Part shown: piece by piece, positions 1 through 64,000 of the stretch
Position numbering within the stretch: the first letter of the stretch is position 1
Layout: every line of letters begins with the position of its first letter
DNA from: Haliotis cracherodii
Lineage: Eukaryota
DNA length: 64,000 nucleotides
Assembly: GCF_022045235.1 (NCBI RefSeq)
Contig: NW_027266297.1
Location: 68,200,001-68,264,000, forward strand
Direction: 5' to 3'
Made by a program: the position numbers and the translations under genes
Notes under the pieces: generated by a model
Told to the model about the DNA's origin: nothing
Databases searched by the model: none
Seen by the model: only the letters and a program-made list of their open reading frames with translations

Positions 1-950
1 CAATACCCATCTATCAGACAGGGGACCCTACACCCACCAATACCCATCTATCAGACAGGGGACCCTACACCCACCAATACCCATCTATCAGACAGGGGAC
101 CCTACACCCACCAATATCCATCTATCAGAAAGGGGACCCAACATCCACCAATACCCATCTATCAGACAGGGGACTCTACACCCACCAATACCCATCAGAC
201 AGGGGACCCTACACCCACCAATACCCATCTGACAAGGGACCCTACACCCACCAATACCCATCAGACAGGGGACCCTACACCCACCAATATCCATCTATCA
301 GAAAGGGGACCCTACACCCACCAATACCCATCTATCAGACAGGGGACCCTACACCCACCAATATCCATCTATCAGAAAGGGGACCCTACACCCACCAATA
401 CCCATCTATCAGACAGGGGACCCTACACCCACCAATACCCATCTGACAAGGGACCCTACACCCACCAATATCCATCTATCAGAAAGGGGACCCTACACCC
501 ACCAATACCCATCTATCAGACAGGGGACCCTACACCCACCAATACCCATCTGACAAGGGACCCTACACCCACCAATATCCATCTATCAGAAAGGGGACCC
601 TACACCCACCAATATCCATCTATCAGACAGGGGACCCTACACCCACCAATATCCATCTATCAGAAAGGGGACCCTACACCCACCAATACCCATCTATCAG
701 ACAGGGGACCCTACACCCACCAATACCCATTGGGCAGGGGACCCTACACCCACCAATACCCATCTATCAGACTGGGGACCCTACACCCACCGATACCCAT
801 CAGACAGGGGACCCTACACCCACCAATACCCATCTACCAGACAGGGGACCCTACACCCACCAATACCCATCAGACAGGGGACCCTACACCCACCAATACC
901 CATCTGACAGGGGACCCTACACCCACCAATACCCGTCAGATAGGGGACCC
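1..950. repeat. Minisatellite, 33-37 bp unit (CCCACCAATACCCATCTATCAGACAGGGGACCCTACA)
   Basis: Directly visible tandem units; CAATACCCAT recurs at 1 and 38. ORFs 88-294 and 730-1026 are repeat translations. Confidence 0.95.
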
Positions 951-1022
951 TCATCTTCCCAAGGCAAGGGAGTTAACTGACTTAAGTCCAGTTTCCACCC
1001 TTGCCGAACTAGGCATTGTGCA

Positions 1023-2306
1023 GTAGGTATTCTGCTACAGTTGAAGTGTATAGCTGTTATGACATGTTTGTCATGTAGGTATTCTGCTACAGTTGAAGTG
1101 TATTGCTGTTATGACATGTTTGTCATGTAGGTATTCTGCTACAGTTGAAGTGTATTGCTGTTATGTGATCATGTAGGTATTCTGCTACAGTTGAAGCATA
1201 TAGCTGTTATGTGATCATGTACGTATTCTGCTACAGTTGAAATGTATAGCTGTTATGTGATCATGTACGTATTCTGCTACAGTTGAAGTGTATAGCTGTT
1301 ATGTGATCATGTAGGTATTCTGCTATAGTTGAAGTGTATTGCTGTTATGTGATCATGTAGGTATTCTGCTACAGTTGAAGTGTATAGCTGTTATGTGATC
1401 ATGTACGTATTCTGCTACAGTTGAAGTGTATAGCTGTTATGTGATCATGTAGGTATTCTGCTACAGTTGAAGTGTATTGCTGTTATGTGATCATGTAGGT
1501 ATTCTGCTACAGTTGAAGTGTATTGCTGTTATGACATCATGTACGTATTCTGCTACAGTTGAAGTGTATTGCTGTTATGTGATCATGTACGTATTCTGCT
1601 ACAGTTGAAGTGTATTGCTGTTATGTGATCATGTACGTATTCTGCTACAGTTGAAGTGTATTGCTGTTATGTGATCATGTACGTATTCTGCTACAGTTGA
1701 AGTGTATTGCTGTTATGTGATCATGTACGTATTCTGCTACAGTTGAAGTGTATTGCTGTTATGTGATCATGTAGGTATTCTGCTACAGTTGAAGTGTATT
1801 GCTGTTATGTGATCATGTAGGTATTCTGCTACAGTTGAAGTGTATTGCTGTTATGTGATCATGTACGTATTCTGCTACAGTTGAAGTGTATTGCTGTTAT
1901 GTGATCATGTACGTATTCTGCTACAGTTGAAGTGTATTGCTGTTATGTGATCATGTACGTATTCTGCTACAGTTGAAGTGTATTGCTGTTATGTGATCAT
2001 GTAGGTATTCTGCTACAGTTGAAGTGTATTGCTGTTATGTGATCATGTACGTATTCTGCTACAGTTGAAGTGTATTGCTGTTATGACATCATGTAGGTAT
2101 TCTGCTACAGTTTGAAGTGTATAGCTGTTATATGATCATGTAGGTATTCTGTTACAGTTGAAGTGTATAGCTGTTATGTGATCATGTAGGTATTCTGTTA
2201 CAGTTGAAGTGTATTGCTGTTATGACATCATGTAGGTATTCTGTTAAGTTAAAGTGTATTGCTGTTATGACATGTCATCATGTAGGTATTCTGTTAAGTT
2301 GAAGTG
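1023..2306. repeat. Minisatellite, ~46 bp unit (TCATGTAGGTATTCTGCTACAGTTGAAGTGTATTGCTGTTATGTGA), ~27 copies
   Basis: Directly visible tandem array. Confidence 0.95.
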
Positions 2307-2341
2307 ACTTGCTCCTGACAAAGTATGTGTCGGTGTTGCAG

Positions 2342-5300
2342 GCTGGCGGAGACTGGAAGCCATGGAGTATATGGACATGATGATGTTTATATGCAAATTA
2401 GACACTACTCATGACAAGATGGTGATGCGCCCTTCTACGGACAGTTTTACGGTTTTCTTCACCAAACATTGTGGAGGCTGGGCCCAACTGAAATTAATGT
2501 ATGGATTAATGACACAGGAGAGTAGTGCGGTAAGAACACTTTGCTGTATCGTATGAGTCTGTCTTTTGTTGGGGCGGTTGGGTCACCTCGTGGTTTGTGC
2601 ATTCACTCTTCACGCCGAGTGTTGCTGGAACATTGCTACAAGCCGCGTAAAACGATACTCACTCACCAACTCACTCACTCTTTAGTATGATACTGTTGTT
2701 CAGTGACAACGTAAAAACCATTCCCACAACTAATGCTTACAAACAACAAATATTAGTGTAAGCCAATGATACCTAGGTACTGGGTTGTAAGCCAATGATA
2801 CCTAGGTACTGGGTTGTAGGCCCACAATGCCTAGGTACTGGGTTGTAGGCCCACAATGCCTAGGTACTGGGTTGTAGGCCAATGATACCTAGGTACTGGG
2901 TTGTAGGCCCACAATACCTAGGTACTGGGTTGTAGACTCACTATACCTAGGTACTGGGTTGTAGGCTCACTATACCTAGGTACTGGGTTGTAGGCCAATG
3001 ATACCTAGGTACTGGGTTGTAGGCTCACAATACCTAGGTACTGGATTGTAGGCCCACAATACCTAGGTACTGGGTTGTAGGCCCACAATACCTAGGTACT
3101 GGGTTGTAGGCTCACTATACCTAGGTACTGGGTTGTAGGCCAATGATACCTAGGTACTGGGTTGTAGGCTCACAATACCTAGGTACTGGGTTGTAGACTC
3201 ACTATACCTAGGTACTGGGTTGTAGGCCAATGATACCTAGGTACTGGGTTGTAGGCTCACAATACCTAGGTACTGGATTGTAGGCCCACAATACCTAGGT
3301 ACTGGGTTGTAGGCCCACAATACCTAGGTACTGGGTTGTAGGCTCACTATACCTAGGTACTGGGTTGTAGACCAATGATACCTAGGTACTGGGTTGTAGG
3401 CTCACAATACCTAGGTACTGGGTTGTAGATTCACTATACCTAGGTACTGGGTTGTAGACTCACTATACCTAGGTACTGGGTTGTAGGCCAATGATACCTA
3501 GGTACTGGGTTGTAGACTCACTATACCTAGGTACGGGGTTTTAGACTCACTATACCTAGGTACTGGGTTGTAGGCCCACTATACCTAGGTACTGGGTTGT
3601 AGGCCCACTATACCTAGGTACAGGGTTGTAGGCTCACTATACCTAGGTACTGGGTTGTAGGCCCACAATACCTAGGTACTGGGTTGTAGGCCAATGATAC
3701 CTAGGTACAGGGTTGTAGGCTCACAATACCTAGGTACTGGGTTGTAGGCCCACAATACCTAGGTACTGGGTTGTAGGCTCACTATACCTAGGTACTGGGT
3801 TGTAGGCCAATGATACCTAGGTACTGGGTTGTAGGCTCACAATACCTAGGTACTGGGTTGTAGACTCACTTTACCTAGGTACTGGGTTGTAGACTCACTA
3901 TACCTAGGTACTGGGTTGTAGGCCCATGATACCTAGGTACTGGGTTGTAGGCTCACTATACATAGGTACTGGGTTGTAGGCCAATGATACCTAGGTACTG
4001 GGTTGTAGGCTCACAATACCTAGGTACTGGGTTGTAGACTCACTATACCTAGGTACTGGGTTGTAGGCCCACAATACCTAGGTACTGGGTTGTAGGCCAA
4101 TGATACCTAGGTACTGGGTTGTAGGCTCACAATACCTAGGTACTGGGTTGTAGGCCCACAATACCTAGGTACAGGGTTGTAGGCTCACTATACCTAGGAA
4201 CAGGGTTGTAGGCCCACAATACCTAGGTACTCGGTTGTAGACTCACTATACCTAGGTACTGGGTTGTAGACTCACTTTACCTAGGTACTGGGAATGATAC
4301 TTAGGTACTGGGTTGTAGGCCAATGATACCTAGGTACTGGGTTGTAGGCTCACTATACCTAGGTACTGGGTTGTAAGCCAATGATACCTAGGTACTGGGT
4401 TGTAGGCCAATGATACCTAGGTACTGGGTTGTAGGCTCACAATACCTAGGTACTGGGTTGTAGGCCCACAATACCTAGGTACTGGGTTGTAGGCTCACAA
4501 TACCTAGGTACTGGGTTGTAGGCATTGGATATCCAGGCGATGGGGTAGATCTGGGAATCCAACTTGCATACAACAGATCCTGCACCCATCATAGTGTATT
4601 CTCCTGCCATGTTTTATTGTATGATAATTATCCTTTGTTTTTTATTTACAAGATAGCAAAATAATTAAACATTTCCTGAACTGATGTTGGCTGCTTTGTT
4701 TGTTTGTTTGTTAATTACCATGGCTTTGTGAGCACCATCCCACTCTGTCAGAGTACAAAGTCATAAAAGTCTATCTTTTAACAACCTCTCAAAATAAACA
4801 TGGGAATCCCAACAGGGATGTCAGCAATATGTAAAGATTAAACACTTGATGGACATACATAGTTTAAAAAACACACTGGACAGTTATTGAGTTACACTAC
4901 AGAAACTAACACTACCTTTATTTCAACTAAAGTCTGGCAGCAAATTTTAAGCCAATTTACATATTTAGTTTTATAAAAACTCCTTGTAGATTCTCAAGTA
5001 ATTGTTTGCCTTATTTCAACTGAATCAAGACGTGATTTGTCTCTTCTTTTTTGTTGCGATTTTCCAATATTCATAATCTCTGAATGTGGGCAGGTAACTT
5101 TGAAATAGGCAGGCAACAGTTATGGGTCACCTGCACGACTGTCTTGCTGTGTTTTAAAATTATATCAAGCACTGCTTGTAAATGCAAGATTTAAAAAAAA
5201 ATGAAATAATCCTGATTAAAAAAAAGTCGCTAGTTCAGCACTATATGTGTATACAAAGTTTCAACTTAGAAAAATAAACCATTTGTAAGTGAACGTCCAA

Positions 5301-5733
5301 CTTGTTAAAGAAAAATATTAATGTTAAATTAAAACATTCCCATATAGCAGATTTAATCAGGCTTAGAAATGAAAGAGAAATGGCTTTATATCTGTATGGA
5401 TGTTTCACAACTTAACTCCCCCACCCCCACCAACCCCCTCCCTTAAAATTCAATTCAAATTATTTACAAAAAATTATATGTCCTTTCTTAAAGTCACATG
5501 GGTTGAGGGTGGGGAATGGATGATGCAAGTCCTCTAATGAGTTCAGGAAAGTGTGCCGTGGTGTTCCAGCTGAAGGCTCCCCAGTTGGTAGTACACCAGG
5601 ATCTGACAGCAATAAAGGTCAAGTTCAACATCGACGAGAACCCATCACTCTCCGAGAAAGAGAAGATGGTTGGACGTCTGCTCAACATTGATGGGGAGTT
5701 GTACAAGGTTGAATCTGGAGAAGTTGACATTCG
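2342..5733 (+). CDS. Two internal exons (2342-2529, 5570-5733) of a DAGK/ceramide-kinase/sphingosine-kinase-like protein, C-terminal region; partial
   Basis: Splice sites TTGCAG|...GCG|GTAAG and TTCCAG|CTG...ATTCG|GTCAGT join in phase 0, giving ...LMTQESSA-LKAPQLVVHQDLTAIKVKF...RLLNIDGELYKVESGEVDIR. The NIDGE motif resembles the C-terminal (W)NxDGE motif of this kinase family. Upstream exons lie outside the window; no terminal exon found. Confidence 0.55.
2757..4523. repeat. Minisatellite, 29 bp unit (constant TACCTAGGTACTGGGTTGTAG plus 8-nt variant), ~60 copies, intronic
   Basis: Directly visible; each unit contains the palindrome TACCTAGGTA. Confidence 0.95.
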
Positions 5734-7068
5734 GTCAGTATAGCAGTCCCAGATGAATTCTGCTGTAAAATTATCAACATTCTGCAGTAAAAACATAACC
5801 ATTACCCCCCCCCAAAAAATTAATAAAAATTCAATTTTTGAAAATTCAAATCCAAATCCGAAACAAACTAATTAATTCGACAAACTGTCAGGATAAACAG
5901 TTATCATGGGATGTGAGATAACATTGAGCAAATATGCACAGTGCAGTCTCAGAGAAATTCTACGGTAGAATTATCAACTTTCTGTGGCAAAATTATTCCC
6001 ATTTCACCCTCGAAAATTAAGACAAACTCATTTTTCGAAAAACTATGATCCAAGTCTGAAACGAACCAATTCATTCCACAAACTGTCAGTTATCATTGGA
6101 TAAGACGTAAAACTAAGTGTATATGCATTGTGATATTTATTTATGGTTAGATGTAAACACAGTTTATGTAATCATAATACTGCAGGGACGTTTATTGTGG
6201 GAAATATTTATTTCAAATTTCATTTCTTTGCAGGATTCATATTTTCTATATATGAATCACATGTATCATTCAAGTGCAAATTTCAACAGAAAAGCTTGAA
6301 AATAATGAAAATTAGTGTTTGGATTGATTGAAAAAAGAATTTTTGCAGCAAGATGACATTTTCTGTAAATCTTTCCACCATTGCAGGATGTCAGAATTTG
6401 TCTGGGACTAGTAGGGCATCACATAAGTGTCATCAGGAGTGGTTCTTGTCTCATCTTTTCTTGTAAGGTCACAAAATCGCAGATCACAAATATTGAACTT
6501 GTAATTTTACACAAACATTTGTTTTTTGATAATCCATCTTCATTTGTAAATATCTTCCCATTTAAAACAACTGATTTCATTATGTGTTCTTGGCAGCCAT
6601 ACTGAAAACTCTTACTTTCCCACATATAAGCCATTTTTGTAGATGGCAAAGTGAAACTGAATTGTTTGATAGGCATTACTTGGAAGTTGATGTATGACAA
6701 CGTAGACACAATATATGGATAACAACTTCTTTTTGACTGCAAAGGCAACATTTCTGTATAGATCCTAATACCATTATCGTTGTTAGACAATGGTATAAGG
6801 ACATACACTGAAACGTAAATTGTGTCTACTTTGAAAGTGGAACTGGTCTGTCAACATGTATGTTCCATGATGCAGGTGAGCTTCAGTGCCTTGGCATTAT
6901 GAACCTGCTTTACTTTTTCAGTTTGATACCGAGGTATGTGCCGTTGTATTCGACCGATGTTGATGTATACACAGCATTGCCAGAAGAGAGTCACTGAGAG
7001 CAGCCACAGACCTAGAGAGTGCTTAGGGGGCACAGGAATCTGATGCCGAACATGTTCAAAGCATAATG

Positions 7069-7242
7069 GGGGGCGGTCGGGTAGCCTAGTGGTTAAAGCG
7101 TTCGCTCGTCACGCCGAAGACCCGGGTTCGATTCCCGACATGGGTACAATGTGTGAAGCCCATTTCTGGTGTCCCCCGCTGTGATATTGCTGGAATATTG
7201 CTGGAATATTGCTAAAAGCGGTGTAAAATCATACTCAGTCAG
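7069..7242 (+). mobile_element. tRNA-derived SINE family A (further copies ~7770-7925 on -, 39925-40089, 45130-45297, 53944-54106; partial ~2572-2680)
   Basis: A box (TAGCCTAGTGG), B box (GGTTCGATTCC), (ACTC)n-type tail and TSD TCAAAGCATAATG at 7056-7068/7243-7255. Confidence 0.9.
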
Positions 7243-7989
7243 TCAAAGCATAATGTAGTTACAACTGATTTACAAGGCCAAATGTTTAGCGTTTGTTTGT
7301 TGTTTAATGCCGCACTCAGCAATATTCCAGCTATATGACGGCAGTCTGTAAATAATTGGAATCTGGGGCAGACAATCAAGTGATTGATATCATGAGCATC
7401 AATCCATGCAATTGGGATACAATGACTAGCATCAACCAAATCAGCAATCTGACCACCCAATCCCTTTATTTGCCTCTTACAACAAGCAGTCACCTCTTGA
7501 GGCAAGCATGGTTTGCTAAAGACCTACTCTAACCAGGACCTTCACAAGTGAAATGTTTCAGGTGTGATATCATAAATCTATGTTTTGACATATGGTTAGA
7601 CATTGCTGCTGTAACCATATAACTGCTCCCTGTAAATGATTTTGATTTTGACTTGTTGCTGTCTGTGTAGTGATACACAGTATCTAAATATATTTAGGGA
7701 GCAGTTGTATGGTTTCTGGGTTTAGGCAGTGTCACCCTTTCACCATTTTGATGTGAAAATATCAGCTGATAGAGTGAGTGAGTGAATTTGTTTTTATGCC
7801 CCTTTTAGCAATATTCTAGCTTTATAATGGCAAGGAACACCAGAAATGGCCTTCACACATGTGGGGAATCGAACCCGGATCTTCGGCGTGATGAGCGAAC
7901 GCTTCAACCACTAGGCTACCACACCCTGATAGTTTGAAAAATGGATAGGTCTATATAGATGCCTTGTTCTTTACAAGTATGTTCTACAT

Positions 7990-8499
7990 CAATCTCCTTA
8001 AAATCAGATCTTAGTTCTTGCTCCCGCTAAACAAAGATCTGAGAACACCCCATTACGGGTCACGTCAGACCAACCTTTCATAAACTTTGACCAACCAGTG
8101 GAAGGACTGACTAGAAGTCGACATTAGCCAATCAGAAGGTAGCTTTCTCATGTTTTACGGCACTAATTTCAAATTGGCGACTGCGCTTCGAAACATATCT
8201 TGACACATTCTGGATTAAAAATTTCAAACCTGAATTAAAGAACATTCTGGAATGGCTAATAGATGGTGAAGATTGTATGGATTTAGTTGTTAAACCCGTA
8301 ACTATCGTTCAGAATACCCCGTGTTCAAGTTATCGAGGTTGCATGTTTAGAAATCACATTCCGACTGTCACTTTCATGATCTGGTAAACGATGCTCTGAT
8401 TGGTTGGATGAAAGGTCGTTCTGACGTGACCCCTAATGGGATGTCCTCAGATCTTTGTTGAGTGGTAGCGAGAACTAAGATCTGATTTTAATTAGATTG
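7990..8499. mobile_element. MITE with ~90-bp TIRs, possibly a non-autonomous Academ derivative
   Basis: CAATCT..AAAATCAGATCTTAGTTCT..CAAAGATCTGAG..GGGTCACGTCAGA is mirrored at 8410-8499. Related fragments lie near 28390-28625 and 35620-35785. Confidence 0.75.
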
Positions 8500-10753
8500 G
8501 TTGTAATGGTAGATTGTAAAATAATTTTGACGCTGAAACTTTTGACTTCCTGTTGTGATGTACAGTTTAGTGAGCAGCAAATGTTTTATCATTTAGTGGG
8601 GTTGTTCTAATGAGGGTAGGGTTCATTTCATGAGCAGAATTCCTAAACCGTTTCATATATCGTGAAACTTGTATTTGATGTTTCTGCAATATTGCATAAA
8701 TTCTCTGCGAAACCTTTCCGCGATTGTGGAATCGCAGAATTGTTCTGGGACTTGTAGGGCATCACATTAATATAATATCATCAGGAGTGGTTCTTGTCTC
8801 ATTTTTCTTGTAAGGTCACAATATCGCAGATCACAAATATTGAATTTCTAATTTTACACAAAAACTTTTTTTGATAATCCATCTACATTTGTAAATATCT
8901 TCCCATTTAAAACAACTGAGTTCATGTGTTCTTAGCAGCCATATTGAAAAATTCTATTTTCCCACACATTAGCCAATTGTGTAGATGGCAAAGTGGCTTC
9001 ACCTGATATCCTTAGTCTTTATTCCTGTTGCCTGAATATAGTTGGGATAATTATGTTTCTGCCAAGTAATTAAATAAAGTCATTATGGATGATGTGCCTT
9101 AATAGGGAATACAGTATGTCAAAAATGTGTGCTTTCCGGATGTAAAAATATTTTCGTGATTTTGAAGCATCTATAAATATTTACACAAGCTCTTGATCTG
9201 AAAGAAACAGTATCTGATTAACACAATGTCACAATTAATCCTACTTCTTGTCATCAGCGTTTAATATATATGTCAATTCAGTTTTATTGATTATATAATG
9301 TCTCTGTGCAATATCGTATGTGGTGGTCCTCGTATCTTCATGTTAGTTTTTACATACGTCTGTGAAACTGTTCACAAATGCAGCGAAACCTTGTGGACTC
9401 CGTTCACAATATTTATTGTTAACAAGAGTGCTCTGACAGCACAACATCCCCCACATGAATTTTTTAAACAAGTTTATATTTTCTTTTTATTTTATGAAAT
9501 AACAACAGTAGATGGCACTGCATTTGAAACAAATCGTGCAGAACATTTTGTTGGGAGTAATCCAGTCTGAATGCTAACGCCATAAGGATGTAGCTCACCT
9601 ACAAAAGCCTTATACAAGGAAACTAACTGTAGTTATAGTTATAGTTAGATATTGTGATATTCTCTGGAAACTGGAGGAGGAGTAGATTTCATGAAGCTCC
9701 GTAAAACAGGGGCAGTAACTCTGTCAAAATAAGTCGAAATGAAACGGGACTGTGATATGTGTATCATCAACATGTCGATATCTTGTGTGTAGAGTTTCAG
9801 GGATATTCTCAGGAAACTGTAGGAGTTGATTTCACAAGCGTAGTACCCTCTGTGGGACTGACGGACTGACGGACGGACTGCGCCAAGACATAATCCCCCT
9901 TCGGCCATTCTGGCCCGGCGGGGGATAAAAACCATGTATCTTGTTAGTCACATGGCTTTAGTATTGACACACTGTGCTGGCGCCAAATAATTGATACTTT
10001 TATACATTCTTTATGGTCTTTGAGTTAATGAGAGAATGTAGCCTAGAATTTTGTTCCATGGCCTAAGCATCCATATAGTCTTCAGAAAGTGATGCCATCA
10101 CATATAGACACATGTATGCATGTGCACAACATAGACTTTACCGGGTCACTTTACAAATGAGTTAATGGATTAGGCAGCATGACGCAGTTAGTTTCGTTTC
10201 CTCTTTGCTCGTCCACATGATTAACCATCCGATGTACAATTCATATTTTAGCCTTGCTGTCGCTGTGCAGGGTACTTGTAATATATGCTAATCAAATTTT
10301 GATAGGGATGCTGAGCAAATTCATACAATGTTGTATTTATGTGTGAGTAATCAGTTTCGTATGTCATTGACTCAGAATATTCCTTTCGAAAGTATATATA
10401 TATATATATATATATATTGAGTAGCATACTGTTGTTTGTTACTGATTTTATCATTGTTTTCATATGTGGCATATATACATGTGTTTTTGTATGTCGCATA
10501 CCTACATTATAAGTTGTTGTATGGTGTAGGTAGTATCGTTTCCTCTTTTCTCATCCACATAATTAACCATGATATACAATTCATATTTTAGCCTTGTAGT
10601 CGCAATGCAGAGTACTTATAATATATGCTAATCAACTGTGGATAGGGATACTGTGAAACTTCATACAGTATTGTATTTTTGTGTGGGTAATCAGTTTTGA
10701 ATATCAGAGAGAGAGAGAGATTATTGTTTGTTACTGATTTTATCATTTGTTTG

Positions 10754-11405
10754 CCTGTGTGTTTTGTATGTCACATACCTGTGTGTTTTGTATGTCACAT
10801 ACCTGTGTGTTTTGTATGTCACATACCTGTGTGTTTTGTATGTCACATACCTGTGTGTGTTTTGTATGTCACATACCTGTGTGTGTTTTGTACGTCACAT
10901 ACCTGTGTGTTTTGTATGTCACATACCTGTGTGTTTTGTATGTCACATACCTGTGTGTTTTGTACGTCACATACCTGTGTGTTTTGTATGTCACATACTT
11001 GTGTTTTGTATGTCACATACCTGTGTGTTTTGTATGTCACATACCTGTGTTTTGTATGTCACATACTTGTGTTTTGTATGTCACATACCTGTGTGTGTTT
11101 TGTATGTCACATACCTGTGTGTGTTTTGTATGTCACATACCTGTGTTTTGTATGTCACATACCTGTGTGTTTTGTATGTCACATACCTGTGTGTTTTGTA
11201 TGTCACATACCTGTGTGTGTTTTGTATGTCACATACCTGTGTGTTTTGTATGTCACATACCTGTGTGTGTTTTGTATGTCACATACCTGTGTGTGTTTTG
11301 TATGTCACATACCTGTGTGTGTGTTTTGTATGTCACATACCTGTGTGTGTTTTGTATGTCACATACCTGTGTGTGTTTCGTATGTCACATACCTGTGTGT
11401 GTTTT
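10754..11405. repeat. Minisatellite, 22-30 bp unit (ACCTGTGTGTTTTGTATGTCACAT)
   Basis: Directly visible; the three overlapping long ORFs at 10697-11472 are repeat artefacts. Confidence 0.95.
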
Positions 11406-12068
11406 TGCACATAGTGGCCCCAAGGCCAGCATGTCCTGTGTCTTTAATGTAAAAGTCGAAGCTTATTTCTAACCTTTTCATTTTATATTGTATTTTCATA
11501 AAATGATTAATTATAAATTTTTATATGATTGAAAATGCTTCTTCAATGGTATTTTTTAATAAGATATTCCATGGACAGCACAACAGACCAAGGCGGTGAG
11601 ACTATATTTACGAGGGCTGACACCACACAAGTCTCAATTGGATGCACCCCAGTCTCAATAGCATATGCCTTTTATACACCAGAGTGTCAATGCTATGCAC
11701 CCGAGTGTCAGTGCTATGCACAATGTGTCAATATCATAGAGTTGGTTGGTTGGTTTGTTGTTTAACGCCGCACTCAGCAATATTCCAGCTACATGACGGT
11801 GGTCTGTACTACTGTACTAATTGGGATCGATGACATGTTTCAGCCAAGTCAGCGAGCCTGACCACCCAATCCCGTTGATCGTGACTTACGACAAGCATAA
11901 TACAATATTATAGAGAGATAGACACATAATGGGTGAAAATACAAAAGTAACAAAAAGAATAGCCCAAAATGGTGTCTTCCTGAGCAGTCAAGCTAGGGTG
12001 GTAGCGTTTCTACACAGTGTGGCAAATAAACATGTGCAGTGTATGAGAACGAATGTGACATGCGATAC

Positions 12069-12397
12069 CATGGGTACAAAAAATATATAAAGATATCTTG
12101 AATTCATTTCTGATATCAAAAATACAATTACTGATATCTTAAAGTGTTACTGTGATATCAACAAAATATTTTGTGATATCTCTATATGTATTTAAGATAT
12201 CATTAAACAATTACCATCCTACTGTACATAATCATATTAGAAATAAATTCAAGATATCTAAAAATAAGTTATACATATCCACAAATACAGATATCTTATA
12301 TTGAATTAAAGATATCAAAAACAAATTAATGATATCTGTGTTTGTGGATATGTATATCTTATTTTTAGATATCTTGAATTCAATTAAGATATCATTA
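12069..12397. repeat. GATATC array with ~21-bp period (left block), containing a 50-bp inverted repeat
   Basis: GATATC separated by 14-15-nt AT-rich, mostly unique spacers; inverted arms at 12246-12295 and 12331-12380. Confidence 0.85.
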
Positions 12398-12563
12398 ATG
12401 GCAAACATTCCTGGAGTTGCGCCCCCTTGCCCGCTTGGCGGCGCTGCGGTAGTTACGGTCCCACATTCATCGTTGTATCCGCGGGAATATATAAACTTCA
12501 GTCGACATTGACCCACTTGCGTTTCTGTAAACAGCCGGTAGTACTTGAAGGCCTATTTCTATC

Positions 12564-15500
12564 ATGAATTACGGAAGCTGGAAGTTGCCCGAACTGAAGA
12601 CTGAGCTCAAAGCACGAGGTGCTCGAGTGTCAGGACGAAAAATTGATCTGATAGAACGGTAAGTTTCTAATATTGCTATTCCTCGTCATTTCTTACTGAG
12701 CATTTATTTTATAAGATTGTAACAGTAATTATTCCCCATTTTGTCACAATACACAGTGCAATATTGGTATCATCGTCATTGGTAGAACATATGTTTAGTT
12801 TAGACAACTGAGATCGCTAAACAAATAACGTAAGCATCGAGGCGATAGTGCCGACAACATAAGTGCTTCAGTTTTCGTTCACGTAAACAAAATGTCCCCG
12901 TTTAAGGACGCTTTGCGATGCACTGACAAGGGAAAGAGCGGTAACCACGGATCTTGTACGGAAGGTAAGTGTCAGTCACAATAATTTATTCTTCGAATTA
13001 ATGACTCACTGGCAGTGTACAAAATATAACACCCTTTTACATGAGGTTGGGATAACTTCCGGTTTCATAGATTCTATAATTATTTGGGCAATTATTCAAT
13101 AATACATCGTTCTTCGATACATATAAATATACATAGTGAATTTAAGCAGATACTATCTTGGAAGCGGTCTAAGGACTGCATCGCATTTTACTTAACATCC
13201 ACCCCCCCCCCCCCCCCCCCCCCCGAATAAATGACAAGTCCCCAAATATGTATCTTAAATAATCATAATGCCCCCGTCCCTTTCTTCGTTTCTATACACA
13301 TATTTGGAATTGTGATTCATCTGTGGCCAAAACATGATGTAACAAAGCGTGAGGTAGGTTCTGAAATATTTGTAAAACATTAAAAATTGCTTGAGCTCTG
13401 CACCATCCGATGGCTGAAGAAAGACTGAGGGCTATCACGTTCATCGTCCTTTACAGTGAGTGTGTTTAGATTTTCATATATTTTTATTCATTTTAGCAAG
13501 TGTGATGGGTTCACACATTTCTTATTTCCTCAGTGTGAAAGGTACACACATTTAATTATTTAAGCCAGAAGTTTGAAAGGTTCACACATTTATTAGGACT
13601 GAAACGATACATTGGTGCACTGGTGCATCAAGTTTTCATGCATGATACACAGTACTTTTTTACACTTGCTAAATTAAGTTTCTTACTACTTGTTTTATGA
13701 CACCCAAGTGTCAGTCAAATACTGCAAATATTATGTAATTAGCATTTCAAATTCACAACTAGAAATTTCCTTTTGAACCTGCTCTGAAATATTTAGTCAA
13801 GAAGTTTCCACACAATTTGACATAAAAAGGTGACCTTATGTACTGTGATGTGATCTCCCTGTATCGTTTCACCTAGAACATTTATTTCATCCACAAGTGT
13901 GAAAGGTTCACACATTTATCATTTCATCCACAAGTGTGAAAGGTTTCACACATTTATCATTTCATCCACAAGTGTGAAAGGTTTCACACATTTATTATTT
14001 CATCCTCAAGTGTGAAAGGTTCACACATTTATTATTTCTTCACAAGTGTGAAAGGTTTCACACATTTATTATTTCATCCACAAGTGTGAAAGGTTCACAC
14101 ATTTATTATTTCTTCACAAGTATGATGGGTCCATACTTTGATGTGCATAACAACGTTTTTAATTCTAATATTAAAATTAGATGTAATGAAGCTTTTGAAT
14201 GGTAGTCTAACAGAGTAATCTTTAGACATCGGTTCGATTCCGGTCGAAGGCAAACACATCGAGAGTCCTTATTCACTGCATGTATTTATATTTTGTGACA
14301 CAATGTCTTATTCTTGTGTTAACATTAATATCCATATTATTATATGTTGTTTGTTTTCTAACAAAAAATTATATACAATTACTGAAGTGCAAGTAAAGAT
14401 ATTATTACTGTTTTAGTACTGATAATGCAGAGATGGCTTAAGCTTCCTTACTGACAGAAATACTGATTTGTTGACTTTGGAGTTACAGGGATCTGTTCTT
14501 AAAATAATTGTACTTTTTGACAAAATGGACACTATGACATTTGTGTACTCCAAAAATAATTTAATAGTCCATATATTTTACAGTCATTTTTTTTCAATCA
14601 GGTTCTTTCTTTTACAGTTGTTTATTTCAAATGTTTTTCAGACTCGAGAGCTATGACCGAAACTGCAATTTTGGGAAAGAAACAGAACTTGAAGCCGAGT
14701 TCGAAATGACACTGCCCCCAGTCGAAACTTATAGGGATGTAAATGGTGACAGTCATCTTCCTTTTTTAGCATATGAAGCTATAAATTATTACTTACAGCC
14801 TTTTCAGAAGAAACTTGGTTCAAGTTCAAAAAATCTGTACACTAGTAGGTTTTTGAATTTTTTTCGGTATTCAAAACCAGGTAACATGTGTTTCCTGAAG
14901 TCTGAGTGCCGTGCTGAAATGAAGAAGCATGTGACTTACAAAGTCGATATTGCAATTGATGACGATGGTTCTGTTGTGGAGGGGCAGTGTGAGTGTGCTG
15001 CAGGCCAGGGTCCATCAGGACATTGCAAACATATTTGTGCAGTGTTATATGCTATGCACAAGTTTTCAACAACTGGCGATGTTTTAACTGAAGAAACATG
15101 TACTCAAAGATTGCAAACCTTTCATAAAAGTAAACCCTATAAAGGCAGTCCCATAAAGGCGACTGACCTTGATTTATGCAACAGTGAACTGAATGTTATA
15201 TTTGACCCACGACCAGTTCAGTATCGCAAAGTGCCAAATTACCCTGACTTTTTTCGCAATGTTTGGTTAAACCACCCTAGTGTCAATACATTTCCAGTTT
15301 CTCAAATGTTTCCTCCAGCAAATCCATTTGCTGTTAATCATGATCATGATTATCTTAAGTTATCTTTAGCTGACCAATACCTGAAATCCCAGAATATATC
15401 AGAAATATCAGATATGGATAAAACCAACCTTGAAATAATAACCCGTAAACAGTCTAAGAGCGAGGAATGGAAAACTGAACACACAAAGAGAATTTCTTCT

Positions 15501-16076
15501 TCCAATTTTGGAAAAATTTGTTTGGCAACAGACAAAACTGATTTTCATAAACTTGCTAGATCAATGACTAAGCCTTTCGAGGACATTCAAAGTCCACCAC
15601 TTAGACATGGCAGAAAATATGAAAAGGTGGCAATAAAAGCTTTTGAAAGGTCAAGTGGTTTCAAAACCTCACCATGTGGCATGTTTGCGTCAGATGTTCA
15701 TCCATTTCTCGCAGCTTCACCAGATTCACTTCTCGGTGATGATACTACCATTGAAGTGAAATGTCCATTTGCATCTAAAGACCGCCTAATCTCAGAGATA
15801 ACTGTTCCCTATTTGAAGGTATCTGAGGGAAAACTTACCCTTGACAAAAGCAAGCCATATTTCTTTCAAGTGCAAGGGCAGCTCTACTGTACTGGTAGAA
15901 AACAGTGCATTTTTATTGTATACACGATGAAGGATTTGAAATATTTTACTGTATCCCGAGATGATCATTTCATTGAATCTATGGTTGAAAAACTTGTGGC
16001 ATTTTATGACACCTTTTTCAAAAAGGCACTTCTTGACAAATTCTATTTCAGAGATTATGACAGGTATTCCTGGTAA
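12564..16076 (+). CDS. SAP-SWIM-YqaJ (lambda-exonuclease-like PD-(D/E)XK) protein, 509 aa; exons 12564-12658 and 14642-16076
   Basis: Exon 1 MNYGSWKLPELKTELKARGARVSGRKIDLIER is SAP-like and ends CG|GTAAGT, joining TTTCAG|A CTC GAG in frame. SWIM motif CECAAGQGPSGHCKH; YqaJ motifs RISSSNFGKI, HGRKYE, FLAASPD, IEVKCP, YFFQVQGQL. No stops or frameshifts. Confidence 0.9.
13498..14138. repeat. Array of 36-38 bp hairpin repeats (AAGTGTGAAAGG(T)TTCACACATTTATTATTTCATCCAC) in the YqaJ-gene intron
   Basis: Three degenerate units at 13498-13595 and 6+1 units at 13895-14138; stem GTGTGAA/TTCACAC. Confidence 0.9.
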
Positions 16077-18216
16077 ATTTCAGATGCTGATACTCATGTG
16101 TCAATGGTCATGAGCCCTATAAACAAGAACGACAGAATTGTAGTCTCAATGTTTTATGCTGAACATATTATATACTGCATATATGGACATTCACAAACAA
16201 ATAGTTATGAAAAGACTTGCAGGGTTCCATTTAAGGATGAAATTTCAACAGATGCATGTTGACATGAAAAGAGTTGCATCAGACAAAACCAGGTTGAACT
16301 CTGATGCATTCACTTGTGTAAATAAATACAACCATGACAATCTCAGATGTCTATTAAGACATTTAGTACTTACTGTTACAGTACTATGTGACAATGGCAA
16401 CCATCTTTTAATCACTCCAGTAGTTAATAGTTGGATAATCTAAATATCACAACATACACACTGGTCCCATACATGGATGCATTCACTAGTCTAAATAAAT
16501 ACAATCTCTGATGTCACAGTTAGTACCTACTGTTACAGTACTATATGACCAGGCACCTCATTATCAACTACTTGAAAGAATAAATGGTCTGTAAAAAAAA
16601 TTAATCTAAATATGTATGTGAATCATTAATTGCCTGTTTTCAAATTTGATGTGATGCTATAATCAACTGACATTAATGAAGGCTCTGTCCAAGAGGTTGA
16701 AGTCACCCCCACCGTGTGACACATAATCCTATAATAATCAATGTAACTATCCTCAACCAGTGTTTTAAGCCAGCTCATTGCTGACTGGCTAGTATTGAGC
16801 ACAACCACCAGTGGCTTAGTTAATGACATAAATCCTGCTGGTGTATCGTGCAGGAAGCAGAGGTGCTGTAAGTCCCCATGATCCCCAGCGAGGTGGCCTA
16901 GCTTTGGTTTCTGGTGGCCTATAACCCATGTTTTAAAACTGTATAAATGATATTGTTATGTCCAAATGTGTATTTAAAATTGTTTTTAAATATACCTTTG
17001 CATTCATGAGTAAATTGTGTACATCAACTTGGTCTCGTCGCTATATGGCTGAAATAGTATTGATGTGACATTAACTTTTAACTCACTTTGTGACGATGGC
17101 AACCATCTGTTAATTACTCCAGTAGTTAATAGTTGGATAATCACAATATTTAAATATAGATGAAGCTACAGTGCAATACATAATCACAATTCAGTGTCCA
17201 TACTCATAAATATCATCACTGCTTGAAGCATACTCCTTCAGCTCTGTATCTGAAGAATTACAACTGTCATGTGATTATTATCTGCAGCTGAACTGTTTGA
17301 GGGAATGATAAAAAAACATTGTCATTGACTTCTTGCTTGTCATGATTGCCTTTTATAACATCTGAGAGAGCTGAAGCAACAACACTAAGATGTGCCAGAT
17401 ATCTGGACCGGTCTAGCTGCTGCCAGTATCATATGAAACAAGAATACACAGCCATGGGACGCATTAGAATTTTGTCCTCATTACAGCCACAATGCACAAA
17501 GTAACAGACTTAAACACAACTTAGGACAATTAATTACAATTTGTTTCTCAGTAAACATGTATCCATTGAAGGATGGATATATGATCCAGAAATATACACT
17601 TCAACTTATACAGATTTTAAGTTTGTGAAATAGAAGCAACCAGTATTTGGGTTTAATCCAAATTGCTGCCATGGAAAACAGGAAAAGGCACCAGTTCGAC
17701 TTGTGTTTGATACATGTGCAAAGTTTCATAATAACATATGAAACAGTTTCCGAATTATGCTCGGACAAATAATGTGTCTCTCCCACTTTGTGGCAGGGGA
17801 TAATGTAACAGTACGCAAAATGTAACAATACGCACAATACTGTCAACATTCTTAAATTCATGTTACTGATGTCATAAATTTAAAACAAATTCAGTAAGTG
17901 AGATGGGTTTAACACCACACTGAACAGGAAGTTTAGCATTATATTAACAAAAGCTCTGATTGTTTGTGGCTGCATAAATGGTAAGTTTGCTTCAAACTTG
18001 CTTTTTGACCACAGTTTCCCATTCTAGTCTCAACATGATACATAATCTATAACATGTTACATTTAACTTTATCCTCATGAATATTTAGCAACAATTAATT
18101 TTAATCATGTAGCAAACGCAAATAACAGGCCCTTTTGAAAGAATTAGAAACAAATCTCCATACCCTACGTCTGACTGGAATGAAAGATATTTTTAATGAT
18201 TTTCTAACCAATATGA

Positions 18217-20772
18217 TTAGCAAGTAGAGGGAACAATGCACTTCTTGAAAGAACAAAGCATGAAGCAAACAGTGGTTATTTCTGTGGCTAATTTGGTTTC
18301 TGAACTGTTAAGAGGTTCAGTAAGTATTTTGAATGTTTTTGCCAGACCAATAATACGTTCAATGTGAACTCTTTTGCTTGATATTTTCCTATCACGCATA
18401 ACAGTCTTGCCAGACATACGGTTTTTCTTTGAGAAGAATGTTGGCATATTAATGGTAACATCTTTTGGTGCAAAAATATCTTGTACGTTGAAACCCTTAT
18501 CGGCCATAATACTATCTCCTGGGTCGCACATCACTGTCAAACCACTACGCTCTACTATTTGACGATCACTTGTGGAGCCACCATATGCAGGAGACACATA
18601 TGACACAAGACCACCTGGTGTGGATCCAACAAGTATTTTGATAGTATTTCGATTTTTATACGTTGAGTAGGTAGACTGCTGAGCTATGGGGCGTTTTGGT
18701 TTCTGGATAGGGCATTCAGTACCATCAATGATAATTCGTGTGGATGGAAATTTGGATTTGAAATCAGAAGGACAAAAATAGTGCACTAAGTCTCGTTCTG
18801 GCCAGTTATCAAGCTCACTCCACTGTCTATACATAAAATTTACCCAGGTGATCCATACATTTAATACAGTTTTCTCTGAAATTCCAAAATGAAGACCAAG
18901 TTCAAAGTTAGTCTTATGTCGGCGCAGTTTCATAAGTGTTAAAAGCAATTGATTTTCCACACTGATAGTTATACTGTCAACTTTGCTGTACAAATAATTT
19001 AGGTGATATGCACACGGACCCAAACTTGCAAGTACAAAGGTGAAGTCTGTATAGTTTGACAGTCCTGTATAAAACAAAATTGCTGCAGCATTAAACATAA
19101 TACTTTGTATTGAAAGCATTGGAAATTTGTCTGTCTGAGCTGATGTACTTTCATATTCAACCTCTGCACTATCTGCAGAACAAATGTTTAGGTCGGTATT
19201 CATGTCATCAAACTCAACATTGTCAATTATTTCCTCCCCAGCTACCTCACTGATATCACATTCAATATCACAATCTGTATCCATTGCTTTAAATGTCCTC
19301 TTTTTGTTCTCACGCCTTTCAATGCGGGATTTCCTTAAGCCTCCATCGGCCTCAAGTGCGTTGGCTGATTCAGTCCAGGGGAAGATTGATGGTACAGCAT
19401 CTGGTTTTCTCTGTTTCCTCAGAGGTGTACACCCTGGGAAAAACAGCAGTAGTTTATTATTTTCCAAACAGATATTGTGTAATCTTTTGACTACCAGTTG
19501 TGAGATAACTTTTTATGATAAGATTTAAGTTAATTTGCAGGGAAAGAAAAAAATTTCTATGGGCACGCTATGTTTTGTCACATTATGAACATAATAGTGA
19601 TACACATCAATACATTAGAAAAGTAAACAAACTTTTAAATTAAGGAAAATTATGATATAAATTAGCTGACAATTTAGCTGATATAGTCTCAACATTACAT
19701 ACATATAATGCCTGATACAGAGAAGTGTCTTCAAGTTCAACACGTACACATGACACTGTTCTGACAAATACATATCAAAAGTGAACAAACATGAACCTGT
19801 ATTCTTGAATCATCTGTGCCTCATCTCTGTGGAAAACAAGCACCTGCAGGAAAATGTAACATGATGCATTAAAGGCAAAAACGTCAAATATGTGTTGACA
19901 TTCCTGGTAAACATCAATTCAACAAATTAAAGAAGAAAACTAAGATGGGTTATGATCAAACATCAATAACTTCATAAACAGGAATATAATGGTGGTAAAC
20001 AGGGTTTTACCTCAATTAACTGGGTATGCACTAGACCCCCAGTAATTGATTTCAAAGGCCCTTGCATGAAATATATGAGGGTCAAACCTATACATCACCA
20101 TGAGCACTGACTGGCAAAAAAATGGCTACTATAGTAAGGCAAAAAAGACACATTATTTCTATCTGGGTTTTAAAAAACAATGAAATATACTCATAGGTTC
20201 ACATGCAAACACACATAACCGTGATTTCATTAGAATTAGCCAATACTCCAATTTACTCGCCTACTCTGAACTAAAATTATTGTGAAAAAAATCCCACACT
20301 TCGAAGTTTTAAGAATCTTTACTCAATTTAACTCAATGACAATATCAAACTATCTGTGGAAATACGTGTGTCCCGCGGGACGGAACATATTCTATTTTGT
20401 CTGCGTCCATTCTTCACATTTCTGCATACTGGATACACATTTCTGAGTCACGTAAAACCCTCTTCGTAGTTTCAATGCAAGAAAATATAACAAATATAAT
20501 TGGCATGCACGTTAATTAAATCTGCCAACGAATAGAAACATAACAAGTTACCCAAATATCTTACCATAACTAGTTACAGCAATGAAATCAGACGGTCTGA
20601 AGTGAGAATGACACACAACACTGTGAGGTGACGGTTTCCACATCTTGCCTTGGTTTGATTCGTCGCTCCTCCGAACAGCAATCAACCATCGTTTCTGCAA
20701 CATGGGTTCTCTCGGGAACGACAAACCACCTCGATTGCAGCATCCCGGGACACAGCAGCACGTCGAAGGCAT
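18217..20772 (-). CDS. THAP-HTH-DDE (DDE_Tnp_4/Harbinger-type) transposase, 474 aa; exons 20565-20772 and 18217-19433
   Basis: Exon 1 MPSTCCCVPGC...FP...W...VVCHSHF (THAP C2CH) ends G|GTAAG and joins TTCCCAG|GG in phase 1 to ...DAVPSIFPW (THAP AVPTIF-type box). HTH region ENQLLLTLMKLRR..LGLHFGISEKTV; catalytic motifs IIDGTE, GGSTSD, MADKGF, RVHIERIIG. Confidence 0.92.
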
Positions 20773-20912
20773 CGTAAATACTTCGTTATAGTTGTTGGTC
20801 GTGCAAATATCTATGAACCGCGTAATATACCGGAAGTACGCGCAGGACCGTAGCGTTTGGCGCCATCTATTGGCGAAGTAGTAAAGGGGCATAACTGAGG
20901 AATGTTGGCCAT

Positions 20913-21700
20913 TCTGACCATTACTGATATAAAAATTCAAATTAAAGATATCATTAATAATTTTGAAGATATCCTTATATCAATTGTTGATATCTGTAAT
21001 ATAATTTAAGAAACATGAAGGAACGGCAAAAGAATTATTCTGGTCTCCAAAAGTGCAGAAAATTATTTACAGATATCTTCAAATACTTCCGATCTGGCTA
21101 CATATCCATAAATTCTTCGGGTTCCAAAATGGCGGCAAACCATGCCCAACTTGTGCAGGAACTTGTAACAGCATGCCAAGCAATTCGCGGAGTTAAGGTG
21201 TTGACTATGTCTACTGTGATCAATTTGAAAAAGTGGTTGTGTGAAGAAATTTTCCACCATGGTTAGAAACATAACCCACAGTACTTAACAGATGGAAGTA
21301 TTTGAAGATAACTTTAATTTTGAAGTCTTTAATAATGGCAACAATTGAAGATATAAATGATTAATTATTGATATCTGTATTTAGTTTTAAGATATCAGGA
21401 ATTGAATAACTGATATCATAACGACTTCTTGGAATCTTTAAATCATATTTTGATATCATTAACTGAATTTAAGATACCAGTAATAAGCTTCACCATATCC
21501 TTTTGTGATATTCTTAATTCATTTCATGATATCCTTAATTCATTTCATGATATCCTTAATTCATTTCTTGATATCCTAAATTTTATTGCAGATATCTACA
21601 ATTATCTGTATTTAAGATATCTTCAATTCCATTCAAAATATCTTTTAAACAATTGAAGATATCAGTAATTCCGTTATGAATGTGAAAACAGCTTGCCATA
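20913..21700. repeat. GATATC array with ~21-bp period (right blocks ~20926-20996 and ~21370-21663) around a unique ~300-bp core, ending in ...GCTTGCCATA
   Basis: GATATC with mostly 15-nt spacers; abrupt junction to a SINE-like fragment (GAGCCTAACCACC) after 21700. Confidence 0.8.
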
Positions 21701-22377
21701 GAGCCTAACCACCTGATCTCGTTAGCCACCTCTTCATGCCGAGTACCAGACAGGGTAACAACAAGTACCATCTTTTAATGTCTTTTGGTATGACACGGCC
21801 TGGGATCAAACCCCGGACCTTCCGCTCTACCACTACACCACGGAGGCGGTTCTGAGGGGGGAAGATGTTTACAGACACCAACACTGACTGACACCAGACA
21901 AGTAGTCCATGACATAAGCTCACGTCATCAGGTACACATCACAATACACAAACTATACATGCACTCAAAACTTTGTATCACCACTGGAATTCCTATTAGA
22001 GTCTGTCTAGCTTAACACAAAATAAACACTAGTAATTAGTTTTCACATTTTATTTCTGTCAATGAACAAGTCAGTTCACAACTTACGTCTTGTGACATAA
22101 CTATGAATGTACATTGAATATGTAAATAGGTTGGTCTCTGACATTTGACATTGACCGTGATGCTTAAAGCCAACTCCCACAGAACCTCCCTGCCTTGGTG
22201 AGAAATTACAAGCCACGTTATGTCCAAGCATAACTGTAGCAGGAGATGAGCACTTCTAAATCTCGACACAGCAACAAGGCGAGTCAACAAATAAAGATAC
22301 ACTGTCATGTTGAAGGAGCAAGTCATCTGGGAGTTGGCCGGTGAAACACAGAATAATGATGCAGATAGTGAAGGAGA

Positions 22378-25300
22378 TCAACTTGACACAACAAGGGGCT
22401 TGGGTTTGATGATGGGTAGATCCTTGATACCTTCCTTTGTCACAAGTCGTACTCTGAAGTTAGGTAAGTTGACGATGAATCGCTTCTGGACCTAAACAGA
22501 AAGAAGAATGACTTTAACTTAAATGCTAATGGTAACGTAAATTGGAACAAGAAAACAGCGTTATCACTATCCCCTGCCATGACTGAGTGAGATTGGCTTA
22601 ACACCTCTTTGAACAATATTCCCGTTATACCATGGCGTGTAACCTTTATGTGCTGCAATCCATGAGCACGGGTATGGTGCTGAGAAACCTAGAAACAAAA
22701 TCAGAGATTTCAGGTGTGCTCAAGGGACAGAGCTCTGTGTCCCATTAAGCCTTAAGAAGTCATAAGCACTAGGATGGCTTCATATGTTATCTGAACATTT
22801 GAGAAAATCTGTTCAGATTACAAATTAATACAAACGAAAGGTCCCTTAGCTGGAATAAATAAATTATGGCACCAATTTTCGAACTCAGTCTTGATATGTA
22901 AAGATTCTCTTAGATAAGCTTGCAAAGTTTAATTCATGTAACATCAGTAGTTTTTGAGAAAACTTGTCCCCATTGAAGACACTTATCACTAAGTAAAAAA
23001 AGTTTTGTAAGAAAGTATTTAACTTGTTGCCATGGAAACATCAAAAATAAAAATTTATAAAATATTAAACGGTTTGAGCTATGCTCCGGAAACGATTTCG
23101 GGACACGCACACACAGATGCACGGACATCGGAACTTTGTTGGGGCGGGGGATAACAAACTTTAGTTAACAATGACTGACATTACCTGAATTGTGGAGTCA
23201 GATTGAAATAGTCATCTTGGTTTAAAATAAGGGAGATAACCAAGAGGAATGACAATAGTTACCCCCCTTTACATGCTATTCATCAAGTTATCACAGCACA
23301 CGACACCTTTGTTACCCTCTCGGTAACATCACCGCCACCAGTGTGGGGCAAAATTCAAATTGACAAACAAAAGAAAATTATTAAGCTGGGCTAAGAGTAT
23401 TCGGCGTCACGACAGTCACCACTTGCTTGAAAACATAACGGTCAGTTGGTTGCGAGTTTACTCCAAGCATGGTTGTGGCCACCCACCACAGTCTGGAGTT
23501 TTGACTGGTGGCATTGGTAGTATCACTGTGAGGAGCTTGGCTATTCATTGGCCGAGTCTAATGAAGCATGTGACACTGTACAAGGAAGGCTTTTGAAATA
23601 ACACCATTCTCACCTCATCAATACACTGCTGCAACAGGGTCATCGCCTCTTCCTGGTTCATGTCTGTAAACATACACAAGCATAAACGTCATCTCAAAAT
23701 CCTGTTACTGAGATCAACTGATGCCAATCTTGGAAGAAATGAAATTATTGAGCCCTTACAATAGGCTTGATACTGTTCCTAAGTATTAATAACATATGAT
23801 GGGTCAAAGGCATATGAAGAAATCATGGCCATTACTTCGTTTCTTTTTCTAAACGATTGAAATATGCATCATGTCCAAATTGGCTTAATAAAAAGTAAAA
23901 GTAAAATTAAGATTTTATGAATAGTATAAATGTGTGTTACAACCAGAACAGTATCTAATAAATATTGGTTGGGTTATTCCACAAATGCTTTCGTAAATTC
24001 TATTGTGGAAATCATAATTAACGTAATGAGTCTGGACAATGGGAATAAAATTTGTAAGAAGAAAGATTGTTCATCTTGTAGAATGTTTGTTTAAAGAAAG
24101 ATATTAAAGAGGAAGAACATTTTTTATTGATCTATCCTTCTTTGTATGACAATTTGAAGAGTCAGTATTTTAGCGATGTGAAAGGACATTTTAACGTCAT
24201 CACTATCATTTAAATTTGTAATAGCTAACATGCATGGAAACAAGGTGCATACATATTTTACGCTTTCAATGTGAGAAAAACACGAATTGAAAAACACTAT
24301 GTGAATTATTAGCCTTTGTTGATAATTTATCATGCTTACATTGATAGTAATGCATTGAATGCATAAAGGTGGGACTTTCATTAATATATTTTTTGTAATT
24401 GTTTGTGAATTATGGGCTAGATGGCCTACAATTCTGAAACAAAAAACATAATGATATTATGATATGTTGCTTATATCATTGCTCATTAACAGACTGTAGC
24501 TCCAATTAACATCTGATTCTGCCATAAATCCCCTGTGCATAATGTAGTTATTCCTGTGGATTGTACATATTCCATGGATGAAAACACACACAAAAACACT
24601 CACCGCAAAAAGCTTTCCGTAAACTGACAGCACAGACTTTCTAGTTCTAATCAAAAGAAGTTTAGTTGGAGAGACAGTACCTTTCTTGTAGTATCTGTCC
24701 ATGATGCTCATGGTGAAGAGGCTGCCGTAACCATGGACAGCGAATGGCAGTTTGTTGAGAGACGCCAGATAGTCCATGAAGTACAGCACAGGTCCCTCGT
24801 CCTCATCATGCCCAGCAATCAGCATGTTCACCATGTACGGAGTCTGGGCAGGAATATTGTGGAATAAAAGATCTTATTATTCATAGTCAATGCTTAGGCA
24901 GAGACAAAGAATGTGTTTGTGAAAAATAGTGCCCAAAGACTATAATCAGCTGGTTATATATTGAAGAGTGAGTGAGTGAGTGAGTGAGTGAGTGAGTGAG
25001 TGAGTGAGTGAGTGAGTGAGTGGTTTCTGTTTGGGATTCACAGCGAATTACGATGCCTTGGACTTGGCCACCCCGATATATTGAGAGAGTGAGTGAGTGA
25101 GTGAGTGAGTGAGTGAGTGGTTTCTGTTTGGGATTCACAGCGAATTACGATGCCTTGGACTTGGCCACCCCGATATATTGAGTGAGTGAGTGAGTGAGTG
25201 AGTGAGTGAGTGAGTGAGTGAGTGGTTTCTGTTTGGGATTCACAGCGAATTACGATGCCTTGGACTTGGCCACCCCGATATATTGAAGAGTGAGTGAGTG

Positions 25301-28300
25301 AGTGAGTGAGTGAGTGAGGTAGGTTTCTGTTTGGGATTCACAGCGAATTACGATGCATTGGACGACTGAGCCACACCAATATATTGAAGAAGCAATGGCA
25401 ATGAATGTGCATAGGAAGGTAGAAACCCAAGAACAATAGGTAGAGATTGTACACTTTCATCATTAGCCATTGTTTTGCTGTAATATTTTCTAATTATCAT
25501 AGCAATCAGTCATTTACATCATCACAGTTGCCTTATACAGCACTATACAAACTACTTTACTATAGAGCATCTGATACCAGGGTTACTTACAGAACTTCTT
25601 AGGTAGTCTGCCAGGTTCTTGCGAGTAAAGTTGGCCGCCGCATGTGGAGATAATTCATATCCTGCAAAAAAAAACCCATCAAAGTTGTTACTTTAATGTT
25701 GGGTGTAAACTAAATCAAAATCCAGACTTGACATACTCAATGTGCTAAATACTTTCTACTAATTTTAGCATTACTTTCTGTAGATTTTGGTAATTTCCAA
25801 CCGTACCTGTCTAGCAGTTTTTAAGATTCAAACACTGGCTACCAAAGGCAACTCCGACCATGTGAATGGTCCAGAAAGAACCTGGCCGGCTGAACATCAT
25901 ATGACACCACTGATGTAAATCTTGGCTGCCATACTGACATGTTTGCTGGGACCTGTTGTATAGATGTTCTGGACGTAACGCTACCAATTAACTTGCAATT
26001 TTGTAAAGTCTGATGATGCACATGTTCACATGCTGGGTGCGGCGTTAAACAACAAACAAACAAACATCATTGAAATATGCATTCCCTTATTATTTTCCAT
26101 CCCTGTAGCTTGCTGAGACCTCATGTTAATCATGTCAATGTGATTTGCTATGGTTTTAAATCAAGGAACATCCTAAATATGTTGTACCAACTGTTCATTG
26201 GTTTGGTCTGAAAACCATTGTTAGCAAATTGTAAATTCAGTAAGTAGGCCCTACTCCCTGACCTCAGTCATTTCAATTTGTTTATTTTCAATTCATGCTG
26301 TCATCAATGTGCCTTTGGCTTGTAACAATAATTTGCTGACGTCTAAACATGATCAAAATAATGTATTGACTTATGGGACAAGAAGTATTACAGCAACACT
26401 GTGTCATAAACAGATTTAATAAGACCTATATGCACACCAATGCCTTTGTGTTCAAAAGCAAAAAGACACTTTTCAAGTCATTGTAACATACTGACTGCCT
26501 GAAAACATACCATGTACCTTATATAAATCATTGCTGACTGCGCAGTCAAAATTGAGACAACGCTGTCAACGATATATTTGAAATATGGTATGCATAATAT
26601 AAGTATAACAATGAAAACCTGATCCGAATCCTATTTGACAAAGCTGCCATTAATATGACATTGGCATTGTTATTAAAGTATCATTCCATGCAAACATGAA
26701 AAACATACCATTTCTCATTTTGTACAACTGAATATTTTTGGATATGTATTCTGCAAACTGCACTGTGTCCCCAGACTCTCCAGTCACCAGCATGAGGAGT
26801 TTGTCACTCAACTTGTGCATCTTGTCATGATCTGAAACATTTGACCGATTAAACATGTACAAAGTAGTACTAGAAAAATAATCAGTTGATATAGTGTGGG
26901 CTTACAGAGAGTGAGTTGCACTACAAACTTGTATCCTTGGTCAAGAATTGCTGAAAGCAGTGGAAGCCATCAGACCAAAACAGAAATCGCTGTACCAAAA
27001 TGTTGCATCGAAAACAGTTGCAACCCACAAGTCAGTTCCATCTTCATTGGATGCTACAGCTCCATAATCAGAGCTCCAGATAACTTTTGAGCAATTTCGT
27101 TTTTACTCTAATATTTCTATTTTAATTGGGTTATTACATTTTTCATTGGGTAAGCAATATTTTTCACTCATCTATTCATGACTCTATAGGGTATTTGCCC
27201 CAAAGAGTGAACATTTTTAGATTTCAAGAAAATGAAATGATATTTTAGATGTACATAACCATGATGACGGCTTCACTCGGAAAGTAAATTAGCTGGAAAT
27301 TGTGTTTCGGAAATTGGCTCCTTTGTATGCATGCTGAAAAAGCTTTACTGGGTATTTACACTGGCTGTTTTCATACATTTGAGTTTTTCCTTTACCTGTT
27401 TACTGCATGCGTTTCTGTACGCTGGTTAATTGAGAGTAATTGGGTTGAGTTTTTTTTTTGGGGGGGGGGTGTATTTTATGCAAATACGTTGTTTATCTGT
27501 AGCTCTGAAAATGCAATTTAAAAGTTGTGTCAAGATATCAAAATTATTTCACTGAATCCATGAGCATGATGAAGCCATCTGCCTGTAACATGTGGAAGTC
27601 TGCGAATTTCATTCATGTTGTTTGTAAACCAGTTTATAACCATGGTACTCAAACAACATCAATGGAGGTTGAGGAGAAAGACTACTCCATTCAATACTTG
27701 TGATTATCACAACCTTGACCTGTTAAAGATTTGGAAAAACAACATAGTAACAAGTTGTAGAATATGACAGATTACAATGATTACACTGAGATTCGTAATT
27801 ACTTCTAATAAATGAGCAATGGACAGATATATAATGTATATGCTTCAAATATACCTATACTTTTTCAGACTTTATTATCAGCAAAATCATTTTTAATGAT
27901 TTAAACTGACTCTTTTGTGTGCGGGTCATTCAAATTTGTCAACGAGTAAACAAATTACGAATGCTCAAAACCTGGGATGGCAGAGACGGGGAAATTCAGA
28001 TACATGTTGGCAATCTCCATTTGGTGCAAATACAGTCAAGTCTCGTTAATCCGACACTCGTTAATCCAACAATCAGCTTTATCCGACACTAATGATGGGA
28101 ACCGATTAAATCAGTGCTATTTAGACCCGTTAATCCGACAGTCTCGCACTCCGATCCCGACACACCTAATTTGCAACGATTTAACAAAATCACTCATTAA
28201 TCAGTCTCGTTAATCCCAAACAGTGATCAGCGTACTCCGTGGTCATCTGCCCGCGAGTACACAGCCCGTGTTTTGATGCCAGACGAATCGGCTGGTAGGT

Positions 28301-30587
28301 GCATATTACAACGGCTGCAGAGATAAACTTGCTTAACAATAAACAATTAATGCTTTAAATAAAGAAAACAGGATAATTCCCATGATAAGATTACCACAAT
28401 CTTATTAAAATCAGATACAAGCTCTCGCTATCGACGAGGACATCCCATTACCAGAAAGTATGACCTACCAATGAAATGACCAACAGGAAGTCGAGGTTAG
28501 CCACTTAGAAAGCAGCTTTCTTAAGCTATGCTTAAGCTTCCAGACTATGCTTTTTAAAGTATTTTGAATCGGTCAGACAGTCTGTAACAGTTGTTTTGTG
28601 TTAAACTTTAGAGGTTGCATGATTAGAAAACATATTTCGCCAACAGTGAAACATAACAATATGAATATTTATTATATATTTTTTATAACGTGTTTGAATC
28701 CTTATCTATCCTTATCTATCATGTAGTTAATACTACTAAATTTCGTTTATCCAACATACTCGTTAATCCGACATAATCATATGCAACCATCGATGTCAGA
28801 TTAACGGGACTTAACTGTATCAGTTAGTATGGAACATCTAGTCTCCCCAAGGATCGTGAAGGGTTGCTTGATTGGAAACCGTTACATTGTCAGCTTGAAG
28901 TAAACCTAGGCTAATGAGTTAATCTATGAAACAAGTGTCACAGTCCGCAACCTCAAATAGCGATATATATAGGCTGTTCCAAGTTAACAGCATTGTTGCC
29001 AACTGCAGTGTTATCAAAACCTTCCACTTAACCAGCAAATGTGCAGATATGTTGATGCCCTTTTCATGTAGTTTAGATGTTTTAATGTATCCAGTCTCAA
29101 CATAAGTTCGATGGGAAAATCCGTACCCACGGAGATCTGTACACAAGCGTTTTGGACGAACTCAAACCCAAATATTGGATAACCCATACCCACTCGTACC
29201 TGATCAACTGGATGACTCGTACCCCGAAAAGGGAATAAGTATCCAATGAAAATATACATGATTTGTCATACCAAGGCAAACAGTTCAGAACCTGGTCAAA
29301 ATACCAGCGAGGGAGATTTCAGCTAACGGAAGCTATGATCTCCAGTGACAAGCCAAATTAAGGACTAAAATGACAAATAACAGACACTGATTGAGTTAAA
29401 TGGTTGATTGTTCATTCACCAATTCACCAGTAAGAATTAATGAGAATTTTGTGTTGAATAAATGATTAGAAACACGTTTTCATAGTCTAAACCTAATAAA
29501 GCAATCCGGTTTCCAACATCTTGCTTCAAAACAGGGAGTAGTGCACTTTACTGGGTGCACTTTTTCATATCCAATGAACACTGTGGGGACTTGAACGTGC
29601 TTCACCGGCTCACCGCCTTGGCTAATTAATGCGTTAATTAGCATGATTAGCCGACACTCTACCACTGGACCACGAGCGCTATCACACATAATCAGTACTC
29701 GTTTAACGGGTCATTAGCACCCCATTCACAAGCATGCGTAATTCAGAAAACAATGAATTGTGCATGCGTGTGACGTCACTGTCCACTGTCCCATTAATCT
29801 TTTCTTAAAACCACACCCGACATTGTTTATGTCAAACATGACCGACCAATCGGATTACCGCTTGAAAAGGTAAGAAATTATGGCTAACCCTTGCCCAAAA
29901 AAAGCTAACCCTAGGGACCGAAAAGGGGTGTTGGATCGTAAAGATGTGTAAGTTTCCATAAGACTGAAAAGGGGGGTTTGATTGTAAAGGCGTGTAAGTT
30001 TCCCTAAGACGGAAAACGGGTGGTGGATCGTGAAGCGAGAGTCACCGGAGCATGAGGCATAGCGGTAGCATCTATAGTGAGACAGCGGTAGCACTGTAGT
30101 GTGGTAGTTGAGTGGATGGTAGAGCTTGGGCTGCGCCCGGTAAACTGCATTGTTGTCTTGGGTAATGGTCTGCCATATACGAATGCTCCAAAACAGGTAA
30201 GAAGGAGAATTTTAGAGACGGGTTAGCCATTTTCGCTGGGTGAGAATCTCCGTGGGTACGGATCGTTTAGTATCCGTACGATGTAATGTATACACTTCAA
30301 ACCGTTTCTAACGTTTTGGACCAACACCGTTTTCTATTTCACCTGACCTCGTCCACGTTATTGTTAAACTGCCGTGATTGTATGTGGAGAAACCATGCAA
30401 AATAGAAAATTGATGCATAAGACAAAATGTGGTATGGACCCTGGAGGAAAAAGCAAACGCAGATCCCCCGGTTGATGCTTTCACAAACAAATATACCTTG
30501 CTTCATGGCAATGACACTTCTTCCAGAAACCATGTCACAGGCTGTCAGAATGAAATCCTTCCCTTGGATCCCTATCAAAAACTCCAT
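22378..30587 (-). CDS. PSMB2: Proteasome subunit beta type-2, 203 aa; exons 30497-30587, 26709-26831, 25591-25661, 24681-24843, 23614-23663, 22378-22491
   Basis: All junctions GT-AG and in phase. [12 protein letters not shown]...[56 protein letters not shown]...GYGS...[11 protein letters not shown] is characteristic of PSMB2. Confidence 0.97.
24957..25388. repeat. Composite tandem repeat: (GAGT)n tract plus ~62-bp core, 4 copies, in PSMB2 intron 3
   Basis: GGTTTCTGTTTGGGATTCACAGCGAATTACGATGC repeated 4 times, each preceded by (GAGT)n of variable length. Confidence 0.9.
28033..28817. mobile_element. Non-autonomous Tc1/mariner-pogo (Tigger-like) element
   Basis: TA|CAGTCAAGTCTCGTTAATCCGACA ... 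TGTCAGATTAACGGGACTTAACTG|TA; internal CGTTAATCCGACA repeats. Confidence 0.85.
29119..30280. mobile_element. Element bounded by an 18-bp inverted repeat plus terminal hairpin (Helentron/HINE-like or MITE) in PSMB2 intron 1
   Basis: ATCCGTACCCACGGAGAT (29119-29136) and ATCTCCGTGGGTACGGAT (30246-30263); hairpin GTACGGAT/ATCCGTAC ending 30279; internal ~42-bp repeat x3 near 29910-30035. Confidence 0.55.
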
Positions 30588-31652
30588 TCTCACTTTTATC
30601 GGGGCACCGTAGTGAATCAAAATGCAAAATGTTGAAGTGAGACAGCACTCTTGATACTTCCGGTGTAATCCCGCAACAAAATTACCGGTGTCGGTGTTAA
30701 CATTATTAAAAAAAATTAACAATTCATACGCCGGTATTTGCGTTTTCAGAGTATATCACGATATTCTAATATGTATACGTATAATACAATTTATATGAAC
30801 GTGTTTTTAACAAATATGAGTCAGCCTATTTAACAAAATCTTAACTCAAAAACGAAACGAAATATAAGACTAAACACAAGTAACATTTTGATGCATCGTA
30901 CATTTGAGTTAGTCGTTTGCTTTTTGAGTGGCTTCAGTCACAATCGGCGTTCGACCATATTGGCAAGGCACTATCACCCCCGATTATCCAGTGTAATACA
31001 CATCACCATTCGTTGAGAAAATATATTTACATACATATGGTTCTACCAGTACACGTGCAGATATGTATCCAAATTAAGAAATAATGGAAAAAAAGAACCA
31101 ACCACAGCCTGTGCATATTACCCTCACTTCTACAGTTATTTATCTCCATTTTCATTAGAGTAAACATTTTTCATTTGGTTTCATATTTTCCTTTGTTTGA
31201 ACATTTTTTGTTAGACCAGAAGAAAATTATGAATGCTATATAAGCTAGATCAAAGGCTTATCAAGAACCCCATAACCGTCTGTACATTTTGCTTTTATCA
31301 GATAATGGACAAGATATTGTTTGATGCGTATCTTTTGCTATAGCGTTAAAATTAATTTAAATTCACCAACATTTCAAACGATTATTTCTTCTTCTTTTTT
31401 TTTCAAGTTACTGAAAAAACATCGCACAACATAATATACCCTAACTGGCAACTGCTGGCGCATCATTTCATCTTAGCCCCGAAGACAAAACAAAATAAAC
31501 TTTTTTTTTTCAAGAATCAGTGTTATCAGTGCTCCAAATTAACATTATATCGAGAGTGGAACGTATTCGTGTAGAGATCATATATACCGGGGTGTCTGAG
31601 ACCGCAGCTGTGACAATGTACACTTTGCTGCAGCAAATATTATGACGTGTCC

Positions 31653-31702
<50 letters not shown>
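31653..31702. repeat. (CAT)n microsatellite
   Basis: Directly visible; explains the poly-D and poly-I ORFs. Confidence 0.95.
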
Positions 31703-32816
31703 AGGGAGTAGTAAACTTCCAAAACCTGCTTCACTTTAGACTTTCATCCCATTGTACACACAGCGGGTTTAAACACAATATTCACTCACTCTCACGTCAT
31801 GATTATTCTGTAAGGCTGCGGCAGTCGTTTATTTTGCCTAACGTAAACATGTTTCATTTTCCTTGGTAAATGTCAATTGTAATAATTGATATGTGTTAGT
31901 GTTGAACATTTCTTAACTTTTTGTGGCCTCATATATTTGACTCAGGCGCAACACTAAATTGAGGTCCGCATAAATTCTAGTTCCGTATTTCTATCACTCC
32001 TAAATTTAGGATTGACCTAAATTTTAAAACCGACGACACACAGACAGACTAGAAGTTTAGCTGGTACTGACGTGAAAGCGGGTACGTAATTTGATTATAT
32101 GATTCATTCTGTGGTAATGTGATTTCGGTGACCATTCAATACCCGTTTGATATTTTCCTGTACCTTTTGGAAGTTACAAATGTCTCCTTTGATGTTTATT
32201 ATCCCATTAGATCGAAATTACTTCAGTGAAGTTGCAGACTGCGCGTCTCAGTCATGCCGGCGGGATTGCAGCAGGAATATTTAGACTTCTTTTTCGACCA
32301 AATAAATGAATTTATTATTGCCTTGGTAACATGATTATTTCATCACACATTCGTGAGTAGGGTATGGTGTGAAATCATTACCGCAGTATAAAAAATTGTT
32401 CTGGATTTGTAGAATTGTCAGTTGGAGAGATACAGAATCATCGTGAATGACAGCCGAGTTGCCAAATATCACATGTTTTTGTCACAGTTGAGAGGAATGT
32501 GTTAAGTCGACTAGGAGTGGCCCTGTCCTTCGTGTACTTGCAACTTGGTCGTATGTTGACAGATTTGCTCTTCAAACTCTTCTTCCCACTTGAAAAGTCA
32601 TTACAAGTAGGTCAAAGCGTATGACCCGAGTCCGCATTGGGCCTCAATAAAACAGATTGCCTAAACCAGGGGTTGAAAATTTATGAAAAATGTTACTTGA
32701 CCAAGGGCAAGTATGACCAACATTCTTACTTGCCCTATATTAAAATGTACTTGCCCAAAATCAAGCTAATAAATTCAGTAAAATTGTTACATCTACAGTA
32801 TTGAGAATCAGAGATA

Positions 32817-34303
32817 CAGTGTACCCTCGTTATTGCACCCCTCATTATAGTGCTAACTTGGTTGTTTCGCATGGTAACGCATGGCTCCCAAAATTTATGT
32901 AAACTTTTAATACTGAGAGTTTTACACAGACATGATTGTATTGTTGTTCGTTGTTCATTTGCACATAACGCTTCTCATTGCATAATCAACCGTTTATTGC
33001 TGAATGGAGTTCTAATAATCTGTTTGAAAACATTCGCGGCAAGTCCCGGAAATACGATTGTTCTCCTAGTTAACTTTTCACACAATACATCCTTTGATCT
33101 TAGAAGCGCATGCATGCAATAAAAGAGAACCAAAAGCGAAGTTCATATTCTTAATTAGTGGGCAGTCCAATTTGAGGCGACACTGTTAACTCACATGTAG
33201 TTGCTGTCACAACACGATGGTCATTCCTTTTGATTCGGATCAAGTAACCGTATCTAACCAATTAATCTGGCTTGACTGGCCTGTACTATCGGATGCTCCC
33301 TGACAAGACTCTCGCCGAGAAAAAGACCCCAGGCAGAAGACAGGTTTCAAGAAGGCCAAGCAACGTGTTACAGTGCTCCTTGTTTGTAACAAGACCGAGA
33401 ATCATAAGTTGAAGCCACTTATAGGAACATCGAAGAACCACCGTGCCCTCCACCACGTGAACCGCTCCACGTTGTCAGTGGTCTACAAAAGCTACAAGAA
33501 TGCGTGGATGATGGCATACATTTTCAAAGACTGTTTTTTTTAAGAATTTCATCCCTGCCGTAAGAGATTACCTCAGACAACAAAAACTTAAAGAAAAAGC
33601 AATCCTGCTTTTGGATAAATGCCCAGCCCTCCCCCCTGCCACAACGTTGACTTCACACGACGGCAAAATCAAGGCCTTTCTACTGCCGAAAAATACAACC
33701 TCAATCATACAGCCCTTGGATCAAGGAATAATAAAAGCGTTTAAATCACACTGCAAGAGGAAACTGATCAGCAATTTGCTAGATTCTGCTATGCCCCAAA
33801 CGGATTACATTAAGACAGTCACGATGGAAGACATACTCTTCACAACGCATTACGTCTGGAATCAGAGTGCAACGAGCACTATCGACAATTGCTGGCGAAA
33901 AGGACTGGGCAATGCCTTTGATGACGATTTCATTGGCTTCACCAAAACAGACATCACCGAAGCTGTTGCGAAATGCAGAGAATATGCCAGCAAAGAAGCC
34001 CTCGGGGTCGATAAGACTTCAGTTGAACTTTGGGCCACCTGTGACGACGACCTTCCGATCACTGAAAACAAAACTGATGATCAGCTGATCAATGACGCCC
34101 AATCAAGTGGTGATGATGATGAGGAAGATGAAGATGACGAAACTCTACAGCCATCTCTCTGTGTCCCCAGACGTACAGCTGAAGAAGCGGTAGCCGGTTT
34201 GGAGGTTTCTGTACAGATTGCACAACTCGCCGTTATTTCCAGCAACCATGGTCAGATTACCGCTTTTGACGCCTTGAAACGAACTTTAGTGGATAGAGAA
34301 TAA
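32817..34303 (+). pseudogene. Decayed pogo/Tigger (CENP-B-like DDE_1) transposase fragment with a left TIR
   Basis: TA|CAGTGTACCCTCGTTAT end. GFKKAKQRVTVLLVCNKT..HKLKPL and KNAWM lie upstream with frame breaks; ORF 33611-34303 has LD.CPA, FLLPKNTTSIIQPLDQGIIKAFK and an acidic tail. Confidence 0.85.
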
Positions 34304-37300
34304 ATATATCTATCATAAATGCCATACCTTGACTCGCTGAAAGTCATATTTGTTGTAGTTTGACAATTATATGTCAACTTAGTTTTCACTATCGCGAGAG
34401 TGGGCGCATCAACGTTGATAGGTCAAATTATTCCATACCAAAAAAATATCCGGCAACTGCATTCAGCTCTACCAAAGTGCTACGCTTATGGTTATTAATT
34501 TATTTCAAATGTGTACAGTAAAATTGTATGATATAGCAGTGTTACGGTTTACCAGTAATTACCAGTTTGTAACCGGTAAATTAGGCTTGGACCAATTCAT
34601 GTGACTGCCAGTCCCTATGGACCGGCAAATAGAGTACCTTATATATCTCTCTTGTTGAACAAAACATCGGCAATATTCATATAAGTATATTTTTCAAATG
34701 AAGTCAAATTTAGTGCAAGGAAATAACTTTTTGTCTTGCTTTGAGGTTAAATATACATTTTTAGCAACTTAGTGTAAAAATATTTTTAAAAAGGAGAAAT
34801 TTGTGACTGGACTTTGTGTGAATGATGTTGAGGGAATTAAAACCAGGTAATTTTCATCATGTTCATATGTTTTTTATTTGTTGAAAGTTGGGACTGACAA
34901 AAATGAGTGGGGACTGGCAATTTCCAAAGCCAGCGGGAACACTGATATAGGAATAAATTATTCCAAATAAAATAATAGTTTCAGATTCAATTCTTTCGAT
35001 TATTGTATCAAAATTCTTTAAAGTTATATATCTATTATGGGTTGTTATTAACCAAATCACTGATAGATTCCGAGAAACGTGTGTACAGCTGATTGCTACT
35101 TCTGGCTTAGTTTACGAGAAAATACACACGGTAATCTTAATCTCTGCATATAAACCAATGCCTATCAGAACGGGAAATACAATGTAATTGGTAAATGATC
35201 ATGTCTAGTGTTTTTTTACCTCATATTTTTAATTTGTATTGACCAAGTTTAATTGTTATGATCTGTTCCTTTCCCTGAATTCGCTGAAGGGAAACAATGT
35301 AACAAAATTCTGCAGAAGACAAACACGTTTTTATTGCAAATGTAGGGATTGTGTATGCGCTGGTGGCGTGCTTCATTCCGATACGCTTTATAGACTGGGT
35401 GTATAAATTAGCATCGATTTTGTAGCCTATTTTGTAAGTTGCTGAATGGCAGCAGTTTATTTTTTTGTACAGCACATAAAATGAAAATTGTGCTATCTTG
35501 TATAATGTTTAAGAGATGGCCATGGCCGTACTTTCCTTCTCTTCTGTTTCAAATGTTGAAGTATTATCTGATTTTGATGGAATCAGCCATACAGTATCTG
35601 ATTGTCATTAGGAATGAGAATAACCTTTTCGAGGTTGCATGATTAAAAACACATTCAGACGTTCACTTTCACAATCTTGTAAGCAATGCTTTGATTGGTT
35701 GGATAAAAGTTGTTTTGTCATGACCTGTAATGGGATGTTGTCATCGTCTGATCTTCGTGTAGCGGTAGCAAGCACTAAGACGATTTTAATGACATTGTAT
35801 TTTTCATTAATTTTGGAGACTAATGCTGACATTTATTTGCTATAGCCAGGGCTCGACTTGAGGAAATTGATTTAACTTGCACCAGGTGCATGTTGACATT
35901 AAAACATAGTTGCACCAGACAAAACCAGGTTGCACCCGGTCTCAGAAGTTTATCAAAATTGAAAAACAGATGCATAAACTAATCTAAATACATACAATCT
36001 GAGATCTCTGATGACTGTCATGATTTTACATAAATTGGGTATTGCTGTCAAACATTATAGGAACATGTGCACATATTCTTGGAAGTATTCACAGTTTGAT
36101 GTTACACCAAAGAAAGCGTGACAAATTATAGTTAATAAAAGCTAAGCGCTATTGAATGTGTTCAAAGATCGATGTGTGAAAAGTAAGGGTTGATCAGACA
36201 CAAATTTAAGTTTTGTTTACATGTACTTGACGCAAGTAGACATCAATATTAGGTTGCATTTCTTGATAATAGGTTGCATTGGCGCATGTTTTATATGGCT
36301 AAATTGAGCCATGTATTAATTTATTAAATTACATTTGAATTTGTCCTGGAATCTGAGCATACAATCCACCGGTAAGTTCCGGCAGGATATTTTCCAAGAC
36401 ATGGCAAATAGTGGCCAAATGATTGTCATCTGTATAACTATTGTATCGATACACATGATACAAGTATTGATCACAGTCGCACACTAAGGGACCACTTCAA
36501 AAGTTTGATGCTGGGAAAAAAAATTCTCTTGAAGTTTAAGGGTTTGAGGTTTAATGGCTGTGTAAGTTTTCCATCTGACAAAATGAACTGACCTCATTTC
36601 TATTTTGTATACTAAACTTAGCAAAAATTCTGATCATATTTCACAGATCCCATTTCTATTCATATGCTTTTAGGAGTTGTCATTAAGTACATCCAGTCTT
36701 TTCATGAGTTTTGTCATCGCCAATACTGGTAGTAAGTCTTTCTAGTGCAGTGAGTAATATAGACTTGCCGATTTGATCTTTAAAAACTCTACAAGTGATT
36801 TTCAACACTAAGTAAATAAATTTCAGTCGATGAAAGTTCTGATAAAGTGGTGCAAACATAAGAATGCTTGACAAAAGAGACCACTAAACTTATGAATTCA
36901 ACTTTTCTGAGAATTAAGATCAAACTTTTGGACTGGTCCCTAAGTAAAACATATCGGTTCCTACCTTAAATGTTTCTTTTATTAACTGTTACACCAAACA
37001 CTAATTAGCAGTGAATATTAGTTGTGAAAACGGAAATATTTCATTCAATGAGCCATGTCAGTATGCCAGGTATTTGGCCATCCTGTCTATGAGAAAGATT
37101 GCACATGCAGTTATCGTGATACATATTGGATTATGAGCAAAGTATTGCAAAGTGTGCAACCAGCTATTATCAAAGATATTCTAATCTGGATACTTTGCAG
37201 GCCTCTCTGTTGAAACAAAACTCACACTGTAAAGCCAGAATTAGTCCAGACTTGCAATAATCTTTAAACCCAATGTCACCTCACCCTCACATCAAGTGCA

Positions 37301-38253
37301 CATTGTAGCATATCACAGGAATAAGGTCCTTGCTGTTAGCCCTCATGGGTTTCACCAAATTGGTAGATGCTTACACTCATCACTTCGGGCTGTTCTTCAA
37401 CATTGATCATTGTTAAGATTTGTTTGTTTGTTGTTTAACGCTGCACTCAGCAATATTCTAGCTTTATGACAGCGACCTGTAAATAATTGAGTCGGGACCA
37501 GACAATCCAGTGATTGATATCATGAACATTCATCTACATAATTCGGAAATGATGACATGCAACAACCAAGTCAGCGAGTCTGACCACCCAATCCCATTAG
37601 TGGCCTCTTAAGACCAGCATAGTCGCCTTTTAGGGAAGGCAGGGGTTGTTGAAGACCTATTCTATTCCGAATTGCGTGCTATGTATGTGCGTCCAAGGAC
37701 TTTTGACAAGCATAGTTGTCTTTTACTGCAAGAATAGCTTGTTGCTGAAAACCTATTCTACCCCAGATCTTAACGGTTCCCATTGTTAAGAGATTGGTTT
37801 TGATGCAATACTGTGTTGTGGAGTTTAGCCACACTTGCTCTTATCACTAATGTCAGAATATTTTATGTCTGAATATTCAGTGTTGTACCCACAGTGTGAA
37901 ATGTCATTATGTACCAAAGTTGAAAGTTTTGATTCGCAGTGAGCTCAAATTGTGTTGTTTTTGAAGGAAAAACAGCTGTTGATTTAGAAATGAACAAGAA
38001 TTTTCCCAGTATTTTCATTTATTACATGTGAGTCTAGCCACTACTAACATGAGGCTGTTGCTATCACCCAGTTTGTGTTAAATTCGGGTAGTTAATAATC
38101 TAGCTTGATCTGATCCCATTCTGTGGCTATCAGGATGATCAGGTGCCGGTAACCATGGTAGTCAGGTAATAGCTCAATGTTTGAATGTATTAATGTTTGT
38201 ACTGTTTTTTTCATGTTCTTGATTCTATGTTTGCAGACAATAAAGCTTTCAAC

Positions 38254-41200
38254 ATGGCTGTAAATGTGTACAACACAAGTGCCACAGCGGAAAATTTGAG
38301 CCGGCATGACATCATTGGTTGGGTCAATGACACTTTACAAGCTAACTACACAAAAATTGAGGAACTCTGTTCAGGTTGGTTTTATTTTCCATCTTAGGTT
38401 CTTGATCAATATAGGGTATAGTTGTTTGTAGTTTAATACCACACTCAGCGATATTCTAGCTATTGGACCTGTAGGAAGGAAACCTGTATATAATTCAGTC
38501 TGGACTAGACAAACAAGTGATTGAAATGATGGGCAACATTGCACGCTACACACAATCAACCAAGTTACCATCCTGACCATGATCTCACCCGTGAAGATCC
38601 GGGGTAGAATAGGTCTTCTGCAACCCATGCTTGTCGTAAAAGGCGACTAATGGGATCGGGTGGTCAGGCTCGCTGACTTGGTTGATGCATGTCATCGATC
38701 CCAATTGCATGGATTGATGCTCATGATATCAATCACTGGATTGTCTGGTCCAGACACGATTGCAGCGTAAAATAACCGACCAACCAACCAACCATGATCC
38801 ATCTAGTAGCCTCATGGACAAGCATGGTTGTTGTTCTAACCCGGAATTTCAACAGGAAAAGGTATAGTGTGCTCGATAGAGCTGAATAAGATATGTGGCC
38901 TGACTGATTGTGTGTCACCATGTTCCAATGTGATGGGTGTTACTTCTACTATCAACCATTGGTTTACCTTGTCCCAATTTGATGTAAAAGGCTCTTTTGT
39001 TCCAGCTTATACGTTGCTGATTTTGTGTAAAACAACATTCACTCACTCACTTTAGATATGGTTTCAGATCTGTTTTTTTTTTTAGGACATTGACTGATTA
39101 TCACCTAAAATGTCTACAGATATATTTTCAAATTTGTTAAAGATATAAATTTGATGAAATCATGAATACCATATGTCTCTGCAAAACCACTGCCTTACCT
39201 CTCCCTGGCCATGCCGACATCATATAAGCACACACAAATACAAGTGTGATAGTTTAATATGGACGTCTTTGAGAAGCCCCATTTAAGGCATTCTGTCTGA
39301 CGTAATGAATGCAGCAGACGGTATTGATTTGTGTGGGATGAGTGTTTGCTGGATCTCACTGATTGTCTCTTTGGAAGACTCCTTTTACAGACAGCCACAC
39401 CCATGCTGCCCAGTGTTTGTTTCTGTTTCTGTCCTTGTCACAGTAACACTGGCAGTGTCCATGTGTGGCTTAGGTTGTCCCCGGCAACCAACTGCTCTCT
39501 CTTTGTACTTCTCCAGGCAGTATGCAAAACAGAAGGAAGTTTCTATTACATTCAGGATACATTATTGTTTGTACTCTGGGTTTGAAACTGGGTCTGCTGC
39601 AGTGGCCTCAACATCATATGCATTGATTATATAATGATACAGTGTAAATGTGCATAGCAACCCATTATCAATATCATAATGCTGAATGTTCCCAGTTGAA
39701 AATGTTTGTGACAATTACTATGAGCACTGTCCAGTGTTTGAAATAATTTTAATACCCAACAAGCATGACAAGACAGTTGGGCAAGTGACCCATAAGTGTT
39801 GCTGCCCATTGTCAAAGTAACCTGCCCAGTTTCAGACAGTTTAAATATTGAAAAATCGCAAAATATAAGAGACAAATAGCATCTTGATTCAGTTGAAATA
39901 ATGCAAACAATTACTTGAGAATCTGGGGCGGTCGGGTAGCCTAGTGGTTAAAGCGTTTGCTCGTCACGCCGAAGACCCGGGTTCGATTCCCGACATGGGT
40001 ACAATGTGTGAAGCCCATTTCTGGTGTCCCCCGCCGTGATATTGCTGAAATATTGCTAAAAGCGGCGTAAAACCATATTCACTCACTCACTTGAGAATCT
40101 ACAAGGAGTTAAGCTAAAATTGAATACACGAGGAGTCAAAACAATATCTGTCAATCGGGCAGGTAGAAGAAAATTCATGCAGAAGACAGGCAGTTATTTC
40201 GGACACTGGCACTGTCTATCATGTGTGTCTTTTCATTCATGTTCCATGTACTGAAATTATTTTCAGTTGTGACGTCTATTTTTGTTTAGGCTTAATGAAA
40301 TGATAATTGTGTTTCAGTCAGTTATCTCGGGTATGTGGGATTTTTCTTGGTCTGCCAAGAAACTGATGTCTGCAGGTCTGCAGCAAATTAAAACATGACC
40401 AAGTTATGTCAAAATAATTATAACTAATTTTATGATAATGACAAAGAGAAAAATATGAAGTTCAACAAGATAATTATTTTTCCCAATGTGTAAATGTTTA
40501 AGAGCTGCATCACTTTGGACATTCTTTAACCTGACAGGCAATGCCATACTGAAACACTGTTATCAGCGATGTTAAACCAAACTTGATCATACAACAAGGT
40601 TTCAAAGCAGTGGCATGGTTTGTGGTGCTTCTCAATTCACTTTTACTGAAAGAGGTATGTGACCTGGCGTAAAACAAATATTGCTTCAAATTTTGCATGA
40701 TATGTCATCATATCTGTCATGTCTTTGAAAATTTGACGTATAGAGTTTGGTTTTTTTAATGGTCCATTTCACATTGGCGATAGACTGACTCTAAATATGT
40801 TGCCAAGCGAATCCCAATATGGCCATGGTGTCTGAATGGTCCATTTCATATTGGCGATAGACTGACACTAAATATGTTGCTAAGCGAATCCCAATATGGC
40901 CATGGTGTTTGAATGGTCCATTTCATATTGGCGATAGACTGACACTAAATATGTTGCTAAGCGACTCCGAATATGGCCATGGTGTTTGAATGGTCCATTT
41001 CATATTGGCGATAGACTGACACTAAATATGTTGCTAAGCGACTCCCAATATGGACATGGTGTTTGAATGGTCCATTTCATATTGGGGATAGACTGACTCT
41101 AAATATGTTGCCAAGCGAATCCCAATATGGCCATGGTGTCTGAATGGTCCATTTCATATTGGCGATAGACTGACACTAAATATGTTGCTAAGCGAATCCC

Positions 41201-44200
41201 AATATGGCCATGGTGTTTGAATGGTCCATTTCATATTGGCGATAGACTGACACTAAATATGTTGCTAAGCGACTCCCAATATGGACATGGTGTTTGAATG
41301 GTCCATTTCATATTGGCGATAGACTGACTCTAAATATGTTGCTAAGCGACTCCCAATATGGCCATGGTGTTTGAATGGTCCATTTCATATTGGCGATAGA
41401 CTGACACTAAATATTTTGCTAAGCGACTCCCAACATACCCATGGCCACAACATGCCAGTTGGAGCAGTGAACGGGAATGTTTATGAGAGGACAACCCTAA
41501 ATATTTTTTCCACTTGAAACACCTATGTGATACTGGCATCACAGCATCTAGAATAATAATGATCTATTAAACATGTTAAACTGAAAACCACTTATTTTTC
41601 AATTGTACCCAAACTGTATCTGTATTCAATGGTTTATGTTGTCATGCTATCCATTGGCCAGCTATGAAACATGATGTATCACACAGTCTGGTTCCAAACC
41701 TCTGTTGACCCGTGAAGATTCCGGGGTAGTATAGGTCTTCAGCAACCCATGCTTGCCGTAAAAGGTGACTATGCTTGTCGTAAAAGGCAACTAATGGGAT
41801 CGGGTGGTCAGGCTCGCTGACTTAGTTGATGCATGACATCGATCCCAATTGCGTGGATCGATGCTCATGATATTAATCACTGGATTGTCTGATCAAGACT
41901 CGATTATTTACAGACTGCTGTCATATAGCTGGAATATTGCTGAGTGCGGCGTTAAACAACAAACCAACCGACCGACCAACTAAACCTCCGTTAAACATTA
42001 CAAGACTACCTAATATCACATATGTATGTGTCATTTATGTCGATGCATTTACAAGCCTTCAGAAAAGGACATGCATGGTGTAGATGACAGTATCACATTA
42101 CAAACACTTTCAATGAATCCATTCTAATCAAAGCTGTCATTTGTCTGTTTGTAAGACCATGGGTAACATTTGTTTGCAGTGCAAACATGACATTACTTCA
42201 CCTCCTTTAGTAGTGAATGGCTGTTGACAGTTTGGGTTAAATAGGCAATGCAAACCTTTGTGCATGTGTTTCTATACAAACAGTAGATGCTTAACTGAAT
42301 GCTTTCTTTCCTTTCAGGTAGTTCATATTGCCAGTTTATGGACATGATGTTTCCAGGTGAGTTATCGTCACACAATGACACTGTAGTAGCTCTAGGCTTT
42401 CCTTTGACCTCTTAACTGTCAGGATATTATTAATATGTATAAACATGACGAAGCCATGATGAGTGCCTGAAAAATCACCTCAATCTAGTAGCAAAGAAGA
42501 ATGTATTTTGTCCAGGTTGATATACCATGGAGGACCATTCTGAGCTGAAGTGTCTTTATAAATATGATAATGTTGTTTATAGTTGCTTGGCAGATAAATG
42601 AATGTTGGTCCTGAATGTTTATGAATATATGGCTTAGACATCTCTATGCAGTGAAGAATGTGGCCTAGACATGGATGAGTCATGAGACAGCTGGATCCAA
42701 GGGCATATCGTCTTCATTGATAAGTGCAACACACTGTCATAAATATAAACGCCTCTAGTAAGCTTTGACCAAAGTATCAATTTATTGTACATTCTGTGTG
42801 CAGATAGATTTATACCATGTGGTTGTCATATATAGTTGTCTTTCTACATGTTCTACAAATATCAATGTATGAAAATCATTTAATTGATTTTTTTTCACTC
42901 ATTCTTCCATGTATAAACAAGGTTCATACAGGCTTCGAAAGCCCTTGTATTTTGAGGCCCCTCTTGAAAAGCCTTGATTATTTTTTAATATCAGCCATGA
43001 AAAGCCTTGAAAATCACAAATAGCTTGAAAAGCCTAAAAATTTGTACAAAAGGACTGTACATATATACATGATATACCTGTTAATATAAGTATATGTATT
43101 CAAAATTCTTCACTGACTTAATGCATTTTATTATTGGTTGTGAAAATAAGTCTTATTGGAAAATTTGTGATGTTCATACTGCTTTTCAGGTCTTACGATT
43201 AATATATAGTGTGCTTGATTTAAAAACATATATTGACAGACCAAGGGTAATAAACCAACTAAAAATCCTTGAAATGCCTTGAATTGTTCCATATCTGTAT
43301 GAACCTTGATAAATGTGTTTAGACTCTGAGATTTACAACTAATGATACACCGCATCACATTTATTACGTATGTGTACTGTCATTGTGAGTATTGTGTTTG
43401 TTGTCTATGTAACTTATGAGAAAGGTAAGCTGCATGTCATTGATGTTCCTGAGCCATCTTGTCCCAGATTACACATGTATGTATTGCCTCTGTTTAGTCT
43501 GTGTAGAGACATATTCAGTAGAGTATATTTCCTTCGGGTATATAGTACATATACTTGTTATCAAGTTTATTTACCGATCGCCTTGTAAACTTAAATGAAA
43601 ACCAAGGGTGTGGCAGTCTACCTTAAATTTAATTCAGAATGCAGAAATAACGATTCCACTCAGTTACAATGTGACAATTAATAATAGAAGTCAATGGATA
43701 CACTCTCATGTTAAAAGGAAAGATGATGGAGATTAACATTAAGATATCAGAAGAAAACCTCAAGGCCCCTTTGATGCTCTCTAAGTGTCAACATTTTGTT
43801 GATGCTCATTAAAACCTGTGACTTACTATTGATGTAATATGGAGAGGTTCAGAGTGTTACGCTAGATTACAGTGTTATGTATTTTATGCTGGTGGACATA
43901 ATTGAATATTGCAAATTTTATGAAAGCAGTAATAATAGTTTAGGAATTGACACACATAACATGAATATCTTTTAACCACCCTTTATCATGTATAAGATTT
44001 ACTTATGAACAAGAAAATCAGTTCCTATTCATCATCTACAAGGTAACTTAAATAATAAATATGGAACAAGTTTGGATGAATTTTTGCCACATGTAGTTGC
44101 ACACTACATGTAGTTGTATTTATTGCATTACAGGACAAAATCAACAATACCTATAGTCTGGAAGTTAATTTAAGATACCGACGTTTACTACAATATCTGA

Positions 44201-47200
44201 AAAACTAGGCCATATGACACAGTTGAACCAATCAACTCAACTCGATGGGTGCACAGGAATCATGCACGCACGAATACGGTGTTAGCGTTGGGCGTCTCAA
44301 CGTGTGTTTTGCCAGTGCACCCTTTCGAGTTGAATTGATTGGTTCAACTGTGTCATATGGCCCTGTGAGTAGGGGTAGCAATATACAGATGGCTGTTTCA
44401 ATGAATGCTCGTTCCACCCATGACGAACAGGTCTGGTTGTTAATGAAATATAGTGATAGCCAAATAGACAGATTTTTTATTCATGCACCGGTTGTCTTTA
44501 AATGTAATATCCAGTTATGTATGACTGTTTAATAATCTCATACCAACTTTGACTGGAGGAGGTCAGATAGTTTTTCAGATATTGTAGTAAACGTCAGTAC
44601 CTGAAATTACCTTCCAGACTATATCTGTAGTGATATCTCATGTAGTGTTGTCAAGTTACATAGCTTCTCGGCTGCCAGAGGTTACATCAGCTGCTGTTCA
44701 CAGTGAAATCCTGTAGTATTGAACATACAGTGCTATTTTGCCCTGGTCACTGACCAATCTTGGTGCTACTTCAGGGCCTTGCTCTCAATGAAGTATTTTT
44801 AAGAAGAAACCTTTGCATTGGATAGGCTAGTGGATGTTTGTTTGTTGTTTAAGACCCAACTCATCAATATTCCATCTATTTGACGGCAGTCTGTAAATAA
44901 TTGAGTCTGGGCCAGACAATCTAGTGATTGATATCATGAGCATCAATCCACACCATTGGAATATGATGACATGCATCAACTAAGTCAGTGAGCCTGACCA
45001 CCCGACCCCATTAGTCACCTCTGACGACCAGCAGTGTCGCCTTTTATGGCAAGCATGGGTTGTTGAAGACCTATTCTACTCCGGATTGCATGCTATGTAT
45101 ATGCGTCCAAGGAAGGTCCATTTTGAGGCGGGACGGTCAGGTAGCCTAGAGGTTAAAGCGTTAGCTAGTCAAGCTGAAGACCTGGGTTCGATTCCCGACA
45201 TGGGTGCAATGTGTGAAGCCATTTCTGGTGTCCGTCCCCAGCTGTGATATTGCTGGAATATTGCTAAAAACGGCGTAAAACCTCACTCACTCACTCACCA
45301 TTTTGAGGCTGTTGTATTCACCATGTGCAGGTATGAGGTTCATACATGCTGGCAGGGATGTAAATGAATAGACTCCCAATCATATTGAATAACAGTTAAT
45401 AAAAATTTCATTTTTTTAAACTTTTATTCCACCATATTAAAACACTAAAAATAGTGACATCAATTCTTAAATAAACTGAAGAAACACAAGAAGACATTTG
45501 ACAATTTTTAACATGTTAGAGGTACACAACAATTTGTATATTTTTAGAGTGTTAGTATAATATTGTTAAAACAATTATTTTATTAATTTGTTATCATGGT
45601 TATGATCTTTTGTAATGTCTGTGATTATTTTTGCCTGAGGTATCTTGCACAACTGCCTGAAAGTGCATGATTAATCATTCAGCATGACAAATAACATTCA
45701 TGGGAAGCCTAGTAAAAAAAAATCAGGTTGTCTGAGGTGAATACAAGGAGCAAGGGAAAAGTTAAACATGAAGACATGTGAATGAAACATTGTTTATGGT
45801 TTTAACGTTCTGGGAGTTAATTGGATAATTAGATGGATTCTGTATTTGCTGTCAGGTACCAGGTAAAACAGGAGCATGACTCACACCCTTGTGTCAGGTC
45901 ACTTATAGCCCAGACTACGGCCGGACGTTTGTTTTTGCTGTTTATGGATTTTGTTAGTGAATGAATTGAACAGGATATTTTAATCATAAGGAAGAGAATG
46001 TCAACATCCATAAATCTCTTCCTTTTGTGCATCACTTCTAAATGCCATTCAAAGACTTGATTTTTTTGTCATCTTTAACATGTTTAAAGTTTGATTTGGA
46101 TTGAAAAGGTGATTTAATTAATTGGTGAAAAAAATTCAGTTTTATTCATTAAGAATCCCTTGAATGATTTTTATTATAGAAATTATTTTTACCATCTACC
46201 ATCAGCGGTATTAAAAACCTTGTCATCATGATTTTCTCTCCTCCCTTATCTTCTTCTTCCCCCCCCCCACAACTTTTTAAATCCAACAAAAAAATGATGT
46301 ATGGCCAAAATAGTGATTCCATTAAGAGTAGAATCCTCCTTGACCTATTAATAGTTAGTGAATTACAGGGGTGATCAGGTTAGATGGAGTCAGTTTGACA
46401 GCCACTAGTTACTCACTGCACTTCCTGGGTAGAGTATAGCTGACTAACACTCATAACATGACAGGCTGCTACCATAAACATCAGCAAGATACTGGCTGCT
46501 TGGCAGTTTCCTTAGAGATGTCAAAGAGTCATTGGTATGAAGTCTGGCAGGGGCACTGTAATAAACATGATATATGGGGCAGACAGTACTGTACACTGTA
46601 TGGAAGTTACCAGGTCACAATTCAGTTTAAGCTACTTCATCTGCATGTTGTTCTTACTCTTAGTAGTGTTCGGGGGCACGGGTGGCCCAGTCGTCTAAGG
46701 CGCCGCGATTTGCTGTGCAGAGTTGCGCCCCTTGGGCACGCCAGAAACCTATGATTGTGGGTTCGAATCCTGGTTAGCCCCGATTATGTTTCTAGGTTTG
46801 TCCGCACCAAACCAGTGCTCGTGGGTTTCGACGAAGTGGTAAACGTCTGAGACCTGCATCACTTAGGGCTTTCCTCCCACATTAAGCTGACACGCCGTGA
46901 TATAACTGGAATACTGTTAAAAGCGGTGTTAAACCCAACTCACTCACTCACTCTTAGTAGTGTTCAGTTTAATTGATTATTAGCATGATTAGTTTATTTC
47001 AGTTAAAACCAAGAAATTGAATAAAAAATGTTCTCAATGGTGTTTCTTTTATGATCCGGTATGTGACAGTCTGTATTGCTGATTCAAGGGAAGTATCATT
47101 TGCAAATCTTATTATTATTCCTTTGTGGGATACTGAGTGATAACAAATGCAGTCTATGCTTAATCATGATCAATCCCAATTTAATGGTTGACTTCTCTTT

Positions 47201-50200
47201 CGAACCAGTGGGCAATACAGAAAGTTTTACCCATTATCAACTCTGTTGGAATTAGTATTAACATGATTAATGAACATAAATGCTGGATATATATTATAAA
47301 TCAATAACATTAATAATAATCATCATCATCATCATGATCATAATACCCAGGTTTGCTACCAGGAATACAGCCCCTCTGACAAATGGGTAATGCAGAAGGC
47401 TGAAGTGTTGGGGAGTCTTCACATTCTCCGAAAAGTTCTGGGTGGGTTTGACTTGGCAGCGCTTCCTGGGAGAAGTCCCATTTGCTCTCTGGGCTGCGTG
47501 TAGAGGGGGCAAGGGCCCTGAGCTGATGATAAAGCCTAACCATCCTGACTGTGCCAGGATCACCCAAACCCTCTTTGCTGCATTTTTTATTTTAATCTGT
47601 ACATAATAATAATGCCCAAAGTACAAAACCACCTTTATGAGTGAAACATTTTTGCCTTGGTTCCGTCAGTAATATCAGGAAGTATGTAGTAAGTCCGACT
47701 GCCAGTGGATGGCAGGAAGTTGTGATAGTGTGTAAACTGCCCCCTAGTGGGGCCGGTCATTATATAGCATGGCAGTTCCACCCATTCCCACTGGGGCTGT
47801 CTGAACTTCAGTGGCCGACCAATCCCTGCCACAGCAAGCAAGGGAGTTGCTATCTCAAACTCATTAGTGTAACTCACTACCTCATCAAAGCTGCAACTCA
47901 AACCTTCAGTATCAGCAGGTTATCTTGGTCGTGTAGCAGGAAGAAGTTAACCACTTGTCCGCTACATTCACTGAAAGATTAGGTTAGCCCATGTGTCTCA
48001 TTGCTCACTGCACAAAGTTATGCATTTTCGGCTTAGATGAAACCACCAAAATGACTAAATGCTATTAAAATTTAAAAAAGTTATAACCCAAAATATTTTA
48101 TTATTGTGGATAAAGTTTACATTTATTAATATATTTTTTTGTCCTCATCCTCATTATGCGTATTGTGCCTATATCAATCATAATTTTAAAGAGTTAGACA
48201 AGGGCAGTGATCTGGTTTACTGTTAGCTCCTCCAACCTTATGTTATTTTAACAACTGGAAGTGTGTTAAACACAGATTAACCATTTGTATTTATCATGTC
48301 AGAAATTATGAGGGATTCCAGAATTTGACATTTTTTGCCATAGTATATTTGTCTATTGAATCCTAAATCTTAAATAATGGAGTTATGAAAAAGACTCGTT
48401 TGTCTTTCATTCTACTGAATGTATTTTTCTGTTTGGTTTTACAAGATTTCAATTAATTAAAAACAAAATGTGACAGTAGCTGAATGTATTGCCAGGGAAA
48501 CAGCACTGTAATATCACATTTTTTGTATTTAGTTTATGAACTTCAAAATGAGGATAAATATATATCAAATAATTTTATCAATACATTGTGTGTTTTGTCA
48601 TTTACTGATGCTGCTAATGTAACAATTAAAATTATGATTAATGTAAGGATATGTTCAGAAATGAATTGTGAACCAGTGGGATTTGTTACGTTAAGTTTTC
48701 TTTAGGATTTCTTAAGCTATGAATAAATTACCATGTAGATCAACATCTGACAAGCATTTTGTTTCCCAGTTAAGCTGCATCTGTGATTGTGTCTTGTTGA
48801 TGTTTGTTCTTCCTATATGCTCCTTGCATTGTGTGTATGCACATTGACATCTCCATCGGCCTTAAACAATTTTGCATCTTATTGATGTCGCTTTCTTATC
48901 ATTTGGATTATTTGAGATTTGTCTCCAATATTACAGGGCATGTTTAGTCTACATGGCAACATTGCAGATTTTATAACATTAACACATATTGAATCACAAA
49001 GGCTTGACCAAAATTAAATATGAAAAATGGAAATAGCGTACAACAGTCAATAAAAAACGACAGGCAAATTGGTGTCCCCCAAACGAAAAATTCTGCCACT
49101 GATGGGATTCTCCTTACTGGGGTTTCTGGTGTTTGACGTGATCATGACGATTGGGCTGACACCCAGTCTGCCTGTTTCTGCTTCAGATTTTTAATACATC
49201 ACAGGTTTTTTGTCTGCTCATCTATTTGATTACTTTGTCCACTATTTATGTCACCTTAGTAACAACACTGAAGATGCCTTCAGTTGTTTTCGCAGGGGAT
49301 TAATCCCTGACATGCATTTATTGTGTGGAATAGGGCCGAGGTCAGCTGGTGTTTTACTACAGTATATGTATAATGGATAAAAATTGCATAATAGATGAAT
49401 GCAGCAAACATATCAGCCAATGAAAATAGTTGTCTCCGCTGCGCCAGTAGCTTTAGGCCATGTCCCCAAATAAGTTTTTTTGTAAGCCAATTAGAGAGCA
49501 TGTGATCTCGGCACTTTCACCTGAACATTTAAATACTTTCTACGAATATGATGAATTTTTCACTTTCTGAATGCATCAAGTGAAATTGATATTCGCAGCA
49601 AAATCGCAATTTTCACTTTACTTGCCCTTTAAAGTATTACAGTTATTAACCGGAACACGAATACAGTATTGATTTACATGTAAGGAAGTGGAGAATATGT
49701 TGGGGTAGTGTTCATAGTAATAAGATCTTTTGGAAAATATTACTGCAACTCTATGAAGGAAGTGTTTGTAACATAACTTGAATAGTCACTAACTTATGTG
49801 AACAGCCGAGACAATGTACATGATGTAAGAAAATGTCTGTGATAGGTTTCTCATGTTCATATATGGAGGTAAGACTTGGAAGTATTGTACTATATTCCTT
49901 TATATTACTGTATTTATTGAATGGGTAAGAGGTGTACTATATGGTGTATTCAATATATGTATAATACAGAGGTGTAAGCCCATATATACAGGTGATGTTG
50001 TGTGTCCCCGTCCTGCTTGTGACATTGTTTGTGACTGAATTCCCTATTGCAGGCACTATTCTCTTGAAGAAAGTCAAATACAACACCAAATTAGAACATG
50101 AAGCCATTCAGAATTTCAAGCTGCTGCAAGGGAGTTTTAAGAAGAATGGTGTCGACAAGGTGACTTACACGATGTCTGACCTGATGGTCAGGGGAGGCAA

Positions 50201-53200
50201 CTCAAGTTGCCTCATGAGACTCCTTAACTGCCTTGCACACGGGTCGGATGTGACTACGACTGGCACATTTTGCAGTGGGCCTTAACTGTTGTTTTATTTG
50301 CAGCTTACTGCATGATCCACTGAATGCTTAGGTCCCTCTTAACGCTGGGATGACCAGATACCTGTTGGCAGGGACTGGACATGCATAGCACTGAACATAC
50401 TGAATGGCAACATGTTGCTTATAGATTGTTGTGATAAACTGCTTTCGTAATTTAATGTCTCAAAAATATTTCAACAGTATCACTATTTAGTGGCACTGTA
50501 TGAGATTCGTTGCTGATATTTTCAATGTCTGTGCATATTAGTGTCTCTCCGTCAATGGTACTGGGCCAACTTGCACAAAGCAATCTTAGCATTACAATGA
50601 TGGTTAATCCCTTACTTTAACATAGACTGACAAACTGTGCTAAAGATCACTTTGTGCAAGTGGGTGCTGGTCCCAACAACTCCTCCTACCTCCTCTACCC
50701 ACTTCTCTGATGCATGCAGGAACTAACACCACTACTAATCTTTGACGCAGATATAGTGTGTATGATGTATGCTCTCTCAAACCACATGACCTCAAACACT
50801 CCTCCAGTTTCATAGGGCCACGACTTGTCCATACTAACATGTATTGGTTAGCCTGCTGGGATGACCGCCTGCGCATGATACATCTGGACACCAGATCAGA
50901 AACTATTCCACTGTCATGATAAAGCCAGAAATTGTCTCTTTGTCCCTCATGTTTGAAATACTGTGCCACATGAAGCATGGGAGGATATAGCTGACTGCAG
51001 GTGTACGTGTTGGTTGTCAGTACCTGCTGCCCTGGTCCCCTGGTCCCCCAGATACTTCCTTGTCCACTGAGAACTACCATGTGCACATCTGTATGTCAGC
51101 TATGGACAGACCAGTTTGAGGACGTGATGTTTGTGACAGCAACTTAGAGGTTTGATATTTTGCTAAAGGAGGAATTGTCTTTCCTCTTGCAGGGTCAGTT
51201 CAGATGAAAAGGATAAAATTCAATACAAAATTAGAACATGAATACATAAACAATTTCAAGTGTTTGCAACAGTCGTTCACAAAGATGAATGTAGACAAGG
51301 TAAGTGAAGCTGGTAAGCTGGCTGTTTGTCTTGTCACTGTCGGTAGACTGCTTGTGTCAGTGTCTTGTAGTACAAGTCCAAGAGTGAGTTGTTTCTTGCA
51401 TGTTTTGAACATTTTTTGCACCTCTCTCGCAGATCACCCCCACCCTCACATGTTTTGATTCTGACATAGTTCACACCTCAGTCAATGCACATTTTGAAAT
51501 TTAAGCTTTTTATCATTGTGGATCATCTTTGTGGATCATTGTGAAGAGTCAGTTAGTTATTGGTGTCTCTGGGAGGATCTTTTTCAATTGGTCAGTTTTG
51601 AGAAATGTTTTGATGTTTGATCAGTTAACATGGTGTAATGATTCATCAAGTTTTTGCATCTTGTCACCTGTAATGTCAGTGAGTCAGGGGTTAAAACAGC
51701 TGCTCAATATTGAATCAACATGCACAAACCTGTTATTTTATTAAATTATTTTGTGTGTGTACCTTTCCAACCAATGACAAGATTGTTTCATTTCAAACAC
51801 AAACCAGAGGACTTACCTCTGCAAGTTCATCATAGAGACTGTCTGAAAAGACCACTGGATCTTCTCAATAACACACTAATTTCATTCATTGTCTAAGAGT
51901 ACAAAAAAAAATAAAGGTTAAGACAGAGTTTTAAAATTTGGGGACCGTGATGACAGGAAAAAATTTGAAATTTTGGTCCAGGACCAGAGACCTCTCACTG
52001 GAAGTTTCAAACCTTGAGTGAGAAGTTGACTGCTGACATAGGGAACTGTATGACAGTCCAGTTCCTGTGGTGGAGTTGCTTGTCCAGCTAGCTGATGCAG
52101 GATACTGTGCTGGGTAATGGATGGCAGTTTTGACCCCTGAATCTCTGCCTCCTGTCAACAGTTTGTTCACTTCGGCCAGAGGTTGTCGTGAGCATAAGCC
52201 ATGGAATGTTGTTTGAAATATCCATCTGTAAATTAAATATTAAGAACTTGTGTCAGACCCAAACATACATTTATGTCATACAAATATATAAAAAAAACAC
52301 CCAACTTTTATTCAGTCATAAACTTTGCTAATGTTTTGATGATGATTTAATTGTAAGTTTAAAAAGTAATAATGTGCTATCATGTGCAAAAGATGTAAGA
52401 TGTATGTGATGGATTAATGCACGACTCTGAGGTTGAGGTCGGGGAAGTAAGACCGAGGCAAGAGAGTATCGGCAATACTTCCTTGGCCATGACTGAGGAG
52501 TGCTTTATCTCATTTATAAACCGTCCAAATGCAAGAAATAACAGTAAAAAAAAGAGGAAACATCTTATGGGGAAACAATATTGTAAAAAAGGAATGCGAT
52601 CAAAACTTGCGAGAGAAACTTGCACCATAGACAAAACTAAGTCATGACATCTCAAAGTGAACATTCTCACAACAATGCACAACACCTGCCCCGGTGGCTC
52701 AGTGGGAGAACAGTGGGTTACAAAACTATACACGATATGTTAGGTTGCAGGTTGGATTCCCGTCATCCACAGTGAAAAGTTTCATTTCTTTTCTTCGATT
52801 CTAGAACATTTTTTGAAACACTCAGCCCAAATTCCATCTTCTACTCACATCATCTGGTCTTACTAGCAAAAAGTAAAACCTCATATCCGGGATGAGGTCT
52901 TTCTAGGAAAGAGTAAAACCTCCCAAGAGGTCATTACGAGATAGAAGGATGCCTACATTACAAAAGGCTATAGGTTTGTAAGAGTTTGTAAGAACATGAG
53001 CAGTAATGAGATGAATGTGACTGCAAGGTGAGCCTCAGAGCCCCATCTTGTCTCATCATTGACCCTGCAGATGTGAGTTCGGGTAACTGGACCACTTGAT
53101 TGGAAACCAATAGTTCTGGGTGTGTGTGTGATAGATAGTTTGTTTATGGTTCACAGTCCACAGTGTGTTGTCATCTTCATATTCCAAATGTAAGAATTAC

Positions 53201-55249
53201 AGTTAAAGGTTTTGTTTTCTGGGAAATTGTATGAAATTGTAGATCTGATTTCAAAGGATTTTCACCTGTCAACTTTTCATGATTATTGAAAGTGAATGAA
53301 GAACAGTAAAATCCCATGAAAGTATCTGGAGGTTGTGACAGTTTGGCCATCTTGGCCTGATATGATAGTAACTAAACTGCTGAAATATGGCATCATTGAA
53401 GATAATAGTGTGAGCTGCATTGTCTAATGAAGTTATTTAACAGTAATAATTACAATCTCCGTCCATGTTTCTCTGCTTTTGACGTACTTTATGTGGTTTC
53501 AAAATGACACTTATTTGCTAGCCTTGCTTTGTGTTCCACTCATTGGAGGTCATGTTCACTCATGTATTGTTTGTCATCTCGTCTGTGCTCTTTGCTTCCT
53601 GTGTATTACATTAACTCTCATCATCTTCATTGCAGACTGTACATTGTATATGTTATGTATATCATTCATTGGTTGTGCATTGTTTCAGGCATGTCGGCAA
53701 TAATATAAAGCATCTTAAAAGTTGGTCCTGATGGCATGTTATACATAATATATCACATGAAATCAACAATGATATACTGCTTTGTTTAGAACAATTCAGT
53801 CTTTTCACACTGTAATGTATTTAATGCCTCTTGTAACATGGCTTATTGTAATGATTATGAAAAGATGAGTTTAAAATATTGCTATTATTTAGATTGTATC
53901 TGTAGTTCTGTTGAACGAGCCATCTACTTTTCATTCTGTATTTGGGGGCGGTCGGGTAGCTTAGTGGTTAAAGCGTTGGCTCGTCACGCCGAAGACCCGG
54001 GTTCAATTCCCGTCATGGGTACAATGAGTGAAGCCCATTTCTGGTGTCCCCCGCCGTGATATTGCTGGAATATTGCCAAAAGCGGTGTAAAACCATACTC
54101 ACTCACTCATTCTGTATTTACCATGTCAGTTAGGGTACAACTGAATACCTTGTTTTTGTTGGCCTATTCCTTTATGACCTTTTTGTGTTTTTCTCTCAGA
54201 TTGTTCCTGTAGATCGATTGGTGAAAGGAAAATTCCAGGATAACTTTGAATTTGTTCAATGGTTCAAAAAGTTTTTTGATGCAAATTTTGACATGCGTGA
54301 TTACGATCCCGTCCACGCTAGAGGCGGTGAATCTCTTGGAAGTGGGCCAAAGGGCAGTGCCTTTAACAAACCCCGGGTTACCAAACAGTCCCCAACAGTC
54401 AAGACAGCCAAGCCAAGTGAGTAGTGAAGACTTCACAATTACTTTAAATCATTATCTAGATTCATGTGCTAAATGTAAGAGTCCCTTACTCGCTTTAATT
54501 AGTAAAGTGACAAAGATTTTAATTAGTTCTACTTCTATCTTTTGTCATTGTATATTTATTCTCTGTCCATCCATCCCTGAACTAAATCAATTATTTTTTA
54601 AAAGTACTGAACTTATCGATATCATTTTCCCAGAACATGTTTAACATGTTTTACATTATGTACAAATTGAAACCTTCATTTGAGTGTGGCCAGATTCTAA
54701 TAAAAGCGAAGTAATGTGGATCTCTGGATCTTGATCTCAGTTCCGGGCCCTGTTGACAATCAATCTTAGTGCAGGGGCACGGGTGGCCCAGTCGTCTTCA
54801 TTGTGCAGAGTTGCGTCATTTGGCCACGCCAGAAACCTATGATTGTGGGTTCGAATCCCGGTTCGCCCCGATTATGTATCTAGGTTCGTCAGCACCATAC
54901 CCGTGCTCGTGGGTTTTACCGAAGGGGTATACGTCTGAGACCTGCATCACTTCGGGCTTTCCTCCTACATTAAGCTGACACGCCGTGATATAACTGGAAT
55001 ACTGTTAAAAGCGGCGCTAAACGCAACTCTTACTCACTTACTCACCAATCTTAGAGCTGTGACTATTGTAATGTTCAAGTTGTAGCATTGTGGTAGTTGT
55101 GTGTAAATGGCTTCTTCCACTTGCCTTGTAGTGACGGAAACAACAAAAAGGGTGGCTCCACCTGCAGCCAGGCCCTCTGCGAACAATCATGCTAGCAGCA
55201 AAGACAACAAAGATAACAAGATTGCTGATTTGGAGGCAAATGTATGTCA

Positions 55250-55298
<49 letters not shown>

Positions 55299-58200
55299 AT
55301 CTGACTGTCTGTCTGTCTGCCTGCTTAATTGCCACGGTTAAATTGACAAAGTCCACTGTCTTAACCGGGATTTTTGGCCCGTCTTGTATGGTGATGATTT
55401 AGACAGTCTACTGTACTGAACAGTCTCCAAAGGAGCTTCAACTCGCTGTATAGAGTTGTGTCCCTCGGCTGCCAGAATGTAATGGTCTTGAGTACAAATC
55501 CAGCATTTGCCTGGATTATGATCCTTGGTTTGTCGGCACCATACCTGTGGAAGTAGCTTTCACCAAAGTGGTGAACATCTATCATCAGTGACACTTTGGG
55601 CTTCCTTCCACACGAAGCTGGAATACTGTTCAATCACTCACTCACTCACATCCAGCTTGTCCAGTGTCACCATGTATGCTTGATGATATACATTCGACTT
55701 CAGATTTCGGAACTCCGACTCACTGTGGAAGGTCTTGAGAAGGAGAGGGACTTCTATTTCGCCAAGCTGCGCGACATTGAGATCATCTGCCAAGACCATA
55801 TTGATGATGATCCAGTTATTAAGTCAATTTCTGAGATCTTGTATGCAACAGAGGTGAGAAATCAGGGAGCGTTGACAATTTCTCTTGTCATATAACAAGT
55901 AATAAGTAATTTTTCAGCAGATGATAAATGTTAAATGATATGTGTCACAAAGTTTGAATTATGTTCTTGCCCAAAGGCTACCTATTGTCTAGTAAGGCAT
56001 TGCAGTAGGCAAGTGGGTAAGTAGTAATGCCTGATCCATTGTTTTATAACTCGATTAGGTTCTTGTTAATGTTTACAATTTCCATACGGTTAAATCATGA
56101 ATCATGTGTATGACTTATTCTTCTATAACTGTTATGTTAAGTTCTCATACCTTCATGATCATTGAAAGTTGCTCAATCTCATATTCATTTATGCTTCATG
56201 TTTACTTGGAGACCTATGTTCCTGAAATCATCAGTATACACCTGTATTCAACTGATATCATCCCTTATCACATATATCTATACACTACTCTGCACAGATG
56301 TCATATATTCCTGTATTACCAGGTACCATGATTATACATATATTCCTGTAGACACTTTGTAGAAGTCATATAATCCTGTAGACACTTTGAAGACGTCATA
56401 TATTCCTATATATACCGTTACACTTTGTAGTCATTTATTTCTGTACTACACTGTACTCTTATACTGAAGTGATAACACTGTACGGATTCCAGCCCAGAAT
56501 AAGTCCCCATCACCCCATACTTGTTGTAAGGGCCAAGTGTAGTGAGGATCTAGTCATCTAGTTGATTGTGTGTCATTTCACCCCATCAGCTTAGATGCCT
56601 TGTCAACCCCTATTATTATTTACAGACCGACGTAAGATAGCTGGAATATTGCTGCCTGCGGTGTGAATATTCACTCACTAGAAGCTCTACATGACCCTTT
56701 ATTACACCATGTAGAAGTGAACTATTGCTGTATTAGGAGACGGATGTTTTATTTCTTGGTTTACGGATAGACCAATTTCAGTAAAAAAAACACTAACCAA
56801 AAATGAATATATTATTTCTATTTGGGACAAAAAGAAAGGGGGAAAACAAATAGAATGTGCGAAAAGAAACCAGCTTAGAGGAACAAGAAGTAATAATTGT
56901 TACTGTATGTCTAGTCAAAGATTCAACAACACGGGACACCCTAGTCAAAGTTTGTACCAGTAAAATATTCCAGGTGGTCAGCTGTCGTTATTCCTTGAAA
57001 CATTAGTCTCTACCAAAACAACAAGTATGATACTACTCCTGCATAAATACATAAACATACTTTGTTGCCACCCATATTAATAGCCGTTTCTGTTTACTAA
57101 CACCATACACCTGTCGGAAGTGAGAAGTTGCTGGTGTAGGAAGCGGTGAGTTGATCCTCGCTAATGTGTTAAACTTTTGATAAGGCTTGACCGTAGACAG
57201 CTCCTAGAGCCAGCTTGACAGGCTGCTCTGTTGCACTGCAGCCAGTCACAGTTATTCTTAACAAGGTTCATACAGACTCAAATAGGTCCTTAATTTAGAT
57301 ACTTCATCTTGAAAAGGCCTTAACTGTGACAATACCTTGAAATGGTTTTAAAAAATTCTTCATTAGCCACGAATGTAAAATGAGTCCTTGAATTTTGTAT
57401 GTAAGGTTTCGTTTCAAGAATTTACAATGAAAGTTGCGTGATTAATATTTCCATATCAAAGGTTTCAGCCTTAACATTCGGATAGAACACACAATGTTAC
57501 AAGCAGTTAGGAACCTCGGATGTATAGCATATAGCGTTCCGTTCTTATCACGACAGAAACATTTCTTTTAAAAAAAGCTGCCATTTTAGCAATGTTTACC
57601 CTTGGAAATACATATTTTGGTTTTTAGAAAGCCATAAAAAGGTTATTGAATTTCTGTATGAACCATGCTTAAAGAATTACATCCAAGTAATGCCATGACC
57701 TACAGTTTTCATTCTTGATATAGAATCCTGATGTTTGGGCACTGCATGAGAAAGTGAATGTTTCCCAACAGGATTGCGTAGACATCACAGTATTTGTACA
57801 AAATGAAATGTTTTCAACCGACAAATCAATTATAAAATTGAAATTCTTGCATATATTGCTTATTGTTATGTTGTGTTTATGTTGCTCTAAGGAAGTTAAT
57901 GGGAAAAGTTTATCATGAAACAATTTGTTTGAGAATGTTTATGAACTTTAAAGACTATGTACAACATTGGTCATCATCTGATTACAAGGACTGCTAGTGT
58001 CATGTCCATGCAAGAAACCCTGGATGAATAATGTATGTAAACATAAGTGTCATAAATAATAAATAATAACATCAAACAAACATATTATTAAGTACATCTT
58101 ACTATCTGAAACTTTGTCTTTAGTTTTGTACATCATGCATACACACATACAGGCATGCATACACACATGCAGGCATGCATACACACATGCATACATACAG

Positions 58201-60435
58201 GCATGCATACACACAGGCATGCATACACACAGGTATGCATACACACATACAGGCATGCATACACACATACAGGCATGCATACACACATACATACACACAG
58301 GCATGCATACACACATACAGGCATGCATACACACAGTCATGCATACATACATGCATACATACAGGCATGCATACATACAGGCATGCATACACATACAGGC
58401 ATGCATACACACATACAGGCATGCATACACACATACAGACATGCATACACACATACAGACATGCATACACACATACAGGCATGCATACACACATACAGAC
58501 ATGCATACACACATACAGACATGCATACACACATACAGGCATGCATACACACATACAGACATGCATACACACATACAGGCATGCATACACACATACAGGC
58601 ATGCATACACACATACAGGCATGCATACACACATACAGGCATGCGTACATACATACAGGCNNNNNNNNNNNNNNNNNNNNNNNNNNNNNNNNNNNNNNNN
58701 NNNNNNNNNNNNNNNNNNNNNNNNNNNNNNNNNNNNNNNNNNNNNNNNNNNNNNNNNNNNNNNNNNNNNNNNNNNNNNNNNNNNNNNNNNACATACAGAC
58801 AGACATACTTTCATACATGCATGCATACACACCTGCATACATACAGACATGCACACACACATGCATACAGACAGACAGACATACATGCATGCATACACAC
58901 CTGCATACATACAGACAGACATACACACATACATGCATGCATTCACACCTGCATGCATACACACATGCATACATACATGCATACATACATGCATGCATAC
59001 ACACCNNNNNNNNNNNNNNNNNNNNNNNNNNNNNNNNNNNNNNNNNNNNNNNNNNNNNNNNNNNNNNNNNNNNNNNNNNNNNNNNNNNNNNNNNNNNNNN
59101 NNNNNNNNNNNNNNNNNNNNNNNNNNNNNNNNNNNNNNNNNNNNNNNNNNNNNNNNNNNNNNNNNNNNNNNNNNNNNNNNNNNNNNNNNNNNNNNNNNNN
59201 NNNNNNNNNNNNNNNNNNNNNNNNNNNNNNNNNNNNNNNNNNNNNNNNNNNNNNNNNNNNNNNNNNNNNNNNNNNNNNGTAAACTAGGTAGTTCAACTCG
59301 CCTATCAGATATTTAGTCTATACATTTCTGGTAGCCCAAACAAGGTGTCCTCTTGTTGACAGACATTGCTGTAAAATATTACTTCATCTAACATGTCCAA
59401 TGACACATTGAAACGACTTTATTAAGTGTAAGAAGCAGATTCTGTTGGAAGAAAATAACATTAAATTCTGCAGAGGACAAAGTATGACATGGTATGATGT
59501 GTTGATAAATTTATAAAATGTTTAAAATGGCCAGGAAACTTTCTTTCTGTGGAACCTGTCAGTGGCTGAATCTAATTGATTGTTCACAGACTGCTGTGAT
59601 ATAACAAGATGTAATATTATTGACGTATTCCTACCCTATTGAAGGAATTTTGTTGATCTGTAGATAATTCTTTTTTTTTTCTCACTTTACAACAACTCAC
59701 AATATGAACAATATATCCAAACATTTAGATTAAAACATCTTCATGTACACATATTTATATTAATTTTGACCTCCCTAAGGCTATCTGGTAGTAAGGAATC
59801 CGTAAACCACTGAATAAAAACACCTAGTCTTATTCTACCTATGTATCACTTGTCTCAATCATATGCTCCTTTATTACCCATAGGGTTGGAAACAACCGAG
59901 TTCCTAAAACTCTTGTGTGCTCTAGTGCGAATATCACTTCACGCGCACCAGTTTATTGTTTCAGTCATCTGCATGGCATTGTTGACCTCATTCGAATCTT
60001 ATTGTGACGTAACGTCGAATTGACGTTACACTAGAGACGAAGTCATAGCTGCACATTGCTGAAGATTGTTGACGTCTTTCGACAATTGTGGTTTACTTTG
60101 AATGCGGTCTTCATCAGTGCAATTATCTCTAGGGGAGCTTGAAAAGATTAAGAAGTAATGGGTATTAGAGAAATTACATGTATCCCCCTCGATCTTGCTC
60201 AGGAAATACAAGAATTCTGAAACTTGTTTCCTGAAATCAGTATGTCATATTCTTGTGTTGCATTTGTGTTTGTATGTTGCATCACTTTTTCCTGTAGTCC
60301 TATACATATAAGTTGTGTTACACTTGTTAATAAATTTTTCAATTGATGCCTTGATGTATCTTGTAGGACGGCTTTGCACCCCCAGAGGAGGGTCAGGATG
60401 ATGGCTTGGTTGACCCTGAAGATGAAGAGTACTGA
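38254..60435 (+). CDS. MAPRE1: Microtubule plus-end binding protein EB1 (RP/EB family), 270 aa; exons 38254-38374, 42318-42356, [50053-50159 or 51193-51299], 54200-54416, 55132-55241, 55704-55853, 60367-60435
   Basis: [73 protein letters not shown] (CH domain); [22 protein letters not shown] (EBH); C-terminal EEY*. All junctions GT-AG and in phase. The symbol denotes the EB1/MAPRE family, not one-to-one orthology. Confidence 0.95.
39925..40089 (+). mobile_element. tRNA-derived SINE family A copy
   Basis: Near-identical to 7069-7242; TSD CTTGAGAATCT. Confidence 0.9.
40758..41435. repeat. Tandem repeat, 77 bp unit, ~9 copies, in an EB1 intron
   Basis: AATGGTCCATTTC recurs at 40758, 40835 and onward; internal CATATTGG/CCAATATG inverted pair. 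Confidence 0.95.
41707..41980 (+). mobile_element. SINE-like family C with a non-tRNA structured head (other copies 38587-38790 on +; ~7290-7550, 11740-11900, 37420-37780, 44836-45085 on -)
   Basis: Shared GACCCGTGAAGAT..GGGGTAGAATAGGTCTTCAGCAACCCATGCTTGTCGTAAAAGGCGACTAA head and GCTGGAATATTGCTGAGTGCGGCGTTAAACAAC(AAAC)n tail. Confidence 0.8.
42918..43308. mobile_element. MITE with CAAGGTTCATACAG TIRs and 5-bp TSD (hAT5-like)
   Basis: ATAAA|CAAGGTTCATACAG...CTGTATGAACCTTG|ATAAA. Confidence 0.8.
44154..44621. mobile_element. MITE with ~55-bp TIRs (TAG...CTA) containing a nested palindromic MITE at 44208-44362
   Basis: TAGTCTGGAAG..GACGTTTACTACAATATCTGAAAAACTA is mirrored at 44568-44621; inner GGCCATATGACACAGTTGAACCAATCAA is mirrored at ~44335-44362. 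Confidence 0.85.
45130..45297 (+). mobile_element. tRNA-derived SINE family A copy
   Basis: Same sequence family; TSD CCATTTTGAGGC. Confidence 0.85.
46672..46949 (+). mobile_element. tRNA-derived SINE family B (second copy ~54774-55040)
   Basis: A box TGGCCCAGTCG, B box GGTTCGAATCC, (ACTC)n tail, TSD ACTCTTAGTAGTGTTC; 3' tail similar to family A. Confidence 0.85.
47345..47612 (+). mobile_element. 3' fragment of an RLE-type non-LTR retrotransposon (R4/Dong-like)
   Basis: 47390 onward translates [17 protein letters not shown], resembling the QKAxxLGxxHILRKVL C-terminus of R4/Dong-type ORFs; flanked by (TAA)n/(CAT)n tracts. Confidence 0.55.
50053..50159 (+). CDS. MAPRE1: EB1 alternative CH-domain exon A (107 nt)
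   Basis: TTGCAG|GC...GACAAG|GTGAC; encodes [36 protein letters not shown]. Confidence 0.88.
51193..51299 (+). CDS. MAPRE1: EB1 alternative CH-domain exon B (107 nt)
   Basis: TTGCAG|GG...GACAAG|GTAAG; encodes [36 protein letters not shown]. Confidence 0.9.
53944..54106 (+). mobile_element. tRNA-derived SINE family A copy
   Basis: Same family; TSD TCATTCTGTATTT. Confidence 0.9.
57262..57667. mobile_element. MITE with CAAGGTTCATACAG-type TIRs and 5-bp TSD (hAT5-like)
   Basis: CTTAA|CAAGGTTCATACAG...CTGTATGAACCATG|CTTAA. Confidence 0.75.
58134..59278. repeat. Low-complexity (CATACACA/GGCATG) satellite with assembly gaps at 58661-58790 and 59006-59278
   Basis: Directly visible; all long ORFs here are artefacts. 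Confidence 0.95.
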
Positions 60436-63400
60436 AGCAAGATGATGATACATACACACACCCACACGTCTGTGACACACAAACTGACTATTTCCTCCCA
60501 GTCGCCAATCTATTGAACTATTACACTGACAGGCTGACGAACAAACTTGCTACTCACAGATACCTGGGCTGCTTTACCAGGGCAACACATGACCTGCTTT
60601 CTATAGTGCTCAATGCTGATGCTGCTGTGTCATCTAGACAGCAGCCTGTGTTGGCCTGGACGCCCGATGGCCTGATGCCAACCTTTGCCTTCATCCTGCA
60701 AATTGTATCTATGGACAGATTAATACTGTTTTTGTGTTGGACACTAACCTGTACGCAAATTTCACAAATGCGTTACTGGATACTTTCTGCTGACAGAAGA
60801 TATGGAAGAGAAGAACTGTGATCTCAGTGCTTGAGTAGGTGTAGGTGTGGTAGCATGTCCATAGGCACTTCACATGGAGTGCTCCAGTGTGGGACGGCTA
60901 TTGAGTGTCATTGTCTGCATGTAAATAGGTTGACCTGGTTTGCATGTTCAAGTAAAGAGCTTACAGCCTTAAAGCCTTAAAGACTAGACTGGTTAGATTG
61001 GCCTGCTGTAACACAATTCTTTCTTTGTGATCCCAGTGCTTACTGTTACATATGTTATTGTTACACCTTGCACTTGTTAAGGAAATTCGACAAGCCTTTC
61101 TTGATGATGTTCTTATGGCTGAAAATGACAACAAACTCTTGTGCTGATGCCCAGATACTGTCATTCAACTGCCTTCAGTCGTTGTTCAAGGATTGCTTGG
61201 CGTATTTTCATATTATTTTTAAGTAACATGAGTCATGTGTACAATAAAATGTAAGAAGAAATTACTTTAAGAGATTAATTAACCTCTTTAACTAGTATCA
61301 TGCTGAGGCTAACCTTCCCAAACACAATCATTTTTAATGTAATCCTGATATGTACGCAGCTTGTCTAGCAGTTGAACACATCTTCATCTATCCTGTGTAA
61401 TGGCAAGGGATCCCTTGCTTGCGCTGTTCATCATTAGGGACATGGTCACTGTAAGCACCTGTACCAAAATAAAGGCTAGTCAGTACTAGATACTTCAAAC
61501 AGCTGTCTGAGATAGATAGTCACCAGTGCTTCTTCAAATGGGTGCTTGTGCTGTAGTTTGTGTCACAAGGTACCAGCCCCGGCTGGTGTGTTTTGTACCT
61601 CATCTTCAGTGTGAAGACTAAGCAGTGTGTACCCACCTGGCAGTGTTGGAGACGGTATCCAGTCTGCGTTGTGAAGCCGGTTCCACTCAACAGTAGTTGG
61701 CTGCTTGTATTGCTGAATTCAGTGACAAATCAATGTTGCATTCAACCAAAGTTGTATAAAATTTTTGTATACCAACTCTTGCTCATAGTGTGTCCTGGCC
61801 TCATTCAGGTACTGTAGTTCACCGACTAGTTTTTTTTACTCTGTGGATGATACTTTTCTTTTCCGTCTCTCAACACATGAGCCTCACTCAAAAATACCAA
61901 ACTACAACAAAATGCATTTAGTATGGATTTTTTTCTCAGGTTGAATCCTATTTGGATATTTGTCTCCTGAAAATGTAAAACTGAAGTGTCATTGATACTA
62001 TTGACTTTCGAAACTGTTAATGCTTCATTCTCTGAGTGATAAAAGCAAACATTATCAGGGCTAGCTGGAGGACAATTAATCTTTCCACCAAACAGACCAG
62101 ATGGAACAATTAGGGATGTCATATTAACCATGTTTGGCAAGGTATGTAATAGTGTCTATGGGTTAAAGAAATGTAACTGGTAATCAATTATCAATAAAGT
62201 TCGTAACTAATCCCATTATAGATGTTTGGTGGAAGTTGAGTGTGGTCATTGGGTTGCAGTCTTGCCATCTGGTCCTGATTCTCTGTGACACGCCCACACT
62301 CGTGTGACATGAGGACTATATCACTATCTGTTACCTGTATTTGTGTGTATTTCACTTGTCCTATGGAATGTATCTGTGGTTTATATACAGTGTATAAAAC
62401 ATTTTAGAAAGGGAATGGCATAACCTGCTTTAAACTGGAAGTAGATACTGCATCTAAACAATGTTTATACAGGGCAGTTGGATGGAATGGAGACGGCGGG
62501 AGAGCTGCCAACTTTCGTAACCCACTCGTATGACAATTCTATTGTAAGCTGTTTTAGTTGCTTCAGCAGCCCGTCCTGTTGATTTTACTCCGTCAGTGCT
62601 GGGAGAATGAGCTGTATATTTTAATGTATGTGATTTGTGTGGGTATCTTTACCATTGACATTTGAATGGTCTCAATCTACACGAGACAAGCTGCTACACT
62701 TGTGACTAATTTAGCCATCAAACTCTTTCTTTCTTCCACGCTCTCCTCCTATTTTGCTGCCTGTTTGTAGTTCTCCATTTTGCAGATGATAATGCCTGGT
62801 TACTGAACTTTGTATATTTATTTTCCTATTCACTGTTATATATTCTGAACAATTCAGTGCTTGTAGCAAAATTTGAAACTGTAAGATTCATTAAATTTGA
62901 TTCAATGAAATGCTTGTTTGTTATGAATATTCTCTGCCCTCATGGCAATATGTGCAATTCAAGCTCCTTGCAGGTAAACTGCTCCCATAATGTGTGAGAA
63001 CTTTTAGTTAAGCTTAACAGAGCGTATCTACAAACATGTCTCACCTGGAAATATGGTGCAAGACAAACTCTACGCATCTACTTTCCTGTTTGTTTTCAAG
63101 TTGCCATACATGATAAGCATGGTGATAAAATATACCAATAGAAAAGAATTACTGTGCACAAATCAGAATCACATTTAAAATAAGCCATTGATGTTTGGCT
63201 ATGGTTTCTTCTTGACAATAGTGATGCCCTTCAGCGCTGGGGGGAATGTTGCTGTGTTGTTCAGTTCTGTAGTGGTGGGAGTGTAATGGTGTGGTGGGTC
63301 ATCACTACAAACCAAAGGATCCATTTAGTGGTCACCGATGGTAATAAGAAAGAATAGGCGATTCTTAACGTGTTTATAGTAGTACATATGTCCTTCACCA

Positions 63401-64000
63401 AAGTGGTTGTAGACCTGCATCATTTTGGGCTTAAGTGATACAAATGAACTCCTATTCAAGACTGCCTCAAAACTAGCTTACTCAATCAGCCTACACTTAC
63501 GGTTGTCGGGGAGACTAATGGTTGACATATATAAGACCTGCTTTCGATTCCCCTCATAAGGGTAATGTGTTTAATCTGTTATTGGCATCTCCCGCCGACA
63601 TTAAACTGCAATATTGATATTTTATATTCACTCTCATTCGACTTACGACATCCCGGAAAGTGTTATGTTGCAGTCACACCAGACATAGCTTGAGAAGTAT
63701 TATCGTAACCAGATTTCGCAACCATTGCCAGTTACAAGGGAAACAACCCTCACCACCAGCGTCATAATTAAGAATCAATAATAAGAAGAAGAAGTTAAAA
63801 GCTACCGATCATCAATCCATTGCCCCGAAGCGCTTCACCCGCTGTTGTATTGGTCAAACATTCTTAGCCGACTGGCCATGATCAATGACTTGTCTAAACT
63901 ACAAAACGAAAGTTCTGTTCTCGATTGATAGTTTAATCTACTGATGGATTAGGGAAGACATCACCATCTTATAATATGTAAAGGGTGTGAACCTAGAACA

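What the first reader, a model, noticed from the sequence alone, without database searches (positions are those of the whole stretch)
12069..21700. Transposon sits between phased GATATC arrays: fixed hexamer, mostly unique 15-nt spacers, 21-bp period
Seen: on both sides of the TIRs (12092-12393, ~20926-20996, ~21370-21663) GATATC recurs about every 21 bp. Spacers are mostly different (e.g. AAAAATACAATTACT, TTAAAGTGTTACTGT, AACAAAATATTTTGT, TCTATATGTATTTAA, AGGAATTGAATAACT), so length is conserved while sequence is not. Inference: a palindromic site every two helical turns suits a dimeric DNA-binding protein loading on one DNA face. Either the ISL2EU inserted into, and possibly targets, a ~1.1-kb non-autonomous element, or the arrays are outer arms of a composite 9.6-kb mobile unit.
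Basis: partly seen in the sequence, partly recalled or inferred. Interest (0 to 1): 0.7.

Follow-up and report, generated by a model that had tools for sequence, protein, structure and literature searches.

The report
Transposon nested inside phased-repeat transposon
The evenly spaced GATATC repeats are the end arms of an older, gene-less jumping element of the little-studied IS3EU family, into which an unrelated younger transposon has inserted; their spacing of two DNA turns likely lines up that family's transposase along one face of the DNA.

Summary
The arrays are real: 12 and 14 GATATC against a shuffle mean below 0.4, with an autocorrelation peak at 21 bp. They do not belong to the central transposon.

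An 8.5-kb ISL2EU element (12400-20910, AT duplication) inserted into a roughly 1.1-kb non-autonomous element that is dispersed genome-wide. None of the other ISL2EU ends checked (9 right, 11 left) has array flanks, so targeting and a composite unit are refuted.

The host element ends TATGG...CCATA, and 19 of 21 complete copies have a 6-bp target duplication (at most 1 mismatch), the IS3EU/GingerRoot signature. Two large elements elsewhere in the genome carry the same arms and perfect 6-bp duplications around an integrase-type (rva_4) transposase; one also has a HECT gene. The window copy is an internal-deletion derivative that lost its left tip.

The same terminus, with the first GATATC 37 bp inside, recurs in 21 metagenome contigs whose spacers differ. 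Spacers are not random: AA and TT are kept at fixed positions.

Likely function: phased docking sites for the IS3EU transposase (inferred, untested). These are known kinds of element; I did not find the arm architecture described.

The parts
12077..12399 (+). Left GATATC arm of the IS3EU-type non-autonomous element; its outer ~104 bp, including the left TIR, are missing in this copy
   Evidence: Matches positions 105-439 of complete copy L025 and 105-370 of element A's left arm at 88-92% substitution identity; no left-type TIR anywhere in the window at up to 6 mismatches; a contig of another run spans 11905-12218 with 6 differences, so the truncation is not an assembly artefact
12398..12399 (.). 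AT target-site duplication of ISL2EU, left copy (context A|AT|T)
   Evidence: Sequence; other copies read through this site with one AT
12400..20910 (.). ISL2EU (PHIS) DNA transposon, 8511 bp, imperfect 25-26 bp TIRs starting GG
   Evidence: several full-length copies elsewhere, 96-100% identical at the right end and 89-100% at the left end
12564..12658 (+). ISL2EU second gene, exon 1: SAP domain (splice sites inferred from GT/AG and frame)
   Evidence: Pfam SAP E=1.5e-9
14642..16076 (+). ISL2EU second gene, exon 2: SWIM finger and YqaJ exonuclease
   Evidence: Open frame 14568-16076; YqaJ E=1.1e-15; SWIM E=3e-4
18217..19512 (-). ISL2EU transposase, main frame: HTH_Tnp_4 and DDE_Tnp_4
   Evidence: E=4e-13, 3e-38
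20565..20772 (-). ISL2EU transposase exon 1: THAP domain (donor site inferred)
   Evidence: Pfam THAP E=4.7e-11
20911..20912 (.). AT target-site duplication of ISL2EU, right copy
20913..21128 (+). Inner part of the left arm of the IS3EU-type element: last GATATC units and promoter-like stretch before the left gene
   Evidence: Aligns to 419-698 of element A's left end at 87.7% substitution identity
21129..21257 (+). Decayed 5' remnant of the autonomous element's left gene (starts MAANHAQLVQEL); its link to the downstream HECT frames of element A is inferred
   Evidence: HECT hit in element A
21258..21260 (-). Start codon of the IS3EU transposase, kept at the internal-deletion junction
   Evidence: Same context as the transposase ATG in elements A, B and C
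21261..21678 (-). Right GATATC arm of the IS3EU-type element
   Evidence: 83.9% substitution identity to element A's right arm
21679..21700 (-). Right TIR core (...GCTTGCCATA); the outermost GATATC lies 37 bp from the end
21701..21706 (.). Expected right 6-bp target duplication (GAGCCT); its left partner was lost with the left tip
   Evidence: 6-bp rule; cannot be confirmed in this copy

Best explanation
The GATATC arrays are the two subterminal arms of a non-autonomous IS3EU/GingerRoot DNA transposon that was later interrupted by an unrelated ISL2EU insertion, and they likely serve as helically phased docking sites for the IS3EU transposase. Shown: the nesting, the TATGG...CCATA ends, the 6-bp duplications, the same arms on large elements that encode an integrase-type transposase, and the fixed 37-bp offset and 20-21 bp spacing with free-drifting spacers. 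Inferred: a transposase HTH domain reads each half of the palindrome, a conserved Gly-Arg-Pro arm reads the AA/TT bases three positions away, and successive pairs of subunits load on one face of each arm. This would build a protein-coated end that pairs with the other end before the DDE core cuts at the terminal TA. The ISL2EU landed there because its A|AT|T target is dense in these spacers.
For: Nesting: the empty site is found within 6 mismatches in 11 of 29 other loci and none of the 29 holds an ISL2EU TIR (alignment). 0 of 9 other right ends have any GATATC within 800 bp, and 11 other left ends have 0 (8 ends), 1 (2 ends) or 2 (1 end). The window MITE is 83-93% identical to relatives, whereas ISL2EU right ends are 96-100%, so the ISL2EU is younger. 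AATT is 30 per kb in the MITE against 7 per kb in the rest of the window. Family: 14 perfect and 5 one-mismatch 6-bp duplications in 21 complete copies; 149 exact TIR matches against 0 for the control. Elements A (G000:C12:48293082-48318606, duplication GTGCCG) and B (C34:49227815-49313548, CAACCG) enclose the two best rva_4 hits of the genome, and the transposase ATG lies about 50 bp inside the right arm. Constraint: between two intact sites 42 bp apart the middle hexamer is 0.93 identical to GATATC while neighbouring spacers are 0.54 identical (n=146). In 23 ends from 21 metagenome contigs the first site lies at offset 37 (21 ends), 36 or 38, the first 22 bases are 92% identical to this genome's, and 0 of 66 spacers are shared. 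Reader: GRP precedes an HTH in 61 of 66 homologues long enough to score; the top fold match is IstA, whose two HTH domains read repeats 23 bp apart (PMC10122671, passages).
Against: No binding data. The HTH hits in this genome's protein are weak (HTH_7 E=0.026, below the cut-off), and its predicted sequence reads SRP, not GRP. The fold matches have low TM-scores (0.22-0.29 by query length) and mainly reflect the DDE core. Among 15 copies the left-arm hexamers depart from the column majority only slightly less than spacers (0.045 vs 0.065), so constraint is weak within the genome. The 146 triplets are not independent. The metagenome loci were selected for four sites at 21 bp, so only the TIR and offset there are unbiased, and none holds a transposase match. 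IstA, Tn7 and IS607 ends use direct repeats, not palindromes. 21-bp indels are the commonest class (26 of the counted indels), which plain unit slippage also predicts. Element A's transposase gene is interrupted by nested repeats, so no intact autonomous copy was shown.
Confidence: 0.75

Rival explanations
1. The arms are read by a host factor (for example a GATA-type or other palindrome-binding protein) or shape nucleosomes, and act as enhancers or chromatin shields for the two inward-facing promoters and not as transposase sites.
For: Both arms end in a promoter-like stretch directly before a start codon. GATATC holds back-to-back GATA words, and phased A/T dinucleotides are a known nucleosome signal (recalled).
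Against: The array is fixed to the terminus (offset 37) and not to the start codons. Short derivatives of 340-930 bp keep both arms but drop the promoter middle and still have clean duplications, which suggests the arms matter for mobility.
Confidence: 0.12
2. The arms are a functionless minisatellite that expanded by slippage from one 21-bp unit, and only the TIR matters.
For: Whole-unit indels dominate, some runs are near-perfect tandem copies (21506-21582), unit number varies from 1 to 34, and a 157-bp copy with one GATATC has a near-perfect duplication (L103).
Against: Neutral decay with hexamers 0.93 intact predicts neighbouring spacers about 0.87 alike; 0.54 is seen. Hexamer, offset and AA/TT positions persist in other samples with no shared spacer.
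Confidence: 0.1
3. The ISL2EU targets these arrays, or arrays plus ISL2EU move as one composite 9.6-kb unit.
For: Only their adjacency at this one locus. If the left tip were intact, the IS3EU machinery could in principle carry the ISL2EU as a passenger.
Against: No other ISL2EU end has arrays. The host copy is older and lacks its left TIR. The site fits the ordinary A|AT|T target (PMC4482050, passages).
Confidence: 0.03

Closest known systems
IS3EU/GingerRoot DNA transposons (PMC10045372 and PMC12730594, passages; PMC6839031, abstract, passages, sections 18 and 21)
   Same: TA..TA ends, TAYGG..CCRTA, 6-bp duplication, integrase-like DDE transposase, presence in marine animals, GC-rich targets, cargo genes.
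   Different: The passages read describe TIRs of over 30 bp or 100-150 bp but no phased palindromic arms ('subterminal' 0 and 'HECT' 0 hits in PMC6839031). Here the second gene is HECT-like and convergent, and targets lean to CG at the duplication ends (13 of 21), whereas GingerRoot showed no base preference.
ISL2EU group of PHIS transposons (PMC4482050, passages)
   Same: The central element has GG termini, an A|AT|T target, a THAP-HTH-DDE transposase and a YqaJ second gene.
   Different: 8.5 kb against an average near 4.8 kb, owing to long introns; otherwise typical.
IS21 IstA ends (PMC10122671, passages) and IS607/IS1535 ends (PMC6188088, abstract and passages)
   Same: Several transposase-binding repeats in helical register near the end: IstA repeats 23 bp apart with conserved blocks and an AT-rich minor-groove stretch; IS1535 TnpA dimers form a filament on phased motifs.
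   Different: Bacterial; two to four direct repeats, not 10-20 palindromes per arm. IS607 uses a serine recombinase. A working analogy only, not membership.

Membership tests
IS3EU/GingerRoot (host element) | TA..TA termini, TAYGG..CCRTA | tested here: met
   16 of 21 complete copies read TATGG at the left and CCATA at the right exactly; in the window only the right end survives
IS3EU/GingerRoot (host element) | 6-bp target-site duplication | tested here: met
   14 perfect, 5 with one mismatch, 2 absent of 21; elements A and B perfect; not testable on the window copy itself
IS3EU/GingerRoot (host element) | Integrase-like DDE transposase between the same ends | tested here: met
   rva_4 E=4e-75 inside element A, also in B and beside C's right arm; second D invariant and E in 97 of 98 homologues
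IS3EU/GingerRoot (host element) | Phylogenetic placement within the Repbase IS3EU/GingerRoot clade | not tested
   No labelled IS3EU reference proteins were fetched; that Pfam rva_4 marks this family is my recollection, consistent with the ends and duplications found
ISL2EU (central element) | AT duplication in A|AT|T context and GG termini | tested here: met
   8 of 9 other right flanks start ATT and 8 of 11 other left flanks end AAT
ISL2EU (central element) | THAP+HTH+DDE transposase and YqaJ second ORF | tested here: met
IS21/IS607-type multi-site end | Transposase binds the repeats and needs their phase | not testable with these tools
   Needs EMSA, footprint or excision assay

The most novel reading that the evidence does not exclude
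A widespread animal lineage of IS3EU transposons keeps a strict end geometry: a conserved 22-bp tip, a first GATATC 37 bp in, and 10-20 palindromes every two helical turns with only hexamer, spacing and two AT pairs conserved. Its transposase polymerises along these arms as a one-faced filament, letting elements of tens of kb with a ubiquitin-ligase gene and nested cargo be excised, and it integrates preferentially at CG-flanked sites.
Probability: 0.35. Interest if true: 0.6.

Novelty: new member of a known kind. Interest (0 to 1): 0.36.

Why it matters
As a locus this is ordinary nesting of two known transposon types. Its value is as a first handle on how IS3EU elements work. [quoted passage not shown] The analysis links a MITE to its coding partner and gives a precise candidate binding code (hexamer, AA/TT, 20-22 bp period, 37-bp offset) and a candidate CG-flanked target bias. 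These make the end-recognition mechanism of the family directly testable.

Tried and rejected
Targeting and composite unit: rejected.

An empty allele at this exact locus in other individuals: seven distinct runs were laid in two calls. No joint 12399 to 20913 was among the rows shown, but 128 and 32 joints were not shown and one search was swamped by a flanking high-copy repeat, so this is undecided.

Hairpin explanation of the spacers: a spacer is no more self-complementary (0.49) than complementary to other spacers (0.54), so the symmetry lies in the motif pattern and not in each unit.

Homodimer fold of transposase residues 25-250 of P0003: no verdict, not used either way.

A transposase near the arrays in the 138 metagenome and viral loci: no tblastn match (the same test also printed nothing). 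117 of the 138 loci had no TIR by my filter and look mostly like ordinary tandem repeats; none of the 22 viral loci had the TIR.

The 24 rva_4 loci showed no phased pair within 1.5 kb. That flank is too short to reach the arms even for element A, so it says nothing about other IS3EU families.

PDB sequence search gave only weak HTH and integrase hits.

Literature: no description of the arms found or 45 (search listings only; the 7 papers holding the TIR word have unrelated titles). Repbase and Dfam entries could not be searched and may describe this family. The supplements of PMC6839031 (termini of coral elements) and PMC10045372 were not opened.

Full report
Observation. The arrays are as described. 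There are 12 exact GATATC in 12069-12399 and 14 in 20913-21700, against shuffle means of 0.25 and 0.39 (maximum 3 in 1000), and only 15 in the remaining 62.5 kb. Autocorrelation peaks at 21 bp in both stretches. All 12 exact 15-nt spacers in the window differ, but they share a pattern: A at positions 4-5 and T at 11-12 in about 85% (both strands pooled), with neighbours about 50% identical against 36% for random.

The central element. 12400-20910 has imperfect GG-starting TIRs and an AT duplication in an A|AT|T context. It encodes THAP, HTH_Tnp_4 and DDE_Tnp_4 on the minus strand and SAP, SWIM and YqaJ on the plus strand. This meets the ISL2EU definition in PMC4482050 (passages). Each end gave 16 matches in the genome. 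The right terminus was present in 9 other loci (two share a flank) and absent from 6; none of the 9 had a GATATC within 800 bp. The left terminus was present in 11 other loci and absent from 4; they had 0 to 2 scattered sites and no array. The ISL2EU therefore neither targets nor carries the arrays.

The host element. A search with the right flank gave 206 candidates, 40 scored. In several of the 29 other loci fetched, the match to the window's left array runs directly into the match to its right part. The empty site was found within 6 mismatches in 11 of 29, and none of the 29 held an ISL2EU TIR. The alignment shows the site with one AT where the window has two. The element's ends are TATGGCAAGC...GCTTGCCATA, with 149 exact matches genome-wide and 0 for the control. 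Of 21 distinct complete copies (157-1852 bp), 14 have a perfect 6-bp duplication, 5 one mismatch and 2 none. Triple sites at 21-bp spacing occur 821 times (control 72); at 22 bp they occur 185 times (control 114). TA..TA ends, TAYGG..CCRTA and 6-bp duplications define IS3EU (PMC10045372 and PMC12730594, passages). The window copy lacks its outer 104 bp on the left; a contig from another run spans that junction. It is 83-93% identical to relatives at substitutions in almost all comparisons, older than the ISL2EU. AATT, the ISL2EU target, is four times denser in it than in the rest of the window, which is enough to explain the landing site (inference).

The coding partner. The two best rva_4 hits of the genome lie between pairs of these TIRs: element A, C12:48293082-48318606, duplication GTGCCG, and element B, C34:49227815-49313548, duplication CAACCG. 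A third, C, has a decayed transposase beside a right arm. All are broken up by nested inserts, so no intact autonomous copy was shown. The transposase ATG lies about 50 bp inside the last GATATC of the right arm. The left arm leads into a second gene, and HECT frames lie downstream on that strand in A; that they are one gene is inferred. The window MITE keeps both arms, the start of the left gene (21129) and the transposase ATG (21260), so it is an internal-deletion derivative. The closest database proteins, at 100% and 92%, are labelled Haliotis; homologues at 50-62% come from echinoderms, bivalves, fish, insects, corals and sponges.

Conservation of geometry. 21 metagenome loci carried the same or a variant TIR; the other 117 loci did not. 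In those 23 ends the first site, allowing one mismatch, lies at offset 37 in 21, and at 36 and 38 in one each; in this genome it is at 37 in 31 of 34 ends. The first 22 bases are 92% identical to this genome's, bases 23-37 are 60%, and none of 66 spacers is shared with this genome's set. The period in these loci was selected by the query; the TIR and offset were not. How many host species they represent is unknown. Within this genome the gap spectrum is 21 (224), 20 (44), 42 (41), 25 (19), with 22 seen twice. Between two intact sites 42 bp apart the middle hexamer is 93% intact while spacers are 54% alike (n=146, not independent). Against this, recent drift among 15 copies is only slightly lower in hexamers than in spacers (0.045 vs 0.065), and 21-bp indels are the commonest class. 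Five loci with 22-bp spacing were read; four show a diverged terminus containing CCGT(T/A)TT, suggesting older sister families with a 20-22 bp period (read by eye).

Mechanism (inferred). Homologues have an N-terminal helical bundle, a GRP motif (61 of 66), an HTH, a second HTH-like domain and the DDE core. The model of P0003 has mean pLDDT 84.8, and its best fold match is IstA, E=1.3e-5, with low TM-score. IstA reads end repeats 23 bp apart with two HTH domains and a minor-groove linker (PMC10122671, passages), and IS1535 TnpA dimers form a filament on phased motifs (PMC6188088, passages). A GRP arm in front of an HTH reading A/T minor groove is known from Hin-type domains (recalled; Hin was only a weak hit, E=0.56). 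I therefore propose that transposase subunits bind the two halves of each GATATC and the flanking AA/TT, load on one face of each arm and promote end pairing. I put this at about 0.7 given the identity of the element, which I consider near certain. This genome's predicted protein has SRP in place of GRP, and no binding has been shown.

Novelty. Both elements are members of named groups. I found no description of the phased arms, the HECT partner or the CG-flanked target bias in five full-text searches (listings only) or in the passages and sections read of PMC6839031. Repbase and Dfam could not be searched and supplements were not opened, so prior annotation is quite possible. I recall similar GATATC-rich elements in fish genomes, which I did not test. 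An earlier scan note on 21-bp hexamer arrays in a fungus (e1-9828479) is a lead only.

Verdict. A real pattern with an ordinary locus-level explanation (chance nesting) and a moderately interesting, testable end architecture for a neglected transposon family. Interest 0.36.

Noticed in passing
Target duplications of 21 IS3EU-type copies (L006-L116 and elements A, B): 13 of 21 six-base duplications start or end with CG (both strands pooled: C at position 1 in 24 of 42, G at position 2 in 20 of 42), although CG is 1.7% of window dinucleotides. A possible CG-N2-CG target bias.
   Followed up: partly
G000:C12:48293082-48318606 (L117-L119): Element A carries a nested stretch with protein-primed DNA polymerase B frames, BIR domains and a zinc knuckle, flanked by repeated segments. 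Described only.
   Followed up: no
G000:C34:49227815-49313548: An 85.7-kb span between matching TIRs with a perfect 6-bp duplication, swollen by nested LTR-type, LINE-type and other inserts; only 40 kb of it was read.
   Followed up: partly
L265-L269 (e.g. G000:C2:42366372, C1:26608338): Decayed GATATC arrays with a 22-bp period and unique AT-rich spacers, four behind diverged TIR-like ends; probably older sister families.
   Followed up: partly
G000:C14:15546255-15547922, 15710201, 15799412: The TIR motif recurs head-to-tail every 407 bp, suggesting a satellite built from this element.
   Followed up: no
window 21084-21092, 21126-21136 and 21293-21300: The inner end of both arms has an ACTTCC-type word, and the left one a AAAATGGCGGC start context; they resemble ETS and YY1 sites (recalled), hinting at two inward-facing promoters.
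   Followed up: no
window 13882-14125 and 16715-17065: A 37-38 bp tandem array in the long intron of the ISL2EU second gene, and a high-copy repeat between its two genes.
   Followed up: no
window 11741-11899 and 21701-21850: Both outer flanks are pieces of a very high-copy interspersed repeat; the IS3EU-type copy itself appears to have inserted into one.
   Followed up: no
window 1-4523, 10754-11400, 40754-41444, 58134-59001: Long tandem arrays of 37, 46, 29, 24, 77, 20 and 4 bp units.
   Followed up: no
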